Of a DNA stretch of 64,000 nucleotides, positions 1-64,000 are shown one piece after another. The stretch is taken from IMG/VR virus record IMGVR_UViG_3300047548_001236, positions 218,856 to 282,855 of that record. One strand, given 5' to 3'. How positions within the stretch are numbered: position 1 is the first letter of the stretch; each line of letters starts with the position of its first letter. The position numbers and the translations under genes were made by a program. The notes beneath the pieces were generated by a model, which had not been told where the DNA came from, made no database searches, and was given only the letters and a program-made list of their open reading frames with translations.

Positions 1-1
1 T

Positions 2-1456
2 AGGTTCCACCACTATGAACCATACGAGATAGATGATGCGATTGCTGGATACAAGAAGAGGTTGAGTGATAGCAACAATGATCCTACTGCCAGTGGGGTC
101 AGCTACCACCACACAACAAAAAATCTGACAGACATTAGCGAAAAGGCTAAGCTAAGTGACAAGCAATTCGATGCGATCCATTCTCTTCCTATTGGTAAAG
201 ATTACCTTAACCGACCAGAGGGCGTTCCACTCAGCCTGAGCAAAAACAAAAAGCTGACACATGAGCAGGTGGGTAAGTTGCTAGGCGCCCATGACGAGAA
301 GGTGCTTGATCATCACGAAGAGCAGCTTGCACAGAACCCTGTTGTGAAGGACGAACATATTGACGCATTGCTCAAATCACCGAGACTCAGCAAAGAAGCA
401 TTCCACTCGCTGGCCAACAATCCTAACTTGAAACAACATCACATCGACGCTCTTATCAAAGATCCAGAGACGCATGATAAGCTGGGTAGCAACCACGCGA
501 TCACTTTGACCAAGGATCATCAGGATCAGATAATAGATAGTGGCAAGTGGAAGGAAGGGTTTGCACATCGCAGTGACCTGCACCCTGATACCGTCGAGCA
601 TTTGCTGGGAAGTGGGTATGGAGCACACATCCATACGCACCTGGTCAACAACCCACATGTTGAGATGGATGATCGCCAGCTTCGTAGTTTGCATGCGCAG
701 CACAATAGAGGCGAGTCTGCAATTTCTGGAGCCATCTTCGATTCTCCAAAGACGTCTCCAGAGACGAGAGAGCATGTGTTCAATACTCATATGGATCATC
801 TTGAAAGAAGCGGTGGAGGTTCTAGCCCTGCTCTTGATACGATGATCCGTTCCAAGCATTTCACAAAAGACCACCTCGATCGAGTGCTGGATGTTGCTGA
901 CAAAACAGATAAACAACCAGGTGCAACGAACACAATGAGAATATACGCTTCGAGATATCTCAAGGCATCACCTGCTCAGCTTGATCGTCAGGTCAACGCT
1001 AGCAAGCAAGGCACCGCTCCAGTAGGTTATCTGCTTGACAATAAGAACCTGAAACCCGAACACTTGAAAACGTTGTTCAACGCTGCAGCTTCTAGCAAAA
1101 CGGAGTATGAAAAGGAAAAGGTGATGGAGCATCCATCCATCAACGGGGATGTTCTCCATCACGTGTTCGATAGTGGACATAGCTGGGATAGAACACGTGT
1201 TCTACACCACCCAAAAGTTCAAATGTCTCACTTCCAAAAAGCTATGGATGTGGGTCAATCCTTGCATGGCGCGATATCGTCTTCACCGAGTGCTCCGCCT
1301 TCGACTCTGAGTAAGCTGGCTGACTCGCCGTTCTCGTTCGTGCGTCAAAACATTGCGAGTCACAAGAACACACCTCAAGAAACCCTTGCTAACCTAGCAA
1401 ACGATTCAGCCGAAGAGGTGTCGTCCATTGCTAAGAAGCGTTTGAAGTTGAAATAA
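2..1456 (+). CDS. His-rich alpha-solenoid repeat protein with C-terminal LRV-type repeats; 5' end lies outside the window
   Basis: Frame is open from base 2 (RFHHYEPYEIDDAIAGYKKRLSDS...), so the TTG at 62 is not the true start. About 25-aa degenerate repeats (HPxxxxxHLxxxL); C-terminal SAPPSTLSKLADSPFSFVRQNIASHKNTPQETLANLAND is LRV-like. Confidence 0.7.
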   Translation, partial: RFHHYEPYEIDDAIAGYKKRLSDSNNDPTASGVSYHHTTKNLTDISEKAKLSDKQFDAIHSLPIGKDYLNRPEGVPLSLSKNKKLTHEQVGKLLGAHDEKVLDHHEEQLAQNPVVKDEHIDALLKSPRLSKEAFHSLANNPNLKQHHIDALIKDPETHDKLGSNHAITLTKDHQDQIIDSGKWKEGFAHRSDLHPDTVEHLLGSGYGAHIHTHLVNNPHVEMDDRQLRSLHAQHNRGESAISGAIFDSPKTSPETREHVFNTHMDHLERSGGGSSPALDTMIRSKHFTKDHLDRVLDVADKTDKQPGATNTMRIYASRYLKASPAQLDRQVNASKQGTAPVGYLLDNKNLKPEHLKTLFNAAASSKTEYEKEKVMEHPSINGDVLHHVFDSGHSWDRTRVLHHPKVQMSHFQKAMDVGQSLHGAISSSPSAPPSTLSKLADSPFSFVRQNIASHKNTPQETLANLANDSAEEVSSIAKKRLKLK

Positions 1457-1467
1457 GAGAGCCAAAC

Positions 1468-2442
1468 ATGGAATACGAACTCACATCTCAGAAGCTCGAC
1501 AACAACACCCATCTAGTGAAGAACAAGCACACGAACGAGCCAGTCGCCATACTGAAAAGAACTGGCGGCTACAAGCGAAATGAAGTCAAGTCGGAATGGC
1601 ACCCCGACTACAAGCTGTTGCACCCTGAGGTTCACGAAAACCTTCTGACGAGAAACTTCCACAAGCCACATGACAGCGTTTCTGATGCTGTTAGCAACAT
1701 CACATACATATCGCAAGATCACGCATTTGGTAAAAACTCGCGAATCGATCCTATCAAAACACGGTATGCCGGCGATTTTGATACCAAGACACCTTATGGC
1801 CAAGATACGAAAGGGCATAAGTGGCATGTGTTGGACGATGACGGGAAACACGTCGCTTCTATAACGTCATTCCACGGACCAAACCAAATTCACCGCGAGT
1901 CTCCTGTAAGTGTCGGTTGGGTCAAATCGTTCAACGATAGCGTTCCCGATAGTGTCAAAGAAGCGGCAAATTCAAAGCACGGAGGTCAGACTCTTTATGC
2001 GACGATGAACCGTATTCGTTACATGATGGACAACAAGGGTAAAGAGCCTCGCTTTGTCGGTACGCATGTCGACCCTGCGTCTAAGACTAAGATGTTCAAA
2101 ACGAATCTACCACCAGAAGAAGCGTCGAAGGCGTATGAAGAGCATCTAGCAAAGAGGCTAGGAAACGGCTACACGTTTACACGTCACGGACCCACGCTGT
2201 TTACAGCAGAGAAGCCAGCGCAAGGAAGGTACGATAGAACTTACCAACACCACGTTATAGCTATGCCTGGTCAGCTTCATCATATCGAGTCTTCGCTCCA
2301 TCACCCAGACTACGATACAACGACCAACAAGAACAAGGAAGTTGTTGAGTCGTATATGCTGAATCCTAATAAGAGACCTTACCCGTTGACGCTCGAAGAG
2401 CATCTCAAGGCACAACGTTTCCTCCTTAAAAAGGCTAGATAA
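1468..2442 (+). CDS. His-rich hypothetical protein, 324 aa
   Basis: Long ORF tightly packed between neighbours (11-nt gap upstream, abutting downstream); no recognisable motif. Confidence 0.75.
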   Translation: MEYELTSQKLDNNTHLVKNKHTNEPVAILKRTGGYKRNEVKSEWHPDYKLLHPEVHENLLTRNFHKPHDSVSDAVSNITYISQDHAFGKNSRIDPIKTRYAGDFDTKTPYGQDTKGHKWHVLDDDGKHVASITSFHGPNQIHRESPVSVGWVKSFNDSVPDSVKEAANSKHGGQTLYATMNRIRYMMDNKGKEPRFVGTHVDPASKTKMFKTNLPPEEASKAYEEHLAKRLGNGYTFTRHGPTLFTAEKPAQGRYDRTYQHHVIAMPGQLHHIESSLHHPDYDTTTNKNKEVVESYMLNPNKRPYPLTLEEHLKAQRFLLKKAR

Positions 2443-4536
2443 ATGCGCAGCTTCAAATCGTATCTGATAGAGTATATAACCGACAGCCAACGTGAACGTT
2501 ACAAAAACGTCCACATGACCGACAAAGCTCGTGCCGATACCGATGAATTTTTCGGTGTCGGTAACGACAAGGTTCACGGCGAAATCGAACACGGTGAAAA
2601 GTCCGAGATACATAAGCAACTCGAGAACCATCTCGGGCGAGAGGTATCTCATGAAGAATACAACAAGGGAACCGTGAAAGACAAACACAACCGTGATGTG
2701 AAGATCGGACGTTTGATCAAGGACAATGACCTACGTATTCAGTTTGACAAGGACCCATCTCGTCAGATTGCAAAAGCACCCACTCTGAAAACAACGACCG
2801 TTCGCGGTGTTGAGGTTGCAGGGCAGACAAACCCTGTACCCAATGCTGAACATCCTGAGGGACATTCGTGGAAGGGTTATAGCTGTAAGAACATTGAGTC
2901 AGGAATCAATAGGCGTTATCTCGAGCCAGAAATCAAGCACGGGACTGTTGTTCACTATGTACATGATCACAACGGCCAAGAAATATATCGAGCAACGCTT
3001 CACCCGCACCATAACGAACATGGTGATGTTGCATATGGCTTGGATGCTGAGTATGGTATCAAACACCCGAAGTTCACAGCTGATGCCCAGCGCGTCGCGA
3101 AGGAGCTCTCTGGTGAATATAAGCCAGGAACGTTCTGGAAGCACCCGGAAGTATACAACGACAACGGCAAGAGTAATATGTTCCACCCTGGCATATCCGA
3201 AGGGCATATTTCAGATATCTTAACACACGGTTCAACCAGTGACAAACATGATATCATGATGCACCCTGCTTTCACAAGCGATCACGTGTCCAAGGTTCTG
3301 AAATACGAACCAAATGGAGCACTGAGAGGACACGCTTTATTGAGAAGCGATCTTGTGACACCAGAACACATCACGACAGCTTTGAACGATCCCGACGACC
3401 ACGTTAAGCGTATGGCTCTACACAACGGGTCCAAAATTACAGCGGATCATGTTAAACGAGCTCTTGAGCCTGACATGCCAGCGGACATTCGCCGTCATAT
3501 GGCTAAAAACCGCCATGCAACACCTGAATTGCTTTCACAAGTTATCAAGCACGATCCGAACTCGGAAGTTGTGCAAACGGCTGTAATGAACAAGAATGCT
3601 ACCCCAGAACATATAACTCAGGCTTTACAACATCCTGACGTTTACGTGAGACAAGCGGCATTGACGCGTTCTGACCTCGTCAATGACAGCCATCTGCACA
3701 CCGCTGTCCGTGACTCCAGTCCTCGTATCACAACACATGCAGCTTTTCATCACAAAGCTAAACCAGAACATCTCGACTACATTATGGATCATGGACATAA
3801 CAACGCACTCGAAGCTATGTTCCACCGTGAAAGCAACGCAACGTCTGAACACATTGGCAAAGCTCTTCGTAGCACCGATCCAAGATTCACGACAACTATA
3901 AAAGAGTTCGCTGCATCACATCCCAACGCATCTTCGGAAAATATCATGGATGCGTTGAAACTAAACAACCCACGCATCACCTATGATGTGATCGATAATC
4001 ACGATAATCTCAGCAAAGAGCATATGGATCACATAGTGAAGCATACGCCTGATGATGACGATATGATATCCGCAATATCTCGTCACCCATCGTTGCGTGC
4101 CGAGCACATTACGCATCTTCTCGATAGACCGGGCATATCAAAGAACATATTCGCAAGTCGTATATACAAACAGCTAGCCAACCACCGGAATCTCGCTCCG
4201 GAACATATGGAGAGACTGGCCAAGCACGACAACTGGAATGTTCGAAATATCATTGCCAATCGTCACGATGCTCCTGCTCATGTTCTCTCACATATCGTCA
4301 GACACGATCCAGAAGAAGCAAACAGATATGATGCTATCATGAACGACAACACTCATCCGGACGATCTGGAGCATGCTGTCAAACATGATGAAAGCGTATT
4401 CAATAAGGAAGCTGCACTGCGCAACTTCAATACGCCGGTACATGCAATCAAGCACGTTTTGGATACATATAAGACAGGCGATCTGAGAAAACAAGCCATT
4501 AGCTCTCTGCGTCAAAGAGGAATACAAGCCGAATGA
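2443..4536 (+). CDS. Putative capsid-targeted internal virion protein: conserved N-domain plus HEAT/LRV-like repeats (paralogue A)
   Basis: N-terminus MRSFKSYLIE resembles the T4 capsid-targeting leader. First ~245 aa closely match the next ORF, followed by ~24-aa repeats such as ATPEHITQAL. Confidence 0.7.
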   Translation: MRSFKSYLIEYITDSQRERYKNVHMTDKARADTDEFFGVGNDKVHGEIEHGEKSEIHKQLENHLGREVSHEEYNKGTVKDKHNRDVKIGRLIKDNDLRIQFDKDPSRQIAKAPTLKTTTVRGVEVAGQTNPVPNAEHPEGHSWKGYSCKNIESGINRRYLEPEIKHGTVVHYVHDHNGQEIYRATLHPHHNEHGDVAYGLDAEYGIKHPKFTADAQRVAKELSGEYKPGTFWKHPEVYNDNGKSNMFHPGISEGHISDILTHGSTSDKHDIMMHPAFTSDHVSKVLKYEPNGALRGHALLRSDLVTPEHITTALNDPDDHVKRMALHNGSKITADHVKRALEPDMPADIRRHMAKNRHATPELLSQVIKHDPNSEVVQTAVMNKNATPEHITQALQHPDVYVRQAALTRSDLVNDSHLHTAVRDSSPRITTHAAFHHKAKPEHLDYIMDHGHNNALEAMFHRESNATSEHIGKALRSTDPRFTTTIKEFAASHPNASSENIMDALKLNNPRITYDVIDNHDNLSKEHMDHIVKHTPDDDDMISAISRHPSLRAEHITHLLDRPGISKNIFASRIYKQLANHRNLAPEHMERLAKHDNWNVRNIIANRHDAPAHVLSHIVRHDPEEANRYDAIMNDNTHPDDLEHAVKHDESVFNKEAALRNFNTPVHAIKHVLDTYKTGDLRKQAISSLRQRGIQAE

Positions 4537-6464
4537 TAAAGTTCAAATCGTTTTTGTTGGAATATCTAACAGACAAGCAAAGGGAACGGTATAAAGACGT
4601 TCGCATGACCGATAAGGCTCGCGCTGACACGGACCATTTCTTTGGAGCTGGGAATGACAAGATACACGGCGAGATCGAGCATGACGACAAGTCAGAAATT
4701 CATCACCAGCTCGAAGCCCATCTAGGCCAGCCTATTTCTCACGAGGATTACAAAAAAGGAACGACTCTCGATCGTCACGGTCGAGAAGTGAAGATTGGCC
4801 GTCTGATTAAGGATAACGACCTTCGCAATCAGTTTGACCAAGATCCATCACGTAAGATAGCCAAAACGTCAACGCTCAAAACCACAACGGTACGTGGTAC
4901 GGAAGTAGCTGGCCAGACAAATCCTGAGCCAAACGCAGAGCATCCAAACGGCCACTCGTGGCACGACATAAGCTGTAAAAACGTTGAGAATGGCATAAAC
5001 AAGCATTATCTTGATAAAGAGATCCAACACGGCACCGTTGTCCATTTTGTTCACGACCACAACGGGCAGGAAATCTACCGAGCAACATTACACCCACATC
5101 ACAACGATGAGGGTCATACCATCTACTCCGTCGATGCGGAATATGGTATAAAACACCCCAACTTCACACAGGATGCTCATCGTGTCGCGAGCCAGCTTTC
5201 TGGCGAGTATAAAAGGGGAACATTTGTCAAAAACCGCAATGTGTATAACGACAATGGAATGAGGTATGCTCTTCACCCAGCAGCACCTGGAGCTGAGGTT
5301 GATAAAGAAACCCACGAAGAACTCGCAAAACCGTACGAAAAGCAGAGTGCTGAGAAGCTGAGAGTGCTGCTAACACATCCAAATATTTCAGGCGAAACGT
5401 TGTCACACGTTCTACACACTACTCAGGAGACGCCTGCAGACGTATGGGGTCTTGCAGCTAAACACCCAAATCTGAAAGGTGAACACCTAGAAAAAGCGTT
5501 GAACAGCACACATAGTCACACAGCGACTTCGGCTCTAAAGAATCCTAATGTTACAGCCGAACATCTGCATAAAGTGTTGGACGCTCCAGATACCAATCGT
5601 AACTGGGCTCAAAAACGAGCTGTGTTCGAATCCCCTGCTGTCAATTCGAGCCACATTGAGAAAGCTCTCAAGACCGATCCTAGCGATGATTTGTTTCATG
5701 CTGCAGCACAACATCCTAAGACAACATCTGCGCAGTTGAACGTTGTCGCTCAGCATTACCCATACATTGCTCTCCAACACAGAAACGTCAAGCCATCCAA
5801 CATCGATAAATGGTTGGATAGTGACGATGGTCGTCTACGTCAAGGAGCTGCTCTGCATAAAGCGGCTACTGATGCTAACCTCACAAAAGCTCTGTCACAG
5901 GATCCTGAAACGCGATCAGGCACTGTTTGGGCTGCTCTAGGCAACCGTAACATAAAACCACATCACATCGAACCGTTTCTGAATCACAGTAACAGAGAAC
6001 TCCGCATTGCGGCTGCTGAAAGTCCTGGAATCTCTCCTGAGCAGATTGATAAAGTTCTTGACCACGAGAAAGATCGGCATGTTTTAAGTACATTGATCCA
6101 CAGAACCAATACCAAGGTTACAGATGCACATCTACGCAAGGTTCTGAACGGTGATTATCCGATGAGAGTTAAAGAAAAGGTAGCAGAGCATCCGAACATA
6201 TCTTCTGATACGATCAACAAGGCGTTGGATTTTGCTCATCAAAACGATAATGGGAAGATGGCGCTCGACGCTCTTAGTCACGACCACGTAACCTCAGACA
6301 ACCTACACCACGCGTTGAAACTCGACAATCCTCGCATCGAGAGCGACGTCTTGTGGCATAATCAGGCTACACCAGAACACTGGGAATACGTTGCCAAGCA
6401 CAGTAAAAGCCCAGGTAACGTTGCTGTTGCCGAGCGGTTCCTGGCAAACGGTAGAAGAGGATAA
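4533..6464 (+). CDS. Putative capsid-targeted internal virion protein: conserved N-domain plus HEAT/LRV-like repeats (paralogue B)
   Basis: N-terminus MIKFKSFLLE; ATGA overlap with paralogue A; shared N-domain, divergent repeat region. Confidence 0.7.
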   Translation: MIKFKSFLLEYLTDKQRERYKDVRMTDKARADTDHFFGAGNDKIHGEIEHDDKSEIHHQLEAHLGQPISHEDYKKGTTLDRHGREVKIGRLIKDNDLRNQFDQDPSRKIAKTSTLKTTTVRGTEVAGQTNPEPNAEHPNGHSWHDISCKNVENGINKHYLDKEIQHGTVVHFVHDHNGQEIYRATLHPHHNDEGHTIYSVDAEYGIKHPNFTQDAHRVASQLSGEYKRGTFVKNRNVYNDNGMRYALHPAAPGAEVDKETHEELAKPYEKQSAEKLRVLLTHPNISGETLSHVLHTTQETPADVWGLAAKHPNLKGEHLEKALNSTHSHTATSALKNPNVTAEHLHKVLDAPDTNRNWAQKRAVFESPAVNSSHIEKALKTDPSDDLFHAAAQHPKTTSAQLNVVAQHYPYIALQHRNVKPSNIDKWLDSDDGRLRQGAALHKAATDANLTKALSQDPETRSGTVWAALGNRNIKPHHIEPFLNHSNRELRIAAAESPGISPEQIDKVLDHEKDRHVLSTLIHRTNTKVTDAHLRKVLNGDYPMRVKEKVAEHPNISSDTINKALDFAHQNDNGKMALDALSHDHVTSDNLHHALKLDNPRIESDVLWHNQATPEHWEYVAKHSKSPGNVAVAERFLANGRRG

Positions 6465-6465
6465 G

Positions 6466-6489
6466 AAAAAAGCCCCTTTCGGGGCTTTT
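6466..6489. terminator. Bidirectional intrinsic terminator
   Basis: AAAAAAGCCCC-TTTC-GGGGCTTTT between convergent genes; GC stem with a U-tract on both strands. Confidence 0.9.
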
Positions 6490-6491
6490 CC

Positions 6492-6722
6492 TTAGGGACG
6501 AGCGATTAGCGTGTCCAGCTTTGCATTGATTTGTCGCAACGCTTCTGCTGTTGCCTCTGATTCAGTACGAGAAGCTTCCATCTGCGTTGTAGCAGTTTCG
6601 AGTTTGAGAAGCACTTCATCGATCCGCGGTTGGACAGTTTGCGTTGAAAGAAGATACGCAAGACCGATTGCGGCAATCGCCATAAGCGGAAGAGTGAAGA
6701 AGACAGCTTTCAAAAATGACAT
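6492..6722 (-). CDS. Small membrane-anchored coiled-coil protein
   Basis: N-terminal hydrophobic segment then heptad-like tail; ATG at 6722 has an AAAGGA SD. Confidence 0.6.
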   Translation of the reverse strand: MSFLKAVFFTLPLMAIAAIGLAYLLSTQTVQPRIDEVLLKLETATTQMEASRTESEATAEALRQINAKLDTLIARP

Positions 6723-6740
6723 GTATTTTCCTTTCAAGTG

Positions 6741-7103
6741 TTAGCTGTAGTTAACGTGGATTTGAGCGAAGTAGTGGAAGTTACCCATCGGTTCTTTGAT
6801 TGACCGAACAACAAACTCTGGAACAAAACGACCGAACCGTTCGATGAATTGATCTTTATCAAGAATTTCGGCGCCCATTGCCATCCAACCATCAAACGTC
6901 TCGGCAAAGTCGCGAATTAAGATGTCCTCGACTTTTGTCTTTAGAACGCCTCGATTAAACACAACCCTACCATTTTCATCTCGTTGTTCCTCGAAGTGAG
7001 GCTTAACCTCATAATCTTCATCTTTTGGGTGAAGATACGTGATCAGGATGGAAATAGTTCTACCTTCACCGGTTGCTGCGTAGTCTGATACAACGAAGTG
7101 CAC
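6741..7103 (-). CDS. Hypothetical protein
   Basis: ORF in gene-dense run; GTG start at 7103 after AGGTGA SD. Confidence 0.6.
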   Translation of the reverse strand: MHFVVSDYAATGEGRTISILITYLHPKDEDYEVKPHFEEQRDENGRVVFNRGVLKTKVEDILIRDFAETFDGWMAMGAEILDKDQFIERFGRFVPEFVVRSIKEPMGNFHYFAQIHVNYS

Positions 7104-7107
7104 TTTA

Positions 7108-7380
7108 TCACCTTTTGAAATAATACACAACAGACGTTCCAGTCAGACCATTGCACGAGATAGTAACGTCTACAAATTCGAGATTGCCGTCCTCTGACGC
7201 GTGTTCGGAAGCCCATTTATATGCTTCCTCGAAAGAAGCAAACCCCTCTGTCAGGTGAGCATACGAGTAATGACGCCAATAGTCTTCGTCATACTCAGAT
7301 GGTTTTGGTGAAGGATAGAACAGGATGGGATGGTAAGTCCCACCCTGTGTATCTTCTGCGATACAGATTTTGTTAGTCAT
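7108..7380 (-). CDS. Hypothetical protein
   Basis: ATGA overlap with the ligase stop. Confidence 0.6.
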   Translation of the reverse strand: MTNKICIAEDTQGGTYHPILFYPSPKPSEYDEDYWRHYSYAHLTEGFASFEEAYKWASEHASEDGNLEFVDVTISCNGLTGTSVVYYFKR

Positions 7381-8717
7381 GCGAAGCTCATTGCCATTTG
7401 CTTGATCTCCAGAGCACGCTCGAGAGTATCGGTTTCGGTTTTGTCAGTGCGAACCTCATCAAAGCGAGGGTGAGACAGAGCATAGTGCTCACTGTCACGA
7501 CCACGGGTGATGTCATTGCAGGTGACGGCGATAATCTTGCCGATGTACCAATCACGATTGCTGTTGATCTTCTCGAGCTGTTCATCGCTGAACCCCGAGC
7601 ACGATCCCTTGATCTTGTCATCGTCGGTCTTGTATTCAATCGCACCAAACGTCTTCTCACGCTTGGTTCCGATCCGACCTTCCTTGAAGCCGGTGACACG
7701 AACGTCAATCGTCATCTCAAGCTTCATCTTCAACTGATGCTTGCTGGTGCCGTCCTTGAACACACCATCTGCATCCTTAAGAATGCCACCTTCAAGACCC
7801 TGTTCCATCCAAGCTGTGACTTTGTCGAATGCTTCCGGAATGCTGGACACCAGATGAGATTCGATCAGTTTCAATTGACGGTGTTCAACATTTGCAAGGA
7901 TTTCGCTGAGAGTCCGAAGACGCTTGGCATACTTGGTGGTGTTTTTCACCTTACGCGAAGCATCCGTATATTCTTCGGGAGTAACATAATCCCACAGATG
8001 GAACACGATCTTATCCATCGGAGGATTGTCAGAATTCAGAAGACCGTTGCTTTCCGCACGGTTCTCAGTCCCTTCAACAATCATCTCACCCATGTAGTGA
8101 CCATCAGGCAGCACGTCGATCAGATCGTTTGCAAACGTGTAGTCGTACTGCTCACCGCTACGAGACAGGAACTCGATCTTACCACCGGAGACTTGCATCT
8201 CACGATACGTCCCATCTGCCTTCAACTGAATGAAAGCAGGGAACTTGATGTCCTTTGCAGTCTTGGCAGTAAACACACCGCAACGCATGTAGACAGGTTT
8301 TGTGATCAGATCGCCGAACACTTTGTTGATCTGCGTACGGCCACAGTTAATACGCAGATCGCGATTAATCACTTTGATCAGAAGATCGCGGTCGGTAGCA
8401 TCCATCGAAAGGAACACGCGCTCCATCGCCTCGATCGCATCATTGCCAGTCACGAGACGTTCAGACAGCTTGTGCTCGAGGAAGTCGAGAGCTTGCTCGA
8501 GCGTAGTCGTTGCATTTTCCGAAACTGGGAAAGGATTGCCTCCCAGTTTCTTGTACCAATGATTCATCGTCAGATAATAACGATAGATCACCTTATCGTA
8601 GGTCATTTTCAGCACACGCTGTAGCAGAGCGTTGTCTTTGTGCTTCTTCAAAACAGCGACCTTGTGGTTCGAGCTGTTGCTGGCGTTCAGTTCCTCAACA
8701 ATATTGTGGATGCTCAT
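7377..8717 (-). CDS. lig: ATP-dependent DNA ligase (T4 gp30-like)
   Basis: Motif I QLKADG (KxDG), GEMI, EGGILK, LKMK and C-terminal LSHPRFDEVRTDK; T4-type N-terminal domain. Confidence 0.95.
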   Translation of the reverse strand: MSIHNIVEELNASNSSNHKVAVLKKHKDNALLQRVLKMTYDKVIYRYYLTMNHWYKKLGGNPFPVSENATTTLEQALDFLEHKLSERLVTGNDAIEAMERVFLSMDATDRDLLIKVINRDLRINCGRTQINKVFGDLITKPVYMRCGVFTAKTAKDIKFPAFIQLKADGTYREMQVSGGKIEFLSRSGEQYDYTFANDLIDVLPDGHYMGEMIVEGTENRAESNGLLNSDNPPMDKIVFHLWDYVTPEEYTDASRKVKNTTKYAKRLRTLSEILANVEHRQLKLIESHLVSSIPEAFDKVTAWMEQGLEGGILKDADGVFKDGTSKHQLKMKLEMTIDVRVTGFKEGRIGTKREKTFGAIEYKTDDDKIKGSCSGFSDEQLEKINSNRDWYIGKIIAVTCNDITRGRDSEHYALSHPRFDEVRTDKTETDTLERALEIKQMAMSFA

Positions 8718-8734
8718 GACGAAGGGTCTCCTGA

Positions 8735-8884
8735 TTATTCATCTTCCTCTTCGTCATACACCCACTCTTGATCCGAGTCAACGAACCCGTCATCATACAG
8801 TGCCTCGAAAATCTCATCGACCATGTGATCCTGGCCTTCGATCAACATCAAGCACCACTTTGCGTATTGTTCAGCTGTTGCCAT
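8735..8884 (-). CDS. Small acidic hypothetical protein, 49 aa (not in ORF track)
   Basis: Manual translation MATAEQYAKWCLMLIEGQDHMVDEIFEALYDDGFVDSDQEWVYDEEEDE; fills a gap. Confidence 0.55.
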   Translation of the reverse strand: MATAEQYAKWCLMLIEGQDHMVDEIFEALYDDGFVDSDQEWVYDEEEDE

Positions 8885-9032
8885 TTTTCTGTTCCTCTTC
8901 CTTCAAAACATTGATTGCCTTATCCCAATACTCCCACTGCTCAACACCGTATGAGCGAAGGATCGCTAAGAGTTCGTGCTCCTTTAGAAGCCTTTCGTAC
9001 TCTTCTCTATATATCACGACTTTATCATTCAT
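8871..9032 (-). CDS. Small hypothetical protein, 53 aa (not in ORF track)
   Basis: Manual translation MNDKVVIYREEYERLLKEHELLAILRSYGVEQWEYWDKAINVLKEEEQKNGNS; resembles small phage proteins with an L..GVDNWEGY motif. Confidence 0.6.
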   Translation of the reverse strand: MNDKVVIYREEYERLLKEHELLAILRSYGVEQWEYWDKAINVLKEEEQKNGNS

Positions 9033-10185
9033 CAGAAACCCTTTCGTCGATTCTCATCCTCGTAACTTGGATCTCTCCCGACTTGTTGATCATTTTCAGA
9101 TCACCAGCGCGATATGAAACCTTAAACACGTCACGGCTTGCTCCAACTCGTGAACGAGCCTGTTTTAGATCTTTGAAGACAAACAAGTACGGGCTATTTA
9201 GTTCCTCTGTCTCCTGACCAGGAACATACACGACCTTCTTTCCGTACGTGTTATACAACCCTGGCCCGTATGTTCCGTTCCCGTTGTCTTTCAGAACCTT
9301 GTACCCGTAGAGGCGGAACTCAGGATCGTTTTCGTTCAACAGAGTGTAGTTTTTGGGTTTGGCTTCACCTAAAAAGCGTGTTGCCACCATAGTTTCAGTA
9401 TCAACGAGGAAGTATTCGCCGTCAGCGTTGACAACAACCGTTTTGAGATCACGTGAGAAAAGATCCTCCAAGTATTCCCCAGTCGACATCTCCTCTGTGA
9501 TTTCTTTATCACGTTCGTAGTAGGTGAACGATTCGATGTCCGCTAATACCTCCAGCGCACGTTCCAGTGTGAATTGTTCATCTTCGACTCGGAGACTGAT
9601 CTCACGACCGTATGTTCCACCAATTTGTGATTCCAGCTCCTGCCAAGATGTGGGCAGACCCTTATCAATGGCGGTCAGAATCATGCGGATGTGTTCGGGT
9701 TTACCAATATGGTATCCCTTTGCGGTGTATTTGGTCAACCTAAGAAGACTGTTTAACGGATATCGAGTATTGGGATTGAAACGAATTGTCTTGGATGCGA
9801 TGTCAGGATAAAAGTCTGGATGAAAGGTATGTTCCTTAGTATCGCAATCGAACGCGCCCATGCAAACAGTGAAGTCGAAATGCTCGAAGATCTTCTCAGC
9901 AGTCTCAAAGGTATCGTACGTCATGACTTGGATAATGCCACGTTCACCTTTGTCATTGGTGATGTCGTTTGATTTGAACGTGACAGCACGATCGGAGATG
10001 TTGACAACAAAACACCCATCTTCTTCAATCAGAGTGTAGAATGCGTCGATCATGGCCTTATCGGTCTTGGGATACACATCATAATCGTTCGTTTCAGTCT
10101 TCGTGGCTCGAGACAGAACAGCACCGCCAGCAATGAAACATCCTGGCAGGTTAACTTCATATCCTTTGGGCATTCTACTCATCAT
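9025..10185 (-). CDS. Pol-beta-superfamily nucleotidyltransferase (CCA-adding/poly(A) polymerase head-like) with C-terminal extension
   Basis: FIAGGAVLS...NDYDVY (AGG..DxD), FDFTVCMGAFD, RLTKYTAKGY; ATG at 10185 overlaps the upstream stop and has an AGGAGA SD. Confidence 0.7.
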   Translation of the reverse strand: MMSRMPKGYEVNLPGCFIAGGAVLSRATKTETNDYDVYPKTDKAMIDAFYTLIEEDGCFVVNISDRAVTFKSNDITNDKGERGIIQVMTYDTFETAEKIFEHFDFTVCMGAFDCDTKEHTFHPDFYPDIASKTIRFNPNTRYPLNSLLRLTKYTAKGYHIGKPEHIRMILTAIDKGLPTSWQELESQIGGTYGREISLRVEDEQFTLERALEVLADIESFTYYERDKEITEEMSTGEYLEDLFSRDLKTVVVNADGEYFLVDTETMVATRFLGEAKPKNYTLLNENDPEFRLYGYKVLKDNGNGTYGPGLYNTYGKKVVYVPGQETEELNSPYLFVFKDLKQARSRVGASRDVFKVSYRAGDLKMINKSGEIQVTRMRIDERVSDE

Positions 10186-10370
10186 GCATCTCCTGTTTTG
10201 TCTAACCAATCTTTCAACTTAATGTAGTCGCTTTCCACCATGTAGATGCAATTACCCGACCTCACGGCCTGTCCTTCGAGCACCTCAAGGAATTGATCCG
10301 ATCCATCTTCCTTATACAGTCGATGACCGCTGTGAACCACAATGATGTCCGTTCCCGTAAATGTATTCAT
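10182..10370 (-). CDS. Small hypothetical protein
   Basis: GGAG SD before ATG 10370; tight packing. Confidence 0.55.
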   Translation of the reverse strand: MNTFTGTDIIVVHSGHRLYKEDGSDQFLEVLEGQAVRSGNCIYMVESDYIKLKDWLDKTGDA

Positions 10371-10374
10371 TCGA

Positions 10375-10584
10375 CTAATCTCCAATCACGACTGTAGTTG
10401 TTGTGTAGCATTCAAAATCGATTCGCGTTTCAGATCCATCTGCATTGACTCGGTAGAGTTGGACAACGTGGTCGCTCTCGATCAATTCCGCAATCTCTTC
10501 GCGGACAACATTGATATCGTCTGAATCTCTCGTTGGTACGGACGGTCCACCACCACCGTAGCCTTGTGCCTTAATTCTGTACAT
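10375..10584 (-). CDS. Small hypothetical protein
   Basis: GAGG SD before ATG 10584; tight packing. Confidence 0.55.
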   Translation of the reverse strand: MYRIKAQGYGGGGPSVPTRDSDDINVVREEIAELIESDHVVQLYRVNADGSETRIDFECYTTTTVVIGD

Positions 10585-10849
10585 TGTGGTATTTCCTCTT
10601 GATTTCATTTTCGATTTCTACGGCCATGATATTTACAAGCTCGTGTTCGGGATTCAGACCCATAATAACCGAGAGATCGTGAATCAATTCGTTCGATGCA
10701 TTGCTTTCCAACATCAGCTCCGCACCGTTGACTACTGTTGAGAAATTATAGCTGATATCGTTCCAGGATTTTCCCTGCCGAATGCATTTAATGAAGTAGT
10801 CGACGCCATCAACAGTTACCGTGAAATCATCAAGAGTCATGCCATACAT
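10571..10849 (-). CDS. Hypothetical protein
   Basis: GGAG SD; overlaps neighbours by a few bases. Confidence 0.6.
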   Translation of the reverse strand: MYGMTLDDFTVTVDGVDYFIKCIRQGKSWNDISYNFSTVVNGAELMLESNASNELIHDLSVIMGLNPEHELVNIMAVEIENEIKRKYHNVQN

Positions 10850-11066
10850 CTCCAGGAAAGTCAGCTACCAAACGTTCATGATCGTTGGGATCATCGAACA
10901 CAAAATAATCCCAAGGCATGTCGTCTCCAGTGCATCGGTATGAGGATGATTTGATCCAAGTGTAGAAACGTTTGTATTTCGGTCCAAAACCTCTACTTCT
11001 ATAGTGCCTGATACCATCTTCACCGTCATACCAAAGGATGCCCAGGACGTCTGATTCGTTCACCAT
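10830..11066 (-). CDS. Hypothetical protein
   Basis: GAGGAG SD; tight packing. Confidence 0.55.
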   Translation of the reverse strand: MVNESDVLGILWYDGEDGIRHYRSRGFGPKYKRFYTWIKSSSYRCTGDDMPWDYFVFDDPNDHERLVADFPGDVWHDS

Positions 11067-11635
11067 ATCCGCAGCTCCTCGATATTGACTGGAGTGTAAT
11101 CGACTACCTCAACGCAAACATTGCGATAAGGTCCAGGAGGCGATTCCATGCTATGAATATGTCCGTGAACATTGAGCAGTTGCTTGGAGAAGTCCACGCT
11201 ACTGTAGAGACCGCTTTCGTGACGTGGATCGTGAGTTAGGATCAAGCCAAACTCAGGATACTTACGCCAGAACATCACTTTCTCAAATAGCCAGCGACCT
11301 TCTGAGTCTTTGCCAGAAAGATAACGAATGTCATCGTGGTTGCCAACAATCAGTCGCTTGTGGCCATTGAACTTACGCCAATCAACCTCGAACTTCGCCC
11401 GATGTTCAGGTGTGCGGTCATAGAAAACGTCCCCGAGGTGGTAGACGATGTCATTGGGTTTGACAACACTATTCCAGCCTTCGAGGATGCGTTCGTTCAT
11501 TTCTTCAACAGAATTGAAGTCACGAACACGACGGCCCTTGAAATCGTAGAACGTCAGTATATCCGGTTGGTTGAACCCCGGCTAATAGTGTGTATCAGAA
11601 ATAACCCAAATATCACGGGCTTTTCTCGTATACAC
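11060..11635 (-). pseudogene. Calcineurin-like metallophosphoesterase interrupted by an in-frame TAG at codon 18 (pseudogene or recoded gene)
   Basis: GGAGG SD (11645-11649) and GTG (11635) read MYTRKARDIWVISDTHY*PGFNQPDILTF...EEMNERILEGWNSVVKPNDIVYHLGD...GNHD...THDP...HGHIH. Motif I (DxH) lies upstream of the stop at 11582-11584, in the same frame as the rest. Confidence 0.8.
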
Positions 11636-11639
11636 ACTA

Positions 11640-12053
11640 TTAGACCTCCTTTCTCCTAGACCATCTCTCTCCATTTTCGTACCCTTCTATATTTTTCAAC
11701 GTGTCTTTTTGTTCAGGCCAATAATACGTAGTGTGCCTTATTTTGTGAAACAACTCATCTAGTGTTATAACATCATCTTGTTTTTTAGCTGATATGGAAC
11801 AGTTTTTTGAATGGGTAATTATGTTACAGTTCTCGACATGGTATAATATGTTAGGAAACACCCCAAGACGAAACCCACTGTTACGAGAAAACGTGTGGTC
11901 ACGTACTACACCGGTTGGGTTAGATTTCGCGTTGAATACCCCGATTTCGTTTATAACGGGGAACGACTCGACCATCAAATCAAACATACGGTATTTCCAG
12001 TCCGATTCAACGAAATAAATTTGATAGTCTGTTTTTTCCGAAAGAGGCAGCAT
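11640..12053 (-). CDS. Hypothetical protein (start uncertain)
   Basis: 137-codon minus-strand ORF filling the gap; no clear ATG/SD. Confidence 0.45.
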   Translation of the reverse strand: MLPLSEKTDYQIYFVESDWKYRMFDLMVESFPVINEIGVFNAKSNPTGVVRDHTFSRNSGFRLGVFPNILYHVENCNIITHSKNCSISAKKQDDVITLDELFHKIRHTTYYWPEQKDTLKNIEGYENGERWSRRKEV

Positions 12054-12085
12054 TGTAATGGGTGTCAGATATCACCCACATGTCT

Positions 12086-12463
12086 CTACTCATCAGACAC
12101 CTTCTTTCGTACAAACGACAATTTCTTACGGTCGATGTGGAAACTGAAATCGTTAGCCCACCGATCGCGTACTCTCTCGAGTGCGTTAGCGATTGATACG
12201 AACGCGCTGCGTTGCATCTCGTTTTTGGTCAGCTTCGATCCCTCTTCAAGAATAGCAATCTCGTCATTGAATGCTTTCAACAGCTTCGCTTCAAACGACG
12301 CAATGAACGCAATCTGTGCTTCGACCGCTTCCAGACGTTGGGTCAGCTTTTCAATCACTTCGTCTCTCGGATCGGGTTTAACCTCCGGTTTTTCATCAAC
12401 CGGAGGAGGGAGCTGAGTTAGCAGCTTCTTTGAGATTGGAACTTCTTTAACCTCTGCCATCAC
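12086..12463 (-). CDS. Hypothetical coiled-coil protein
   Basis: GTGA overlap with the upstream small ORF; helical composition. Confidence 0.6.
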   Translation of the reverse strand: MMAEVKEVPISKKLLTQLPPPVDEKPEVKPDPRDEVIEKLTQRLEAVEAQIAFIASFEAKLLKAFNDEIAILEEGSKLTKNEMQRSAFVSIANALERVRDRWANDFSFHIDRKKLSFVRKKVSDE

Positions 12464-12630
12464 ATGAGGAACCCTTCTTTCTGAACAGCTTTCTTTTCCA
12501 GGTCAGACAGACAAACGAACTTTGCAGTGAACTTACCATCAGCAAGTTTGACAGTGGTATATTCCACATACTTCAACTGCGTCTGGTTGATCTTACGAAT
12601 CAGCGAGGACAGCGTTTGATACGATTTCAT
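12460..12630 (-). CDS. Small hypothetical early protein, 56 aa (not in ORF track)
   Basis: MKSYQTLSSLIRKINQTQLKYVEYTTVKLADGKFTAKFVCLSDLEKKAVQKEGFLM; AAGGAG SD; directly after a sigma70-type promoter. Confidence 0.65.
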   Translation of the reverse strand: MKSYQTLSSLIRKINQTQLKYVEYTTVKLADGKFTAKFVCLSDLEKKAVQKEGFLM

Positions 12631-12653
12631 TGTCGGTCTCCTTGTCTACCTCT

Positions 12654-12682
12654 AATATAGGAGAGTGAACTGACGGAGTCAA
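12654..12682 (-). promoter_or_regulatory. Sigma70-type early promoter TTGACT-N17-TATATT
   Basis: Exact 17-nt spacer; the -35 box is flanked by a 10-bp inverted repeat. Confidence 0.75.
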
Positions 12683-12685
12683 CCG

Positions 12686-13792
12686 TCAGTTCTTTAGCAA
12701 CGTGATTTTATCTGATGCACGGGTGATCGCAGTATACAACCAACGTTGCCATACATCTCTAAAACACCACGACTCATCGTAGATCAACACATTATCCCAC
12801 TGACTACCTTGACTTTTGTGGCACGTGATAGCGTATCCATAGTCAAACTCTTGCGACCCTTTCAGCGTTTTCCAGTCAGGTTTAGCAGCGTCACTAACAA
12901 AGAAGCTCTTGTGGACCTTGACTTTAACAGGCAACTCATTAGTACCATCATCACGATCCAATGTGTAATGGAAAAAGTTGGTCTTGTACTTCTGTTGGTT
13001 AATGCTCCAGATCGTAAACATTCCACCGTTGAAGATGCCCAAGTCATGGTCATTCTTCAAACAGATTAACCGATCCCCTACAACAGGAGCGTCTGGATCC
13101 AGTTTCAACAGCTTACGGACTTTGCGATTGAGGTCATCTCTTGTTACGTTTCGCCCGACAAGAATTTGACTCGCATTCAAAGCGTCTTGAGATGAGATCT
13201 TGCTAACGACACGACTTTCACCATAATCACCGAAATCGGGATATGTTCCGTTTCGGACTTGCGTTGCAAGATACACGATCGGGTTATCTTCTGCTTGACG
13301 GTGAATCTCTGTCAGCATCACATCAGGCTTTGCATCCGTGAAGAAACCAGCACCTGAGACGGGAGGAAGTTGTGCAGGATCGCCGAGCACGAGAATTGGT
13401 TTTCGGAATGAAAGTAGATCCTTCGCCATTTTTTCGTCGACCATTGAACATTCGTCAATAATCAGCAAGGCAGCATCTTTCAAAATGCTACCATTCCGAT
13501 TGAGACGGAATGTCACTTCGCCGGTTTTGTCATCGACATCTGCAATATAGATCAAGCTATGGATTGTACGTGCTCCGACACATCCATTCTTTTGCATGAC
13601 AAGCGCAGCTTTGCCTGTGAAAGCTGCATACAGAACATCACCATCGATTGTCTCAGCGAAATGCCTCGCGAGAGTCGACTTGCCCGTCCCTGCATACCCA
13701 AACACACGGAAGATTTGCTTCTTCTTGGATTCTTGATAGAACCACTTATCGACAGCCTTCAAGGCTGCTTCTTGTTGGGGTGACCATTTCAT
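12686..13792 (-). CDS. dda: SF1B helicase (Dda/RecD-like)
   Basis: Walker A GYAGTGKST, Walker B IIDECSM, LGDPAQLPPV, LTEIHRQ, YAITCHKSQGSQW, YTAITRA. Confidence 0.9.
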   Translation of the reverse strand: MKWSPQQEAALKAVDKWFYQESKKKQIFRVFGYAGTGKSTLARHFAETIDGDVLYAAFTGKAALVMQKNGCVGARTIHSLIYIADVDDKTGEVTFRLNRNGSILKDAALLIIDECSMVDEKMAKDLLSFRKPILVLGDPAQLPPVSGAGFFTDAKPDVMLTEIHRQAEDNPIVYLATQVRNGTYPDFGDYGESRVVSKISSQDALNASQILVGRNVTRDDLNRKVRKLLKLDPDAPVVGDRLICLKNDHDLGIFNGGMFTIWSINQQKYKTNFFHYTLDRDDGTNELPVKVKVHKSFFVSDAAKPDWKTLKGSQEFDYGYAITCHKSQGSQWDNVLIYDESWCFRDVWQRWLYTAITRASDKITLLKN

Positions 13793-13794
13793 TG

Positions 13795-14013
13795 TTATTT
13801 CCCGTTATCAATGAATTCGATTGCTTGAGATTCCCACTCTGCAATATCGGAAACATCCGGTCCAAAAACAGGACTGTAGGTCATCGATACCTGACGTTCA
13901 AGAAGAACCTTAGCACCTTCTTTAATTGTCAGCACTCCGTAAAACTCATCTGTTTGCTTAACAGAACACTGATACTTGTTGTCCAGATCTGCTTTCCACA
14001 GAACGTCTTTCAT
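13795..14013 (-). CDS. Small hypothetical protein
   Basis: GAGG SD; ATGA overlap upstream. Confidence 0.55.
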   Translation of the reverse strand: MKDVLWKADLDNKYQCSVKQTDEFYGVLTIKEGAKVLLERQVSMTYSPVFGPDVSDIAEWESQAIEFIDNGK

Positions 14014-14264
14014 AATGCATTCCTCGCTTCATTGAATGTCATCTCATCAACGATCTGTATCTCCGAATCCGTTTCAATCCAGGCACGAGCACCGCATGAG
14101 AGTTGTGAACCATTGTATACCAATTTCGATGGTCCGTCAATCAGTACCTCTCGGCCATACCTGACAGTTTTGCCCGTCTTGATCGTATATACAGGTCTAT
14201 CTAAACCGTCCTTTGCATTCATCGCTATGTGCTGACGGTTGACGTGGATAATGTGCTTTGTCAT
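14010..14264 (-). CDS. Conserved-looking small phage protein
   Basis: IHVNRQHI...YNGSQLSCGARAWIET pattern recalled from small phage proteins; tight packing. Confidence 0.6.
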   Translation of the reverse strand: MTKHIIHVNRQHIAMNAKDGLDRPVYTIKTGKTVRYGREVLIDGPSKLVYNGSQLSCGARAWIETDSEIQIVDEMTFNEARNAL

Positions 14265-14265
14265 A

Positions 14266-14775
14266 TTAACCGACCCTCTTCTCTACAATAGCTTTAGGTA
14301 GAATAACAAAGCCATCAAATCCAGGGACAACATGAACAGACCACGCATTAAACACACGTCCCCTATACGGATCGTTGTAAGCAAGGTCTGTCTTAAACAT
14401 CATCGGACTGTAAAAGTAAGGTGTGTTGATGTCGGATTCATGAACCGTTTGAAAATACGTGTCTTCACCCATTACGACAACGTAATCATCTGGTGTGATT
14501 GTTGTATTGAAATCGTATTCATAGTTGTGAATTGCTTTCATGATTTTATCGGAAAGCAGCTTACACTTAGCGGGAGTGTAATCGTACATTTCAGTAACTA
14601 CATCATCGTAGTAAGGTTGTAGATACCCACGTTTGACCATTTGATTGAAAACCCAATCAAATAGATCTCGTGTCACATGCCAACCCTTGAACATGTTCGA
14701 TTTCTTGTATGCATCCTCGACAAGTAGCTTTTTGCTGATTCGATTGACTTTTGCATAACGAATTGTGTCTCTCAT
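14266..14775 (-). CDS. Hypothetical protein
   Basis: GAGGTG SD before ATG 14775. Confidence 0.6.
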   Translation of the reverse strand: MRDTIRYAKVNRISKKLLVEDAYKKSNMFKGWHVTRDLFDWVFNQMVKRGYLQPYYDDVVTEMYDYTPAKCKLLSDKIMKAIHNYEYDFNTTITPDDYVVVMGEDTYFQTVHESDINTPYFYSPMMFKTDLAYNDPYRGRVFNAWSVHVVPGFDGFVILPKAIVEKRVG

Positions 14776-14798
14776 ATTCACCTCATAAATGTAAATGG

Positions 14799-14820
14799 GT
14801 GAGGAGCCGAAGCTCCTCAC
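14799..14820 (-). terminator. C(UUCG)G hairpin, terminator- or processing-like
   Basis: GTGAGGAGC-TTCG-GCTCCTCAC, 9-bp stem at the stop of the upstream ORF; weak U-tract. Confidence 0.5.
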
Positions 14821-15044
14821 CCTCTGTAATGACCTACTCCCTCGTAGTCACATTCCCACTGTCCACATTCAGGACAACGATCTTTCCGATGAGGATATCC
14901 GTACCCATTCAGATCTTTACGATCCTTAAAGAACGTCTTTGGCGTTCCGTCAGGATACCGTAGACCTTTGTTGCGCTCATCGTTCATTTTCCAAATGAGC
15001 CCCATCATCACAGCATCGTCAAATGGTGTCTTTTCAGTATACAT
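14817..15044 (-). CDS. Small protein with C-terminal Cys cluster (CPECGQWEC)
   Basis: GGAGGT SD; CxxC motif. Confidence 0.55.
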   Translation of the reverse strand: MYTEKTPFDDAVMMGLIWKMNDERNKGLRYPDGTPKTFFKDRKDLNGYGYPHRKDRCPECGQWECDYEGVGHYRG

Positions 15045-15046
15045 GA

Positions 15047-16492
15047 TTAGTACCTCCCAGTTTCACGAGGAATGTATTCGCTTTCCATCAAAGCAGCTCG
15101 CTTGCGAATTGCTTCGAACGTGTCTTCGATCAACAGCTCACCGTTCTTGAACACGGTCCGCAGAATGTTTTGCTTGGATACCTCCTCGGGCAGCGTTCTG
15201 AAACCGCAAGAACCAATACCACACTGGTATTCGAGAGCAAGACGGCCTTTTTTGGACTGCTTGCCCTTGTCAGTGATCGGGTCTTTACTGAAACCTTCCC
15301 ACTCACCGTTGTTGATACGAATGGCCGAAGCCTTCATCGCATATTTCAGCGAATCGCGGTTCCAAGCCTGCAGAAGACCACCGCCCATACCGAAGGCGAT
15401 GTTATCGGCACTGAACCCAGCAGCTTTGAGGTTCTCAAGGATAATGGGCAACGTGTGTTCGTTGATACCATCTCCCTGAATCACTCGGATGTAAGGAGGA
15501 AGGACTTTATATCCCTTACTGTTGATCGTGTATCCAAACTTCTCAGCAAGGATCTTAACGACCTCGACAGGAACTGTTTCGGGATCACCACTGTCAGGAC
15601 GTACCACCAAGGTGCCGCCCATGTTGACGATCTTATCTTTCAGCTTGTCGCCCCAAAGATCACGGCATGCCGCATAGATGTCAAAGCTGTCCGAGACACA
15701 TGCAAGGATCTTGCCAGGCCCACCAAACTTGTCCAGCATGTTTTCGAATGCCTTAACTTCGTTTTCACGGCCCCAAGAAGTAATCGTGCTGTGTTCAGAA
15801 GCGGGAATTGAGAATCCAACAACCTGATCAGTGTTGTAGTACGCCATCACCCCTTCAAGAGCTTCGAACGTGTCGGTGCCCATGAAGTTGACAAGGTGTC
15901 CCATACCACCAAGGATTGCTGTTTCACCCGAGCTGGCACCACGAGCACCAAAGTCGTGCAGTTTGAACGTCAGTTGATCCATCACAGGAACATCCGACGT
16001 TTCGTGTAGGGCTTTAGCAATAAGCACCTTCATCTTGCGGCTCTTGGTCGCAACAGTGGAAGGATACCATACACCACGCAGCAGAGCGGTTTCAATGTAC
16101 GAGGTCAGCCACCACAGACGAGGATCGGTGTTGACAACCTGCACTTGAACGTTGTGAGTTTCCATGAACGTTCCTTCCGGAACAGCCTGGATCTCGAGAG
16201 GGAGAAGCCCACCATACTCTTTGACGATGATCTCCCAACCTTCACGGTTGAAAGGCAGGCCATGTGCAGTAACAATACGCTCTGCACGATCGATATCCTT
16301 CATCGTGATCGGAGTCAGTAGGTAGTCTTTGATGAATGCTTGCAGTCCAAAGAATACCGACATATCTTCACCACCACGTGACTCGATGTACGAGCTGATG
16401 TGAGTGGTTCCCTTGGGATATTGCATCCATTGGCTGAACTTGTAGCTGTCGGTGCGAACGATGGTACTGATAAAGCTAAGTACAGTCTTCAT
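15047..16492 (-). CDS. nadV: Nicotinamide phosphoribosyltransferase
   Basis: RTDSYKFSQW, LHDFGARG, SIPASEHSTIT, VSDSFD, VVRPDSGDP, IQGDGI, AFGMGGGLLQ. Confidence 0.95.
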   Translation of the reverse strand: MKTVLSFISTIVRTDSYKFSQWMQYPKGTTHISSYIESRGGEDMSVFFGLQAFIKDYLLTPITMKDIDRAERIVTAHGLPFNREGWEIIVKEYGGLLPLEIQAVPEGTFMETHNVQVQVVNTDPRLWWLTSYIETALLRGVWYPSTVATKSRKMKVLIAKALHETSDVPVMDQLTFKLHDFGARGASSGETAILGGMGHLVNFMGTDTFEALEGVMAYYNTDQVVGFSIPASEHSTITSWGRENEVKAFENMLDKFGGPGKILACVSDSFDIYAACRDLWGDKLKDKIVNMGGTLVVRPDSGDPETVPVEVVKILAEKFGYTINSKGYKVLPPYIRVIQGDGINEHTLPIILENLKAAGFSADNIAFGMGGGLLQAWNRDSLKYAMKASAIRINNGEWEGFSKDPITDKGKQSKKGRLALEYQCGIGSCGFRTLPEEVSKQNILRTVFKNGELLIEDTFEAIRKRAALMESEYIPRETGRY

Positions 16493-16544
16493 AATAGAAA
16501 CTCCTTCTATTGTTTGTGTTATGCCAAGACTCTCTGTCCTGGGC
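16493..16544 (-). promoter_or_regulatory. Tandem hairpin leader element (AGAGA loop plus GGAGU SD loop) of nadV
   Basis: mRNA GCCCAGGAC-AGAGA-GUCUUGGC AUAACACAAAC AAUAGAA-GGAGU-UUCUAUU AUG. Confidence 0.8.
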
Positions 16545-16549
16545 TTTGT

Positions 16550-16849
16550 TTAAGCAGCGGCTGGTTTAGCCTCCTGCCATTCTTTAGTCCACCGATCCAG
16601 TTCTTTGTAACCAGTGGGCCAATCATTCAAACCGAGGTCGGTCAGCTTACCGCAGCAGGGGCATTTGAAACATACTGCAGGGTCGCGATAACCCCAAGTA
16701 ACTTCTCCACCCGTCCCCGGAAAATACTTGAGATCGTTGAACTCAATCTCCAACAGAGCGTTACAACCTTCGCCACCATTACCCCATGCAGTACAACGAT
16801 GGCGCATAGCCCATTTTTCGCCAACTCGGCCAGGTTCGATGATTTTCAT
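16550..16849 (-). CDS. Small Cys-rich (probable Zn-binding) hypothetical protein in the NAD cluster
   Basis: C..C and CFKCPCC motifs; GAGGAG SD. Confidence 0.6.
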   Translation of the reverse strand: MKIIEPGRVGEKWAMRHRCTAWGNGGEGCNALLEIEFNDLKYFPGTGGEVTWGYRDPAVCFKCPCCGKLTDLGLNDWPTGYKELDRWTKEWQEAKPAAA

Positions 16850-16861
16850 ATTATGTTCTCC

Positions 16862-17962
16862 TCACAGTACAGGAACAAAATAGTCGATCATGAAAGCATG
16901 ATCTTCGAAGAACCGATCGCGCTGCTTTCCAATCTCATTCAGTGGAACCCAAAACGCTTTTTCAGCATCATCAGATCCTTTCACTTTGGGAAGCTCGCCA
17001 ACACCAAGATCGATGTAGAACGCTTGGGTGATGGTACGCCCACGAGCCGAACGATTCGGAGCATCAAAAGTCTTGGATGCCTTGATAGACCCCTTTAGAA
17101 CAGCAACAGGAACCTTGATCTTGGTTTCTTCTTTCAACTCACGAATGCAACCATCAACCATCGTCTCTTCTTGGTTGAGGAACCCTCCGGGTAATGCCCA
17201 TAAATTTTTTCCCGGCATGTCACCGCGCTTGACAAGCAGGATGTGACCCGACTGAACCACAACAGCATCGACAGTCATGAAGGTCGGCGGGAACGGTGCA
17301 GCCTTCCACGCCTCTTTGTACTTCTTGATCATCTGGTATTCAACAAGAAGTTTACCCCATGCTCCACCAGTATTACTGTTATTTGAGATAATCCGTTTCA
17401 TTTCCCAATGAGATTGTGAAGGCATAACTTCCCTGATGGAATCGTATTCCTCGTAATCAGTGGAATCAAAAAGCGACTTTCGAATGTCGGTGGCATTGAT
17501 ACCATCGACGTTAGGCACTTCAACATGGTTCTTCCACTTCGGGAAGATATTCAAGTAGTAGCTAGTGTGATCTTTCGAGTGACCAATCAGGCCAACATCG
17601 TTGAAATGCGGGCCGAGTGTTTCATCAACGACCTTCTGCACTGCATTGACCCACTTGTTGTCGTCATAGGGGTAGTCAGAGACAGGGACAACGAGAACAC
17701 GAGGGCTGGTTGCGAAGCCTTTGAGACTGCCAGCATCCCATGAGACGACTTCGTCCTTATAGACAGCATCGATCATGGCCTTGCGTTCTTGGAATGTGAA
17801 GGGATTTCGAATGCTCCGAGCAGCGAAACTGGATCCGACTACAACGACAACCTGTTTGGCTTGCTTGAGCGCGGCATCAATGACCGCCTTGTGTCCATTA
17901 TGAAACGGCTGGAATCTCCCTACAAACACAAGAGCATCCCGCATTTTAGTGGTATTTGACAT
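16862..17962 (-). CDS. nadM: Bifunctional NMN adenylyltransferase / ADP-ribose Nudix hydrolase (NadM-Nudix)
   Basis: GRFQPFHNGH (HxGH), RNPF, INATDIR; Nudix box GGFLNQEETMVDGCIRELKEETKI; GSDDAEKAFW. Confidence 0.95.
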   Translation of the reverse strand: MSNTTKMRDALVFVGRFQPFHNGHKAVIDAALKQAKQVVVVVGSSFAARSIRNPFTFQERKAMIDAVYKDEVVSWDAGSLKGFATSPRVLVVPVSDYPYDDNKWVNAVQKVVDETLGPHFNDVGLIGHSKDHTSYYLNIFPKWKNHVEVPNVDGINATDIRKSLFDSTDYEEYDSIREVMPSQSHWEMKRIISNNSNTGGAWGKLLVEYQMIKKYKEAWKAAPFPPTFMTVDAVVVQSGHILLVKRGDMPGKNLWALPGGFLNQEETMVDGCIRELKEETKIKVPVAVLKGSIKASKTFDAPNRSARGRTITQAFYIDLGVGELPKVKGSDDAEKAFWVPLNEIGKQRDRFFEDHAFMIDYFVPVL

Positions 17963-18010
17963 ATTAGAACTCCTCTAATGTATAAATAGTTTCGCAATCT
18001 CTTTGCAAAA
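17963..18010 (-). promoter_or_regulatory. Tandem hairpin leader element (AGAGA loop plus GGAGU SD loop) of nadM-Nudix
   Basis: mRNA UUUUGCAA-AGAGA-UUGCGAAA CUAUUUAUAC AUUAGA-GGAGU-UCUAAU AUG. Confidence 0.8.
17981..17988 (+). promoter_or_regulatory. T4-type late promoter TATAAATA for the homing endonuclease
   Basis: Exact T4 late consensus 86 nt upstream of the endonuclease ATG. Confidence 0.6.
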
Positions 18011-18074
18011 CGTTCTTCGCGGTAGTACCAATACCCAAGAACTCTACGATAAACAGTTTAGGAGCATCGCAGCT

Positions 18075-18794
18075 ATGGATATTTATATTTCCAACAAGTA
18101 CACTCGCACATATTTCACTATCATCAATAAGTCCCTTTCAGAAAACAGGAAAAGGACGGATTCACGCATTTATGAGGAACATCACATTGTCCCTAAATCG
18201 TGTGGAGGCCCAAACGAAGATGCCAATCTCGTACTCCTTACCCCCAAAGAACACTACGTGTGTCATCGACTTCTCCCAAAGATGGTAACGTCTAAGACCC
18301 ATTATGAGAAAATGATATACGCCTTGTGGTCACTTGTCAACGGTAATGGCAGGTCTAAACGATACTCACCTAGCGGTAAGATATACCAGCAAATCAAAGA
18401 AGAACAAAGAACTGTACGATCTGAACGCATGAAAGGTGAGAGAAATCACTTCTATGGTAAAACTCACTCTGACGAACTGAAAGCCAAGATGAGTATAGAT
18501 AACCCCGCAAAAAGAGAAGACGTCAAGGTAAAACTTCGAGGCCCTAGACCAGGATTTATGCCTCATAATCACTACACTGGGTGGTCGGATGCTACCAAAG
18601 AGAAATTGAGGCAGGCTAACATAGGCAAGAAACTGTCAGATGAGACCCGACAAAAGATGAGCAGAACAAGATCAAACAAAGTGTGGGTTAAAAAGGAAGG
18701 TGAAAAGTCTCGACATATACAGTCTGAATACTTACCCACCTTCCTGGCTGATGGTTGGTGTCTGGGCAGACACCTTACACGACGTAAGCCATAG
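18075..18794 (+). mobile_element. Free-standing HNH homing endonuclease with NUMOD3-like C-terminal repeats
   Basis: YEEHHIVPKSCGGPNEDANLVLLTPKEHYVCHRLL; NHFYGKTHSDELKAKMS, WSDATKEKLRQA, LSDETRQKMS; opposite strand to all neighbours; AGGAG SD before ATG 18075. Confidence 0.88.
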
Positions 18795-18799
18795 TCAAA

Positions 18800-19039
18800 T
18801 CACTCGGAAGTCAAGTCTTCTGCGGGGATTTGGCTGAGAAGTTTGGTGGCGGCTTTCGTAGCGTCGTCGACCAGTGCTTGAGGAGAATACCCCAGCAGTT
18901 TAGCAACAATCAGTCCGGCGTAGACCGATGCGAGTAGATCATCCTCAGTGTTTTCACTGTTTTCCAGTCTGCCAAGCCAGTCTTCCATATGAACTGCAGC
19001 GCGGGCGCTGATCTTGGCGATTCGTTCTTGTTCATCCAT
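18800..19039 (-). CDS. Small hypothetical protein in the NAD cluster
   Basis: AAAGGA SD; tight packing after nadR. Confidence 0.6.
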   Translation of the reverse strand: MDEQERIAKISARAAVHMEDWLGRLENSENTEDDLLASVYAGLIVAKLLGYSPQALVDDATKAATKLLSQIPAEDLTSE

Positions 19040-19041
19040 TA

Positions 19042-20082
19042 TCAGTTCCTTTCATATTCTCTGATAGGTGTGGTGTAGTAGTCAAACATCTTGATCACAT
19101 CGTTAGCGACTTCACGACGCTGCTTGCGCAAGTCTGTGTTAGCTACGACGGTGTATTCACAATCGAACTCTTCAAGTAGATCGATCCAGAATTGAGTTTG
19201 GCTTTCACGCTTATCGCCACCGTAACGAAGAGGATCCTGCTCAAACGGAATCTGATCATTCATCACGATGTATAGATCGGACTTAGTTTTCTTAGCATAG
19301 TGGGTGACCAGGTCGATATCTTCATCCGTCCCACCACCCCAAAGACGGTAGTAGCCCAGCGTGCTAAACAAGTCCGTGTCTTGGAAGATGAATGCCTTGT
19401 CATACAAGTCGTTCTGAGCTGCCTGTTGTACAGCATACTGCCCGTGAATGATTGCACGCATCTTTTCATCAGTGATTTCGGGACCAACCGTTTTGAGATA
19501 TTCACGAGCCCATTCGGGAACGAAGTGCCCATAAAGCTCCTCTGCCAACCACTTGGTCATAGTAGTCTTACCGCAGCTTTCAGCTCCAAACACTGTTACC
19601 GTCTTGCGAATGTGCTTTTGGAACTCCGGAAGGATGAAGTCAAAGTTTCCGATAAGATCTTGACGTACTTCCGTTCCTCTGATCGGAACGGTCTCGCGGT
19701 AGCGATTGCACGGCATAAACTTGCACCCGAGCACGTTGGCCATATCGATTCCGTACAGCTCGCTTGCGACAAAATAGTCGTCTGGTTTGACGTCTACAAA
19801 CTCTTCCACGATATCACGCCACACTTTCCAGAAGTTTGGATGCTCGCTGGGTTGTTGAGGGACGTCACGATGAAGGTGGTGGATCTTCACACGAGAATCG
19901 GCATTATATGCCGCTCTGAAAGCGTCAACTCTATCTTTACCGTTGACGGGCTCTCTTTCCATCGAGCCAACAATCACATGAACCGTACCACGCCACGTCA
20001 CCAACGACCGTGCAAAATCGATTAGATACTTGTGCCCGAGAGTGGGCACAAGTGCTGTCATAAGAATGATTGCGTTAGGCAT
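19042..20082 (-). CDS. nadR: NadR-like protein (NMN adenylyltransferase-like domain plus ribosylnicotinamide kinase), no HTH
   Basis: TALVPTLGH, VPIRGTEVR, Walker A GAESCGKTT, VPEWAREY, DTDLFST, PFEQDPLRYG; GGAGG SD before ATG 20082. Confidence 0.88.
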   Translation of the reverse strand: MPNAIILMTALVPTLGHKYLIDFARSLVTWRGTVHVIVGSMEREPVNGKDRVDAFRAAYNADSRVKIHHLHRDVPQQPSEHPNFWKVWRDIVEEFVDVKPDDYFVASELYGIDMANVLGCKFMPCNRYRETVPIRGTEVRQDLIGNFDFILPEFQKHIRKTVTVFGAESCGKTTMTKWLAEELYGHFVPEWAREYLKTVGPEITDEKMRAIIHGQYAVQQAAQNDLYDKAFIFQDTDLFSTLGYYRLWGGGTDEDIDLVTHYAKKTKSDLYIVMNDQIPFEQDPLRYGGDKRESQTQFWIDLLEEFDCEYTVVANTDLRKQRREVANDVIKMFDYYTTPIREYERN

Positions 20083-20092
20083 TTTTGCCTCC

Positions 20093-20287
20093 TCAGAGTT
20101 TCTGACGAACAAATCCAGTCGGTTGGGTCAGCATTTCGACAGCTTCGAGAACAAAGAATTGAATCCCTGGATTTGCCTTGGCAAGCCTTTCAGCTTCCCG
20201 AACTGCATCTTGACGATTAGCGTGCCGTACTTTTGGAGAATTACCGTCACCGGTAATCATCCAGAACTTTTTCGAGCTGTTTTCCAT
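20093..20287 (-). CDS. Small hypothetical protein (alternative upstream start near 20368)
   Basis: FWMI...PKVRHAN..DAVREAERLAKANPG..FFVLEA; AAAGGA SD. Confidence 0.6.
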   Translation of the reverse strand: MENSSKKFWMITGDGNSPKVRHANRQDAVREAERLAKANPGIQFFVLEAVEMLTQPTGFVRQKL

Positions 20288-20367
20288 TTCATTTCCTTTC
20301 AAAACATCATCATATCCGATCCACCAGGATCTTGGTTTGCACGTATACCAGTTTGAATCGTTTTCCA

Positions 20368-21078
20368 TCACAACCATCTCCGATTTGCATAATAATCATT
20401 TAGCCGTTCTTCCTCAGTGGAAGTGTCTTTTGTCATAGAACGCTTCCACTGAACATGACCGATAACGGTGTTTGCAAGGAAGAAGATATACTGGAAGGCA
20501 ACCAGAGTCAACCCACTATAGATGAAGAATGGAATTGAAACAATGTCAATACCTGCCCAAAGAGTCCAGTTTTCAAGCTTCTTGTTATCCAGCATCAACT
20601 GAGCAACGCCGCTAGCGACAGCAAGACCTACGTCGATTGGGTTCAGACCGGCAAGGCCAGCAGGGTTGAACAACATATTTGCAACAAGGAATAGACCGAG
20701 AATTGCAAGACCGACAGCACCGTATCCTGCATACCATTTCAGAGGAATGCGAGTGACGGGCCGAGTGTTGTCGTCGCTCCCCCAACGGAACCAACCGTAG
20801 ATCAGCGAGAACACTAGGTAGAGGTTGAACACCGCAAGTGCCAACATACCCCATTGGTAAAAGAGAACGGAATAAGCAGCGGTTGTTACAATACCGATTG
20901 GATAGTTCCATCGGGACTGGCGAGTGCACAACCAGGTGCAACTATATGAAGTGAAAACCGCAAACACTTCCAGCCAGTTGAGAGCCACGATCCATCCCAT
21001 CCAGAGACCGACACCGTAGCTGAGAGCAGTAAGCACCACTGCAAGGGCGATAGATTCAAGAATATACTTGGTAGTCAT
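20368..21078 (-). CDS. pnuC: Nicotinamide riboside transporter PnuC
   Basis: Multiple TM segments; LCTRQSRWNYPIG, YGWFRW, AQLMLDNKKLENWTLW..IDIVSI; next to nadR. Confidence 0.9.
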   Translation of the reverse strand: MTTKYILESIALAVVLTALSYGVGLWMGWIVALNWLEVFAVFTSYSCTWLCTRQSRWNYPIGIVTTAAYSVLFYQWGMLALAVFNLYLVFSLIYGWFRWGSDDNTRPVTRIPLKWYAGYGAVGLAILGLFLVANMLFNPAGLAGLNPIDVGLAVASGVAQLMLDNKKLENWTLWAGIDIVSIPFFIYSGLTLVAFQYIFFLANTVIGHVQWKRSMTKDTSTEEERLNDYYANRRWL

Positions 21079-21080
21079 CT

Positions 21081-21126
21081 GCAAAAACTCCTTTTGCTAT
21101 GAAACGTAGACCTCTCTGGTCCACGT
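21081..21126 (-). promoter_or_regulatory. Tandem hairpin leader element (AGAGA loop plus GGAGU SD loop) of pnuC
   Basis: mRNA ACGUGGACC-AGAGA-GGUCUACGU UUCAUA GCAAAA-GGAGU-UUUUGC AG AUG. Confidence 0.8.
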
Positions 21127-21138
21127 GCTTGTTTTGTA

Positions 21139-21330
21139 TCACCAGATAGGATCTGGTGCACCATCAATTATCACTTCTGTGATGAAGTATGCTCGGAACA
21201 GCCGCAGTTTCGTTTGTTCGAACATAGCCTCTGCTTCAACGGCTTTGTCGTGAGACGAGTATACACCCAACACGTAGGAACCATCATATCCCATGTCTCC
21301 ACGAAGGACAAATACTTTATCACCGCTCAT
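21139..21330 (-). CDS. Small hypothetical protein
   Basis: ATGA overlap; VLGVYSSHDKA pattern common in small phage proteins. Confidence 0.55.
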   Translation of the reverse strand: MSGDKVFVLRGDMGYDGSYVLGVYSSHDKAVEAEAMFEQTKLRLFRAYFITEVIIDGAPDPIW

Positions 21331-21479
21331 TGCACATATTCCCATTTCTCTTCTTCGATATACATACCCTTCATCTCAGGATACATATTCTCGTAAAAGT
21401 CTTTCCATTGTTCCGCGTCACCCAGCAAAGCAAATGCGGCTACCGGACCTAGCGTGGGACATTTGACAGTGTAACGCAT
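21327..21479 (-). CDS. Small hypothetical protein, 50 aa (not in ORF track)
   Basis: MRYTVKCPTLGPVAAFALLGDAEQWKDFYENMYPEMKGMYIEEEKWEYVQ; TGATG coupling. Confidence 0.5.
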   Translation of the reverse strand: MRYTVKCPTLGPVAAFALLGDAEQWKDFYENMYPEMKGMYIEEEKWEYVQ

Positions 21480-21691
21480 CAGAAAAACTTCTCCTCAAGA
21501 GTCGTCATCCAATATTCGAAGTCACCCCAGCCCATCTGTTTGGGGGTAACCAGACCCAATCGATCAGTAACCTTGTATTTGATCTTCTTGTACTCCAGCA
21601 TAGATGCCATGCAGAATACTGTATGAGTCTCGTCGGCAACGACAGTACAAGTCTTACCCCATTCGGGTTCATACCAAGTGATCATTCGCAT
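21479..21691 (-). CDS. Small hypothetical protein
   Basis: AGGTGA SD before ATG 21691. Confidence 0.55.
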   Translation of the reverse strand: MRMITWYEPEWGKTCTVVADETHTVFCMASMLEYKKIKYKVTDRLGLVTPKQMGWGDFEYWMTTLEEKFF

Positions 21692-21699
21692 TTGTTCAC

Positions 21700-21888
21700 C
21701 TATTTGTTGAATACAAATAATGGATAACCCTTTTGACGGCACTCGTCAACGGCTTCTTCATATGTGATAGCATTTAATTTGGTTTTTTCGTTCAAACGAA
21801 CAGTACACCATCCCGTTGTGTGTGGATTGACGTGACTCTTACAGTACACCCACACTCCTGAACCAAAGAAGCGTTCATCGTCTGTCAT
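21700..21888 (-). CDS. Small hypothetical protein
   Basis: ATGA overlap with the upstream stop; YC..H..PH.TGWC motif. Confidence 0.55.
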   Translation of the reverse strand: MTDDERFFGSGVWVYCKSHVNPHTTGWCTVRLNEKTKLNAITYEEAVDECRQKGYPLFVFNK

Positions 21889-22265
21889 TGCTTGATAAAT
21901 CCCCAAGCAATGCAGCCACCTCGAACATCTTTATCGCACGCTGCTAAAGTATCGTGATTGTCCATGATCGATGTAACGGTTTCACTACCGTCCATAAACC
22001 CGACCAACCAAAGTGGGATCAGAATTAGATTGCCGTCCCAATTTCCAAAACCAAACTCGTATAGGGTTTCACGATCCAGTTGTTTCAGCTCATTCTGTGT
22101 AATCGTTGGGATCTCTTCATATCCAAAATCCTTGGCGCGGGAGAGACCTCGAGCGAGTTCTTGGAACGCAAACTCCACACTCCATGAGTTGTGATATTCA
22201 TTGACCGACGATGCAGCATTCAGCACACGACGACGAGCTCTTTTCAGTTTTTCAATCGTATTCAT
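21885..22265 (-). CDS. Hypothetical protein
   Basis: GGAG SD; tight packing. Confidence 0.6.
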   Translation of the reverse strand: MNTIEKLKRARRRVLNAASSVNEYHNSWSVEFAFQELARGLSRAKDFGYEEIPTITQNELKQLDRETLYEFGFGNWDGNLILIPLWLVGFMDGSETVTSIMDNHDTLAACDKDVRGGCIAWGFIKQ

Positions 22266-22279
22266 TTAGCTTTCTCCTG

Positions 22280-22549
22280 TCATCCAAAAGGTTGGTTATC
22301 ACCACGAGTGATGGCAAGAATCTGTCGATACTTCTCTGCTTGGTCTTTTTCAATTTGAGTTGGAGAAGCGTGCACTTCATGTTCATACGATTCACTATCA
22401 GCAATCCTACCGATCGCGAAAGCATAGTTTTTAGCAGCCATCTCTTTCATGATAGCGAGTCTCTCCGCCAGACTGGGGTTATTCTCATATCGAATAAGAA
22501 TACTTTGAAGGTCGAGCAGAATTTGGACATCTCTTTTCGTCAGCATCAC
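22280..22549 (-). CDS. Hypothetical protein
   Basis: GGAG SD; GTGA overlap. Confidence 0.55.
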   Translation of the reverse strand: MMLTKRDVQILLDLQSILIRYENNPSLAERLAIMKEMAAKNYAFAIGRIADSESYEHEVHASPTQIEKDQAEKYRQILAITRGDNQPFG

Positions 22550-22758
22550 GCGTTCTCCCGCATCCGAAGGTATTCGTTGATGTCGTCCTGGATTTCATTC
22601 AGAGTCACGAGCCCCGCCTGCCAATCGGCATAGATCCGTTGATACACTTTGTTCTGATCAACGGGGATCTTCCCATATTGTGCATTGACGTGTTGAACAT
22701 GGAGAAACACCAATTGGCGAATCTTCCGCTGAACGAGTTGTGTGGGTTCGGTCATCAC
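22546..22758 (-). CDS. Small hypothetical protein
   Basis: AAGGA SD; GTGA overlap. Confidence 0.55.
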   Translation of the reverse strand: MMTEPTQLVQRKIRQLVFLHVQHVNAQYGKIPVDQNKVYQRIYADWQAGLVTLNEIQDDINEYLRMRENA

Positions 22759-22913
22759 ATGGTTTCCTTCAAGCGCTTGTTGATGATTTGATTGATCCTA
22801 TCGGTGATCAATTTTTTTGCCCACTCGGGTGCGGGATCGGAGGGGACAAGAGTCAGAGCCTTCCGCAACTGAGCATTTGTCAGGGCATTCAGACGAGCCA
22901 GTTCTTTTTCCAT
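22755..22913 (-). CDS. Small hypothetical protein, 52 aa
   Basis: GAGGAG SD before ATG 22913 (MEKELARL...). Confidence 0.5.
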   Translation of the reverse strand: MEKELARLNALTNAQLRKALTLVPSDPAPEWAKKLITDRINQIINKRLKETM

Positions 22914-22917
22914 TTGA

Positions 22918-23250
22918 TCACTCCTCGTCTTCATCATCTTCATCCTTCCAGCGATTCTTCCACAGCCATTCGTGGCTGCCTGGCTTACGTCCCATGGCGC
23001 GACCATCCACCCACTCTCCCACGGTACGAGCCGTAAACGAAAGGGTACCCGTGTTGGCATACACCTCAACACTATCCTCCATGGTGATCTTGCCCTCGCT
23101 CAGGAGCTTGGTCAGCAGAGCCAGGATGGGCGAACGGTACGACACAGCCGTCACTCCCAGAGCCGTAGCTGCCGGCTTCATGGTGTACTCACTCTTACCC
23201 CGAGTCTTCTTGACCGAGCCGGTATCGATGCGGATCACGTTGTTGGTCAT
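22918..23250 (-). CDS. Early hypothetical protein with acidic tail
   Basis: First gene after an early promoter; AAGGAG SD. Confidence 0.65.
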   Translation of the reverse strand: MTNNVIRIDTGSVKKTRGKSEYTMKPAATALGVTAVSYRSPILALLTKLLSEGKITMEDSVEVYANTGTLSFTARTVGEWVDGRAMGRKPGSHEWLWKNRWKDEDDEDEE

Positions 23251-23275
23251 CTTTTATCTCCTTGCTTATGAATAC

Positions 23276-23304
23276 AATATAGGCCAAACCTCGATCCGGG
23301 GCAA
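23276..23304 (-). promoter_or_regulatory. Sigma70-type early promoter TTGCCC-N17-TATATT
   Basis: 17-nt spacer; CC directly before the -10 as in sister promoters. Confidence 0.65.
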
Positions 23305-23319
23305 GAGCTGTTTTCAAAA

Positions 23320-24096
23320 TTATAGAATGAAATTGACTCTTTGCTCGATGGGCAGATCACCAAAGAATCCCACATCGACAGTCATAATTTGACGTCGAGT
23401 AACAAGCAGATCAGTGGGCCATTTGTTTTCGGGAATGTTCTGCAGTTCTTCACTAGTCAAATAGGATTCCACCTTGACTGGCTTGACATAGGCCCCATAC
23501 TTCCATTGATTGGGGATCTTGTCCCACCATACGTCATATTCATTCTCAAGAATGGTGGTCATACTTTCTCCATTCAGGCCATGCATTAGCTTGGCTCCTG
23601 CTGTCCAACGAAACAAAGAAGAAATGCTGTTTTTACGTGCGTCCTGGGCTCGCCATAGCAACACATTTGAGGCTTCGATGTCAGAAGGAATTTCCCAGGT
23701 TCTACAATCAAAATAGGCCAGTCTATCGACAGGAATGTGGCCCATAGTCTGGATCAGCACGTTGAAGTGTGCAGTTGCCATGGAAGCAAACACTGAGTTG
23801 ATCTTGGATACTTTACCATTAAAGATCCGCTCGCCTTCAACGGGAGGGTATAGTAGGGTGATTTCGTCCGACTGTGTATAACCTACAGAGGCATGAGTCT
23901 CTTCAACCAGACGCTTGGTTGTGGTCACCATAGCGTTGGTAATTCCGTGATCGAAGGGTTTCTTGAAGCCCTTCGTGAATTTGCTAAAGCCCTTGCCATC
24001 AATTCGCACAGCCATCCACTTGTTGGGATCGATCTTGGCAGACGTGTAGGCCTGCTCATACTTCTTCATTCGATCACCAAATTCATCATTTTTCAT
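23320..24096 (-). CDS. thg1: tRNA(His) guanylyltransferase / Thg1-like protein
   Basis: MKKYE, VRIDGKGFSKFT..FKKPFD, YTQSDEIT, FNGKVSKINS, FDCR, WRAQDARKNSIS. Confidence 0.92.
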   Translation of the reverse strand: MKNDEFGDRMKKYEQAYTSAKIDPNKWMAVRIDGKGFSKFTKGFKKPFDHGITNAMVTTTKRLVEETHASVGYTQSDEITLLYPPVEGERIFNGKVSKINSVFASMATAHFNVLIQTMGHIPVDRLAYFDCRTWEIPSDIEASNVLLWRAQDARKNSISSLFRWTAGAKLMHGLNGESMTTILENEYDVWWDKIPNQWKYGAYVKPVKVESYLTSEELQNIPENKWPTDLLVTRRQIMTVDVGFFGDLPIEQRVNFIL

Positions 24097-24311
24097 CTTG
24101 AAATTTCCTGTTTGATCGATTCCATCGAATCAGGTTGTGTTAGAGCTTCTTCTAAAAATTCGGACACAAACGAGACGATCGCTGGACTACCTCGTTTGTG
24201 GAAGGATAGTGTATCTGAGGCGAGATTGAACCTGGAAATATCCGCAACAGCAAATCCAAGTTCTGTGTATTTGTCTTTCAGTTGTTTGAGATTTTCCTCT
24301 ATTGTTATCAT
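24093..24311 (-). CDS. Small hypothetical protein
   Basis: ATGA overlaps at both ends. Confidence 0.5.
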   Translation of the reverse strand: MITIEENLKQLKDKYTELGFAVADISRFNLASDTLSFHKRGSPAIVSFVSEFLEEALTQPDSMESIKQEISR

Positions 24312-24574
24312 TGAGCCTGGTCCTGTTGCTTGAGGTTTTCAATGTAAATCACCCGATCTGTGATTGTGCCTGCGCAGAACTCGCGAGTGACGTAGTGGAC
24401 CATTTCATCACGATTGAATGCATATTCAGCACCACAAGATTGAATCATGGCCATATTCTCATCGTGAGTCTGAGATCCCGAAAGGTAGAACAACGTGGCA
24501 ATCCCCAAGATTACCACGACAATGGCAATAGCAACGCCGATCCCAAATACAGCTTCCCAACCCTTCTCACTCAT
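24308..24574 (-). CDS. Small single-TM membrane protein
   Basis: MSEKGWEAVFGIGVAIAIVVVILGIATLFY; ATGA overlap with the HD gene. Confidence 0.55.
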   Translation of the reverse strand: MSEKGWEAVFGIGVAIAIVVVILGIATLFYLSGSQTHDENMAMIQSCGAEYAFNRDEMVHYVTREFCAGTITDRVIYIENLKQQDQAQ

Positions 24575-25194
24575 TGGCCTTCTCCCTTCACTAGATTTGC
24601 GAGCGCGATTGATAAGTCGATCCCATTCAGCACGCTCTCGTAGAACTCTTTGTGCTTCGGATCTCGACTGACGTTCGTAAGCACGCGCTCTCGCAACCCT
24701 TGCATAAACACTGCACTTTGGCTTGCGAATGCTTTTGGATCGATAGAGTAAAGATTGCATGATTCTTCCATGATGTTGGCAAAATTACGAATGGTTGATG
24801 AAGTATCTGTCAGACCATGTAGATCTGCCCTGATGATGGCAGAAAGATCAGGCGACGTAACAAGATGATCAACAGTACCATAGATCATCTCGGACCCACG
24901 TGCAAGAACATAATCATTGATCTTGTATTTGGGGATGTTCCCATTGAACGTCAGCATGATGGCAGAACGCTTTTCCTTCTCTGGGAGTTTGTCATACACA
25001 ATATCATGAAATAACACAGCCCAGTCAAGAGCCTCATCATAGGGCTCATTGGTTTTCTCCAGATAGGCATACATTGATTGAACATGATCGTAGTTGTGAT
25101 ACGTCAACCCCAAATCCTTGGTGTAGTGTTGGATAGCTCCAACAGCATCTTTTGCAAGATCGAGGTCTGTGATACGAGACCAATTATTCATCAT
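24571..25194 (-). CDS. HD-superfamily metal-dependent phosphohydrolase
   Basis: YHNYDH, AVLFHDIVYD, IIRADL; start adjusted to MMNNWSR next to the upstream stop. Confidence 0.75.
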   Translation of the reverse strand: MMNNWSRITDLDLAKDAVGAIQHYTKDLGLTYHNYDHVQSMYAYLEKTNEPYDEALDWAVLFHDIVYDKLPEKEKRSAIMLTFNGNIPKYKINDYVLARGSEMIYGTVDHLVTSPDLSAIIRADLHGLTDTSSTIRNFANIMEESCNLYSIDPKAFASQSAVFMQGLRERVLTNVSRDPKHKEFYESVLNGIDLSIALANLVKGEGQ

Positions 25195-25843
25195 CTTCAT
25201 CCTCTTCGTCGCCGATGAACACAATACGAGCAGCGACGATCTCTCCTTTGTCATTGCGACCCACGTAGCAATTGTACCCACCATCACCATAGCCCGAATG
25301 AGTAGCAACGCCAAACCCTACGTTGGCGATACCAAGATAGTTTGGCTCAGAGCGAACACGTGTAGCAGTCCTCATGGAGTCGATGATATCACGGACTCGC
25401 TCGTTGGAAAGTTCTTTTGATTCTGTGTAAATCTTTTCCAATCTCTCAATCATATCTTCGGTATAAAGGGGTTCTTCCCAAATCCTTTCATCACCGGCGG
25501 TCCCGGAGCAGACCTTTCCGTAGAACGTATCCAAATTCATGTATTCGCCAGTCTCGCCTTCGGGATACTGGGTTTCATCAAAGAATCCGGCCTGGCCACT
25601 ATCAACACCAACATGAATTTCTGTCAGTTCGTGCGCATCGACATTACCGATAAAGTCACCATGCCAAATGCACAGTTCAGCAATCCGATCACCCCAACCA
25701 GTTTGTTCATGAGACGCGACAACCTTCTCAGCAATCCATGCACCAGGAAGAACATTTTCAAGAACACCGGCACACCACGTTCCCTTGGTGTAACAGGGAT
25801 CGGTGACACGGAGTTGGTTAGAAGTCAAGTGAAAAACGGTCAT
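25184..25843 (-). CDS. Hypothetical protein with VTDPCY, GVDSGQAG and SGYGDGGY motifs
   Basis: Motifs recalled from a widespread uncharacterised family (DUF4241-like); AAGGA SD. Confidence 0.6.
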   Translation of the reverse strand: MTVFHLTSNQLRVTDPCYTKGTWCAGVLENVLPGAWIAEKVVASHEQTGWGDRIAELCIWHGDFIGNVDAHELTEIHVGVDSGQAGFFDETQYPEGETGEYMNLDTFYGKVCSGTAGDERIWEEPLYTEDMIERLEKIYTESKELSNERVRDIIDSMRTATRVRSEPNYLGIANVGFGVATHSGYGDGGYNCYVGRNDKGEIVAARIVFIGDEEDEDDE

Positions 25844-25857
25844 AATATATCCTTATG

Positions 25858-26365
25858 TTAGATTGGCTGTCCGTAGATATCATAGAGGGTAACCGAGTGG
25901 AACCCCTCATCAACAGAAGGTTCAACATAGCTGCGAACCATACTCTCGATCACGTTATCGGGAATGGTTTTCCCGGGACGATTGGCGAGACGACGGCGCA
26001 GCTCATCCCACTCCGATTGATCTCGGGGCGGCACCATGCAAATGCAATGCCTGGTGTAGATTTTGGGAGTCTTGGCCAAGATGCTGGCTCGCTTCTTGGG
26101 GGACATATTGGTCTGATCCCAGTATACGTCAATTTTACATTCAAACGCCATAGTCAGCAACTCATTCATGCGTTTGGTTGCAGGATCAATATACTTGGAG
26201 AATCCGAAGTCATAGCTCCATCCATTAACATTGGACCACTGTTCAATCAGGGCATCGGTGCTGTATACGAATACGTCTCCTCCGAACTCAGGATCATCAA
26301 CGAACTTCAGAAAAGACGACTTGCCAGAACCAGGCAACCCCCACGAGAACAGTCATGTTACGCAT
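25858..26365 (-). pseudogene. AAA_33 / polynucleotide-kinase-like P-loop protein with a +1 frameshift in a G5 run
   Basis: ATG 26365 (GGAGG SD, abuts the upstream TGA) reads MRNMTVLVG. Removing one G from GTGGGGGTT (26338-26342) restores VG-LPGSGKSS; downstream YSTD, WDQTN, RPGKTIP. Confidence 0.75.
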
Positions 26366-26560
26366 TCAGCGAATCCCTCCAATATTTTGCTCACACCACA
26401 CACTGTGGAGCTGCTCCATAACAGCCTTGATATCTCGGTTCTCACGATCAGACAAGCGGATTTCATTGCCGTTGACCATATTGACAACTCCTCGGTCAAT
26501 ATTAACCGAGGAGACGTTATCCAAATTGATGATGTGGGTTTGGGTAAAGAACAGTCTCAT
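26366..26560 (-). CDS. Small hypothetical protein
   Basis: GAGG SD before ATG 26560. Confidence 0.55.
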   Translation of the reverse strand: MRLFFTQTHIINLDNVSSVNIDRGVVNMVNGNEIRLSDRENRDIKAVMEQLHSVWCEQNIGGIR

Positions 26561-26571
26561 TAGGTTTCCTC

Positions 26572-26859
26572 TCAGAACATAACAGAACGAACGATTTCGA
26601 CGGGAGCGCCAAGATCGCGAACACGAAACTTTTTGCGAATCGAACAGCCGTGCTTGTTGCAGAAGTCGGCGTACCACTGCTCATCACTACGGCACTGGTT
26701 GTTTGCAGCTTCTTCGGTGGTGAACGACCACTTCAACTGCCAGTAGTTGTCAGGATCAATTCCGTTCAGACGCATTTGAGCTTTGTGCTCGGCCGGAAGA
26801 TCTTCAAGATACTCGACCACGAACTGGTTGATACGCTCGATGTAGGTTTCGTTTTCCAT
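26572..26859 (-). CDS. Early hypothetical protein
   Basis: AAGGAG SD before ATG 26859; follows an early promoter. Confidence 0.6.
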   Translation of the reverse strand: MENETYIERINQFVVEYLEDLPAEHKAQMRLNGIDPDNYWQLKWSFTTEEAANNQCRSDEQWYADFCNKHGCSIRKKFRVRDLGAPVEIVRSVMF

Positions 26860-26885
26860 GGCTGATCTCCTTTGCCTATGCAATG

Positions 26886-26914
26886 GATATAGGATTAAAA
26901 CGTAGTGAAGTCAA
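26886..26914 (-). promoter_or_regulatory. Sigma70-type early promoter TTGACT-N17-TATATC
   Basis: 17-nt spacer; CC-TATAT motif. Confidence 0.72.
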
Positions 26915-26921
26915 CCAGCTT

Positions 26922-27563
26922 TCACCGATTGACTTCAACTTCCATGAAATAATTTGCAGAGCCTTCGTCGATAAGATCACGAATCTCATCAGCGGTATCA
27001 GTGATCGAGTACTTGTAGCTGGTCGAAGTGTACGATTTCTTTTTACCTTCGATGATATCCAGCATCAGCCGCTTGAGAATGTGCCAGGTGTAGGAGAAGT
27101 CTGAGAACCAGATCTTCTCTTCGGCCAGCCGCAGCATCTGCTTGTCGACCCCTTTCGGAGCCCACCCTCGAGCAAACATCTCATCGAGATTATGGTCCCA
27201 ACAGTGCTCCTTGACATAATCATTGACGAGGATTGCATAGTCGTTGTACTGATCAGCCAGTTTCTCAACCGAAATCACAAATGTATCGCTGGCACCCACA
27301 TAGCTATGATCGCAGCAACGACATTCCGTGTAGACTGTCTCCGTGATTGCGGCTCGTTGATCGCGGAAAGTCGTGGGATCGACGATGGGTAGTTGAGGAA
27401 TATGTTTGTAAACTCCAAGGGTACGGAACCCCCAGGCAGTCAACAAACCGCTGCTATCCACATAACCGTTACGTTTCAGAGACCGAAGCGTCCGACCGTC
27501 AATTTGACCACCTCCGTGAATTGTTTGAAGGTGGGTGATGATCGCAGCGTTGTTCATTTTCAC
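26922..27563 (-). CDS. Early hypothetical protein, possible N-terminal winged-helix-like segment
   Basis: AAGGAG SD; GRTLRSLKRNGYVDSSGLLTAWG segment. Confidence 0.6.
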   Translation of the reverse strand: MKMNNAAIITHLQTIHGGGQIDGRTLRSLKRNGYVDSSGLLTAWGFRTLGVYKHIPQLPIVDPTTFRDQRAAITETVYTECRCCDHSYVGASDTFVISVEKLADQYNDYAILVNDYVKEHCWDHNLDEMFARGWAPKGVDKQMLRLAEEKIWFSDFSYTWHILKRLMLDIIEGKKKSYTSTSYKYSITDTADEIRDLIDEGSANYFMEVEVNR

Positions 27564-27583
27564 ATTCTCCTTTTGTCTAAACA

Positions 27584-27612
27584 GATATAGGAGGGTTCGT
27601 ATACAGATTCAA
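27584..27612 (-). promoter_or_regulatory. Sigma70-type early promoter TTGAAT-N17-TATATC
   Basis: 17-nt spacer; CC-TATAT motif. Confidence 0.7.
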
Positions 27613-27630
27613 CAAGTATATTGTAAATGA

Positions 27631-27879
27631 TCACCACTCAACCACGTTGACACGGAACGATGCAAACGATGAGATGTCGATCACGCAATTGTGGATATTG
27701 ATGTACCCATTACCATCGCTGCTGTTGAACACTTGTTTGATCAGGTTCTTAATCTGATCGATCCCCTCTTGAATCTGTTCAGCGTCAGCTTCATCATCGA
27801 TGGGAGCTGTTTCAAGCAGCACCCAGTGGACACCACCATTCTTGAGAAGACCTTCGATGCTCAGCGATTTCTTTGCCAT
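27631..27879 (-). CDS. Small hypothetical protein
   Basis: GGAG SD; tight packing. Confidence 0.55.
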   Translation of the reverse strand: MAKKSLSIEGLLKNGGVHWVLLETAPIDDEADAEQIQEGIDQIKNLIKQVFNSSDGNGYINIHNCVIDISSFASFRVNVVEW

Positions 27880-27882
27880 GAT

Positions 27883-28188
27883 TCAGCTCCAATCCATTTC
27901 CACAAATTCGGTGCGACCACCGGGTTCAATGCGTTTGCCTTCAACGATGATGGCAACGGGACCATTCCACTCGTACCACATACCATCGCGAACGGTTTCA
28001 CGAGACGACCATCCAATATCACGGAAGTCGCCGATGCACAGACCATACGCATAGCCAGATGCATCAATCACTTCGATAACTTCACCGGCCTTGATCTTTT
28101 CGATTGCTTCGGCCAGCAGTTGCTTCTTTTGTTGGTAGGCTTCGATCATTGTGTTGTCTCCCATCGACAGCAAAGGTCCTGTCATCAC
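27883..28188 (-). CDS. Hypothetical protein
   Basis: ORF in gene-dense run. Confidence 0.55.
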   Translation of the reverse strand: MMTGPLLSMGDNTMIEAYQQKKQLLAEAIEKIKAGEVIEVIDASGYAYGLCIGDFRDIGWSSRETVRDGMWYEWNGPVAIIVEGKRIEPGGRTEFVEMDWS

Positions 28189-28225
28189 TGCTCAGTCCTT
28201 TGCTGTCGTTGTAGGAGATATAGGA

Positions 28226-28876
28226 TCACTCTTCTGGAGTGTCAACAGTCTCAATGACTTTTTTCTGAGCTTTTTTCTTAGCACCTTGTTGCTCAGACTT
28301 CTTTTGGCGAGCCTTGAGTCGCTTGATCACCTCATGACCATCCATCCAGATGTCCTTGTTATTGAGGATGGATACGATTTCTTCTGGAGACAGGAAGTCG
28401 TTGTAGATCTCTTTGAGAAGACGCTCAGACCACTTGCGTTCATGCTGTAGCTGGTCGAACATCTCACCACCTTTACCAAACACGCCTGAGCTGTAGTTAT
28501 GGAACATGAACATCGAATGCTCAGATACTTCGAATGTTTCAGCACAAAGGAAAATCATGGTTGCCGCTGACATGCATGCACCTTCGACAGACATGATCAC
28601 TGTTGCTGCAGTCTCTTGTAGCACTCTCATAAACTGAATTGCAGTGAACACATCACCGCCATATGAGTTGATGTAGATCTTGACAGCATCATTCTCACCA
28701 GCATGACGGATCGTATCGAACCATTGGATATATTCATCTGCTGATTCAATATCACCGCTGAGGTAGAACTCGTGGACGTTGATGATAGGCTTTGTGAAGA
28801 ACCTTTCATCCTGTTTTTGCGATTTCCCAAATATGTCCAGTAGGTCTAGCTTGCCGCCTGTTTTGTTATTCTTCAC
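28226..28876 (-). CDS. clpP: ClpP-like (S14) serine protease
   Basis: IYINSYGGDV, GACMSAAT (catalytic Ser), MFMFH (catalytic His), DIWMDGHE. Confidence 0.85.
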   Translation of the reverse strand: MKNNKTGGKLDLLDIFGKSQKQDERFFTKPIINVHEFYLSGDIESADEYIQWFDTIRHAGENDAVKIYINSYGGDVFTAIQFMRVLQETAATVIMSVEGACMSAATMIFLCAETFEVSEHSMFMFHNYSSGVFGKGGEMFDQLQHERKWSERLLKEIYNDFLSPEEIVSILNNKDIWMDGHEVIKRLKARQKKSEQQGAKKKAQKKVIETVDTPEE

Positions 28877-28889
28877 GTTGATGTCCTTC

Positions 28890-29462
28890 TCAGAAGTTGT
28901 GATTTTCTTTATATTGCTTGAGCCACTTCAACGCGGCTTCTCTCTCTCTTTCCCAACGGGGAATGTGTATGTCCCAACCAACAGAGTCAGGCCATGTATC
29001 CGATTTTTTATATTCCGGGATTTTCTCAAGATTGGCAATAGCTTCGTCAATGGTGAGGTTACCATCCTTACCAAATGCACCACGAACCTTGTAAGCGGGG
29101 TGCTTACCAAGCCCTTCAAGGGTACTGATCCCCAATGCTTCTTCGACGTGACAACGGATACAGGAGCAGGGAACACATATACAATCACCCATATGTTCGG
29201 CGTTCAGATAACTGAGGAACGAGGTGACTTCTTCGGACTCGGTTGTCATGTTGCAGATGGGGCCCCATTTGGCGAGTTTATTACTGACAGCTTCGAGAGT
29301 CGGGATGTTGTCTTTATCGATTTTGCCATCGAGCCACATATGGACGGAACATAGAATTTCAGTATATTCTTCATTTTGTAAGTAGAGAACGACACGTTCC
29401 TTGTCACGTTCGTCGACCTCTATAGTAGTGTTGAATGGGTTTGGTTGCCAGTTAATTTTCAT
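28890..29462 (-). CDS. Hypothetical protein with HMGDCICVPCSCIRC cluster
   Basis: ATGA overlap; Cys/His cluster. Confidence 0.6.
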   Translation of the reverse strand: MKINWQPNPFNTTIEVDERDKERVVLYLQNEEYTEILCSVHMWLDGKIDKDNIPTLEAVSNKLAKWGPICNMTTESEEVTSFLSYLNAEHMGDCICVPCSCIRCHVEEALGISTLEGLGKHPAYKVRGAFGKDGNLTIDEAIANLEKIPEYKKSDTWPDSVGWDIHIPRWEREREAALKWLKQYKENHNF

Positions 29463-29728
29463 TCGTCGTATATCTCCAGTCTCGCTTGCTTTGCACGGTA
29501 TCCTCCGTCGTGCCAACGTTGGATGCGAATCGACAGTTCGCCCTCATCTAAAGGTACAAGATTAGTTTGGCAGTGCTTTCTCCAGGCTTGTCTAGCTGTC
29601 TGAGCAAACGTGCCGTGACTCATTTCGGGCCAGATTTTGTCTTTATGTTTGACGTCCCACGGAGAAAGTGGAGGTACAATCACCCACCCATCGAGATAGT
29701 ATGTTTTGGTTTCATTTGGTTTCGTCAT
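29459..29728 (-). CDS. Hypothetical protein
   Basis: GAGGTG SD. Confidence 0.55.
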   Translation of the reverse strand: MTKPNETKTYYLDGWVIVPPLSPWDVKHKDKIWPEMSHGTFAQTARQAWRKHCQTNLVPLDEGELSIRIQRWHDGGYRAKQARLEIYDE

Positions 29729-29984
29729 ATGGTGTCACCTCAAAACGGCAATGCGATAGCCACTGCGGCTCTATATACTGTTTGGCTACTTCATGGAATC
29801 GTTCTTTCCATCTCTCAACACCTTCATCTGACAGACGACTAAACGTATAGTCTACTTTATGCGGAGGAACGATGGATCTCCAGAACACCTTTTCGTAATT
29901 CTGGGTGATTAGGATTCTCTCAATGTTTGACAGAGCTTCATCGCCTGTAAACGGAATAGTCACTTTCAGCTTGTTACTTGGCAT
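29712..29984 (-). CDS. Hypothetical protein
   Basis: Tight packing. Confidence 0.5.
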   Translation of the reverse strand: MPSNKLKVTIPFTGDEALSNIERILITQNYEKVFWRSIVPPHKVDYTFSRLSDEGVERWKERFHEVAKQYIEPQWLSHCRFEVTPYDETK

Positions 29985-30342
29985 CCCAATAGTCCTTTGG
30001 CATATTGGTCCAAGGAGTAGACCAGTAGAACACGATCCAGTACAGATTCAATTGAGCGTGAGGGCAATCGTACCAAAACTTGTGTAGGCCAAACACAGGC
30101 CATCCTAGCACTGTTTTGAACCAACCATCATCCGAGCTTTTTCTCAATGCATCGCGCATCTCTTTATCGATTCGACCGACTTTGAAGTAGTAGAAGTAGT
30201 GATCAGTGCCGAGTGTCTTCTCGGTCTGGTAGAATTCAATCCCTTCACGGACGATCTTAAAATTCCAGGGATACTGTTTCAACTTTCCTGATCCTTCTTT
30301 GAACTCATCGTATTGAGGTAAAGCTCGTATGCAGACTCGCAC
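29974..30342 (-). CDS. Hypothetical aromatic-rich protein
   Basis: GGAG SD; overlaps the upstream ORF. Confidence 0.5.
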   Translation of the reverse strand: MRVCIRALPQYDEFKEGSGKLKQYPWNFKIVREGIEFYQTEKTLGTDHYFYYFKVGRIDKEMRDALRKSSDDGWFKTVLGWPVFGLHKFWYDCPHAQLNLYWIVFYWSTPWTNMPKDYWDAK

Positions 30343-30464
30343 GCATCACATTGTTTACCATCTACTTCTCCATAACCACCATTACAGGTGTTGTTTCCAC
30401 ACTTACCGCATATGACAACGTCGTGCTCACATAAACTACAGTAGTCCCAGTAATGATTCATCAT
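30279..30464 (-). CDS. Small Cys-rich (Zn-finger-like) protein
   Basis: CSLC, CGKC..NTC, CDAC motifs. Confidence 0.6.
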   Translation of the reverse strand: MMNHYWDYCSLCEHDVVICGKCGNNTCNGGYGEVDGKQCDACESAYELYLNTMSSKKDQES

Positions 30465-30739
30465 CAGTCCTTTTCATACACATAAAACGTTGGCTCGTAA
30501 TCAAGCTCGAACGAGAAGTCGGTGGGTTTGTTAACGCCCTGCTGTTTGACTCGAACAGTAGACTTGCCGTTATCGTTACGCATCCACTCCCAACCATCCA
30601 TGTTGCTGTGAGCATATTGAAGGAACTTTTCAGCGACCAACGACTCCCACCCAGGGTATTCCATCATTGTCCAGTGCTCATCGTCGTCATCTTCATCGCC
30701 GACAATCCAAGCCTGATACTCAACCTGCGAGCCCATCAA
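30464..30739 (-). CDS. Hypothetical acidic protein
   Basis: GAGGTG SD; TGATG coupling. Confidence 0.55.
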   Translation of the reverse strand: MMGSQVEYQAWIVGDEDDDDEHWTMMEYPGWESLVAEKFLQYAHSNMDGWEWMRNDNGKSTVRVKQQGVNKPTDFSFELDYEPTFYVYEKD

Positions 30740-30981
30740 TACACCTCTCTATGATTCGTATGTTCTACAAATCCACACAACGCGCATGTTCTAACGTCGT
30801 AATAACCGTCAAGTCTTCCATATTCATCATCTGTTGACTTATGCTGGACATTGACAAAGTTGTCGGGGTGAGGACACGCAGCCTGAAAATCTTTAATCTC
30901 CTGACGAAGACCTTTGATCGCTTGCTCGTGATCCTCTATATCTTTATATATCTGAACCAACGGTCTCTTTGCTTTAACCAT
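30736..30981 (-). CDS. Small coiled-coil plus CPH/CALC protein
   Basis: Start moved to MVKAKR next to the upstream stop. Confidence 0.5.
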   Translation of the reverse strand: MVKAKRPLVQIYKDIEDHEQAIKGLRQEIKDFQAACPHPDNFVNVQHKSTDDEYGRLDGYYDVRTCALCGFVEHTNHREVY

Positions 30982-31210
30982 TCTTCTTTTTCTCCAATCG
31001 GTAGGCGCCTTCTGGCTTATCAAGGGATGCAAGAAAATCGTCGAACATGTCAGGAGACATAACGATTTCAACATGATTGTCGATATCCTCATTCCATTGA
31101 CGAATGATAATACAGTCATCGTATAGGTTAAACGTCACGTCTTCATGGAATCCACTATCATCGAGGATAGTGATTTTAACCTCATCCAATTCCATTTCTG
31201 TCGTAAACAT
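30974..31210 (-). CDS. Small hypothetical protein
   Basis: AAGGAG SD; TGATG coupling. Confidence 0.6.
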   Translation of the reverse strand: MFTTEMELDEVKITILDDSGFHEDVTFNLYDDCIIIRQWNEDIDNHVEIVMSPDMFDDFLASLDKPEGAYRLEKKKNG

Positions 31211-31596
31211 CAGATAGTCTCCTTCCAGAAGGTGTTCTTGATATCTTGCCACACCTGCTCCGCGACATCATTGTTGGGCATACGGTAGGTGTGCTTTGTC
31301 TCCCCATAAGAGATTGTCACCATGGGGGATTGCCAGTATGTATAATCCCAACCGCTACCCCATAGCTTGAACGGTGTGTAAAACCTGCTAAGAGTAGGAT
31401 GTTTCTTCTTCCACAGCTTAACCAAGCGACGATTAACAACCACATCGGGATGGCTACGCCGGCCTTTAGACCAATACACTCCTAGCAGTTGAATAGTGTT
31501 AATGTGCGCAAAACGAGGTTCATCTTCGTTTTTCATAGCAGGTAATGGATACTTCACTAAATGTTCTGTTGGCGTATCTGTCATATCAAACTCCAA
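31210..31596 (-). CDS. Hypothetical protein
   Basis: Tight packing. Confidence 0.55.
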   Translation of the reverse strand: MEFDMTDTPTEHLVKYPLPAMKNEDEPRFAHINTIQLLGVYWSKGRRSHPDVVVNRRLVKLWKKKHPTLSRFYTPFKLWGSGWDYTYWQSPMVTISYGETKHTYRMPNNDVAEQVWQDIKNTFWKETI

Positions 31597-32035
31597 ATTT
31601 CAAAGTAATGTCGTCTCGAATCTCCATCAGCAGTTTGCCAAGCATATTCTTGCCCGTGCCGATAGGACATTGGCCCCAGAACCTATCGTTCCATGTATTC
31701 CCTTCGATCAGCTCACGCGGTGCTGTCGATTGAAGCCAGCTATACAAAGGTACGTCAGACCGGAATGGAGAAAACTTGCGCTCGAGGATTCGACGCATCT
31801 CCATCACTTTAATCTGCTCCCAATCATCTCTAAGTTTTATCGTGCGACCGAACTTCTTCACCTGATACGGCGATGCGATTTTTGAGATCTTTTCTCGCAG
31901 CTCTTCGTCTTTTGTCTTGGCAGCGACATACGCATGTTCAGACGAAGGATACGTCAACCCTTCATAAGCAACGTCAGCCATAAACATATTTGACAAAAAG
32001 AAGTAGCGATCTTTGAAACTTATTATGGGCTCCAA
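31586..32035 (-). CDS. NADAR-family (YbiA-like) ADP-ribose / N-glycosidase
   Basis: FFLSNMF, YPSSEHAYVAAK, KKFGR, DDWEQIK, LIEGNTWNDRFWG, GKNMLGKLLMEIR; probable TTG start at 32035 after AGGTGA. Confidence 0.88.
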   Translation of the reverse strand: MEPIISFKDRYFFLSNMFMADVAYEGLTYPSSEHAYVAAKTKDEELREKISKIASPYQVKKFGRTIKLRDDWEQIKVMEMRRILERKFSPFRSDVPLYSWLQSTAPRELIEGNTWNDRFWGQCPIGTGKNMLGKLLMEIRDDITLKFGV

Positions 32036-32298
32036 TTTTTCACCTGTTTGTTTCCATGACAATACATGCAAGCCGTGTACGACTCGAATCCGTTCACCTT
32101 ACCACGCTCATTCTCTGTAAATCCACAGAAATGTCCGGTCCGATGAATACCAATCATGCACCGGAACCAGTGATAAAAGAAACGGCGATAGCCCTTGAAG
32201 CCATCACCATGGGTTTGAGCTTCAAGGGCAATATTGATCCAGCGTCCAGAATACCAGACGAATACTCTTTTGTGCTTGAACAGAATGGGGAATCTCAT
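32023..32298 (-). CDS. Hypothetical protein
   Basis: ATGA overlap with the upstream stop. Confidence 0.5.
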   Translation of the reverse strand: MRFPILFKHKRVFVWYSGRWINIALEAQTHGDGFKGYRRFFYHWFRCMIGIHRTGHFCGFTENERGKVNGFESYTACMYCHGNKQVKNWSP

Positions 32299-33110
32299 GT
32301 CCACAGACTCTTTCTAACTTTAATCAGACGAATCAACATTTCCGTGTCCTCTTCATCATACTGACGTTCAATTTCACGGTTTTTGTCCATAATCGCACGA
32401 AAAGCGTCGCGATCTTCCTCAGGATCATCATCAAACATATCAATGCCGCGTTTGCGCTGTTGTTCGCTGTGAGCTTCCCAGCCACTAACAACGTACGGAT
32501 CGGGACGGTTAGGACGAATCTCCGTCCACCATTTGTAAAGCTCTGTGATCTCGGTAGCAGCAATTGCTTGAGCTGTGGGCTTGGCTTCGTGCTTCTTGTC
32601 TTCTTCGAGCCACTCTTCGTCCGTAAGCTCGGACGCCCATTTCAAGTGATCGAGTCCAGCCTCACGGTTGCGATACGTACGAAGGCGCCATTTACCAGCT
32701 TGCCACCACTTCTTATCTTTCAGCTTTTCTTCGTCCCAGCGGATGTTGGAATACGCTGTCTCAATCTCGACGAAGTCGACTAGTTCGTCAAACATGCAGT
32801 ACAGCATACGCTCACTCAAATCCATGAAGCTGCCAGGTTTCACATGTTTGGGATGAGCGACCAACGCGTGAGCTTGATCGATCCACCGATTGACGATGTA
32901 GTACTTAATATTGTACATCTTGTCAGTAGGCCAATAGACGATCTTTTGAAGATGATCCAAACCCTCCTCTGCAAGCCAGTAACGAATGGGATGGTTAGCC
33001 TTTGCTTCGGCTTCCCACTTCTTCCATCCAGAACCGCTCTCAGCGTGTGGTTTCTTCGTTCCTCTCAGCCAATCGGCGAATTTGGAACAACTCCAGTAGC
33101 TGCTACGCAT
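32295..33110 (-). CDS. Trp-rich hypothetical protein, 271 aa
   Basis: Long ORF; YWSCSKFADWLRG...ELYKWWT...MLIRLIKVRKSLWT recalled from T4-like phage hypotheticals. Confidence 0.7.
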   Translation of the reverse strand: MRSSYWSCSKFADWLRGTKKPHAESGSGWKKWEAEAKANHPIRYWLAEEGLDHLQKIVYWPTDKMYNIKYYIVNRWIDQAHALVAHPKHVKPGSFMDLSERMLYCMFDELVDFVEIETAYSNIRWDEEKLKDKKWWQAGKWRLRTYRNREAGLDHLKWASELTDEEWLEEDKKHEAKPTAQAIAATEITELYKWWTEIRPNRPDPYVVSGWEAHSEQQRKRGIDMFDDDPEEDRDAFRAIMDKNREIERQYDEEDTEMLIRLIKVRKSLWT

Positions 33111-33113
33111 TGC

Positions 33114-33341
33114 TTAACGCCCTTTCAAAAACTCAACAAATTTGTGCTGATCATCCTGCGATTCAAAACAGAGAGTGTGTGAGTACATGTCAGTGTACCT
33201 CACAAAACCCCACTGGTGTTGTTTAAGATGAGCTCTGCACCATCTTTTTCCTTCATACTCAAAATCTTCGTCGATTTCCACAGTATAATGCTCTTGGTGC
33301 ATCCACTTCTGCTTATACTCGAATATCTCCTGAGGTGTCAT
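33114..33341 (-). CDS. Small hypothetical protein
   Basis: GAGG SD; ATGA overlap. Confidence 0.6.
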   Translation of the reverse strand: MTPQEIFEYKQKWMHQEHYTVEIDEDFEYEGKRWCRAHLKQHQWGFVRYTDMYSHTLCFESQDDQHKFVEFLKGR

Positions 33342-33670
33342 CCATGCCTCTCAAATGCATCTGCCATCATCTGTTTGTAATTGTCGAGCTCGGTGCGAGC
33401 TTTTTCAGACACGATCATCGGATCATCCCAATTAATCATGTTCTGTTCATCGGTCACCCCAATTTCACATCCACACCCCATATCGAGCCAGTCGTGCAGA
33501 GTTACAGGTTCTTTCCCATTGAACTCAAGAAAATCTACTAGGCAGTGAACGCAGACGTACCCTTGTACCCAGTCTTTGAATTCCTGATGAGAATTGAACG
33601 ACCATTCAGTCGCTGTAGAATCAGGAAACGGAGAAGGTTCCCCCGCGGGATAATATTCAACGACGATCAA
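33338..33670 (-). CDS. Hypothetical protein (CVHC, CGC motifs)
   Basis: GAGGAG SD. Confidence 0.55.
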   Translation of the reverse strand: MIVVEYYPAGEPSPFPDSTATEWSFNSHQEFKDWVQGYVCVHCLVDFLEFNGKEPVTLHDWLDMGCGCEIGVTDEQNMINWDDPMIVSEKARTELDNYKQMMADAFERHG

Positions 33671-34028
33671 GCTCTGTTTGCTCCTCTTGACGGATTTTCA
33701 TTTCAGCTTCTGCTTCTTTTTTCGAAGAAAACCAATCACAATCATCAGCATCACGGTCATGTAGATACATCATCCCTTCTGTTGGGTGTTCAATAAAATA
33801 TTTTGTCTCGTCAATGTCCTCAGGAATGACATTGCCAGTGGTGTGAACATCCGCTCTACCCACATACGTGTATTCAGCAACAGAATACACGCGGACTGGC
33901 TTGTCATAGCGATACCACTCAACACCATTTTCATCAACCATGATAATCTTCTTGCGATTGAACACGTGAAGATCTTCGGTCACCTGATATACCTTATCCC
34001 CAAAAGACAGGTTGTTAAACTCAATCAT
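33657..34028 (-). CDS. Hypothetical protein
   Basis: AAAGGA SD. Confidence 0.6.
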   Translation of the reverse strand: MIEFNNLSFGDKVYQVTEDLHVFNRKKIIMVDENGVEWYRYDKPVRVYSVAEYTYVGRADVHTTGNVIPEDIDETKYFIEHPTEGMMYLHDRDADDCDWFSSKKEAEAEMKIRQEEQTELDRR

Positions 34029-34407
34029 TGCTTGTCCTTTCCATTTCAGAAACGGCTTTTTGAAGAATCTCTAGCAGCTCGCTATCCTTTTCATCTTGTT
34101 CTGCTCTATACTGCTGATTTTCTCTCAATGCTTCTTCGTGAACGTGGCTAAACCCTGTTCCATGCACACGCTTCACGTTTTCGATGATACATTCATCGCA
34201 AATAGCGATATCGAGAGTTGTTCCCTTCCCGTCCATCGGATCGAACACGCGTGACCCGTAGTGGCCATAGGTGATAAAGTGCAAACCACCCATAGGATGC
34301 ACTGTTACACGAGACGAGGTGCCGTCAGAGCGCTGGGTTTCATATATCCAGTTTCCCATCTGCCGTCCACAGCAAAAACAATCAATCGTCGCGTCGGTCT
34401 TTACCAT
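34021..34407 (-). CDS. Probable Zn-binding hypothetical protein (CFCC...CDEC)
   Basis: Start moved to MVKTDAT (AAAGGA SD). Confidence 0.6.
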   Translation of the reverse strand: MVKTDATIDCFCCGRQMGNWIYETQRSDGTSSRVTVHPMGGLHFITYGHYGSRVFDPMDGKGTTLDIAICDECIIENVKRVHGTGFSHVHEEALRENQQYRAEQDEKDSELLEILQKAVSEMERTSND

Positions 34408-34588
34408 TTGGGATCCTTTCATACGTTTGTGAGTGTGGAGGATGGACTCCATCGCTAGTGTCGCTGAGCAGCTCGATCTTCGGACCCTTCGGTCTGATGT
34501 TCGATAATGGAATTGATCCTTCTGTGAGCTTTCTCCGTTCAAGATCTTCGAACCATTGTTTCCATTCGATAATCGAACGCTCATTCAT
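34382..34588 (-). CDS. Small hypothetical protein
   Basis: Fills the gap between neighbours; short overlaps. Confidence 0.45.
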   Translation of the reverse strand: MNERSIIEWKQWFEDLERRKLTEGSIPLSNIRPKGPKIELLSDTSDGVHPPHSQTYERIPNGKDRRDD

Positions 34589-34712
34589 TCAGTAAACCCT
34601 TTTGATAAAGAAACATCCTCATCGTATGCATAAACACCTTGGGATAGTGATCGGGGTTGACCATTTGATGTTTGTTTTGTTGCACGAACTCTTCGATCAA
34701 TTCGTCAGTCAA
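34581..34712 (-). CDS. Small hypothetical protein, 43 aa (TTG start; not in ORF track)
   Basis: MTDELIEEFVQQNKHQMVNPDHYPKVFMHTMRMFLYQKGLLNE; NP.HYP motif seen in small T4-like proteins. Confidence 0.5.
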   Translation of the reverse strand: MTDELIEEFVQQNKHQMVNPDHYPKVFMHTMRMFLYQKGLLNE

Positions 34713-34980
34713 TTCCAAATAGCGCTCTGACATCACGTTTTATTTCCATCGCTTTGGGAGTCAAGACATCATCTTCTTCGAGTGCAAATTCTCTGAGAAG
34801 AAACACAAGATGGTCCTTCAACTCGTCTGTTGGTTGGTTTGTTTCAAATATTGGTATTTCTTCGATATGTCCAGACGGAAGTCGTAAAGTGTATATGTCA
34901 AACCCTTCGCTATGTCGTTCAACTCGAAAAAACGGATAGTATATTGTTTCGTATGACTTGCCGTCGTGCTCAATCTTCAT
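34705..34980 (-). CDS. Hypothetical protein
   Basis: GGTGA SD before ATG 34980. Confidence 0.55.
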   Translation of the reverse strand: MKIEHDGKSYETIYYPFFRVERHSEGFDIYTLRLPSGHIEEIPIFETNQPTDELKDHLVFLLREFALEEDDVLTPKAMEIKRDVRALFGID

Positions 34981-35197
34981 AACAGTCACCGTACTCGCTT
35001 CCAATACGCTGATACATCTCCATCATATCTTCACTGAGCTTTTCTGCTCGTGCTTTCAGATGAGGAGTTTTATCGACGAACGGGTGGTCGAGTACGTATT
35101 GGTTAAACATTTCCATAACGAGAAACATTCGGTCAAGAGATTCGTGGGCATACCATTGGTCTAATACAACGGGACCTGATCTATCAATTCTTGGCAT
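34970..35197 (-). CDS. Small hypothetical protein
   Basis: Tight packing. Confidence 0.55.
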   Translation of the reverse strand: MPRIDRSGPVVLDQWYAHESLDRMFLVMEMFNQYVLDHPFVDKTPHLKARAEKLSEDMMEMYQRIGSEYGDCYED

Positions 35198-35489
35198 ACT
35201 GCTTCCCATACACTAGCTTTTCATATAAGAAATACTCAGCACTTCCAATTTTGTAACTGTCGCCTAGTTTGGAGAGAAGCATGTCAATTTCCGATAGAGA
35301 CAAATCAACCGTTTCTTTTGTAACGTGACCGCCTCTTGCTTCCACCTCTGCAAACAATTCGTGGTCATCAAAATCACTGATATCGTAAGAAACAGGCTCA
35401 CCTCGACTCTCTAGCTCTTCACGCAGCTCATCGTCTGTAAAGGCGCTGAGATCTATATCAATACTCGCAGTTGTTTCAAATGTTGGCAT
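35184..35489 (-). CDS. Small acidic protein with internal repeat (DLSAFTDDELREELESRG / DISDFDDHELFAEVEARG)
   Basis: Two-copy internal repeat visible in the translation; GAGGAG SD. Confidence 0.65.
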   Translation of the reverse strand: MPTFETTASIDIDLSAFTDDELREELESRGEPVSYDISDFDDHELFAEVEARGGHVTKETVDLSLSEIDMLLSKLGDSYKIGSAEYFLYEKLVYGKQYAKN

Positions 35490-35733
35490 GTGGGGGATTC
35501 TCCTCGTAATAGTCATATGGAAGATCTGAACAGGGCATGTTTTTATACCAAAAGCGATATATGAGCTCTGGACAACTGCTGTCTCTAACAGAGCGTGGAT
35601 AGCCTTGCTCGACTATCCACGCATCCATTTGCTCTGGTTTGAGCCATTCTGGTACGATTTTTGGAAAACCGTATCTCCATCCATCAGGAACGTCAACAAG
35701 CAGTACTGTTACAGTTTGTTGCTGACTTGCCAT
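35476..35733 (-). CDS. Small hypothetical protein (VDVPDGWRYGFPK motif)
   Basis: Start moved to MASQQQ (CAGGA SD). Confidence 0.55.
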   Translation of the reverse strand: MASQQQTVTVLLVDVPDGWRYGFPKIVPEWLKPEQMDAWIVEQGYPRSVRDSSCPELIYRFWYKNMPCSDLPYDYYEENPPHANI

Positions 35734-35858
35734 TTCCTGAAATCCTCGTAAAAAAGATACCATAGAACAGGAAATACAACTGCCCAACTGCCCGCCATAA
35801 TGGCCCCAGCAGCAAAGTCTGCAATAACAACACATACTACATAATCGTACCAGCGCAT
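35709..35858 (-). CDS. Small membrane protein, 49 aa (not in ORF track)
   Basis: MRWYDYVVCVVIADFAAGAIMAGSWAVVFPVLWYLFYEDFRKWQVSNKL; GAGGAG SD. Confidence 0.55.
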   Translation of the reverse strand: MRWYDYVVCVVIADFAAGAIMAGSWAVVFPVLWYLFYEDFRKWQVSNKL

Positions 35859-35867
35859 AGCATCTCC

Positions 35868-36398
35868 TCAGATTGCTGTTGTTTGTGAAAACCTTCTTAC
35901 AATTTCCACGCTATTGTCAGTGTAGAAAACGTGGCTTCCTACTCGACCTACCATCTCCAAACGTCGGGCCCATCTCGGTGTGTAACCCAGAGCTTCGGGG
36001 TTGATAAAGTGCGTAGCACCATTGTTAAAGTAGTTGGCCGACCCATTCATGAGGGATTCAGCGATCTCTACAGCGACAATCCATGATTCGATTTCACGAG
36101 GTGTCTTATCACGGCGCGACGTCCATGAAAATTGACCATCCTGATAGACAACTTCACAGATTGAGTCAGGATAATTGTCTGACCGAACACGGTTGAGAGT
36201 TACCTCTCCGACCATCTGCATTGCCATCACTTGTTCGGCATAGGTTTTACCATCCCCTCTCGCCTCAAAGTACATGTTTAGAGCGAGAGTCGTGACTTCG
36301 TCGATCGGATCTTTAGGATCGCAATGCTTGGCGACCGCAGCAGAACCGAAAACAGCAATGCAAAGGGCCGCCACAAAGGGAAGAATATACTTCTTCAT
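35868..36398 (-). CDS. sleB: Cell wall hydrolase, SleB/Hydrolase_2 family, with signal peptide
   Basis: LALNMYFEARG, VTLNRV, YPDSICEVVYQ..QFSW, GATHF, VGSHVFY. Confidence 0.88.
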   Translation of the reverse strand: MKKYILPFVAALCIAVFGSAAVAKHCDPKDPIDEVTTLALNMYFEARGDGKTYAEQVMAMQMVGEVTLNRVRSDNYPDSICEVVYQDGQFSWTSRRDKTPREIESWIVAVEIAESLMNGSANYFNNGATHFINPEALGYTPRWARRLEMVGRVGSHVFYTDNSVEIVRRFSQTTAI

Positions 36399-36426
36399 TT
36401 GTAGTTCCTTCTAGTTGGTTTGAGTT

Positions 36427-36455
36427 AACATAAACCAACCAGGACAATAGATCAA
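36427..36455 (-). promoter_or_regulatory. Sigma70-type promoter TTGATC-N17-TATGTT with the -10 box in an 8-bp inverted repeat loop
   Basis: 17-nt spacer; GTTGGTTT (36414-36421) / AAACCAAC (36432-36439). Confidence 0.5.
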
Positions 36456-36467
36456 GCGTTATGCTTG

Positions 36468-36926
36468 TTATGGTGCGCTCAGCCTTTTCCTGAGTAAGGT
36501 AGTAAGTTCGTCGAAAGTATTAAGAACTGGTGTCCTGGTTAGTTCGCTAGTGATGACGACGTTTCCTTTGCGGAAGTAGCCGTCGGGGCAACAGACTAAA
36601 GCCTGCTTACCTGATCCAATCACGTAACCGAGTTCCATCAACGTGATGGGTGATTGTGTGTTTGGATCGAAGTAGAACACCACAAGGTCGGCCTTGTGAA
36701 TGTGTTCAAGCTCCCACGAGACCTGCTCGTGGAACTGTGTGCCGGGAGTCGGATCCTGCTTCCAAGATGAATCCCAGTCATCACGTCGCGGGTTAAACAG
36801 GACAACGTCCTCTATATCCGCAACAGTTGCAGCAAGACGATCTTGCCACATCTCGGCTTTTCCCATCTCGATGGAACCGGCCAAGAAAACGGTCTTAACT
36901 CTATTTGGTGCTTTCACATGTATCAT
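36468..36926 (-). CDS. Nucleoside 2-deoxyribosyltransferase-like protein
   Basis: VFLAGSI, NPRR, QVSWELEHI, SPITLMELG, GYFRKGNV. Confidence 0.82.
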   Translation of the reverse strand: MIHVKAPNRVKTVFLAGSIEMGKAEMWQDRLAATVADIEDVVLFNPRRDDWDSSWKQDPTPGTQFHEQVSWELEHIHKADLVVFYFDPNTQSPITLMELGYVIGSGKQALVCCPDGYFRKGNVVITSELTRTPVLNTFDELTTLLRKRLSAP

Positions 36927-36941
36927 AACAAACTCTTTTGA

Positions 36942-37292
36942 TTATAGATCAGAAGAGTGGTGTATTACTTGCCACACATCTCTCTGATCACCCTTAGTGA
37001 CGATTGTAAGTTGGTGTTGTTCAGAACCGTTATATTTGGAGTAGACGTGTTCGGTGACAACACCAGGACGATATGTTTTTGTCTGATATCGATAACCGGA
37101 AGCCATCACCCACTCATGCAGATGTTCATGCTTCATCTTGATGGACATACGATCATTGATATAGCCGACACCACCATCCTCAGTCATAACCTTGTGAAAA
37201 TCTTTCAACTCTTCATCAAGGTTGAGAATACCCGAATCTTGTTCGGGCATGTATATCACACTTTCGCTGAGAATCTGCTTGAACGTTTTCAT
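36942..37292 (-). CDS. Putative capsid-targeted internal head protein
   Basis: Starts MKTFKQILSE; own late-type promoter CATAAATA 26 nt upstream. Confidence 0.65.
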   Translation of the reverse strand: MKTFKQILSESVIYMPEQDSGILNLDEELKDFHKVMTEDGGVGYINDRMSIKMKHEHLHEWVMASGYRYQTKTYRPGVVTEHVYSKYNGSEQHQLTIVTKGDQRDVWQVIHHSSDL

Positions 37293-37318
37293 ATAGCACC
37301 TTTTGTTGATAATGCTAG

Positions 37319-37326
37319 TATTTATG
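37319..37326 (-). promoter_or_regulatory. Late promoter variant CATAAATA
   Basis: 7/8 match to T4 TATAAATA, directly upstream of a CTS-bearing gene. Confidence 0.55.
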
Positions 37327-37327
37327 C

Positions 37328-37567
37328 TCAACCCTTATTCAGGCCAGCCGAGTCGATGAGCAGCCATAGACCCAACTTTTCCAAAGCGTTCATCTCGTCA
37401 ATGCCCGCAGCAACTAACCGTAGCTTCTGCTCTAAAGCATCGAGAGCTTCGTAGACGTCTTTCTCTGGCACGTAACCATAGTTATATTGATACGTTAGTT
37501 TGATGCAATCAAACCCAGGATTGTACGGCTTCAAGTTAGCACGAAGCTGCTCGATTGTAACAGACAT
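37328..37567 (-). CDS. Small hypothetical protein
   Basis: Abuts the upstream stop; AAGGA SD. Confidence 0.55.
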   Translation of the reverse strand: MSVTIEQLRANLKPYNPGFDCIKLTYQYNYGYVPEKDVYEALDALEQKLRLVAAGIDEMNALEKLGLWLLIDSAGLNKG

Positions 37568-37765
37568 TTACTTTTCCTTTATGTCAAAAGACGCCATTAG
37601 ATGCTCAGCCAATGTAAGGTTTGAGCCGAAGAACTTACCGCCAAATTGCTCATCAAAGCACCAGCGATAAAGTTGTTCGTCGTCCCAGTCTACTGCAGAT
37701 GTGTTTGTCTGCCTTTCGATCTCCATTGCGATTTTCTCGCGTAGTGTTAGATTTGGTTTCATCAT
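37568..37765 (-). CDS. Small hypothetical protein
   Basis: GAGGG SD. Confidence 0.5.
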   Translation of the reverse strand: MMKPNLTLREKIAMEIERQTNTSAVDWDDEQLYRWCFDEQFGGKFFGSNLTLAEHLMASFDIKEK

Positions 37766-37792
37766 ACCCTCATCGTTGCTCGAAAGTCAATT

Positions 37793-37817
37793 AAAAAGAG
37801 GGCCGAAGCCCTCTTTT
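37793..37817 (-). terminator. Intrinsic terminator with C(UUCG)G loop after nrdJ
   Basis: Minus strand AAAAGAGGGC-TTCG-GCCCTCTTTTT. Confidence 0.88.
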
Positions 37818-37818
37818 C

Positions 37819-40062
37819 TTAAATGGCACATCCAATCGGACCAGCACACGCAGCAGCCGCTGTCGTGTCAATATCTGTAAACTTCTTCGACTCAAGTTGT
37901 GTCGCGAAATCAACGGACTTGTAGTTTTCCTGGATCTTTGCCCACTTGTGTAGCAAGTAGACGGCTTTCAAGCAATATTCAGCACGCTTGCGGTCGCCAT
38001 TGAAGTAGGTCTTAGCATACTTGTCGAAACGACGAATCCAATCAGCGCGAATGTCAGCCTTCTCCTGGTTGCCTTCATTGTCGCCGAAGTTTGCGATCAT
38101 AATAGCAGACCACAGATTATCGAAGATCTTGACACCATCAACAATCAGACCCGAAGCGAACATTGCACCACGTCCATACTTACGGGTGATCTCCTCTTCC
38201 GTTTCAATAGCTGTAAAAGGAGCTTGCGCGAAGTCCTTGTCACCGCTGGAGGCAAGAAGGCTAACACCAGCAAACGAGTGACGGTTCTCAAACAGATACT
38301 CTTCAACCTCATCCCACTGAGTAGGTAGAACGTCGATTGTATTGGATACGTTGTGACGTACTGTAGGATCTACGCAAAGCGACTCGTCAGTGCCATACTC
38401 GACCCAGTTCTGTTGAATAAGTTTGACCTTTTCAAGCAGGTTAACGCCATACAGATCAGTCTTCCAGATTGAGGTCTTTGGTGCAATGACAGGGAATGAA
38501 ATCACATAGTCCGTCTTGTTTTGCGACCAGACGGATTCTTCCACCATGTAAGGATTGACAGCTTTGATCAGCTGTGCCACTTCCGAGTCCTTGTTCATTT
38601 GCATGTTGCGGATATACAGAGGAGCTTGTTCACCGTGAACACCAGAAGCGGTCTTCAACAGAACCGAAGCGTTACCGGCAGGCTTAACACATGTAGTACG
38701 AGCAGCAGGATTAATTCCAATAATCTTAGCAACGTGACGATTGACTTCACGAACAAGCGTTGCACCCTTCTGCAGAATTTCAGGCTGCAGAAGAATCTGT
38801 GGGTTGTTCATCCAACCAGTGATCGAAACACCGAGCAGAGCCTCACGATCAAAGATTTTCTTCGAAATATCGCCAATAAACTTGAAGTTTGTGTATCCAG
38901 CTTGCAATGTTCCAAGAATAGCTGCACCACGGCATGCTCTCATGAACTCTTCAACAGAGTTAGCCTTCGCACCGTTGATTTCTGTTAGGTTGCAGCCTTG
39001 CCAACCAGAATGCTTTTCACCATTCTCGTCGATGAATACCGGATACTTACCGATTTCAACACAAGGGTTGTAAGTATGCTCTGTCGACTCAGTAAACACA
39101 AAACCAGGCTCACCAAACTCACGGACAGATTGCATCAGCTTGTGGAACTGCTCACGATCAGCTGTTGAACGGACGATCAGAGCAGAGTTGTTCGAACGGC
39201 CACGCTGAGGATTCTCAATGAACCAGTTGCCCGTCTTTGCCTTCATCATTTCTTCGTCGTCGGGCGAGAATAGGAAGATCGTGGCGGAACGACGCACACC
39301 ACCAGCTAGAACAGCATCAGCCAAGTGCATGGAGATATCATACACGTGGATTGGTGATAGCTGAGTAGCGCCTTTAAGAACCAGACCTTGTAACAGATGC
39401 TCAATCTTGTCAAGCGCGCGACGCAGGGGTTCAGGACCAGGAGCTTTGAAGCCGCCGCTAATCAACGCACCCTTTTCACGAATCTTCGAAAGGTCGAAGT
39501 ACACACGACGTCCTTCGTATTCTGGATGCTTACCACCGCCTACGAAATACGAGGAAAGCAGAACATCAGCACAGTCAGCCCATCCTTCAATGCTATCTTC
39601 TGGGGTGAAGATCTTTGCTTGCTTGGAACGGTTTTGGATCTTCGGCAGCTTAGCGATATGATGCTTCTGGACGGATACGCCAGCACCTGCTCCACACAAT
39701 AGCACATAGAAGAACTCGCCAAAGAACTCAGCACGATCCGCATACGTACTGGTGCAGTTGTACAGTCTCATTTGATGCTTGAGTAACTGCTCACCACCGA
39801 ATTGAAGAGCGCGTTGTGCACCAAGGAAGTACTTTTGTTTGTATAGTTGCTCCGCCTCATCCATCAGAGCAGACAGCTCATCCGTCATCTTATCTTTGTA
39901 GAACTGACGGTGCATAGACATCACGCGCTCGACAGCTTCATCCCACGTTTCGTATCTGTTTTTGGAATCGTTCCATCTCGAATATCCTTCGAAAAACTTT
40001 GCGTCGGACATCATATCTCGTGTGTCGCGATCGCCATTAAGATATATGACATTATCGGTCAT
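37819..40062 (-). CDS. nrdJ: Class II (adenosylcobalamin-dependent) ribonucleoside-triphosphate reductase, RTPR type
   Basis: LYNCT, AGGVRRSATI, YNPCVEI, QGCNLTEIN, TTCVKPAGNAS, C-terminal CAGPIGC; no intron or intein apparent. Confidence 0.9.
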   Translation of the reverse strand: MTDNVIYLNGDRDTRDMMSDAKFFEGYSRWNDSKNRYETWDEAVERVMSMHRQFYKDKMTDELSALMDEAEQLYKQKYFLGAQRALQFGGEQLLKHQMRLYNCTSTYADRAEFFGEFFYVLLCGAGAGVSVQKHHIAKLPKIQNRSKQAKIFTPEDSIEGWADCADVLLSSYFVGGGKHPEYEGRRVYFDLSKIREKGALISGGFKAPGPEPLRRALDKIEHLLQGLVLKGATQLSPIHVYDISMHLADAVLAGGVRRSATIFLFSPDDEEMMKAKTGNWFIENPQRGRSNNSALIVRSTADREQFHKLMQSVREFGEPGFVFTESTEHTYNPCVEIGKYPVFIDENGEKHSGWQGCNLTEINGAKANSVEEFMRACRGAAILGTLQAGYTNFKFIGDISKKIFDREALLGVSITGWMNNPQILLQPEILQKGATLVREVNRHVAKIIGINPAARTTCVKPAGNASVLLKTASGVHGEQAPLYIRNMQMNKDSEVAQLIKAVNPYMVEESVWSQNKTDYVISFPVIAPKTSIWKTDLYGVNLLEKVKLIQQNWVEYGTDESLCVDPTVRHNVSNTIDVLPTQWDEVEEYLFENRHSFAGVSLLASSGDKDFAQAPFTAIETEEEITRKYGRGAMFASGLIVDGVKIFDNLWSAIMIANFGDNEGNQEKADIRADWIRRFDKYAKTYFNGDRKRAEYCLKAVYLLHKWAKIQENYKSVDFATQLESKKFTDIDTTAAAACAGPIGCAI

Positions 40063-40097
40063 GCTTTCCTCTTTTTGTTATAGTTGATGAGTTGTCG

Positions 40098-40125
40098 ACA
40101 CGAGTTTTTGAAAAAAATCTCGTGT
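40098..40125 (-). promoter_or_regulatory. Hairpin in the nrdJ 5' leader
   Basis: mRNA ACACGAG-A-UUUUU-UUC-AAAAA-CUCGUGU between the late promoter and the SD. Confidence 0.45.
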
Positions 40126-40158
40126 TGTGTAAAAGTCGGTTATTAGAGCTGCGTTTTG

Positions 40159-40166
40159 TATTTATA
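40159..40166 (-). promoter_or_regulatory. T4-type late promoter TATAAATA upstream of nrdJ
   Basis: Exact consensus in the intergenic gap. Confidence 0.65.
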
Positions 40167-40181
40167 CACACGCCTATGGCG

Positions 40182-41072
40182 TTAGACAGCCATAGGCATC
40201 TTTATTTCAGCATGGTGTGTGTATCCTTCTAGTACAAACATTTTCGTAGCATCGAAAGGAAACTTGTGCTGCAGACCATCTTGCAGGTCAAACTCAGGAT
40301 CAATCTTAAGTGTTGGCAGTGGGTGGGGTTCACGTTCGATCAATTGTTTCATTGCATCGATATGATTGTTGTATATATGAGCATCCCCTATCGTATGTAC
40401 ATAGTCACCGACTCCAAGACCACATTCTCTTGCAATCATATGAGTTAACAACGCGTATGATGCAATGTTGAATGGAACACCTAGACCAACGTCAGCAGAC
40501 CTTTGATACATTTGACAGGACAAAAGACCGTTGACTACACGGAATTGTGTAAGCAGGTGACAGGGTGGTAAAGCCATGTCATCTAGTAGTAGCGGGTTCC
40601 AAGCAGTTAGAATAATTCTTCGAGAATCGGGCGTGCTCTTAATTTGTTTGAGAATTTGTTGTATCTGATCTACGCCAGACACGGAGACTGGGTAGTAGTC
40701 AAAGTGGCGCCAGTTAAAACCGTAGACGGGACCTAGTTCTTTAATATATTCATCGTTGTAGTGTCCGAGATCTACTCCTTGCTTGTCAGCATTTGCTGTC
40801 CAGATTGTTGTTTTACCAACCAGCTCATCCCTCGGCTTACCGTATGTCAGCTCAGCTAAGCGACGTTCATCTGTCGACCCCTCTAAGAACCACAACAGCT
40901 CCGCGACGACAGACTTCCATGCTAGCTTTTTTGTAGTAACAGCAGGGAACCCTTCTTGCAGGTTGAAACGCATCTGATATCCAAACAGCGATTTAGTTCC
41001 AACACCTGTTCTATCTGAAACGTCCACTCCGTTTTCCAAAACATCTTTGACAAGTTGTTGGTATTGTTTCAT
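40182..41072 (-). CDS. thyA: Thymidylate synthase
   Basis: DRTGVGT, FPAVTTKK, LGPVYGFNWR, SRRII, ALPPCH, YQRSADVGLGVPFNIASY, GDAHIY; uninterrupted. Confidence 0.97.
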   Translation of the reverse strand: MKQYQQLVKDVLENGVDVSDRTGVGTKSLFGYQMRFNLQEGFPAVTTKKLAWKSVVAELLWFLEGSTDERRLAELTYGKPRDELVGKTTIWTANADKQGVDLGHYNDEYIKELGPVYGFNWRHFDYYPVSVSGVDQIQQILKQIKSTPDSRRIILTAWNPLLLDDMALPPCHLLTQFRVVNGLLSCQMYQRSADVGLGVPFNIASYALLTHMIARECGLGVGDYVHTIGDAHIYNNHIDAMKQLIEREPHPLPTLKIDPEFDLQDGLQHKFPFDATKMFVLEGYTHHAEIKMPMAV

Positions 41073-41329
41073 TGGGTTATCTCCGCAACAGTAAAGGAAC
41101 AATGATTTTTGAACGGCGAGTTGCTGAAAATTTCTCTGAATGCTGTTTTATAGTTTTCAACCCCGTCTTCTGTCAAAGGACCAAAACGATAAACCATTTT
41201 GTGGATTGATGTCATCGATGGTTGGTATTCCTTTTCATAAGATGAGAATCTCAACAAACGAATAACGGTGTCAAAGTTATCTTCAATCGGGATCACAACA
41301 GTGAGGACGAAGAATTGGGGTTCTTTCAT
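41069..41329 (-). CDS. Small hypothetical protein
   Basis: ATGA overlaps at both ends. Confidence 0.55.
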   Translation of the reverse strand: MKEPQFFVLTVVIPIEDNFDTVIRLLRFSSYEKEYQPSMTSIHKMVYRFGPLTEDGVENYKTAFREIFSNSPFKNHCSFTVAEITQ

Positions 41330-41814
41330 AGTCTTCTCCATATACTAAACGTGCATTCTGATGTCTTCTGCACAGCTGTCATTTGAACGAAACGATCCAA
41401 GAGAACAGGATCGAAAAATGTGTCGCATTGATAGGTTCCGTGAAATCGTGTCAAATAGACGAAATCACAGTGTGGAATTGCTTGCTTGTAGATCTGCCCT
41501 CCACCAATGATCCATATCTTCTTTGGAAAGAAACGATCGTTTAGTTCTTTTAGTACAGCAGAATCAAACCCCGCCACTCTAATATCAGGCGAACCTTCGA
41601 TACTACTTATGTCTGATGAAACAACGCAGTTGACACGTTTCGGTAAACACTTGTTGCCTAACGATTGCCAAGTTTTCCTTCCCATCACAACGACACCGTC
41701 CATTGTATTCTCTCGAAACCATTTCATATCGTATTCGTTACGAGGCCAGGGCAAGTCGTTGTTGTTACCTATTCCCCAGTTATCGTCACATGCTAGAATT
41801 GCATTTACTGTCAC
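41326..41814 (-). CDS. folA: Dihydrofolate reductase
   Basis: IGNNNDLPW, DMKWFRENT, VVMGRKTWQSL, LPKRVNCV, IIGGGQIY, CDTFF. Confidence 0.95.
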   Translation of the reverse strand: MTVNAILACDDNWGIGNNNDLPWPRNEYDMKWFRENTMDGVVVMGRKTWQSLGNKCLPKRVNCVVSSDISSIEGSPDIRVAGFDSAVLKELNDRFFPKKIWIIGGGQIYKQAIPHCDFVYLTRFHGTYQCDTFFDPVLLDRFVQMTAVQKTSECTFSIWRRL

Positions 41815-42833
41815 GTTTTTCTCCACATTGCTAGTTTCAGGTTGGCTTCAAGCCCCTTGTATGTATTTGCTCTGATAATCGACTCGATGTCTTGGATACC
41901 AGCGAGAACCATATCATTAATGTCCTTTTGTTGTATGTTAGTTGGCCATATACACACGGACATGCCCTGACGAATCAATCTCTCAATCCTCTTATGGATC
42001 TCTTTGTTTCTAGGTTCATTATCGAACACGAAAGTTGCATTGGATGGGTTGTCGATACCCTCGAAGCTTCCATCAGCTCCTGCCATTGCTACTGCATTAT
42101 TCAAGAACAGCGAGTCTATAGGTCCCTCAACAACGAAATATGGCTTGTTGAAATCGACCTTATCGAGACCGAAGATTTTCGGTTTGTCTTGGAACATAAT
42201 TGTTAGATACCGTAACCCGTCAGGATCGAATCCTCTGCCTGTCAGACCAAAGCAAACTCCTTTCTTGTCGATAAACGGCAAGATTAAACGAGGATGATCT
42301 TTGTCTGTGTTTTGAAACTTGCCTGGCAGATTGCTGTTGATCCACTGCATGAACTTTGGGGCGTAAAACAATCTGTAGTGCTGATGAGAAGGTATCTTTC
42401 TCTTCTGTATGTATTTTTTCACAGGGTGGTCTGGTTGAAGCTGACTAATCTTTTTGATCTTCTTCAACGGATCCGTCATGATCTTCGGAGTGTTCGTTTT
42501 GAACTCTTCGGGTGACGTGTTTGAGCTTACTATTCCACCCTTCACCTTGCCAATGTACTTAGCTGACAGGTATTGGTTGTATACTAGCGGATCGACAGTT
42601 TTGATAAAGTTGTGGAAGTTGAGGCTTGCACTGCAGTTGTGGCAATAATAATGAAAGGACCCGTCTTTCGGATCCTCTAAAAGCCAGCCTCTAGCTTTGA
42701 TCTTAGATTTTTGTGAGTCCCCGCATATGGGGCATCTAAAGTTGATCTGGTAAGGATTTGTCGCCTTGATCTTGAAACGGTCAAGCCTATTTGATAGTTG
42801 CGTAGCGTGTTGTAGATCAACTATATCTACCAT
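41811..42833 (-). CDS. gp61: DNA primase (T4 gp61-like)
   Basis: Zn finger CPICGDSQKS...YCHNC; TOPRIM VVEGPIDSLF, VFDNEPRN, KDINDM. Confidence 0.95.
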   Translation of the reverse strand: MVDIVDLQHATQLSNRLDRFKIKATNPYQINFRCPICGDSQKSKIKARGWLLEDPKDGSFHYYCHNCSASLNFHNFIKTVDPLVYNQYLSAKYIGKVKGGIVSSNTSPEEFKTNTPKIMTDPLKKIKKISQLQPDHPVKKYIQKRKIPSHQHYRLFYAPKFMQWINSNLPGKFQNTDKDHPRLILPFIDKKGVCFGLTGRGFDPDGLRYLTIMFQDKPKIFGLDKVDFNKPYFVVEGPIDSLFLNNAVAMAGADGSFEGIDNPSNATFVFDNEPRNKEIHKRIERLIRQGMSVCIWPTNIQQKDINDMVLAGIQDIESIIRANTYKGLEANLKLAMWRKT

Positions 42834-42866
42834 AATGAAGCCCTTTATTGAAAATATACATTAATC

Positions 42867-42895
42867 AGTATATCTCCGCAAGGGCGTGTTGTCAA
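42867..42895 (-). promoter_or_regulatory. Sigma70 consensus promoter TTGACA-N17-TATACT for the primase/folA/thyA run
   Basis: Near-perfect consensus with 17-nt spacer. Confidence 0.8.
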
Positions 42896-43359
42896 CCACC
42901 AAAGAGCGAGGTCCAAGGAATCTTACTTATAATCAGAACGATAACAGCGGTGATGCCCGCAGCATACCATCTCCACCCTTCCAAGGAAGCAATTCTCTTG
43001 TCCTGTTCTTCTAGCTTAGCGTTCAGAGTGTCGGACATCTTCTCGATTGCGTCCATCATCTGCTTGTGTCTTGCGTCTCGATCCGCTTCGATTTTTGTAG
43101 CCATGTCGTCAAGACGTTTGCTTAGCTCTTTTCTAAATTCTGCCTCGTCGTTGTTGTGCTTCACGAGATTTTCCTCTAGTAGTGTTATTCTTCGGGCGTC
43201 ATTTTCTAGAGTCTTCTCTTGCACGGCTAGGGACTTGGAAATCTCCGATATTTGTTCGAGAGTGTCGTCCACTTTTTTGTAAACCTGGCTTATCTGAGTG
43301 ATGTCACGTTTGATAACAGCAACGTCTGTCTTGATGGTATTTATCTCATTGTCGGTCAT
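42892..43359 (-). CDS. Coiled-coil protein with C-terminal TM (XhlA/holin-like)
   Basis: Long heptad region then WRWYAAGITAVIVLIISKIPW; directly downstream of the holin. Confidence 0.6.
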   Translation of the reverse strand: MTDNEINTIKTDVAVIKRDITQISQVYKKVDDTLEQISEISKSLAVQEKTLENDARRITLLEENLVKHNNDEAEFRKELSKRLDDMATKIEADRDARHKQMMDAIEKMSDTLNAKLEEQDKRIASLEGWRWYAAGITAVIVLIISKIPWTSLFGG

Positions 43360-43660
43360 CTGGTGCTTCCTCTGATGTGTCCTGACCCTCCTGATACGTC
43401 GTCCTCAGCCTTTCGATCTTCTCCTTGCCTCTTGTGAAAGCGGAAATACCAAGTACGGCACCCATAGCAGCGTGGAATATACCACCAGATAAAAGGGTTA
43501 GCGGTGCCCATTGCAAAGTCACGGCTCCTGCTGCATATGCTTGCAAGATGCTCCACAAAATTGGAGCGACGATGAAGTCGAAGAGTATGATGACCATGTA
43601 GGCCACAGCCATCATCGGACGCCAGTATTTTTGAAGCCAGGTATCTTTTTTGCTACTCAT
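43346..43660 (-). CDS. Holin (3TM holin family, GTA-release type)
   Basis: WRPMMAVAY..IILFDFIVAP...GIFHAAMGAVLG...RGKEK; next to the spanins. Confidence 0.72.
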   Translation of the reverse strand: MSSKKDTWLQKYWRPMMAVAYMVIILFDFIVAPILWSILQAYAAGAVTLQWAPLTLLSGGIFHAAMGAVLGISAFTRGKEKIERLRTTYQEGQDTSEEAPDDRQ

Positions 43661-43665
43661 GACAC

Positions 43666-43673
43666 TATTTATG
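43666..43673 (-). promoter_or_regulatory. Late promoter variant CATAAATA, 5 nt before the holin ATG
   Basis: 7/8 match in the short intergenic gap. Confidence 0.4.
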
Positions 43674-43676
43674 AGA

Positions 43677-44036
43677 TTAGAATTGTTGCTGGTAAATTGC
43701 AACGACTCTCTTGTATTGTTCTATATTGGCACGTATGTCTGAGAGGTTAAGCGCAAGGTTTTCGTATCCCTCACGAGTCAAAGCAAAGAACACAAGTTCT
43801 CCCTCCTTTATGCTTGCAAACTTCTCATCTATGTTTTCTGGGGTGATTATTACCCATTGTATCGTTCTGAGATCCAACTGATCAACACTAGGAACAATTG
43901 GAGCGGGTCTTGGGACTTCGATTGTTCTAACTTCAACGGATGTGACGGGCTCTACGGGTGGCGTTGATGAACATGCACTAAGGAGTGACAAGCTCATGAT
44001 AAAGCCAAGGGCATTCAGAGTTAAACTCCCTTTCAT
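43677..44036 (-). CDS. Outer-membrane spanin (o-spanin lipoprotein)
   Basis: Signal peptide with lipobox LSAC (Cys22), Pro-rich; start overlaps the 3' end of the i-spanin. Confidence 0.8.
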   Translation of the reverse strand: MKGSLTLNALGFIMSLSLLSACSSTPPVEPVTSVEVRTIEVPRPAPIVPSVDQLDLRTIQWVIITPENIDEKFASIKEGELVFFALTREGYENLALNLSDIRANIEQYKRVVAIYQQQF

Positions 44037-44454
44037 TCCTTGCATTCCTTTCTTGTTCTGTGAGTGGAGATCCTGACAGCAACTCAAAGCATCTAAGTGC
44101 TTTGTCACTTGCGTTGTTAATGGTCCTCTGGACCAATTCAGGCCGTGCTGCTGCGAGTGCATCCAACTCATGTCTTCCAAGACGTTCCCTCAGTTCCTTG
44201 TTCTGCATCCTTATTACTTGAAACTCAGACTGAACTTGTGTGAATTGTTCTTGGACTCTTTGATACGAAGCCTGTAAGTCGTCGATTGTTTGCAAATTTT
44301 GCTCATTCGCTACAACAAGCTGTTTGTTGTTTTCCTCAAGCACGGCATTATTTTCAATCAATTGAGCAATACGAGTTTGAGTGGTGCTGTAGTAGTAGTA
44401 AGCAGCACCACTGATCATTGCAACCAATATACCTATAAAGATCCAGGATTTCAT
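43978..44454 (-). CDS. Inner-membrane spanin (i-spanin)
   Basis: N-terminal TM, long coiled coil, C-terminal Cys pair. Confidence 0.8.
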   Translation of the reverse strand: MKSWIFIGILVAMISGAAYYYYSTTQTRIAQLIENNAVLEENNKQLVVANEQNLQTIDDLQASYQRVQEQFTQVQSEFQVIRMQNKELRERLGRHELDALAAARPELVQRTINNASDKALRCFELLSGSPLTEQERNARNEREFNSECPWLYHELVTP

Positions 44455-44457
44455 TTG

Positions 44458-44631
44458 TTACTTTGCGACGTCGTCAGATTCTTCTTCGGGATGGTATTCG
44501 TCGTCCTCTTTGGCTTTCATTTTTGCTTCCAATGCAAGACCTATGCGAGAACGTAGTTCTTCTTTCAAGGTTGCTTCGAAACCAAGAGCGTTTTTATCCA
44601 TCGCTTCTTGTACAAGTGTTTTAACCGACAT
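44458..44631 (-). CDS. Small acidic prohead-core-like protein, 57 aa, paralogue of 44853-45293 (not in ORF track)
   Basis: MSVKTLVQEAMDKNALGFEATLKEELRSRIGLALEAKMKAKEDDEYHPEEESDDVAK; GAGGA SD. Confidence 0.7.
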   Translation of the reverse strand: MSVKTLVQEAMDKNALGFEATLKEELRSRIGLALEAKMKAKEDDEYHPEEESDDVAK

Positions 44632-44845
44632 TTTTATATCCTCTGTGAGTTAGGTTAGTTGAAAGGTTTTCCATCGAGTGGTTATACGTTGCAATTTCTC
44701 TATTGCTGTCATCGTACACATGCGTGACAATGCCGTTCTTCACTCTTTTGTAACGCCCGTAGTTATCGTTGAAGTCGTCTCCCGACATATTATACAGGTT
44801 TTTGTGCTTTGCTTCTATTATAAACGCTTTAAACGACTTCAACAT
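44621..44845 (-). CDS. Putative capsid-targeted small internal protein
   Basis: N-terminus MLKSFKAFIIE. Confidence 0.6.
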   Translation of the reverse strand: MLKSFKAFIIEAKHKNLYNMSGDDFNDNYGRYKRVKNGIVTHVYDDSNREIATYNHSMENLSTNLTHRGYKNVG

Positions 44846-44852
44846 GATACGA

Positions 44853-45293
44853 TCATTCCTTTGTTGCAGCTACCTTAGCTGACGAGCTTTTACCTTCCAT
44901 CTTTCTGACCTTTTCATCGGCCATTTTGACGCCAGCGTATCTATTATCCACTTTCTTGGTTGGTAGTTTGCGATGCTTTGATGCGTCAGATGCTTTAATA
45001 GAATAATTTGCTGCTAGCTTTGCAGAAATTTCATCGAGCTGAGCAGACTCAGATCTCATCTTAGCGTTTTCAGCGTCCTTTTGCTCGTCTTCGTCGTCAT
45101 CCTTGTCTTCTGGCTCAAGTTCGACGTCGTCTTCTGGTGTTTCTTCCTCGTCGTCCTCTTCATCCTCAGGTAGGCCATTCATCTTGGCTTCGAGAGCGAG
45201 AGACATGCGACGACGGAGTTCTTCTTTAAGAGTCTTTTCAAACCCCAAAGCATCCTTTTCCATTGCTTCTTGAATTAGTGTCTTAACTGACAT
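44853..45293 (-). CDS. Acidic prohead-core-like (gp67-like architecture) protein
   Basis: MSVKTLIQEAMEKDALGFEKTLKEELRRRMSLALE then a D/E-rich tract and LDE site. Confidence 0.6.
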   Translation of the reverse strand: MSVKTLIQEAMEKDALGFEKTLKEELRRRMSLALEAKMNGLPEDEEDDEEETPEDDVELEPEDKDDDEDEQKDAENAKMRSESAQLDEISAKLAANYSIKASDASKHRKLPTKKVDNRYAGVKMADEKVRKMEGKSSSAKVAATKE

Positions 45294-45311
45294 GATTGTT
45301 CCTTTCTTGGG

Positions 45312-46181
45312 TTATTTTACAATTTGGCTGATTTGTGTTTCGTCTAGCTTGCCTGTTATAGGATATTTATTTGCCCTTTGCCAAGAACGAACAGCAGCTT
45401 CTGTTGTAACGCCATATATGCCATCGACAGAGATTCTTAGAGACTGCTGTACTCTACGTACTAGATCACCTTTTGCTCCTCTCTGCAATGATCTCGCTTG
45501 AGGAGCAGCAGCTGGAGTCGTGACTGCATCTGTTATTTGTGGATTGACAGGAGTCGCGGAAGTTAGACCGACGAAAGCGTTCTTGTTTCTCGAATAGCGA
45601 GAAACACGATCGTTCATACCATTATCGCCGCCATTAACAGCTCGGGACATTCCTCGGATATCGTCAGCATCCGCAAAACGATTGAGGTTGTTCGTTCTCC
45701 AGAACCATAAAGCCGATTCCATCGCGCCTTTTTTCGTTTCCATATATGCGGCAGCTTCCTCTGCAGTCATGTCGACTGACTTGCCAAACTTTTCGTAATT
45801 CCATCTACCAGTCAATTGAATCAAACCACGGCCTCTAAATCTCCAGCCATCACCAGGCTGTGTGTTACCGAGCTTGTTGGTTCTATTTGCGTCGTCGTAA
45901 ACCCTATTTGCGATCATCTCAGGCTTGCGAGCGAACTGCTTTGCAGTTTCCTTTGTAAAGTACCTTCCGAAAGTTTTCAAAAGAGCGGTTTCGCTATAAT
46001 TGAGATTTTCTTGAAGTACCTTAAAATCACCTGATTCGTGTCCTGCTTGAGCCATAAAACCAGCTATTCGGTTAGCCGTCGTCAGATCGTATTTTGGAAA
46101 CAACTCCTCTGCTATGTCGTACCACTCCTTAGCAGATTTGTTGGTGGGTATCATTTTCTCGAATTGTTCTAATGTTAGCAT
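45312..46181 (-). CDS. Endolysin: GH19 chitinase-like catalytic domain plus C-terminal peptidoglycan-binding domain
   Basis: RIAGFMAQAGHES, ENLNYS, DGWRFRGRGLIQLTGRWNY, SALWFW, VNGG; C-terminal LQRGAKGDLV..VQ..L...DGIYG..TEAAVRSWQ. Confidence 0.92.
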   Translation of the reverse strand: MLTLEQFEKMIPTNKSAKEWYDIAEELFPKYDLTTANRIAGFMAQAGHESGDFKVLQENLNYSETALLKTFGRYFTKETAKQFARKPEMIANRVYDDANRTNKLGNTQPGDGWRFRGRGLIQLTGRWNYEKFGKSVDMTAEEAAAYMETKKGAMESALWFWRTNNLNRFADADDIRGMSRAVNGGDNGMNDRVSRYSRNKNAFVGLTSATPVNPQITDAVTTPAAAPQARSLQRGAKGDLVRRVQQSLRISVDGIYGVTTEAAVRSWQRANKYPITGKLDETQISQIVK

Positions 46182-46192
46182 TTATTGTTACC

Positions 46193-46900
46193 TCATGCAA
46201 TTCTATCTGTTGGTTGTGGATGTCTCTTATCACGACGGCCACGTTGAATGTTTGTTGGTTCAGGGGCGTATCCAATTGGCTGCGTTGGAGATGCAGCTTG
46301 TGTGGAAGCTGCTTCTTTCACAAACGCTGCAAACGTCTTCCTGCCAGCCATATCCATTGCTGTTGCGGCAGCCTGTTTGCGATGCTTCTTTTGCTGCGCT
46401 CTCGTGAGACCAGGTTCACCTTGTGGACCTACACCCAACCCTGCAATATCACCTCCGCCAACATTCACCGTCGGCGCTCCACCTTCACCCTCTTCTGTAA
46501 TTTTTCTGTTGTCTTCGGTGAAAATAGGTAGATAATAGTGATACCACTCTAGAAATAAATTAGCTGATCGTTCAATATCAGCATCTGATGTGGATTCATT
46601 CAATGCGGATTTATCGGAAAAATGGTTCCATTCTTTGATTAACCATAATGCAGCCATGTAAGATGCTATTTTTGATGACCCACCCGGAACTTTTGCAAGT
46701 AGCTTTTTGAGTTTCAGGATCATGAGATCGAACTTGCCAAATGATTGGATCTGTTCGGGAGTTCTCTCAGGCTTGCTCGTGACTATATTTCCCTTTTCGT
46801 CAATTACACCAGTTTTGAAAGCCTCCCATTGAGTGAACGGGAGGGCCAATCTTTTCAGAAATTGATATACGAGAAATAGGTCGACGGCCTTCTTTATCAT
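46193..46900 (-). CDS. Conserved T4-like phage protein, probably virion-associated
   Basis: DLFLVYQFLKRL..PF..WEAFKTGVIDEKGN and EGGAPTVNVGGGDIAGLG patterns recalled from T4-like phage head-gene regions. Confidence 0.6.
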   Translation of the reverse strand: MIKKAVDLFLVYQFLKRLALPFTQWEAFKTGVIDEKGNIVTSKPERTPEQIQSFGKFDLMILKLKKLLAKVPGGSSKIASYMAALWLIKEWNHFSDKSALNESTSDADIERSANLFLEWYHYYLPIFTEDNRKITEEGEGGAPTVNVGGGDIAGLGVGPQGEPGLTRAQQKKHRKQAAATAMDMAGRKTFAAFVKEAASTQAASPTQPIGYAPEPTNIQRGRRDKRHPQPTDRIA

Positions 46901-46901
46901 T

Positions 46902-47765
46902 TTATTCCTTAGCCCTCTTACCGGCAAGATAGTTCTTGATCACTTCGTTGTGCTTTTCAGAATCCTCAGTAGGTCGACCAACAGATCTCACTGACACAAG
47001 TCTCTTGCTTTGTTCGTCGGCACGAGAGGACATACCTCTCTGATATACGTGATGAAGGGTGCTTTTACCTGTCTTAGTATTCTCAACACGAATGGCAACA
47101 GTATCGCCGTAATCGTCCTTATCGTGTACAGGTACACCGATTCTACCCATTTTACGAGTGTGAGCGACAACGTGAGATGGCGGTCCTTCTCTCATTGAAG
47201 TTTTCTGCCCTGTTTTCAGGGTGTAGCTACCGTACTGTTGTGGCTGCCAAAGACGACTCTCGTTCATATCGACACTCTCGTGATACATTCTACCTTGAAG
47301 TCTTGCAGCTCTCTTTTCGCGCCACGCTTCATGATCGTCAACAGCATCTTCTTTAGATGCTATCTGCTCGAATTCAGGATCGTTTCTTGTGTATATCATC
47401 GAGTGCTCATCACCACTCATTGGCTTACCCGACGCATCAATTCTACGCACTTCGATTTCATCGGGTGTACGTCTTGTCACGGCAACATCTGAGGAGCCGT
47501 CCCAGTCAACAGTATGTACCGCTTCACTAACGCACTTACCACCTTTGTATACAGCAACGTCGTTTTTGCTGGGATAGAGAGATACATAGTGCTTATCGCC
47601 TACTTTATTGACATGGTAGCTGTTGCTCATATTCTCAGGCTTTGATGAGAATGACATAGCTGCTTGTCTTGCTGATTTTTCGTCCGTGGCTTCGAGAAGC
47701 GCGCCCTCTCGTAGAGAAGACAAATGCATTCTATCTAAGCCGAACCATCCGTTTGATGTCCACAT
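46902..47765 (-). CDS. Putative internal head protein with MWTSN leader and multiple xxE processing sites
   Basis: MWTSNGWFG...SLRE, ALLE-A, CVSE-A, DMNE-S. Confidence 0.55.
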   Translation of the reverse strand: MWTSNGWFGLDRMHLSSLREGALLEATDEKSARQAAMSFSSKPENMSNSYHVNKVGDKHYVSLYPSKNDVAVYKGGKCVSEAVHTVDWDGSSDVAVTRRTPDEIEVRRIDASGKPMSGDEHSMIYTRNDPEFEQIASKEDAVDDHEAWREKRAARLQGRMYHESVDMNESRLWQPQQYGSYTLKTGQKTSMREGPPSHVVAHTRKMGRIGVPVHDKDDYGDTVAIRVENTKTGKSTLHHVYQRGMSSRADEQSKRLVSVRSVGRPTEDSEKHNEVIKNYLAGKRAKE

Positions 47766-47780
47766 CTATTTACTTCCTCT

Positions 47781-48155
47781 TTAATCTGATGCTTCAATTG
47801 CGCGACTTGTATTGAAAGCCTTCTTAGAGCTTTCTTCTGCTTGCTTTATGGCTTCACTAGCTGCTGGGTGCATATGCTTGCTACGGTCGCCCATTTGCTG
47901 AAATGCATACATGTGGTGTGCAGCTTCGTCTTGAGCTTTTGCGGCATCGTCGTGTTCTCTTGCGGCGATTTCATTGAACCGACCACCCATAGCTCTATGA
48001 CGTGCAGCCATATCACGGTGTAATTGACCCATGCGTTCATGATTGATCTCATGCTCGCCCCAGTTAACGTCACCGCCACCGAGTTTGAATTCAGCTTCGT
48101 CAATACTGTTAAATTGTTCTCTACTGAAACCAAACCACTTGTTTGATGTCCACAT
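47781..48155 (-). CDS. Putative internal head protein with MWTSN leader
   Basis: MWTSNKWFG...SIDE-A; His/Ala-rich helical body. Confidence 0.55.
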   Translation of the reverse strand: MWTSNKWFGFSREQFNSIDEAEFKLGGGDVNWGEHEINHERMGQLHRDMAARHRAMGGRFNEIAAREHDDAAKAQDEAAHHMYAFQQMGDRSKHMHPAASEAIKQAEESSKKAFNTSRAIEASD

Positions 48156-48156
48156 T

Positions 48157-48543
48157 TTACACTTCCTCGAGCTTCTTTGCGATAATAGCGTCTGATATTA
48201 TTCTGTTTGTATGTAGTACAGTGCCGTTATATTCTACTGTTGGAGGCAAATAGTTCAGATATTCAACGAATGGTTTAAGGTATTGGTGAAAACCTTCTAA
48301 CTTCATGAATAACATATTTGTTGCGGCTTTGCCAAAACAGTTGTAGATAACAATCAAATGATTCAGAATCAACCTTTCTTTCAGGTCGCCGAGTGTATGA
48401 TATCGTCCAAATAACTTCCTGAGGTATTGGAATCGCTTGAGGTCTTCTTCGAATTCCGACACGTCGTGGCATTGGATGTTATCATAATGATTGGCGGCGT
48501 ACACCAGAAAGGTTGATTCACTTAGTCTCACGGCAGATCTCAA
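48157..48543 (-). CDS. Conserved T4-like hypothetical protein
   Basis: YAANHYDN..C....EFEEDLKRF.YL..LF..Y....LKERLILNH..V.YN.FG pattern recalled from non-coliphage T4-likes. Confidence 0.7.
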   Translation of the reverse strand: MRSAVRLSESTFLVYAANHYDNIQCHDVSEFEEDLKRFQYLRKLFGRYHTLGDLKERLILNHLIVIYNCFGKAATNMLFMKLEGFHQYLKPFVEYLNYLPPTVEYNGTVLHTNRIISDAIIAKKLEEV

Positions 48544-48878
48544 CTATCTGCTATTGTTGCGTCTTCAATATCCGTGTTACCCGATACACCCAGGTCGCCT
48601 GCGTCTACAGCAGATACCTTCATAGGTACCAGGGTCTCTACAAACTTACGGCCATTACCGTATTCTTTATAGAGGATCCAACCTGGCGTCTTCACACCGT
48701 TGGCGCGGTTAGCTGCAACCCCAGCTTCTGTCGTATCGACGAAGAATGCGTTGTTGACGTCAACCTGCATTGGAAGACCACCGTAATCAATCTCTGCGTT
48801 AGCTGCAGGGAAGTCGGTGGAATCGAGTAGAAACTTTGGCGCTGAATTTGCGCTATCTGTATTTCCCCAAAGACTCAT
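48540..48878 (-). CDS. Small putative virion structural protein
   Basis: MSLWGNTD...PGW...RKFVETLV pattern; AAGGAG SD. Confidence 0.6.
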   Translation of the reverse strand: MSLWGNTDSANSAPKFLLDSTDFPAANAEIDYGGLPMQVDVNNAFFVDTTEAGVAANRANGVKTPGWILYKEYGNGRKFVETLVPMKVSAVDAGDLGVSGNTDIEDATIADS

Positions 48879-49018
48879 TTTTGTTCTCCTTGTTGTTTTT
48901 CTTTGTGTCTCAGTCTTTCACTTACCAAAATTCGTTCTGCTTCAATCTGATATGGATCAAAATTATTGATAATGTCCTCAAGCAACTGCGAGCTTAGTAG
49001 TTTCTTCCACCAGTTCAT
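48875..49018 (-). CDS. Small hypothetical protein, 47 aa (not in ORF track)
   Basis: MNWWKKLLSSQLLEDIINNFDPYQIEAERILVSERLRHKEKQQGEQK; ends in an ATGA overlap with the next gene. Confidence 0.45.
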   Translation of the reverse strand: MNWWKKLLSSQLLEDIINNFDPYQIEAERILVSERLRHKEKQQGEQK

Positions 49019-49301
49019 CTATTTTAATCCTCAGAGTGGTTGTGCCAGGAATGATGCGGTGATACACCATCTTCGGCACAAAGAATTCATCGCCTTTATT
49101 TATCAAGAATGGTAACTCATTGTCATACTGGAACAACCAACCACATCCCTCAATAACTTCAATTCGTCTGCTTTCCTTGTCACGGTGCCACACAAAGTCC
49201 TCATCCTGTTGATCGGGTTGGAAAGATCTAACCAACACCCCATCACGAATTTGTTCATCAATAAACGGCTTTGGCGTTTCGTTGAATACCGCGTTGATCA
49301 T
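48978..49301 (-). CDS. Small cupin-like protein
   Basis: VWHRD..SR.IEV....GW.FQYDNELP......F.VPK.VYHRII; GAGG SD. Confidence 0.6.
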   Translation of the reverse strand: MINAVFNETPKPFIDEQIRDGVLVRSFQPDQQDEDFVWHRDKESRRIEVIEGCGWLFQYDNELPFLINKGDEFFVPKMVYHRIIPGTTTLRIKIDELVEETTKLAVA

Positions 49302-49309
49302 ATGACCTC

Positions 49310-49852
49310 TCACCAGAAAAATTTACCACCACCTGTTAGTCCAACCGATTTAGCGAAGTAAGGAAGTCTACAAGACCAATATGCGGCGGACGTCTTATCT
49401 GTCTGATCTGAACATTTATGCCGCGACGCAAAGTTTTTACGTGCCTCTGGATCGTTGATCTTTGCTGTCAACCCTGTTGTATCCCCAAACGTTACCTTCT
49501 TAATATTGCCTGTTGAAGGATCTTTGACGTACACGTAGAATTTCTTTGGTCCACCTCTACGGGGCTTGTTTAACGGAACCTTTTCTTCTTCACCCTCCAT
49601 CAAAGGTATATCGAGAGGAACCGCCCTGTCTTCGTAAAGTGCATACTCGCCAATATCTGATTCAAGTAATTCTTTCTCAAACCAGTCTTTTGTTTCATAC
49701 AAACCAACATCGTAAAGATAGCGAGCCTCGGTAAACAACGCATTGCTCATTTCTGAATGAGGCCTAAACACGTTTTCCGTGAATGGAATCTTTTTCGTCA
49801 AATGATATTCAATTGCACGCTCTAGCGTATGTTCTTTGAGGCTTCTCAACAT
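49310..49852 (-). CDS. Conserved T4-like protein with KKFYVYV...ARKNFASRHKC...AAYWSC domain
   Basis: Motif recalled from T4-like and other phage hypotheticals; lies in the head-protein cluster. Confidence 0.6.
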   Translation of the reverse strand: MLRSLKEHTLERAIEYHLTKKIPFTENVFRPHSEMSNALFTEARYLYDVGLYETKDWFEKELLESDIGEYALYEDRAVPLDIPLMEGEEEKVPLNKPRRGGPKKFYVYVKDPSTGNIKKVTFGDTTGLTAKINDPEARKNFASRHKCSDQTDKTSAAYWSCRLPYFAKSVGLTGGGKFFW

Positions 49853-50382
49853 TACGACTTCTTCCCTTTGTTACCGTAGGCTCCGCCTTCGTACCATGCA
49901 CACCAACCATTAGGGCTGATAGTTCCAGATACAGCGGTACACTTATTTGGTTCTCTCCACATTGTGCAATTGACACAGCGTTGACCGTTCTTTGGCTTGT
50001 CTTGATACTTAGCCTCAGCTTTTGATGCCTTTTTCTCTTCCGCGACTACCCTTGCTACAAATGGAAACATTGGCTGTAAATGAGCATATTCGTGTCCGAC
50101 ATATTCTATGTCGTCCGCTACAGGGTTCATTTCTTCTGCTGGCAACTCTTCGGATTGATCACCGCCGTTAGCCTTCATGTATGTGCATACTGAGACAAGG
50201 TAATCGGACGCGAGCGTCACTTTGCTTTCACCCCATCTTTCCATTGTTGCACCGGAGTCCAACATTGATATAATCTCTTGAGCTGCATTGACTGCCACTT
50301 GCAACTCTCTTTTAGACATGTCGTCTTGCTCTACTTTCGAGTCGCAAGCAACTTCATTCAGAACCTGCTTAAATGTCTTCAT
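49852..50382 (-). CDS. Capsid-targeted protein with C-terminal HiPIP (high-potential 4Fe-4S) domain
   Basis: N-terminus MKTFKQVLNE; C-terminus KASKAEAKYQDKPKNGQRCVNC-X8-C-X12-C with ISPNGWC; no Tat signal. Confidence 0.78.
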   Translation of the reverse strand: MKTFKQVLNEVACDSKVEQDDMSKRELQVAVNAAQEIISMLDSGATMERWGESKVTLASDYLVSVCTYMKANGGDQSEELPAEEMNPVADDIEYVGHEYAHLQPMFPFVARVVAEEKKASKAEAKYQDKPKNGQRCVNCTMWREPNKCTAVSGTISPNGWCAWYEGGAYGNKGKKS

Positions 50383-50400
50383 TTGGAATTCTCCTTAAGA

Positions 50401-52092
50401 TCACGATTTATCTTCGATGTCGAGCGTCTTAGGATATCCCTTCTCGCCAGGGCGAAGCCTGCGAAGACCTTTTTCACGACGCTTCCTGATGTTGTACCAG
50501 AGTCCTTTGGGTTTATGCTTTTCCTCGACTACTTGTCCAGGCGTCTCTCTCTTGTATATATCTGTCAAACTGTCTGTGCCCCACTCTCTTTGGTCAGGAA
50601 TGCTTTCTTCTGGATCTAGAGACTCGGTGACGTCAAATGTGTTGAGATATGCCTTATGGCCTTTTGTCAGTCTGTATCTATTGTACAGCTTTTCAAGCTC
50701 TTTAGCTTTTTCAGGGTCAAGATTGTATTTACTCGTGACGGATCCCGCATCACCATCTATATCCGGCGTTGCTTCATAATCTTTGAGTGCTGCAAGCATG
50801 TTCTTTCTTTCAAGTTCACGCTTGATAATTGTCTGGATGGGATCGAGATCGTCCGCTTCATTCATTCTGTCACGAATATCAGCAAACCGTTTTGAAGCTC
50901 TCTTGTTGACATCGGCATGTCTTGCATTCGTCATCATTCTGTGATGTCTGACTGCGTCCACCTTCTTTTCACTTGCGATGACGGAACGCACTCTATCTGT
51001 ATTAGACGTCTCGAGAGCTTCGATCAGCTGATTTAGATCAGTAAGAACCTCAACACTCTCGAAAACAGCATCTGTGTAATTTTTGAAGGCCTCGTTAACA
51101 TGACCTCTGTGTCCTGTAGCCGATGCTGATAGACTAACATGGTGGGAGTGTGATCTGCTTAGACGTTCAGTTTCGACTTTACGAACGACGGGGAGCAGTC
51201 TCTTAGCAATTCGCTCGATCACTGCAGGTGGGATATTCATCAGACGAGCGTCAAGAGCGTTCTTTTCAACCACGGAAAGTTCTGCGTAATCCTTGTTACG
51301 CAGAATACGCGAGCGGATGATTTCAAGCGCTCTTTTACGGGCTCTTTCTCTAAGTTTTTCAGGGGATGCTCTGCGCTCTGCAGCTCTTTCACGTGCGATT
51401 TCAATTCGCTTCGCGTAGCGACGCATCGTCTGCGCCTTCTTAATCCGCTCTGAATACGGAATAGGACGTATCTTTTCTGTGAGGTATCCCTCAGACAAAC
51501 CGTCTAATTGCACCACGACAGCTTCAAATATATCTCTCGCTGATGGACGTAGCGGCATTGCCAACGATTGCTTGAACGAAGTGAAATCACCGCGAATTGC
51601 GTGTTCTGCGATTACATCGTATGACCCAGGATCGCTATATGGAACGATGTCTATTGATTCGAAACGCAGCTCATCACGGTGCATAGCTACTACGTTGGAA
51701 ACGTCATACGCTTCTTCTTGCATGCATACAATCACGACGCTGTTGTATTCGTCTTCGCAAACCTTTAGTGCTTCAAGTATGGTAGGAACAGCACTTGGAT
51801 ACACAATGTTTCCAAAAACGCTTTGGGACATACCAATCCGCTGTTGCTCATCAAGATACCCCTCAGAGACGTCACGGTTTGAAACAAACACATATGTATC
51901 TGCCTCGTACAGCTTTGCATACTTTTTCAGGGTTTCAACCAGACGTTGATCAGCGATAGAGGGAGGGGAATAGTCACCCATCGTCAACATCGCCTTGCTT
52001 TTCTTGTCTCTTTCGAGCGTAGGATTTACCTCGACATATTTTGATGGGCTGAACTTTTTTAGGACAACCTTTTGGATTTTCTTCTCGGTCAT
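50401..52092 (-). CDS. Large putative virion protein with degenerate cytidylyltransferase-like N-domain
   Basis: TMGDYSPPSIAD in place of GRFNPPTIGH; PTILEAL; IRGDFTSFKQSL; basic RMRR...ASPEKLRERA helix domain; many xxE sites; own late promoter. Confidence 0.6.
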   Translation of the reverse strand: MTEKKIQKVVLKKFSPSKYVEVNPTLERDKKSKAMLTMGDYSPPSIADQRLVETLKKYAKLYEADTYVFVSNRDVSEGYLDEQQRIGMSQSVFGNIVYPSAVPTILEALKVCEDEYNSVVIVCMQEEAYDVSNVVAMHRDELRFESIDIVPYSDPGSYDVIAEHAIRGDFTSFKQSLAMPLRPSARDIFEAVVVQLDGLSEGYLTEKIRPIPYSERIKKAQTMRRYAKRIEIARERAAERRASPEKLRERARKRALEIIRSRILRNKDYAELSVVEKNALDARLMNIPPAVIERIAKRLLPVVRKVETERLSRSHSHHVSLSASATGHRGHVNEAFKNYTDAVFESVEVLTDLNQLIEALETSNTDRVRSVIASEKKVDAVRHHRMMTNARHADVNKRASKRFADIRDRMNEADDLDPIQTIIKRELERKNMLAALKDYEATPDIDGDAGSVTSKYNLDPEKAKELEKLYNRYRLTKGHKAYLNTFDVTESLDPEESIPDQREWGTDSLTDIYKRETPGQVVEEKHKPKGLWYNIRKRREKGLRRLRPGEKGYPKTLDIEDKS

Positions 52093-52129
52093 GAGAACAC
52101 CTTTCACTGGATTTGAGATCTGTTTACAG

Positions 52130-52137
52130 TATTTATA
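52130..52137 (-). promoter_or_regulatory. T4-type late promoter TATAAATA for the head-protein/lysis run
   Basis: Exact consensus in the intergenic gap. Confidence 0.75.
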
Positions 52138-52140
52138 CTG

Positions 52141-52827
52141 TCAAGACTTTAGGTGTTTGTGAAAGGATGATATTGTAGAACCGTAAAAGGTATCTGCTTT
52201 ATTCCATATTGTCGATTGCCTTATCCATCCGATAGCTGGGGTCGGATCAACAACAGCAAGAGGAACGCGACTTCTTCTTTTCTTCATGAAAAAACGGTTG
52301 TCTATTGGACCACCACCTCCACCAGTCCTCAACTCGTCTAACAGAGATTGTGCTGTTTTAGGAGTCAGTGCGTACGCGTGAGCGCCGTTGTGATGATCGA
52401 TATCTATTATCTTTCTGGGAGGTCCGGCAGCTATGTGATCATACTTAGATGGGTCGTTAAGTTTATACCCCAACACAACAATTTTACCATCGGGAATGTT
52501 CATATTGATAGGATGTAACATCAAAGCATCATGTTCCAAAACAATAGCGCATTGCTGTGTTTCAGCAATGCGCTTCCATATTAATGCATGTGACACGGAA
52601 CAACAGGCTGCTTTGTCAATCTTGTCGTCGTTTATTCGGTGATCCATACTTCCCTGTAGGATTTCTAAACCCGTCGATGTCCACGCATTGTAACTTGTCA
52701 TGTTTTCTACGCCATCAAAGAACTCGTACTGAATGCCTACGCTTTCACATGATCTTGCGCACGTGTCAGCATATTCCCGTGACAGTGGCGACGTAATGCG
52801 AAGGATGTACGCCTTTTCTGGCCTCAT
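52141..52827 (-). CDS. Glycosyltransferase family 25 (paralogue 1)
   Basis: KAYIL, FFDG, AACCSVSHALIW, IVLEHDA, GAHAYAL. Confidence 0.8.
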   Translation of the reverse strand: MRPEKAYILRITSPLSREYADTCARSCESVGIQYEFFDGVENMTSYNAWTSTGLEILQGSMDHRINDDKIDKAACCSVSHALIWKRIAETQQCAIVLEHDALMLHPINMNIPDGKIVVLGYKLNDPSKYDHIAAGPPRKIIDIDHHNGAHAYALTPKTAQSLLDELRTGGGGGPIDNRFFMKKRRSRVPLAVVDPTPAIGWIRQSTIWNKADTFYGSTISSFHKHLKS

Positions 52828-52831
52828 CGAA

Positions 52832-53521
52832 TTACCTATAGTTGTTGTTGAAAGATTCGATGAACGGGTAGTTTAACGTTGACGATTCTTTCCATATTGT
52901 CGATTTTCTGATCCAACCAATTGCTGGAGTTGGGTCGGCAATTGAGAGAGGAACCTTTGTCCGTCTCATTTTCAAGAAAAAGCAATTGTCAACAGGAGTA
53001 TTAACTCCAATAGTATTTAGCTCGTTCAACATTATTGACGCGGTATTCCACGTGAGTGCATAAGCGTGCGCTCCTTCATGTCCATCGATACCTATTAGTT
53101 TGCGAGGCGGACCAGCCTTGACGTGGTCATAACGGTTCGGATCCTGTAGTTTATAACCGAGTGCGACAATCATGTTATCAGGAATATGAACCGTAACTGG
53201 GTGAAGCATGATTGCATCATGCTCTAACACGATGGCAACTTCCTTTCGTGTGGCTATTTTGTGCCACACCATTGCATGGCTGACTGTTGCACATGCAGCC
53301 TTATCGACTTTCCCCGATTTGTAGACGCCAAGCATCTTGACAGGAAAATGGCACATCATCCATGCATCATATGCTGTTTGATTCTCGATTCCGTCAAAGA
53401 ATTCGTATGGAAGACCAATCTTTTCGCATGATTTTACAGCCTCTGATGCATATTGCTGTGACAGTGGATCAGATATTCGAATAATGTATGCTTTTTCGGG
53501 GTACATAATATGAACGCTCAC
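52832..53521 (-). CDS. Glycosyltransferase family 25 (paralogue 2)
   Basis: KAYII, FFDG, ACATVSHAMVW, IVLEHDA, GAHAYAL; visibly similar to paralogue 1. Confidence 0.8.
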   Translation of the reverse strand: MSVHIMYPEKAYIIRISDPLSQQYASEAVKSCEKIGLPYEFFDGIENQTAYDAWMMCHFPVKMLGVYKSGKVDKAACATVSHAMVWHKIATRKEVAIVLEHDAIMLHPVTVHIPDNMIVALGYKLQDPNRYDHVKAGPPRKLIGIDGHEGAHAYALTWNTASIMLNELNTIGVNTPVDNCFFLKMRRTKVPLSIADPTPAIGWIRKSTIWKESSTLNYPFIESFNNNYR

Positions 53522-54213
53522 AGAGTTGTTGTTGATTTCAAGTTTTGAACTTGAGTATAGTAGGTTTTACTCACGGCCAAAAAATTACATAATTGTTGAC
53601 ACATAATTGCATCGTTTGGCCACAGACCGTATTTATAGCAGAGTTCAATCAGATGCTTTGCAGCAAACGGTTTGATGATGTATGCGGAATTGCCAGGCAG
53701 ACCTTGGGGAACCTCCTTACTAGCAAGCATTGGAGGACTCATCAGCTCATCTTTACTGTTCTGTACCATGTCGTGGTACGTCCTAAAAGCAAATGTTGCA
53801 TGCATTGGACTATTGATACCTATTACACCATATCTTGTTTCAAGCAGCGGTTCTGGATCTAGCTTATGCACAAACATTGCGTCATGTTCTAATACGAGGA
53901 TTGGCTCTTGTGTTTGCATGCATTTTTCCCACAATAGAAAATGACTCAGAGAACAAGCGACTCTTCTTTTAGGATCTCTACCACCGTAAGCGGTCTTTCT
54001 CATCTCGGTCCATGGATCTAACACAGAACCGACATCTGGATAATTCCATATCAGCTTTTTAGCCTTCATCAATCCGTCTACGTCAGGTGGCGTTACAGCT
54101 TGAAACCTTTCAACAGTAAACGCGTTACCAACACCTTTTGACGATGATAAAAGAGCATGGAACCCTTTCTCAGATATCTCATTACCGTTCATTACTATTG
54201 CATAAGCCTTCAT
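53518..54213 (-). CDS. Glycosyltransferase family 25 (paralogue 3)
   Basis: RFQAV, ACSLSHFLLW, LVLEHDA, GNSAYII, PNDA. Confidence 0.8.
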   Translation of the reverse strand: MKAYAIVMNGNEISEKGFHALLSSSKGVGNAFTVERFQAVTPPDVDGLMKAKKLIWNYPDVGSVLDPWTEMRKTAYGGRDPKRRVACSLSHFLLWEKCMQTQEPILVLEHDAMFVHKLDPEPLLETRYGVIGINSPMHATFAFRTYHDMVQNSKDELMSPPMLASKEVPQGLPGNSAYIIKPFAAKHLIELCYKYGLWPNDAIMCQQLCNFLAVSKTYYTQVQNLKSTTTL

Positions 54214-54216
54214 AAA

Positions 54217-54513
54217 TCAATCCTTGTTATCGAATAACCACTTTGCTTTATCGTCAACCCAAACATCGTACACGGGCTTTTTCATACGCAATTCGTGGTA
54301 TTTACATCCCCACTGTTTCAACTGCTTCTCGGTCAACTCCGAAAAGTCAAGACCTCTACTCATTCCTCGTGCTGTCCAATATATGATAGTGTTTCCTTCA
54401 TCGTAAAGCTGGTTTATACGATCGATTCTTTCTTGGATAGGCTGTGACTGTGTGTAATCGCCAGAAGGCGGTGAAAAACATATAGTCCCATCAATATCTA
54501 CAATGTAAATCAT
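54217..54513 (-). CDS. Small HAD-superfamily phosphatase (capsule/heptose-phosphate phosphatase-like)
   Basis: VDIDGT, YWTARG, MKKP.YDVWVDDKA. Confidence 0.8.
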   Translation of the reverse strand: MIYIVDIDGTICFSPPSGDYTQSQPIQERIDRINQLYDEGNTIIYWTARGMSRGLDFSELTEKQLKQWGCKYHELRMKKPVYDVWVDDKAKWLFDNKD

Positions 54514-54866
54514 CGCTGACTATCTCCTTTGAATACACGGTAGTTATCCTCGACAGAGTCAGGCGTCGAAACTTCCAAAATTGTACCAGCTTCAAGGCAT
54601 ATCAATTGGTGAGGCATTAAAGGAGGATTGTGCCATACGTCACCCACGTTAAGCGTTTTAACGTGTTGCTCTGCATTCGTGGTGTCAATATAACGAACTT
54701 CAAATTTCCCCTGAACAACATACCACGTTTCGTCCTTGACAGCATGGAAATGCATGGAGAACATTGCTCCTCGATTGAAGTTCAAAAACTTCGAACAATA
54801 TAGATCATTGCTGACCCATATGTTTTCAGAACCCCAGCCTTTTTCAACATATCCGGACAATCTCAT
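54510..54866 (-). CDS. Cupin, sugar isomerase-like
   Basis: VEKGWG.E, FSMHFHAVKDETWYV..G, PHQL, EVSTPDSVEDNYR. Confidence 0.8.
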   Translation of the reverse strand: MRLSGYVEKGWGSENIWVSNDLYCSKFLNFNRGAMFSMHFHAVKDETWYVVQGKFEVRYIDTTNAEQHVKTLNVGDVWHNPPLMPHQLICLEAGTILEVSTPDSVEDNYRVFKGDSQR

Positions 54867-55612
54867 AGACCCACCTCCTCTAATCTTGGGGCATATACGC
54901 CAACATGACGTACTGTCACTTCCGAAGCTCTCATTGCAAATTGTATTGATTGGCTCATGTCTTGCGTTGAGCAGAACATGTATGATAATGCTGCTAGGAA
55001 CGTATCACCAGCTCCACAAACATCATGCACTTCGACTTTTCTAGGGTAATATACTTCTGCTCCATAGACAACCTTTTCACCGCCGTATGTAACAACAGCA
55101 TCGTGATGATCGGACGTTCGAGCTTCCCACTCGATATGGTTGACCTTGAGACAAAAGCCGTCGAACTGTTTCAAGTCTGTCTTCTTTGTGTCGATAAATT
55201 TAGGACAAGAGTATTTCGATCCTATCACAGCAATATCTTCATATGATAGAAACCCTTTGTTGTAGTCAGATACCACCACACAATCGTACACATCGTCAGG
55301 AAGAGTGTTCAAATCAATGCGATGGTTTCCAAGTCTCTCATCGACCCTAAGCAGTTGTGTGTTTCTTTTTATATCAATATATCGTGTCTTCTTCTCGATC
55401 ACGGCACTGATCATAACGACATCACATCCTAGATTTGAAAGATTTAGCATTACATTGGACGCCATACCACCCAGCTCACGGCTATGATGCATGTCAAGTA
55501 TCGGAACAGGTGCTTCTGGACTTAGTCTGTTGACATTCCCATAATGGTAAACGTCGATACAACTATCGCCTATCAATAATACTTTGAATTGTGTTTGTTG
55601 TTGACTGTCCAT
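54863..55612 (-). CDS. hldA: Heptose-7-phosphate kinase (HldE/RfaE kinase domain, PfkB family)
   Basis: LIGDSCID.Y..G.V.RLSPEAPVP, GGMASNV..NL, SDYNKG, DVCGAGDTF. Confidence 0.85.
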   Translation of the reverse strand: MDSQQQTQFKVLLIGDSCIDVYHYGNVNRLSPEAPVPILDMHHSRELGGMASNVMLNLSNLGCDVVMISAVIEKKTRYIDIKRNTQLLRVDERLGNHRIDLNTLPDDVYDCVVVSDYNKGFLSYEDIAVIGSKYSCPKFIDTKKTDLKQFDGFCLKVNHIEWEARTSDHHDAVVTYGGEKVVYGAEVYYPRKVEVHDVCGAGDTFLAALSYMFCSTQDMSQSIQFAMRASEVTVRHVGVYAPRLEEVGL

Positions 55613-55967
55613 TGTTCCTCTCAAAATAAACTAGGCTTTCACTATATTCAGCTCCAACGACTGGACGACCTCTCCAGTCAGACCCAATCACTCTCACCGC
55701 GGGCTTGTGTTTCTTCAACAATTCGATCAACTGCTGATCCGAATCAAATTCTTCGACAATGTCTACAGGTTTCAACTGTTCCATAATTGCACGGCGAATG
55801 TTGATTGGGTTGATCGGACGACTCGGTCCCTTCGATTCAGCAATTCTACGATCAGAGTCCAGCCCTACAACTAATCGATCTCCAAGCCCTTTTGCGTATT
55901 TAAGAAGTTCAATGTGTCCTTCATGAAGAAGATCGAATGCTCCATTGCAAAATATCACTTTAGACAT
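55563..55967 (-). CDS. hldC: Heptose-1-phosphate adenylyltransferase (HldE/RfaE domain II)
   Basis: NGAFDLLHEGH, LVVGLDSD, KGPSRPIN, IGSDW, STTNTI. Confidence 0.85.
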   Translation of the reverse strand: MSKVIFCNGAFDLLHEGHIELLKYAKGLGDRLVVGLDSDRRIAESKGPSRPINPINIRRAIMEQLKPVDIVEEFDSDQQLIELLKKHKPAVRVIGSDWRGRPVVGAEYSESLVYFERNNGQSTTNTIQSIIDRR

Positions 55968-56574
55968 CGATGATCCTCACGTTGCGGTTACGGTACATTG
56001 CTTCTAACGCATAGTCCCAGAAGTTATGTCGTCGACGGTGCTCGCTGTTTAACAGAATCGTGCACGGGGTTCCTGCAGACATTGCTACCCAACTTGTTCC
56101 CGATGCTGCTCCAACGTGTTCTTGCGCATTCGCTACAGTGTCGAACAGCTGTTTTAGAGTCATGCCCTGTTGATGTGCATTGCTAAGGTCGATCGTTCGA
56201 CGGTTGCCAACATATTTAGACACATCCCCCACACTACGTGTGCTGTTGCGCGAATGTAGCTGCGTAGTAACATAATCGCCGACCGACTTAGTTGTCGTAT
56301 ACTGTACTGTGGGTATGTTGTTTTCCAAATACACTTGATCTGGATATAGCACTGTCGAGTGCGTTCCTCTAAGGAATTTCACTCTATACTTATCAGGATA
56401 TATCTGATTGCTAAGATCTTGAATTAACTTCACACCATATGCGTCAGGATCATCGACATACAAAGTAATATCCGATCCTATATACGCAAGGACAGAGCAT
56501 ACCAGAATGCTGTCGCCTAACTTCCATCCACCAAAACTGGGTCTACCTCTTGCTTCCAGTCTAAAGCTGTTCAC
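55960..56574 (-). CDS. GT9 (heptosyltransferase)-like glycosyltransferase, divergent
   Basis: N-terminal LGDSILV; C-terminal HVGAASGTSWVAMSAGTP resembling the GT9 DSG..H.A.A..P motif. Confidence 0.55.
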   Translation of the reverse strand: MNSFRLEARGRPSFGGWKLGDSILVCSVLAYIGSDITLYVDDPDAYGVKLIQDLSNQIYPDKYRVKFLRGTHSTVLYPDQVYLENNIPTVQYTTTKSVGDYVTTQLHSRNSTRSVGDVSKYVGNRRTIDLSNAHQQGMTLKQLFDTVANAQEHVGAASGTSWVAMSAGTPCTILLNSEHRRRHNFWDYALEAMYRNRNVRIIDV

Positions 56575-57278
56575 AACAACCTCACATCGTAACCTTTTTC
56601 AATCCATCTCTTTGCAACACCCGTTTGCTTATCAGCTGGAATGTATACGTGGACGTCTTTTGGATCCTTGACGCAATATGCAAAGTGCGTTAGACCGCTG
56701 TCAATACCAACGTGAAACTCGGCGTGCTCAAGCATATATGCAACTGTTGCTAACCCCATACTATCACGTCCACCGATATTGATATAGGCGTAATTGGGAT
56801 ACCAACGACGCAGAATTGAATCGATCATATGTGTCGTGTAACCACACCTTTTCGAAACGCCGGTATACTGGAACGTGACGTATTTCTTAGGAGGGAGAGT
56901 GCATTTTCTCAACTGTGTTTTATCTACTGTCAGATATGGAGCTGTAGGGTAATTGTCCAACACAGTCCGACCGCTAACTTGTGCTAACGTGTCGTTGTCA
57001 TACGACTTGGATATATATGATAGATATCTTCCTTGGTCGATGACTAACCGATCAAGGACGTCGGAAGCATTACACAGCTTTGCAAACTCTTTGTACGCGT
57101 CATTGATGAACGGTACGAGTAGCTTGCTGTTTGCAGGACAGCCGTTGGCAAAGTTGCTGACAGTTGCAACCATATCTCCGAAACCTCGAGGGGTCGTGAC
57201 AAGAACTTTTTGTTGGGTGGAGGCGGGACGGAAAAAATCCGTCCCATCCGAGAAACCGCGTAGAATAAAGTCGTTCAC
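56571..57278 (-). CDS. GT9 (heptosyltransferase)-like glycosyltransferase
   Basis: RGFGDMV; HVGIDSGLTHFA; GTG start overlapping the upstream TGA. Confidence 0.65.
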   Translation of the reverse strand: MNDFILRGFSDGTDFFRPASTQQKVLVTTPRGFGDMVATVSNFANGCPANSKLLVPFINDAYKEFAKLCNASDVLDRLVIDQGRYLSYISKSYDNDTLAQVSGRTVLDNYPTAPYLTVDKTQLRKCTLPPKKYVTFQYTGVSKRCGYTTHMIDSILRRWYPNYAYINIGGRDSMGLATVAYMLEHAEFHVGIDSGLTHFAYCVKDPKDVHVYIPADKQTGVAKRWIEKGYDVRLL

Positions 57279-57880
57279 GGAACTAGCCTTAGCTGGTGTT
57301 GACCATATTGGGCATATGCTCTGCTTGCCCAATCCAAGAAATTGGTGGGTTGGAAGTTTGACAGAGCTGGGTCCACATACCAGTCTTCAAAATAGATTCC
57401 ATGCATATCCAGACGTCGAACGTCTTTAATTACACGAAGGTATCCTTGTGCTGTAAGAAGTTCGTAAGCCTTGATCTGGTATACGTCATTAGTTGAGTAC
57501 TTGTCATGCTCAAACGTGATACATTTAGTGCGGATTCCTGCATCAACGATACGCTGCAATGCTTTGAATGTGAATTCTGGCGGTTCGATATCAAGCGATA
57601 TGTAATCGAAGAATTTTTCGTTTAAACCTTCATAATCGAACGTCAGCGCATCAGCAATATGGAATTCATCCTTCGTTCTCCACGAAGAGTTCCACATTTC
57701 CCTGTATTTCTCTTCAATCTCTATCGATACCCCAGACCACCCGTTCTTTTCGAGCAAAGCTGTGTTACTGTTTTTTTCAGGTTGGTATGCTCCTATTTCC
57801 AACCACCTTTTGCCTTTGCCACACACTTCGAGAGCAAAAAGATCTTGCAGTGCGTGCGTTGAGCTTCTAAATGAATTCAT
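57275..57880 (-). CDS. FkbM-like SAM-dependent methyltransferase
   Basis: WLEIGA, SNTALLE..GWSGVSIE, DYISLDIE, ITFEHD, FEDWYV. Confidence 0.75.
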   Translation of the reverse strand: MNSFRSSTHALQDLFALEVCGKGKRWLEIGAYQPEKNSNTALLEKNGWSGVSIEIEEKYREMWNSSWRTKDEFHIADALTFDYEGLNEKFFDYISLDIEPPEFTFKALQRIVDAGIRTKCITFEHDKYSTNDVYQIKAYELLTAQGYLRVIKDVRRLDMHGIYFEDWYVDPALSNFQPTNFLDWASRAYAQYGQHQLRLVP

Positions 57881-58371
57881 CGTTTAACTCCCATAGCTGC
57901 GAACGAGTTGTAAAGGTCGACCTCCGACACGAAAATTTTCTCCCATCCTCTTGCTTCAAAATAATCGCGGATAAACTGAGGAAGAAGAATATTGACGTGC
58001 TTTCTGTTGTTCCATGGTCTCCAGTATTCTTGTGAGTAGTGTGGCAGATATAGGAACATTACACCGCCTGGCCTGATCCTCGTGGACCAGTAATCAAGCA
58101 CTCCAACCCAATCTGGAAGATGCTCTAAACAATGTGAAGAGAAGATGTAGTCGTATTGGTGGTCTGGAAGATTGTTTGCATGATATTCGTCATCGACAGA
58201 CAGGTCAATCAACCTTGCTCCTGGAAATTTCCACTGCTCGTTTCCACCCCCGATATCTAGCCCCTCGCCGCGTAGAACCTCTTTTGCAAAAGGCATTATA
58301 AATCTAGCTGCATTACCGTTTGTTTGAAAAGCAGGATATTGGCCTTCTTTGAAAACTACTGTATCGATCAT
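57877..58371 (-). CDS. Class I SAM-dependent methyltransferase
   Basis: GLDIGGG, YDYIFSSHCLEHL, IRPGGVMFLYLP. Confidence 0.82.
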   Translation of the reverse strand: MIDTVVFKEGQYPAFQTNGNAARFIMPFAKEVLRGEGLDIGGGNEQWKFPGARLIDLSVDDEYHANNLPDHQYDYIFSSHCLEHLPDWVGVLDYWSTRIRPGGVMFLYLPHYSQEYWRPWNNRKHVNILLPQFIRDYFEARGWEKIFVSEVDLYNSFAAMGVKR

Positions 58372-59159
58372 CTTAGTCCTTCCATGTTTAATACTTGCTC
58401 GACATTCTCACCTTTTGACGGTAGATGATCCTTCAAGAAGAAGTGTATAAAATACGAGTCTTTTAGGTAAAAATCTTCGATCCCTTTGTATAGCGCATTC
58501 CATCTCCAGTTGAGGCGCTTGTATTTGACACCGTCTTTACGAATCCAGTAGTTTAACAAAGTTTGATCTGTAGACCATTTCCAGAATCCAAGACCATCAA
58601 TGAAACGCTTGAATTCTGGACGAGCAAGAAACTCTGCAGGTGTCTGACCGTTGAGGTACTTCTTGATCTCGCTGCTGAAAATCATCAGACCCATATTCAT
58701 AAACTCGTAGCCACGTTCGTTTTTCTTCCAATCGATGTCGGTTAGCGTCTCGTACTGTTCTCTCGAGTAAGCTGAAATCTTGCCAAAATATGCTCTGGTG
58801 AGCGGCATCTCTCTCTCGACCACAGCTCCAAATTCCGAACCGTCGTCCAGCTCAGCAAATATATTTGGTGCATTTTCTCGGATGTAGATATCCGAATCGA
58901 TGATAGCTATTCTATCATACTGATCGAGATATGAAAACGCATTTTCCTTCTCGTATATAGGTAGATAGCCCAGTCTTCCATATGAAGCTGAGCTGCGATT
59001 TGTTACCTTGATGTCTGGAACTATTTTTAGGATGGGTTCTCGCTGAACAATATGATCAAACCCATGCTTTTTACAATATCTTGCTACCGATGCAACACAG
59101 TAGTCGTACAGTTTCAGTTTTGGTCCTACATAGACCTGGTATATCATACACTTCTTCAT
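58368..59159 (-). CDS. GT-A fold glycosyltransferase (GT8/GT34-like)
   Basis: YCKKHG, AIIDSDIYI (DxD), NMGLM, DQTLLN, WRWNA, FIHF; start moved to MKKCMIY (GGAG SD). Confidence 0.75.
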   Translation of the reverse strand: MKKCMIYQVYVGPKLKLYDYCVASVARYCKKHGFDHIVQREPILKIVPDIKVTNRSSASYGRLGYLPIYEKENAFSYLDQYDRIAIIDSDIYIRENAPNIFAELDDGSEFGAVVEREMPLTRAYFGKISAYSREQYETLTDIDWKKNERGYEFMNMGLMIFSSEIKKYLNGQTPAEFLARPEFKRFIDGLGFWKWSTDQTLLNYWIRKDGVKYKRLNWRWNALYKGIEDFYLKDSYFIHFFLKDHLPSKGENVEQVLNMEGLR

Positions 59160-59179
59160 TATCTCTCCCATCATAGAAA

Positions 59180-59205
59180 GAAAGGTGGAAGTAACTCCAC
59201 CTTTC
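59180..59205 (-). terminator. 10-bp hairpin with U-rich tail in the leader of the glycosylation island
   Basis: GAAAGGTGGA-GTTACT-TCCACCTTTC followed by TTTCTAT on the minus strand. Confidence 0.55.
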
Positions 59206-59216
59206 ACAATCACAAG

Positions 59217-59224
59217 TATTTATA
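59217..59224 (-). promoter_or_regulatory. T4-type late promoter TATAAATA for the glycosylation island
   Basis: Exact consensus in the intergenic gap. Confidence 0.7.
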
Positions 59225-59230
59225 TGCGAA

Positions 59231-59389
59231 TCACCAACGTTGTTGGAAAGGTGCGCGTCCTTTATCTATTTCGCGCATTCTTCTTTCAAGATCAACGTGA
59301 TCGACAGCTTCGCTAAGATATTTCTCTTCGTCGGACATCGTCTTCGAGCCGTGTACAAGATTTCTAAGAGCTTGAAAAAGTAACATCAT
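59231..59389 (-). CDS. Small host-like protein, DUF3563-like, 52 aa (not in ORF track)
   Basis: MMLLFQALRNLVHGSKTMSDEEKYLSEAVDHVDLERRMREIDKGRAPFQQRW; YLSEAxDxxDLERRMR pattern. Confidence 0.65.
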   Translation of the reverse strand: MMLLFQALRNLVHGSKTMSDEEKYLSEAVDHVDLERRMREIDKGRAPFQQRW

Positions 59390-59565
59390 TTTGCGAACGA
59401 AGCTCCAAGCTCATGTACCTTACCCATTTTGACCATCGTCAAAATGTAATCGTACGATTCGTGCTTATACTCAGATGACCACAGCATGTATGCTATCTCG
59501 CGCTGTGCCTTTTCGTGACGGGACTCGATCATCGCATCCCACAAACCAATGAAGAAACTCTTCAT
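59386..59565 (-). CDS. Small host-like helical protein, 59 aa (not in ORF track)
   Basis: MKSFFIGLWDAMIESRHEKAQREIAYMLWSSEYKHESYDYILTMVKMGKVHELGASFAK; AAAGGAG SD; ATGA coupling. Confidence 0.6.
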   Translation of the reverse strand: MKSFFIGLWDAMIESRHEKAQREIAYMLWSSEYKHESYDYILTMVKMGKVHELGASFAK

Positions 59566-59597
59566 TTTCTTTCTCCTTTCCGTAACAATACAACTGA

Positions 59598-59605
59598 TAT
59601 TTATT
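59598..59605 (-). promoter_or_regulatory. Late promoter variant AATAAATA
   Basis: 7/8 match upstream of the two small genes. Confidence 0.4.
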
Positions 59606-59676
59606 GCACTATATCATGAAAAGTCGTGTTCCGGTCAGGGTATTTGCGAATAGCTGCTTTCACATAAAGTGGACGA

Positions 59677-60984
59677 TCAAGTAATCTCTTGCCAAGCAAT
59701 CGATCCAAGAGCATCGTCGCCCGCTGCTGCACCTGTAGCAATCAAGCTGAATACTGTGCCTTTGTTAGACGCGGCAAATGGATTACGTTCCAACTGATAC
59801 GAGAATACATCAGCAGTCTTGAGATTTGTCGTTTGACCACCAGCGCCCGACGCAACGTTGACAAATCCCTGAGCAAGAGTTCTTCCGCCTGTGATTGCAG
59901 TGGCGGTGATATCGTATTCAATAGACGACTCGGATGCCACGTTTGCCCATTGAGCTCCTGTAAGCGTTCCGCCAACAACAATCTTCCAATTGTAACGTGT
60001 GTTATTCCCCACACCAAAGAATTCAACATCTGTCGGAACCACAATTGCATCAGCTCTCGTGTCTTTCAAACGTATTGATATGATTGGTGTGAATGTTCCA
60101 GCTGTAGGAATGTCCTTGGGTGTCATCAATGGTATGCCAATTGTGAAGGAACGGCCCCGAAGGTCGTAACCACCTTCGGATATCACAGACGTACAAACAA
60201 TTTTTGCAGTGCTAGGCACGGCCGTGTTTGCAGTGTTTTCAATCTCCATGCGTACAGGCAAGCACGCTGTTCCCATGTACGTAGTTTCAATCCTATTAGC
60301 GTGGTGGAATGAATGACAGTGAATCAGCTTACCGTCAATCACAAAACCGTTACGGACTGTGCCTAGTCCCAACCATTCGATGTCGGTAAACATGATTTGT
60401 GCTTTTGTGATGTCGAGAACAAGTCCGCTAGGACCATCCCCATCAAGAGGATCGACATTCCACTGCGACTGCGGAACTTTGGTTTCTCTTAGTGAGCCGC
60501 TTGAGAATGAACGCTCAACGAAGAACAACTCGTTGTTTGCAAGTTCAAGAAATATACCGTTCTGCTCTCCAAAATATCCATAACGCTGGCGCAAACCGTT
60601 TTGTGGAGGGGCGAGAACAAACGTTTGTAGAATTTGTAGTGATTTGCCAGGCTGGTACGCAAACACTCTAGACGATTCTCTTTTGACAACGTCACCTGCG
60701 GTTGTACCAACATTGCAAAGGACTATACTAGAATTTGGGTCGTGAACAGTGTTAGCCGCTCCAGCAGTGAACTGACTTATTCTTCCGTTGTCTTGGAACC
60801 GATGAAATGAATCAAATAAAGTGAACGGATCTGACGTTCGAGCTCTACCAAATGCATCAACGGCCATACCACTTGGGTTGGCTGGGCCAATCATATTACC
60901 GTATTGATCGGCCAACATGACAACTTCAAAAAGGGTCTTGTTGTCACCGAGATATCTATACGTATCTTTTCTATACTGAGCCAT
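59677..60984 (-). CDS. Putative virion structural protein (beta-rich)
   Basis: VDAFGRARTSDPFTLFDS, YQPGKS, RYGYFGEQNGIFLE, WLGLGTVRNGF pattern recalled from T4-like structural proteins; Gly/Thr/Ala-rich. Confidence 0.6.
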   Translation of the reverse strand: MAQYRKDTYRYLGDNKTLFEVVMLADQYGNMIGPANPSGMAVDAFGRARTSDPFTLFDSFHRFQDNGRISQFTAGAANTVHDPNSSIVLCNVGTTAGDVVKRESSRVFAYQPGKSLQILQTFVLAPPQNGLRQRYGYFGEQNGIFLELANNELFFVERSFSSGSLRETKVPQSQWNVDPLDGDGPSGLVLDITKAQIMFTDIEWLGLGTVRNGFVIDGKLIHCHSFHHANRIETTYMGTACLPVRMEIENTANTAVPSTAKIVCTSVISEGGYDLRGRSFTIGIPLMTPKDIPTAGTFTPIISIRLKDTRADAIVVPTDVEFFGVGNNTRYNWKIVVGGTLTGAQWANVASESSIEYDITATAITGGRTLAQGFVNVASGAGGQTTNLKTADVFSYQLERNPFAASNKGTVFSLIATGAAAGDDALGSIAWQEIT

Positions 60985-60999
60985 TGAAATTCACTACCT

Positions 61000-61245
61000 T
61001 TACCTGCTAGATGGCTTATTTATAGCTGAACGTAATCTCCGCTCAATGATCCGTTGAGTATTATCCAAGTGTTTTTCTTCGCTGTCAATACCACTAACCC
61101 AAGCCACCTCAGCGTCGAGGCTATTGACGAGTGGCTTGGATTGAGTGCGATAAAATTGTAAGGCTTTTCTGAGCAGTATAAGAGCTAGTTTGTTCATCCA
61201 TAGGTTCTTACGGATCTTCATGCGAGCCTTCATTTTTCCAAACAT
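61000..61245 (-). CDS. Small hypothetical protein (start uncertain)
   Basis: Fills the gap between long ORFs. Confidence 0.45.
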   Translation of the reverse strand: MFGKMKARMKIRKNLWMNKLALILLRKALQFYRTQSKPLVNSLDAEVAWVSGIDSEEKHLDNTQRIIERRLRSAINKPSSR

Positions 61246-61248
61246 ATC

Positions 61249-62853
61249 TCATACGCGTATTGTGCATTTACCATTGATGACGTTGATAAGCTGACGCTGT
61301 CCGTTTTCATAGACTAGACAGCATGTTTGGGTCCAAGATGTGGGACCTCTGTTGTAACCAAGATCCAACTTCGTCATGGTTCCCACGCGGAACACACCTC
61401 TATGAATAGCAGCAGAATGCGCATGACCAATAACACAGTTTCCATATGTCTTCTCAAGAGTTGCGAGCGAAGGTTTTGCACCATTCATCCCAAGATCGCC
61501 GTGCGAACCACATTCAACGTCACCGATCTTGTAGCTGGAATCTCGAGTAAGAAAAGTCCAGTGTTCTGGAACACGTTGCTGCACAACCTCAAATCCTCGT
61601 TTGAGGACGTCTTTTTTCTCGAAAAGAGCTGTAGCTATCTTGAGGCTTGTGTAGTGGTTTGTGGGATCGCTGATGTAGCGGCCTTCTTGAAGATATCGTG
61701 TTAGGAATTCGTCGTGGTTTGACTTGACAATTACCACTTCCCGAGGATTGAGGTAGCCGTCAATGTAATCAATCAAACCATATGTGTCTAATAGTTCTTG
61801 ATATAGATCGTGATATCCTTGCATCTCCCTAATTGCACGAGCAGCAATTGTTGTTTCGTGATGGTTGATACTAAACCCGTCAAAGATATCGTGCAGGAAC
61901 ACGCGATTGATCTCCATCGTCGATGCAAGCTCGAGAACGGGTTTGAGAGCTTCATCATCGACGTTGACAGCATGCAAATCGCCAAACACGAGGTTTGTCT
62001 CAACTGCAATGGTAGATCCATCAGGATTATATTGCGTTCCGAGATCAATGAACGATCCATCACTATCTGCTTGGATTTGACGGAAATGGAACACACGATC
62101 GTCCTGGATCTCAATGACAATCGCTCCAATTACGTGATCTTTTTCTGCGATATAAGACAAGCGCTTTGATACGAACGTCTCTGTGTAGTATCGCGGAAGC
62201 GTGCAAGCTCCTGTCGTCATGATCGAGTAATTCGTGCCACGGTTGTTGCCAGAAGGCACAAACTCCAAGAACTGTTTCGTTCCTGCAAACACGAACGATC
62301 CGTCTCTGTTTCCAATGCGAGACAGTCCGGTGATCGGACGGATCTGCTTCGCTGATACCTGAATGCTACACAAGCTGATGTTGTTGTTCAACAACGTATC
62401 CTTCGATACAAACATGTACTTGGGGTCAGAGAATACACTAGCAAAAACGGCTGTCTTATTTTCGAAGCTATTGGTGACACTTTCACAAGGCATGACAACA
62501 ATCTGTGCATCGTGCTCCTTGCTATATGTGTCAAGAGCTTTAAGGAATCCTTCATGTGGGGGTGAATCAGCAACAGCAGTTGTTACGATGAACGTTTTTG
62601 TGCTGTTTACACTTGCGCTACGTTGATCTGAGAACACATCATCTAATGACATGAACATATTGGACAGATCAGAGGAGTGCTCTTGATCCATGTGTTGATG
62701 AAGCTTCTCGATTCCACCAAAGCGTGAGCGTATGGCATCACGTGTAATGCCATACTTCAAGAAGTCTGCGTATGTCGGTCTTGTGTTGGTATCGGCAGCG
62801 ATGGTCAAATAATGTTGTATTATTTGCTGCCGTTTATCGTTTAGAGTTGTCAT
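61249..62853 (-). CDS. Calcineurin-like metallophosphoesterase with N-terminal HTH-like segment and uncharacterised middle domain
   Basis: FGDLH, HDIFDG, SNHDE, SHGD, IGHAH motifs; N-terminal RPTYADF..YGITRDAIRSRFGG. Confidence 0.65.
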   Translation of the reverse strand: MTTLNDKRQQIIQHYLTIAADTNTRPTYADFLKYGITRDAIRSRFGGIEKLHQHMDQEHSSDLSNMFMSLDDVFSDQRSASVNSTKTFIVTTAVADSPPHEGFLKALDTYSKEHDAQIVVMPCESVTNSFENKTAVFASVFSDPKYMFVSKDTLLNNNISLCSIQVSAKQIRPITGLSRIGNRDGSFVFAGTKQFLEFVPSGNNRGTNYSIMTTGACTLPRYYTETFVSKRLSYIAEKDHVIGAIVIEIQDDRVFHFRQIQADSDGSFIDLGTQYNPDGSTIAVETNLVFGDLHAVNVDDEALKPVLELASTMEINRVFLHDIFDGFSINHHETTIAARAIREMQGYHDLYQELLDTYGLIDYIDGYLNPREVVIVKSNHDEFLTRYLQEGRYISDPTNHYTSLKIATALFEKKDVLKRGFEVVQQRVPEHWTFLTRDSSYKIGDVECGSHGDLGMNGAKPSLATLEKTYGNCVIGHAHSAAIHRGVFRVGTMTKLDLGYNRGPTSWTQTCCLVYENGQRQLINVINGKCTIRV

Positions 62854-62882
62854 TCAATCCATCATCTGTTGTTGTTATGGTT

Positions 62883-62890
62883 TATTTATC
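62883..62890 (-). promoter_or_regulatory. Late promoter variant GATAAATA
   Basis: 7/8 match 29 nt upstream of the phosphoesterase ATG. Confidence 0.4.
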
Positions 62891-63401
62891 AGGGCCGAAT
62901 TTCGGACCCGTTAATTTTCACAGCAGTGATGGAGTCCAGAGAAAACGAGCGGATGACCACCTTGTTCTCGATTCCTCCCTGTGATTCCTCATTTTCCTTA
63001 ACGACGGGAATCCCTTCGATGTCATCTTTGTCGGTTTCGACGCCATCGACCAGATAAACGCTTTTGCCAGGAGAGACGAAGATGCATTCCAGGTACTTCT
63101 TGCCGTTGTGATCGATGAACGGGCTTTGCTCGATTCGTTGACCCCACGCACGTTTGCCAAGCACAAAAGTAGAAGGATCTTTACCTTCTTCGGCCATACG
63201 ACGCTTGATCATGTTCTCATAGCCGTTTTGTTCGGTGCTATTGAACACCATCACGTTAGCTCCACGAGTTGCTTTCTGCACACGACCTTGCAGTGGATTC
63301 TTCTTACCACCAGTCAGCTTGACGTCGGTAAGAGTGTCCAGGCTGATGAACGTCACACCTTTGACGTGATCGACAGCAGACTTGAGAGTTTGGTAATCCA
63401 T
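62889..63401 (-). CDS. Hypothetical protein
   Basis: AAAGGAG SD; 170-aa ORF. Confidence 0.65.
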   Translation of the reverse strand: MDYQTLKSAVDHVKGVTFISLDTLTDVKLTGGKKNPLQGRVQKATRGANVMVFNSTEQNGYENMIKRRMAEEGKDPSTFVLGKRAWGQRIEQSPFIDHNGKKYLECIFVSPGKSVYLVDGVETDKDDIEGIPVVKENEESQGGIENKVVIRSFSLDSITAVKINGSEIRP

Positions 63402-63429
63402 GATGTATCTCCTTTGATTTCAATATATC

Positions 63430-63627
63430 TCAATATGCCTGGCCAGTCAACTCATAACCGACAGCAACGAACGAAGGTGTCCATCCTGCAAAGCCAGAAC
63501 CGAGATTAAGTTTACGGCACAGTCCACGAGCTCGTTCCTCCGATGTGCGGAGTTCGATTGTCGTATCGGTATCGACCTCGATAATGTCGAAAGTGCCTTT
63601 GTCGTTCTTCGTCACCTTGTAGCTCAT
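63430..63627 (-). CDS. Small conserved T4-like protein
   Basis: CRKLNLGSGFAGWTPSF motif; ATGA overlap with the helicase stop. Confidence 0.65.
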   Translation of the reverse strand: MSYKVTKNDKGTFDIIEVDTDTTIELRTSEERARGLCRKLNLGSGFAGWTPSFVAVGYELTGQAY

Positions 63628-64000
63628 GATAACTGATCTCCTGTGTCAAATAGCTGTTTCTTACCACGTCGTATAGGCTTGTTCTCGTCACCCCACTGTT
63701 CAGCAAACGCACTCTTGTCAAACGTAGAAGTGTCTTGCTGAGCAGCAGTACTCGCCTCCGATGTCACATTCTTCTGTGCACTCTCTTCTAGATTGTACAG
63801 CTTCATCTTCGAACGGTCAATCCCAACAACAAACCGTCTGTAGTAGTTAATGTCACCCCATCGATTCTTCAACTGTTTAATCATCACCTGGCCAAGATTG
63901 TCCAGTTCCTCTGATGTGATAAGAGCGAAGATTGCGTCAGCGGTATGGGTGATACCCATTGATTCGGACGTGTTGGTTAGATCGACGTCTGAGTTGTCAT
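63624..64000 (-). CDS. gp41: Replicative DnaB-like helicase (T4 gp41), C-terminal part; 5' end outside the window
   Basis: NSDVDLTNTSESMGITHTAD..FAL...EEL..LGQ.MIKQLKNR......RFVVGIDRSKMKLY. Confidence 0.93.
   Translation of the reverse strand, partial: DNSDVDLTNTSESMGITHTADAIFALITSEELDNLGQVMIKQLKNRWGDINYYRRFVVGIDRSKMKLYNLEESAQKNVTSEASTAAQQDTSTFDKSAFAEQWGDENKPIRRGKKQLFDTGDQLS

Follow-up and report, generated by a model that had tools for sequence, protein, structure and literature searches.

Genes and leaders of the NAD-salvage locus

The analysed stretch of giant phage DNA (64 kb, hereafter the window) carries a set of NAD-recycling genes on the minus strand. Their identities were confirmed by Pfam searches. 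The nadV gene (15047-16492) encodes a nicotinamide phosphoribosyltransferase (NAMPT) of 481 aa (NAPRTase and NAMPT_N domains; PF04095, 6.9e-56, and PF18127, 7.5e-25). The nadM-Nudix gene (16862-17962) encodes a bifunctional NMN adenylyltransferase / ADP-ribose pyrophosphatase of 366 aa (NUDIX, 5.3e-18; CTP_transf_like, 6.3e-13), an assignment also supported by annotated homologs. The pnuC gene (20368-21078) encodes a nicotinamide riboside/NMN transporter of 236 aa (NMN_transporter; PF04973, 2e-37). Between nadM and nadV lies a Cys-rich ORF of 99 aa (orf99, 16550-16849), which belongs to the nadM transcription unit, matched no family and had homologs only in the close clade (10 of 35 motif-positive loci). 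It is therefore not a conserved partner of the element described below. A nadR-like gene (19042-20082; AAA_28 kinase domain, PHROG 3462) has no leader of its own and lies in the operon headed by the pnuC leader. A further ORF (orf94, 20093-20377; weak DUF2188) overlaps its neighbours between pnuC and the nadR-like gene. An HNH homing endonuclease gene sits next to the nadM leader.

The nadV, nadM-Nudix and pnuC genes are each preceded by hairpin 1 (H1; 7-9 bp, loop AGAGA), a linker of 6-12 nt, hairpin 2 (H2; 6-7 bp), whose loop GGAGU is the Shine-Dalgarno (SD) sequence, and the AUG. In the nadV leader (16490-16544), H1 occupies 16524-16542 (CCAGGAC-AGAGA-GTCTTGG, loop at 16531-16535), followed by a 12-nt linker at 16512-16523 (CAUAACACAAAC), H2 at 16493-16511 (AATAGAA-GGAGT-TTCTATT, loop at 16500-16504) and the AUG at 16490-16492. 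In the nadM leader (17960-18011), H1 lies at 17989-18011 (loop at 17998-18002, closed by A-U), the 9-nt linker at 17980-17988, H2 at 17963-17979 (loop at 17969-17973) and the AUG at 17960-17962. In the pnuC leader (21076-21126), H1 lies at 21104-21126 (loop at 21113-21117), the 6-nt linker at 21098-21103 and H2 at 21081-21097 (loop at 21087-21091), followed by AG and the AUG at 21076-21078. The three leaders reported in the initial annotation were thus found exactly as described, and its observation holds, with the single correction that the nadV H1 comprises 7 contiguous pairs and reaches 8 only with a bulged C. The MFE folds reproduced both hairpins (z = -3.5 for nadM and -3.9 for pnuC).

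The occurrence of the pattern in shuffled sequence, which had been named beforehand as a possible refutation, was evaluated in 300 dinucleotide shuffles of the window. Hairpins of at least 6 bp with a GGAGT loop numbered 3 in the window against a mean of 0.27 in the shuffles, and hairpins of at least 7 bp with an AGAGA loop numbered 5 against 0.18. The tandem occurred 3 times in the window and in none of the shuffles. A covariance model seeded without the nadM and nadV leaders of the window still recovered them (29.7 and 28.4 bits, respectively; E about 2-5e-4 in 1.6 Mb) and nothing else in the 64-kb window. The nadV leader scored 28.4 bits with the model R1 and 46.4 bits with the model R2, the nadM leader 29.7 and 44.2 bits, and the pnuC leader 55.7 and 51.4 bits.

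Conservation, covariation and gene specificity of the element

The same structure recurs with compensating mutations before the same genes in over a hundred other phages. In 1.6 Mb of related phage loci, the covariance models gave 87-91 hits, all of them on the sense strand, and the downstream genes were NadM, NadV or PnuC in about 60 of 63 distinct hits. In the complete 149-kb genome of Phaeobacter phage MD18, only the two NAD leaders were found; the MD18 genome and the window together gave only 5 hits at E<=10, all of them NAD leaders, and no extra copy marked a separate autoregulated regulator gene in MD18. Gene-blind pattern scans of IMG/VR gave the same association: 60 of 69 unique matches of the GATAGAC class preceded NadM or NadV, and every match of the CAGAGAG class that forms both stems preceded a NAD gene or a neighbour, apart from two giant-virus MAG (GVMAG) contigs. 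However, about half of the sampled phage nadM and nadV genes lack H1, and H2-only leaders are common in other phage lineages. None of 18 NadR-like genes carried the motif. The leader class clustered on the NadM tree, consistent with co-inheritance. The hosts of motif-positive phages include cyanobacteria and alpha- and gamma-proteobacteria, ranging from Synechococcus to Phaeobacter and Xanthomonas.

The stems covaried strongly. In the alignment, 96.1% of pair cells were paired against 56.4% in shuffles (0 of 500 shuffles reached this value), 12 of 13 pairs showed double changes, and the covariation score was 0.925, against 0.20 for shuffled data and at most 0.09 with slid partners. An independent loop-anchored count on the gene-blind pattern hits showed H1 pairs 2-7 to be paired in 78-100% and H2 pairs 4-6 in 94-100%, with pair 7 dropping to 27%. 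In contrast to the stems, which turn over completely, the loops are conserved. Loop 1 is A-[G/U/A]-[A/U]-G-A (A-N-W-G-A), with AUAGA as common as AGAGA, is usually closed by C-G or G-C, and keeps A1, G4 and A5 in about 65 diverse leaders. Loop 2 is GGAG[U/C/A], with the consensus GGAGY, and its GGAG is invariant in 64 of 64 leaders, although only 25 of 105 genes in the window (24%) have GGAG at the SD position. Some lineages keep the architecture with a different loop 1, and the loop-1 class then changes in concert in both leaders of a lineage (GWWGUA in enterobacterial jumbo phages of Erwinia and Klebsiella; GGAGN in others). Different loop-1 variants also coexist in one genome. The linker varies from 4 to 15 nt, while the loop-to-loop distance is held at 19-26 nt. 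The length of H1 varies from 5 to 11 bp without correlation to the length of H2. H1 is stable (median -8 kcal/mol) and H2 is weak (median -3 kcal/mol), and the 3' arm of H2 occupies the whole SD-to-AUG spacer and ends 0-3 nt before the AUG. No complementarity or covariation was found between loop 1 and loop 2, the H2 arm or the early coding region. In many relatives, including at least 15 nadM leaders, a TATAAATA box (the T4 late-promoter consensus) sits 3-6 nt upstream of the nadM H1, so H1 probably also forms the 5'-terminal hairpin of that transcript. Nothing similar was found in Rfam 15 or in the searchable literature.

Possible modes of action

The interpretation given in the initial annotation, a phage NAD regulon controlled at translation by a dimeric protein reading two RGAGW loops or by a metabolite, is supported only in part. 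The evidence supports an RNA (single-strand) structure rather than a DNA operator, its specificity to NAD-salvage genes, and its distinctness from both NAD+ riboswitch classes and from CsrA-type sites. The proposed RGAGW consensus for the two loops does not hold in relatives. Of the regulators proposed, the HTH-less NadR and the small cluster ORFs are disfavoured because they are not co-conserved with the motif, and a host-specific factor is disfavoured by the host range, whereas NadM-Nudix, NadV or a metabolite remain possible.

We are highly confident that the element is a functional, NAD-gene-specific structured RNA, and it is probably an undescribed switch controlling how phages rebuild NAD+. 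It is repeated before each transcription or translation unit of the NAD+ salvage genes, namely nadM-Nudix and nadV, which together form the 'NARP2' NAD+ reconstitution pathway, and pnuC, followed by the nadR-like gene. The analysis itself demonstrates the two covarying hairpins, the conserved loops, the placement of H2 against the AUG, the constrained loop-to-loop distance and the contrasting stabilities of H1 and H2; translational control, the binding of any factor and the resulting repression are inferred. The most likely function, proposed here tentatively, is that of a translational operator. In this view, H2 alone is too weak to block the ribosome and simply displays the SD, and a trans-acting factor gripping loops 1 and 2 together would lock H2 shut and exclude the 30S subunit, repressing all NAD genes in parallel. 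We favour a protein as this hypothetical factor, at somewhat less than even confidence, over a two-hairpin riboswitch, since the loop-1 class changes in concert within a lineage while the architecture is kept. Simple hairpins with conserved loops, a variable linker, a constrained loop-to-loop distance, a weak H2 and a strong H1 are operator-like features. NadM-Nudix and NadV are the only proteins always co-encoded with the motif across very different phages and hosts, and some cassettes hold nothing else (LucasX, L024). The leading candidate, although doubtful in itself, is therefore autogenous control by one of them. NadM-Nudix is preferred, as its Nudix domain could sense ADP-ribose or NAD+ by analogy with NrtR, which would couple expression to the NAD+ state of the infected cell. 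A rationale for such control is provided by the report that NARP2 is costly and that the KVP40 NARP2 operon was toxic in E. coli (bioRxiv 10.1101/2024.02.11.579819). On the other hand, there is no direct evidence of any binding partner, and neither enzyme family is known to bind RNA. NadM and NadV are not basic (median net charge of about -3 and -10, respectively) and showed no motif-specific difference in length, charge or inserts between motif-positive and motif-negative phages. Moreover, the SD lies in the loop and is not sequestered, so that repression would need the added factor.

A riboswitch, in which the two hairpins dock through their conserved loops, with the A/C-rich linker, around an NAD-related metabolite (NAD+, NMN, nicotinamide, ADP-ribose or PRPP), is less likely but possible. 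Docking would stabilise the weak H2 next to the AUG and lower initiation, or the reverse, and the element would constitute a third NAD-related riboswitch class, and a phage-borne one. This reading is favoured by the exclusive association with three functionally linked NAD-salvage genes, as with the NAD+-I and NAD+-II riboswitches (PMC7749635), and by the host range and the cassettes with no third gene, which imply that the effector must be universal or cassette-borne. It is also favoured by the invariant loop nucleotides, the constrained loop-to-loop distance, the lack of an RNA-binding signature in NadM and NadV and the precedent of the guanidine-II riboswitch. However, there are very few conserved unpaired nucleotides, no junction, internal loop or pseudoknot, and no evident mutually exclusive alternative structure. 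Loop 1 also tolerates G, U or A at position 2 and is replaced by unrelated loop classes in lineages that keep the architecture, and the length of H1 is variable. An effector-independent expression element is slightly less likely still. Here H1 would act as a 5'-terminal or intercistronic stabiliser and H2 as an SD-presenting hairpin setting a fixed, moderate translation rate for costly enzymes, both inherited with the gene cassette. The TATAAATA box upstream of H1, which would place H1 at the very 5' end of the mRNA, the H2-only leaders, the exposed SD in a weak hairpin and the clustering of leader class on the NadM tree are in line with this. In contrast, a stabiliser hairpin does not need an invariant loop sequence, the element is restricted to 2-3 NAD genes per genome among hundreds of genes, three paralogous copies are maintained in one genome, and the invariance of GGAG is far above general SD usage.

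Two further readings are very unlikely. A site for a global host RNA-binding protein or nuclease is suggested by the CsrA-like A-GGA-G of loop 2 with its closing A, by two hairpins 20-26 nt apart with one over the SD, which is the classic layout for a CsrA/RsmA dimer, and by the cleavage of GGAG in SDs by T4 RegB. However, loop 1 never contains GGA in class A, and the motif occurs in phages of Synechococcus, Phaeobacter and Xanthomonas, whereas cyanobacteria and most alpha-proteobacteria are not known to carry CsrA. Global regulators would not be restricted to NAD genes, and RegB is known only from some T4-like phages. A DNA-level element (operator, hairpin promoter, terminator or mobile promoter-stem-loop cassette), or a chance or hitch-hiking similarity, draws on the fact that inverted repeats can be operators, on a simple scan that flagged the nadM H1 as terminator-like, and on the neighbouring HNH gene. 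Against it, the repeat arms vary freely with compensatory changes, including G-U, which is not complementary in DNA, while only the non-palindromic centre is conserved. All hits are on the sense strand, the nadV and pnuC copies lack a U-tract, the element does not recur at other genes as PeSL-type cassettes do, and shuffles gave no tandems.

Comparison with known regulatory systems

The NAD+-I (nadA motif) and NAD+-II (pnuC motif) riboswitches are likewise cis-acting 5' leaders tied to NAD metabolism genes and act at the ribosome-binding site, and in NAD+-II the SD is part of the structure. Their architecture is unrelated, as NAD+-II has P1, P1a and a pseudoknot and is found only in Streptococcus (PMC7749635), and NAD+-I has tandem bulged-stem domains and is found in Acidobacteria. 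The Rfam 15 models gave no hit at E<=10. In the element described here, the SD is in a loop, the element is phage-borne and ligand binding remains hypothetical. The guanidine-II (mini-ykkC) riboswitch also consists of two small tandem hairpins with variable stems, conserved closing pairs and loops and a variable-length linker, with the second hairpin at the SD. However, its loops are identical ACGR tetraloops that kiss symmetrically, whereas the loops here are pentaloops that differ from each other (ANWGA and GGAGY) and show no evident pairing, and the gene context is different. CsrA/RsmA target sites have two hairpin loops 10-60 nt apart, one overlapping the SD, with GGA in a loop; here loop 1 lacks GGA, the host range includes taxa without CsrA, and the element is strictly specific to NAD genes. 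Autogenous translational operators bound by enzymes or phage proteins, such as the E. coli thrS operator bound by dimeric ThrRS, the T4 gp43 and gp32 operators and the coat-protein hairpins of RNA phages, use simple hairpins with sequence-specific loops at or next to the SD or AUG. A dimer can bind two hairpins (thrS), and repression works by excluding the 30S subunit. Here, no binding protein is identified, and the putative operator is repeated on several genes of a metabolic regulon and conserved across unrelated phage families. NrtR, the Nudix-related transcriptional regulator of NAD regulons, binds palindromic DNA through a winged helix-turn-helix domain, whereas the element is RNA and no HTH protein is conserved nearby. 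Nevertheless, NrtR controls NAD salvage and synthesis genes as a regulon through a Nudix-fold sensor of ADP-ribose, which offers a functional analogy for a sensor based on NadM-Nudix.

The leaders in the window

The three leaders noted in the initial annotation were first re-read from the sequence, and the observation held: all three sites lie on the minus strand and read exactly as they had been written. Each leader consists of a first hairpin (H1, 7-9 bp) with the loop AGAGA, a 6-12 nt linker without G-rich sequence, and a second, A/U-rich hairpin (H2, 6-7 bp) whose pentaloop GGAGU is the Shine-Dalgarno (SD) sequence, with the AUG located 0-2 nt after the stem. The downstream genes are a NAMPT-type nadV (15047-16492), a bifunctional nadM-Nudix (16862-17962) and pnuC (20368-21078), the last of which heads an overlapping run of orf94, a nadR-like kinase gene and orf79. 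In 300 dinucleotide-preserving shuffles of the window the tandem never occurred, and single hairpins of either type were about twenty times rarer than observed. ViennaRNA reproduced both hairpins as the minimum-energy fold. An extended H2 reaching the start codon appeared in some minimum-energy folds (nadM, pnuC and the nadM leader of Phaeobacter phage MD18) but not in nadV-type leaders. The source is a 283-kb uncultured jumbo-phage contig, IMGVR_UViG_3300047548_001236, and a megablast search of the 6.2-kb region against cultured phages gave no match.

The surroundings of the leaders were also inspected. An HNH/NUMOD3 homing-endonuclease gene (18075-18794, plus strand) sits on the opposite strand immediately upstream of the nadM leader. 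A TATAAATA box on the plus strand (17980-17987) lies inside the linker of the leader, in antisense, just before this gene, and a minus-strand TATAAATA (18073-18080) overlaps its start codon, 62 nt upstream of H1. In relatives without the insertion, the box lies 3-6 nt from H1. A 99-aa Cys-rich ORF (16550-16849, minus strand; possible zinc ribbon) lies between nadM and nadV. Four further H1-like hairpins (7-10 bp, loops AGAGA or AAAGA) without an H2 were found inside ORFs on the minus strand, at 10487-10505, 42654-42678, 47030-47048 and 47340-47364, two of them in the same 287-aa ORF of unknown function (46902-47765). This brings the total to 7 in the window, all on the sense strand, against a mean of 1.4 (maximum 5) in shuffles. 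Pfam and PHROG searches gave nothing for the two host ORFs examined, at 10375-10608 and 46902-47765. These hairpins may be extra binding sites for the same putative factor, or chance occurrences. A sigma-70 promoter scan gave a count that did not exceed that of shuffles.

Structure, gene specificity and distribution

Protein-guided retrieval of nadV, nadM and pnuC loci from IMG/VR gave 113 loci totalling 1.78 Mb (individual loci are designated here by L and a number). A simple descriptor, a hairpin of at least 5 bp with a GGAGN loop followed by ATG, hit almost only NAD genes and revealed H1 upstream in most of them. A MAFFT alignment of 54 leaders misregistered the 3' arm of H1 and was not used for counting; a gapless seed followed by Infernal re-alignment was used instead. 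A covariance model (R1) was seeded from 17 leaders of identical geometry, which included the pnuC leader of the window but not its nadM or nadV leaders. R1 found 87 matches in 1.6 Mb of both strands, every one on the gene-sense strand, and in the window it found exactly the three sites. Of 63 distinct hits, about 60 precede NadM, NadV or PnuC, and the rest precede small unknown ORFs embedded among those genes. Unknown proteins carrying their own copy of the leader were found at L002:1621-1983, L048:7660-8013, L020:7277-7918, L038:15349-16212 and L097:7813-7965. They comprise phrog_33851 (about 120 aa), which does so in two distant phages, phrog_1843 (213 aa), a 287-aa Met/Ala-rich protein and a 50-aa protein (phrog_13068), and are candidate new members of the phage NAD regulon. 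Pfam and PHROG searches of small cluster ORFs and of the extra regulon members gave no function.

In the Infernal alignment, 96.1% of pair cells formed standard pairs, against 56.4% after shuffling (0 of 500 shuffles reached the observed value), and 12 of 13 pairs showed double (compensatory) changes. The covariation score was 0.925, against 0.20 for shuffles and at most 0.09 when partners were slid by 1-3 columns. As this alignment is fitted to the structure, an independent test was added, in which two gene-blind pattern scans of IMG/VR specified only the loops and the three inner H2 pairs. The 77 unique matches that precede NAD genes had H1 pairs 2-7 paired in 78-100% of cases, using all four Watson-Crick types, and H2 pairs 4-6 paired in 94-100%, whereas a notional seventh pair dropped to 27%. 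The 27 matches elsewhere paired at about chance. The same scans gave the gene association without gene-based ascertainment. Of 69 unique GATAGAC-class matches, 60 precede NadM or NadV, and all CAGAGAG-class matches that form both stems precede NAD genes or their neighbours, apart from two contigs labelled as giant-virus MAGs (GVMAGs; L131:10180-10222 and L143:11492-11534). These two carry a good two-hairpin match (25.8 bits), followed only by a 13-aa ORF from the nearest ATG. A near-clonal family of 46-97 kb contigs (L116, L121, L122 and about 30 more loci from sample 3300045988) matched the loop pattern by chance: it has a different hairpin (CCGTT-GCAGAGAG-AACGG) before a 142-aa protein, with no H2 and no NAD gene. 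A second model (R2, 66 sequences) found only the nadM and nadV leaders in the complete 149-kb genome of phage MD18 and only the three sites in the window, even at E<=10.

The family consensus comprises an H1 with fully variable stems (5-11 bp, mode 7), usually closed by C-G or G-C, and a loop 1 of A-[G/U/A]-[A/U]-G-A, in which A1, G4 and A5 are invariant. AUAGA (29) and AGAGA (25) were about equally common, and AGUGA and AAAGA also occurred. The linker is A/C-rich and 4-15 nt long, and H2 is N3-A-R-A / U-Y-U-N3 around GGAG[U>A,C]. The AUG begins within 3 nt of the end of H2 (in a few leaders it overlaps the last 1-2 stem nucleotides), which puts it 6-10 nt after GGAG. The loop-to-loop distance is held at 19-26 nt, and H1 is stable (median -8.1 kcal/mol) while H2 is weak (median -3.0 kcal/mol). 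GGAG is invariant in loop 2, although only 25 of 105 predicted genes of the window carry GGAG at the SD position; loop 2 is therefore constrained beyond ordinary SD function. Different loop-1 variants coexist in one genome, e.g., AGUGA before nadM and AGAGA before nadV in L018, and are therefore, judging from sequence alone, functionally equivalent. In at least 15 relatives, TATAAAT(A) ends 2-6 nt before the nadM H1. TATAAATA is the consensus of T4-type late promoters, and if the box is such a promoter, H1 would be the 5'-terminal hairpin of that mRNA, which is an inference. The nadV and pnuC copies follow directly after an upstream stop codon. Many AUAGA-class nadV leaders (L011:7949-7995, L008:2625-2669, L234, L257, L210 and L261) have an H1 with a conserved symmetric purine-rich internal loop (e.g., GGC-AA-GGG / CCC-AA-GCC), which is absent from the AGAGA-class leaders of the window. 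In L032, a 382-kb phage contig, a second hairpin containing AGAGA (GTGGGCG-AGAGAGT-CGCCCAC) lies about 10-30 nt upstream of 10165, just upstream of the nadV leader's own H1, and the same sequence is in L005; H1 is therefore apparently duplicated in tandem.

Among the unique leaders sampled, leaders with the A-N-W-G-A loop 1 (class A) precede 31 of 67 nadM, 30 of 57 nadV, 4 of 16 pnuC and 0 of 18 nadR-like genes. Penetrance was near-complete when the proteins were at least 60% identical to those of the window, and the leader label clustered on a NadM tree but was not monophyletic. Among cultured phages, the motif is present in Phaeobacter phage MD18 and Synechococcus phage B23 and, with a variant H2, in Synechococcus phage BUCT-ZZ01 and Xanthomonas phage LucasX. 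The enterobacterial jumbo phages Erwinia pEa_SNUABM_44 and Klebsiella K64-1 (L183:2933-2979 and 4623-4668; L195 upstream of 2519 and 3659) keep the two-hairpin layout before nadM and nadV, but loop 1 is G-W-W-G-U-A before both genes (GAUGUA, GUUGUA or GUAGUA) and H2 is ACUAAG-GGAGU-CUUAGA, a second loop class of the same architecture. Only H2 was found in several T4-like and other phages, namely Stenotrophomonas Ps15, Citrobacter Ci1 and, in a minimal version, KVP40, and no motif was found in Caulobacter CcrPW, Brevundimonas Kikimora or Erythrobacter L02. A NadV search of contigs from GTDB genomes returned only three MAG loci, of which two lacked the motif. The third (L175:202-251, CALMJT010000002.1, a 20-kb contig of an Alteromonadales MAG) carries a class-A nadM leader with the loop AGAGA, plus an H1-like hairpin before nadV, and may be viral or a prophage. 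The element is thus phage-specific only as far as this small cellular sample shows.

Putative mechanism and effector

The analysis demonstrates a conserved, covarying, gene-specific RNA structure that embraces the SD-to-AUG region. That it controls translation initiation of the NAD-salvage regulon, and that it is read by any protein or metabolite, is inferred. In this view, H2 alone is too weak to block the ribosome, and a factor holding loop 1 and loop 2 would clamp it shut. The interpretation in the initial annotation, of an RNA structure rather than a DNA operator, read by a dimeric protein (NadM-Nudix, the NadR, a small cluster ORF or a host factor) or by a metabolite, was supported in part. 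To look for a conserved third protein as regulator, ORFs of 35 motif-positive and 32 motif-negative loci were clustered, and only NadM and NadV were always co-encoded with the motif. The 99-aa ORF of the window is conserved only in its close clade; the MD18 98-aa ORF and the ORFs at the same position in B23 and BUCT-ZZ01 are unrelated to it and to each other, and LucasX and locus L024 have none. The NadR-like gene is infrequent and never carried the motif, and no additional motif copy marks another gene in MD18. The phages and their hosts are very diverse. The effector should therefore be a cassette enzyme, a universal metabolite or the translation machinery itself.

We tentatively favour a protein, although its being NadM-Nudix or NadV in particular is no more than possible. 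The element looks like a classic operator, with simple hairpins, sequence-specific loops, a flexible linker and tolerance at loop position 2, and whole lineages have switched loop-1 class in both leaders together, which suggests co-evolution with a macromolecule. Against this, neither enzyme showed an RNA-binding signature in motif-positive phages, and length, pI and net charge did not differ with the presence of the motif. The main rival, a two-hairpin riboswitch resembling guanidine-II, is considered doubtful. A search for a pseudoknot or loop-loop pairing showed that loop 1 resembles the 5' arm of some H2 hairpins (AAUAGA) and could thus pair with the 3' arm, but this does not hold for the GCAAAA-type H2 and shows no covariation, and no conserved sequence follows the AUG beyond A-rich codons. 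An effector-independent stabiliser combined with an SD-presenting hairpin is somewhat less likely still; it would explain the H2-only leaders, but it does not explain the invariant loop 1 or the restriction to NAD genes.

NAD+ depletion is a major anti-phage strategy, and NadV plus NadM-Nudix (NARP2) is a recently recognised phage counter-measure that is metabolically costly and can be toxic (bioRxiv 10.1101/2024.02.11.579819), which gives a rationale for control. The NARP2 paper does not mention UTRs or riboswitches, and in the literature searched we found nothing on how phages control this pathway, no description of such a motif in full text, and nothing linking nadV to a riboswitch or describing a NAD+-III class. 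The element described here is compact (about 46 nt), abundant (more than 100 distinct examples) and strongly covarying, and it occurs in cultured, tractable systems (MD18, B23 and BUCT-ZZ01), so that whether phage NAD+ reconstitution is regulated, and by what signal, becomes directly testable. It would add either a new NAD-related riboswitch class or a new enzyme-RNA autoregulatory circuit. A further reading, which we regard as rather unlikely although compatible with the data, is that the leader is a phage-borne, two-hairpin sensor of the NAD+ state of the infected cell, either as a third NAD-related riboswitch class or as an RNA operator read by NadM-Nudix in an ADP-ribose- or NAD+-dependent way. 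It would then switch on the costly NAD+ reconstitution genes (NARP2, PnuC) only when host NAD+-depleting immunity (Thoeris, DSR, SIR2-type systems) fires, forming a regulated counter-defence circuit carried with the gene cassette across unrelated phage families.

Comparison with known regulatory elements

The leaders were compared with Rfam 15 (4227 families), and no hit was obtained at any leader, either in window positions 14000-23000 at E<=10 or in five cultured-phage loci at E<=1. The NAD+-II riboswitch (pnuC motif) has a P1/P1a/pseudoknot architecture, which differs from that of the leaders, and is confined to Streptococcus (PMC7749635). The NAD+-I riboswitch (nadA motif) has tandem bulged-stem domains, whereas the hairpins here are unbulged with pentaloops. 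The guanidine-II (mini-ykkC) riboswitch has two hairpins, each with an ACGR tetraloop, in place of the ANWGA and GGAGY pentaloops found here. The GGA motif expected in both hairpin loops of a CsrA/RsmA site pair is present in loop 2 (GGAGY) but never in loop 1, which is A-N-W-G-A in 64/64 parsed leaders. The motif-positive cultured phages infect Synechococcus, Phaeobacter and Xanthomonas; cyanobacteria and most alpha-proteobacteria are not known to encode CsrA, and the host range argues against a host-specific factor. With regard to T4 RegB, whose target is GGAG in the SD of an mRNA of a phage that encodes RegB, and which was compared on its target sequence alone, GGAG is present in loop 2, and the motif also occurs in phages that are not T4-like (MD18 and LucasX).

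Lambdoid N-boxB hairpins have a GNRA-like pentaloop (GAAAA, GAAGA or GACAA) in a nut site with boxA, whereas loop 1 always starts with A (65/65) and the element abuts an SD and AUG rather than a boxA. The leaders do not fit an intrinsic terminator, i.e., a GC-rich hairpin followed by a U-tract, as the nadV and pnuC H1 hairpins are followed by CAUAAC and UUCAUA, and only the nadM H1 was flagged, by a loose T-count. The PeSL-type mobile promoter/stem-loop cassettes of T4-like phages are repeated before many unrelated genes of a genome, while only 2 hits were found in the 149-kb MD18 genome and 3 in the 64-kb window, each before a NAD gene. The G-U pairs and the exclusive sense-strand occurrence argue for RNA over DNA. 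The conserved secondary structure with compensatory changes, the fixed position relative to the start codon and the gene-family specificity are those of a structured cis-regulatory mRNA leader, and the element constitutes a new family of such leaders, attached to a counter-defence pathway.

What the first reader, a model, noticed from the sequence alone, without database searches (positions are those of the whole stretch)
49852..50382. HiPIP [4Fe-4S] domain fused to a capsid-targeted protein
Seen: residues ~117-166 (nt 49885-50034) KASKAEAKYQDKPKNGQRCVNCTMWREPNKCTAVSGTISPNGWCAWY have the HiPIP pattern (YQ..P, C-x2-C-x8-C-x12-C, I.P.GWC..Y), like the short alphaproteobacterial HiPIPs. The protein starts with the capsid leader MKTFKQVLNE instead of a Tat signal, and a possible cleavage site (VVAEE) precedes the domain. 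Known: HiPIPs are Tat-exported periplasmic electron carriers. Inference: a redox-active Fe-S protein packaged in the virion, which might protect DNA from oxidation, sense redox state, or be delivered to the periplasm during ejection. I know of no described case.
Basis: partly seen in the sequence, partly recalled or inferred. Interest (0 to 1): 0.78.

Follow-up and report, generated by a model that had tools for sequence, protein, structure and literature searches.

The report
Iron-sulfur protein packaged in phage heads
A freshwater T4-like phage encodes a miniature iron-sulfur electron-carrier domain (HiPIP) carrying the phage's own capsid-entry tag and protease cut sites, and the same domain is attached to capsid-interior proteins in many other phages, which points to an undescribed iron-sulfur component of virus particles.

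Summary
ORF 49852-50382 (-) encodes 176 aa. Residues 116-176 are a PioC-type mini-HiPIP:
- It passes Pfam PF01355 above the gathering score.
- It matches PioC at E = 1e-11.
- It has the same C-x2-C-x8-C-x12-C ligand spacing and aromatic shield.
- A pLDDT-83 model matches only HiPIPs.

Residues 1-10 (MKTFKQVLNE) match T4's capsid targeting sequence (MKTYQEFIAE). Thirteen ORFs in this 283-kb genome carry the motif (0.26 expected), and the genome encodes a gp21-type prohead protease.

The protein is not a one-off. Metagenomic phages and the isolate Synechococcus phage S-SRM01 encode leader+HiPIP minimal proteins of 64-78 aa. In multi-domain relatives the HiPIP is bracketed by [LIVM]-x-E protease-type sites on both sides (43 of 48). 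In non-T4 phages the same domain is fused to prohead protease, MuF and portal-MuF proteins.

Best reading: an accessory, protease-released, basic, oxygen-tolerant [4Fe-4S] internal head protein that is probably ejected with the DNA. Packaging, metal content and function are all inferred, not shown. I found no paper describing it. UniProt auto-annotates the S-SRM01 domain only. I rate it a new variant of known kinds.

The parts
49852..50382 (-). Whole gene: 176-aa leader + N-domain + mini-HiPIP protein (stop codon 49852-49854)
50353..50382 (-). Residues 1-10, MKTFKQVLNE: T4-type capsid-targeting/propeptide leader ending in an L-N-E protease-type site
   Evidence: T4 ipII/ipIII MKTYQEFIAE and ipI MKTFKEF read from NC_000866. 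13 such N-termini in the genome against 0.26 expected. Conserved at protein level with synonymous codon variation.
50038..50352 (-). Residues 11-115: acidic N-domain (pI 4.3), a helical hairpin (helices 21-43 and 52-72) followed by an acidic low-complexity linker. It occurs without the HiPIP in the closest relatives.
   Evidence: the homologous hairpin lies at the C-terminus of S-WAM2 AOV61865.1
50038..50046 (-). V113-A114-E115: candidate prohead-protease site at the N-domain/HiPIP junction. The linker FVARVVAEE aligns with the leaders of short-form HiPIPs, so it is a leader remnant.
49855..50037 (-). Residues 116-176: PioC-type mini-HiPIP domain with a basic Gly/Lys tail (pI 9.5, 6.7 kDa). 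Predicted [4Fe-4S] ligands are Cys136 (49975-49977), Cys139 (49966-49968), Cys148 (49939-49941) and Cys161 (49900-49902).
50391..50396 (-). AAGGAG ribosome-binding site 8 nt upstream of the ATG. There are only 18 nt to the preceding gene, so the two are probably co-transcribed.
52130..52137 (-). TATAAATA, a T4-type late-promoter motif, 38 nt upstream of ATG 52092 of the gene preceding the HiPIP gene
50401..52107 (-). Upstream operon partner, 563/568 aa, cytidylyltransferase-like N-terminal part (phrog_3041, phrog_23027). Conserved neighbour of the HiPIP slot.
49310..49852 (-). Downstream overlapping gene, 180 aa (phrog_7595). Its C-terminal domain is fused to the HiPIP in P0020.
36942..37292 (-). 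Another leader-bearing ORF (MKTFKQILSE, 116 aa): a member of the genome's leader family
44621..44845 (-). Another leader-bearing ORF (MLKSFKAFIIE, 74 aa)
2443..6464 (+). Two of at least six tandem paralogous leader-bearing large proteins (MRSFKSYLIE, 697 aa; MIKFKSFLLE, 643 aa). The array continues upstream of the window behind a late-promoter motif.

Best explanation
The gene encodes a precursor of two internal head proteins of a freshwater T4-like phage. It is made late in the host cytoplasm, where the C-terminal 61 residues fold around a host-assembled [4Fe-4S] cluster, as cellular HiPIPs do before Tat export. The 10-residue N-terminal leader takes the precursor into the scaffolding core of the prohead. 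The gp21-type prohead protease then cuts after Glu10 and probably after Glu115. This releases an acidic helical N-domain and a free, basic (pI 9.5), 6.7-kDa PioC-type mini-HiPIP, which stays among the packaged DNA and is ejected with it at the next infection. The HiPIP is a mobile, accessory cargo cassette (protease site, HiPIP, basic tail, protease site) that different phages load into capsids in three ways: by a T4-type leader, by fusion to MuF or portal-MuF, or by fusion to the prohead protease. Shown here: homology, fold, ligand set, leader family, protease gene, site conservation and fusion partners. Inferred: cluster occupancy, packaging, cleavage and ejection. Least certain is the role. 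My preferred guess is a DNA-associated, oxygen-stable one-electron donor or redox effector that works in the virion or immediately after ejection, not in host energy metabolism.
For: HiPIP identity: PF01355 is above its gathering score. PioC 6xyv matches at E = 1.1e-11 over chain residues 3-53 of 54, with all four Cys aligned. The four Cys are invariant, and Tyr, Pro, Val, two Gly and Trp are >=90% conserved, in 136 domains. The ligand spacing and the Trp(Cys4-1)/Tyr(Cys4+3) shield are as described for PioC (PMC7462912). The AF2 domain model has pLDDT 83.4, and 18 of its 19 PDB matches are HiPIPs. Leader: it resembles T4 IPII/IPIII/IPI at the positions that control targeting (4, 7) and processing (8, 10) (PMC9026906). 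There are 13 such N-termini against 0.26 expected, with protein-level conservation. Peptidase_S77 is present in the genome. Dialect match: in the 330-kb phage G001 the HiPIP carries that genome's 8-residue leader (4 ORFs against 0.16 expected). Cassette: 81 of 90 phage HiPIPs have a [LIVM]-x-E site <=26 aa before Cys1. 43 of 48 multi-domain forms have one 11-17 aa after Cys4, in front of about 16 unrelated downstream domains, against a background of 0.25. The junction site is conserved in 9 of 9 long forms and no site lies inside the HiPIP core. Company: HiPIP genes lie in arrays of leader-bearing genes, including a leader-tagged ADP-ribosyltransferase that parallels T4 Alt. Independent capsid links: ChaB-HiPIP-Peptidase_S78, HiPIP-MuF, and portal-MuF-HiPIP inside a terminase/portal/protease/capsid module, plus BFVD hits to prohead-protease fusions. 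Timing: a late-promoter motif heads the operon. Cytoplasmic cofactor loading is normal for HiPIPs.
Against: No virion proteomics, metal analysis or expression data exist for any member; the S-SRM01 paper has none. The junction site has Val, not Leu/Ile, at P3, and the low count of [LIVM]-x-E sites in the protein is not significant (P = 0.33). The capsid targeting sequence is experimentally defined only in T4. This phage's protease is nearest to those of T4-like cyanophages (~53% identity); I did not compare it with T4 gp21. The late-promoter support is modest: 3 of 14 leader genes have the motif directly upstream. The closest syntenic relatives lack the HiPIP, so it is dispensable. HiPIP surface residues are unusually conserved, unlike the hypervariable T4 internal proteins, so an arms-race effector role is doubtful. 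AF2 cannot show cofactor binding. In a reducing cytoplasm a HiPIP would stay reduced, so a redox role after ejection is not obvious.
Confidence: 0.65

Rival explanations
1. The protein is packaged as proposed, but the cluster (or whatever metal is bound) is purely structural. The mini-HiPIP would be a compact, protease-resistant, basic DNA-binding or charge-neutralising internal protein like T4 IPII/IPIII, with no electron-transfer role.
For: Basic pI of 9.5 and a conserved Gly/Lys tail, GGAYGKRGKK. No protease-type sites inside the core. The PioC fold is driven by the cluster and has almost no secondary structure. A HiPIP would be redox-inert in a reducing cytoplasm (established HiPIP chemistry).
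Against: The aromatic shield that sets the high potential and oxygen stability is strictly kept. Cheaper Zn ribbons would serve a purely structural role. The domain is dispensable in close relatives, which is odd for a general DNA-condensing protein.
Confidence: 0.18
2. The protein is not packaged. It is an auxiliary cytoplasmic electron carrier used during infection, like cyanophage ferredoxin or plastocyanin genes, and the N-terminal similarity to the capsid targeting sequence serves another purpose or none.
For: Phages of aquatic hosts often carry electron-carrier genes (general knowledge). Leaderless 55-70-aa forms also exist in the database. The neighbours are enzymes: cytidylyltransferase-like protein and glycosyltransferases.
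Against: The HiPIP redox couple (+50 to +500 mV) has no known cytoplasmic partner. The known host of the one isolate is a Synechococcus. As far as I know cyanobacteria do not use HiPIPs; this was not tested here. This reading does not explain the leader dialect match, the protease-type sites on both flanks, or the fusions to prohead protease, MuF and portal.
Confidence: 0.1
3. The protein is a prohead-core (scaffold) component only. It is targeted into the prohead and processed, but is expelled or degraded at maturation, so it is neither in mature virions nor ejected. The Fe-S domain would serve assembly, for example by sensing redox or iron state before DNA packaging.
For: T4 core proteins are processed and partly leave the head. 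One HiPIP fusion partner is the prohead protease itself, which generally does not remain intact.
Against: The core has no internal protease-type sites. T4 internal proteins and even peptides of similar or smaller size stay in the head (T4 knowledge; ~1000 internal protein molecules). The C-terminal position on portal-MuF is where delivered cargo domains sit in MuF proteins (my own knowledge).
Confidence: 0.07

Closest known systems
PioC, the 54-residue HiPIP of Rhodopseudomonas palustris TIE-1 (PDB 6xyv), and PioC-like mini-HiPIPs of bacteria
   Same: ~45% identity over the whole domain. Identical ligand spacing (Cys22/25/34/47 against Cys136/139/148/161). Same Tyr-Gln motif, and Trp before and Tyr three residues after the last Cys. 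Same fold: TM 0.79, rmsd 1.9 A.
   Different: PioC is made with a Tat signal and works in the periplasm between PioA and the reaction centre. The phage domain has no Tat signal. It carries a capsid-targeting-type leader or its remnant, has an added basic Gly/Lys tail, and is flanked by protease-type sites.
T4 internal proteins IPI, IPII and IPIII with their capsid targeting sequence
   Same: A ~10-residue N-terminal leader (MKTYQEFIAE / MKTFKEF against MKTFKQVLNE) ending in [LI]-x-E. A gp21-type protease in the genome. Small, nonessential, variable cargo genes, several per genome.
   Different: T4 internal proteins have no cofactor and are hypervariable, whereas the HiPIP is a cofactor-binding domain of cellular origin and is highly conserved across distant phages. 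Here two cargo modules are joined in one precursor with an internal site.
Head-delivered cargo on MuF / portal-MuF proteins, and T4 Alt (a packaged ADP-ribosyltransferase)
   Same: Enzymatic or effector domains ride into the capsid on a head-protein carrier or leader. HiPIP occupies the C-terminal cargo position of a portal-MuF protein, and sits next to a leader-tagged ART-PolyVal gene.
   Different: The cargo here is an electron-transfer domain, not a toxin or modifying enzyme.
[quoted passage not shown]
   Same: A virus-encoded Fe-S protein of unknown function (listed in PMC13251827). That it is abundant in virions is my own recollection of Villalta et al. 2023, which I did not check here.
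   Different: Unrelated sequence and cluster types ([2Fe-2S] and linear [3Fe-4S]), eukaryotic giant viruses, and no protease-processed leader.

Membership tests
HiPIP (Pfam PF01355; PioC-type mini-HiPIP) | Scores above the curated family threshold | tested here: met
   25.6 bits against a gathering score of 22; 27.2 bits in the genome scan
HiPIP (Pfam PF01355; PioC-type mini-HiPIP) | Four cysteine ligands in HiPIP register (PioC: C-x2-C-x8-C-x12-C) | tested here: met
   C136/139/148/161 align with PioC Cys22/25/34/47. They are invariant in 136 domains.
HiPIP (Pfam PF01355; PioC-type mini-HiPIP) | Aromatic shield of the cluster: N-terminal Tyr, Trp at Cys4-1, aromatic at Cys4+2/+3 | tested here: met
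   Y126, W160, W163 and Y164. Tyr and Trp are >=90% conserved. The criterion is stated in PMC7462912.
HiPIP (Pfam PF01355; PioC-type mini-HiPIP) | HiPIP fold | tested here: met
   The domain model has pLDDT 83.4. 18 of 19 PDB matches are HiPIPs; PioC TM 0.79, 1isu rmsd 1.1 A.
HiPIP (Pfam PF01355; PioC-type mini-HiPIP) | Binds a [4Fe-4S] cluster cycling 3+/2+ at positive potential | not testable with these tools
   Needs UV-vis, EPR and voltammetry on the expressed domain
HiPIP (Pfam PF01355; PioC-type mini-HiPIP) | Tat signal peptide and periplasmic location (typical of the cellular family, not of the fold) | tested here: not met
   No twin-arginine or hydrophobic signal; a leader is present instead. 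Cellular relatives in the same search do have Tat signals.
T4-type capsid-targeted internal head proteins | ~10-residue N-terminal leader with aromatic at position 4, hydrophobic at 7, Leu/Ile at 8 and Glu at 10 | tested here: met
   MKTFKQVLNE against T4 MKTYQEFIAE / MKTFKEF. The roles of these positions come from PMC9026906.
T4-type capsid-targeted internal head proteins | gp21-type (Peptidase_S77) prohead protease in the same genome | tested here: met
   128 bits at G000 172969-173415
T4-type capsid-targeted internal head proteins | Leader shared by a set of otherwise unrelated genes of the phage | tested here: met
   13 ORFs against 0.26 expected; 0 of 3158 internal Met; synonymous codon variation
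T4-type capsid-targeted internal head proteins | Expressed with the head genes (late) | tested here: inconclusive
   TATAAATA heads the operon one gene upstream, but only 3 of 14 leader genes have the motif directly upstream. No transcript data.
T4-type capsid-targeted internal head proteins | Found in purified virions with the leader removed | not testable with these tools
   No proteomics for any carrier; the S-SRM01 paper has none

The most novel reading that the evidence does not exclude
Tailed phages of several unrelated lineages (T4-like, HK97-like with MuF/portal, S78-protease types) deliberately load an oxygen-stable [4Fe-4S] HiPIP into their capsids as a functional redox component. 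It could act as a sacrificial electron donor that quenches oxidative or photo-oxidative damage to the packaged genome through DNA-mediated charge transfer, or as a redox-active effector delivered to the cell envelope or cytoplasm at ejection. At T4-like copy numbers (tens to hundreds per head) it would also put hundreds to more than a thousand iron atoms into each virion, a capsid-interior iron pool that current views of viral iron in aquatic systems do not consider.
Probability: 0.3. Interest if true: 0.9.

Novelty: new variant of a known kind. Interest (0 to 1): 0.74.

Why it matters
HiPIPs are known only as Tat-exported periplasmic electron carriers of bacteria. No cofactor-bearing electron-transfer protein has been described among phage internal or ejected head proteins. 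If confirmed, this would add a redox or iron-sulfur dimension to virion biology, bearing on particle stability in sunlit oxic water, the first seconds of infection, or both.

It would also give a sequence-defined, easily assayed marker (colour, EPR, iron content) for studying internal-protein packaging and ejection. It would supply a concrete molecular source of capsid-bound iron for the debate on virus-associated iron in aquatic systems (the 'Ferrojan Horse' hypothesis, which so far considers tail fibres; bioRxiv 10.1101/674382). An isolate, Synechococcus phage S-SRM01, makes all of this directly testable.

The bracketing of the domain by protease-type sites also suggests that T4-like phages process polyprotein-like precursors of several internal cargo modules.

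Tried and rejected
- Full-length AF2 with the 20-sequence alignment gave pLDDT 49 and was unusable except for two N-domain helices. The domain was re-predicted with 136 sequences.
- PHROGs gave no family for the protein.
- Depletion of [LIVM]-x-E sites in the protein as a whole is not significant (P = 0.33). Only position and conservation carry weight.
- A maximum-likelihood tree of 136 domains (56 columns) is largely unresolved, so no claim is made about one or several acquisitions or about a donor lineage.
- The suspected link between the HiPIP-containing 1100-1570-aa proteins and the window's upstream 568-aa gene is weak (E = 0.003 over 75 aa) and is not used.
- Whether the HiPIP-less close relatives carry a HiPIP elsewhere could not be tested, because their contigs are not held.
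- No near-identical phage record exists. Only one isolate (S-SRM01) among 50,697 records carries the domain.
- Literature searches for HiPIP with bacteriophage, virion, cyanophage or auxiliary metabolic genes found nothing relevant. The S-SRM01 paper contains no proteomics and does not mention iron.
- A Tat-exported periplasmic role was rejected, because there is no signal peptide.
- A chance Cys-rich motif or Zn ribbon was rejected on whole-domain homology and fold.

Full report
**What is there.** The minus-strand ORF 49852-50382 encodes 176 aa, with an AAGGAG site 8 nt before the ATG. The window is the last 64 kb of a 282,855-bp IMG/VR virus record that CheckV rates 100% complete. The same DNA occurs in freshwater metagenomes. 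The genome carries a gp21-type prohead protease (Peptidase_S77, 128 bits), whose nearest isolate relatives are T4-like cyanophages of the Kyanoviridae at about 53% identity. No near-identical phage record exists.

**The C-terminal domain is a HiPIP.**
- Pfam PF01355 is passed (25.6 bits against a gathering score of 22, profile positions 12-65 of 66), and it is the only HiPIP in the genome.
- The best solved relative is PioC, the 54-residue HiPIP of Rhodopseudomonas palustris TIE-1 (E = 1.1e-11, chain residues 3-53), followed by other HiPIPs.
- PioC's ligands are Cys22/25/34/47. It has a Trp before, and a Tyr three residues after, the last Cys, which shield the cluster (PMC7462912). The phage domain has the same spacing (Cys136/139/148/161) with W160, W163 and Y164.
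- In an alignment of 136 domains the four Cys are invariant, and Tyr, Pro, Val, two Gly and Trp are at least 90% conserved.
- An AlphaFold model built on that alignment reaches pLDDT 83.4, above 90 through the core. Eighteen of its 19 PDB matches are HiPIPs, led by PioC (TM 0.79, 1.9 A) and the R. tenuis protein (1.1 A).
- Cluster binding itself cannot be tested here.
- There is no Tat signal, whereas cellular relatives found in the same search have one.

**The N-terminus is a T4-type capsid-targeting leader.**
- T4's own genes, read from NC_000866, begin MKTYQEFIAE (ipII, ipIII) and MKTFKEF (ipI). This protein begins MKTFKQVLNE.
- In T4 IPIII, residues 4 and 7 govern targeting and residues 8 and 10 govern cleavage by gp21. 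The ten residues suffice to package foreign proteins (PMC9026906; PMC3012670; PMC7697877).
- The motif M-x2-[FY]-x2-[FYIVLM]-[LI]-x-E starts 13 ORFs in this genome. Composition predicts 0.26, and none of 3158 internal Met positions match. A fourteenth ORF has a one-residue insertion.
- The leaders are conserved as peptides, not as DNA. Phe is TTC or TTT in an 8:5 split, position 8 uses eight different codons, and mean nucleotide identity is 0.53.

**The protein is two cargo modules in one precursor.**
- Only two [LIVM]-x-E sites exist in the 176 residues: LNE at residue 10 and VAE at residue 115. The second lies exactly at the domain junction and is conserved in all nine long-form homologues.
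- The linker FVARVVAEE aligns with the leaders of short-form HiPIPs, so it looks like a leader remnant.
- Cutting at both sites would give an acidic helical N-domain (pI 4.3; helices 21-43 and 52-72) and a basic 6.7-kDa HiPIP (pI 9.5).
- The closest syntenic relatives have the same gene order, but their protein ends at the junction without a HiPIP. The HiPIP is therefore an accessory add-on.

**The family.**
- Database searches show a widespread phage family. The profile search gave 2333 hits at E <= 1e-3, and the top ~35 representatives are of the phage type.
- The commonest form is minimal: leader plus HiPIP, 64-78 aa. One example is the 67-aa protein of the isolate Synechococcus phage S-SRM01 (MKSFQEFLFE...). 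GenBank annotates it as hypothetical, while UniProt auto-annotates it as HiPIP-domain-containing.
- Other forms place leader+HiPIP in front of unrelated domains, including LysM-GH19 peptidoglycan hydrolases and the domain encoded by this window's downstream gene (E = 2e-15).
- Across 90 distinct phage-type proteins, 81 have a [LIVM]-x-E site within 26 residues before Cys1.
- Of 48 proteins with at least 45 residues after Cys4, 43 have such a site 11-17 residues after Cys4. It falls directly after the basic tail (GKRGKK-IDE, -LAE, -VNE, -VAE, -IEE...) and in front of about 16 different downstream sequences. The background is 0.25 per 20-residue window. The HiPIP is thus a cassette bracketed by protease-type sites.
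- In a second, 330-kb phage with its own Peptidase_S77, the HiPIP carries an 8-residue leader (MKIEDLFE). That type is enriched in that genome (4 ORFs against 0.16 expected) and absent from this one. The domain wears the leader type of its resident phage.
- HiPIP genes lie in arrays of leader-bearing genes, one of them a leader-tagged ART-PolyVal ADP-ribosyltransferase, which recalls T4's packaged Alt.

**Independent links to the capsid interior.** Among more distant members of the same profile family are three fusions to head proteins:
- ChaB-HiPIP-Peptidase_S78, a Caudovirus prohead protease;
- HiPIP-MuF;
- a portal-MuF protein with a C-terminal HiPIP. This one is encoded between a terminase gene and the prohead protease and HK97-type capsid genes.

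The viral structure library also returns HiPIP-fold domains in proteins named as prohead proteases. These are three different routes into a capsid for one domain.

**Timing.** A TATAAATA motif lies 38 nt upstream of the preceding gene's ATG, and that gene is separated from the HiPIP gene by only 18 nt. The motif is enriched in the genome (46 against 16.9 expected). It directly precedes 3 of the 14 leader genes and heads operons containing seven more. This is supportive but not decisive.

**Mechanism, and what is inferred.**
- Shown: homology, fold, ligand set, leader family, protease gene, conserved flanking sites, fusion partners, synteny and accessory status.
- Inferred: cytoplasmic cluster insertion (normal for HiPIPs before export), leader-mediated entry into the prohead core, cleavage after Glu10 and Glu115, retention among the DNA, and ejection.
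- The role is the weakest step. Against an arms-race effector stands the unusually high conservation of the domain, including surface positions. Against a metabolic role stand the missing Tat signal and the cyanobacterial host of S-SRM01.
- HiPIPs are, from established knowledge, among the few oxygen-stable Fe-S proteins. That suits long residence in a virion in oxic water. The basic tail suggests DNA contact.
- I therefore favour a DNA-associated one-electron donor or redox effector. A purely structural, DNA-binding role is the main alternative.

**Known or new.** HiPIPs and capsid-targeting leaders are each well known, but I found no paper that combines them. The only prior trace is UniProt's automatic domain label. 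I rate the finding a new variant of known kinds, with a testable and potentially general implication: an iron-sulfur protein inside phage heads.

**Limits.** No experimental data exist for any member. The domain tree is unresolved. The junction site has Val at P3. Only one isolate carries the gene.

Noticed in passing
window 1-6464 (+), continuing upstream to genome 213304: A tandem array of at least six paralogous large proteins (475-734 aa). Each has the capsid-type leader followed by a conserved YLTD-x-QR-x-RY...MT-x-KAR-x-DTD-x-FFG block. One has weak HEAT-repeat hits. The array starts behind a TATAAATA motif. They are candidates for a large family of packaged or ejected proteins.
   Followed up: partly
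window 45312-46181 (-): A 289-aa protein with Glyco_hydro_19 and PG_binding_1 domains (endolysin-like). In other phages a GH19 domain, sometimes with LysM, is fused directly behind leader+HiPIP (P0066, P0069, P0076). This raises the possibility of a head-delivered peptidoglycan hydrolase.
   Followed up: partly
window 49310-49852 (-): The downstream overlapping gene (180 aa, phrog_7595, unknown function) ends in a PLNKP...KKF-VYV...FGD...RH-C...YWSC domain. In P0020 and its cluster this domain is fused C-terminally to the HiPIP (E = 2e-15), a Rosetta-stone hint of a shared function or a shared destination.
   Followed up: partly
window 46902-47765 and 47781-48155 (-): Two adjacent ORFs (287 and 124 aa) both begin MWTSN(G/K)WFG and have no Pfam family. 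They share another conserved N-terminal tag of unknown meaning.
   Followed up: no
window 44458-44631 and 44853-45293 (-): Two ORFs with nearly identical N-termini (MSVKTL[VI]QEAM[DE]K[ND]ALGFE-x-TLKEE) flank the leader-bearing 74-aa ORF at 44621-44845. This is a local duplication in what looks like a cargo-gene region.
   Followed up: no
window 52141-54213 (-): Three tandem paralogous ~225-231-aa genes. Their counterparts in the syntenic relatives L038 and L040 hit Glyco_transf_25. They are conserved upstream of the cytidylyltransferase-like gene and the HiPIP slot, and may be a DNA or surface glycosylation module.
   Followed up: partly
L002 3620-4159 (Synechococcus phage S-WAM2, AOV61865.1): A 179-aa cyanophage protein starts MKTFKQLREE and ends with a copy of the helical hairpin that forms this protein's N-domain (37% identity over 51 aa). 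The N-domain is therefore itself a mobile module of leader-bearing proteins in isolated cyanophages.
   Followed up: partly
L012 1-1575: In one viral contig a cytidylyltransferase ORF (HxGH motif) reads straight through into ...EKSFKEYLTE + HiPIP. A glutamate codon stands where sister contigs (L017, L018) have the start Met, so this is either a natural fusion or an assembly variant.
   Followed up: no
P0094, P0167, P0184/P0115; BFVD hits: The mini-HiPIP is also fused to an inorganic pyrophosphatase (InPase), to NUDIX+DUF2213, to ParB-like nuclease domains and, by name only in BFVD, to zeta-toxin-domain, HAD-like and helicase proteins of uncultured phages. The range of partners is much wider than explored here.
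   Followed up: partly
L020 2790-7787: Three consecutive genes (397 aa, the 124-aa HiPIP protein, 1148 aa) all start with the 8-residue leader type (MRLLELFE, MRLHDLFE, MRINEISE). This cargo-gene array is analogous to T4's internal-protein loci but uses a different leader type.
   Followed up: partly
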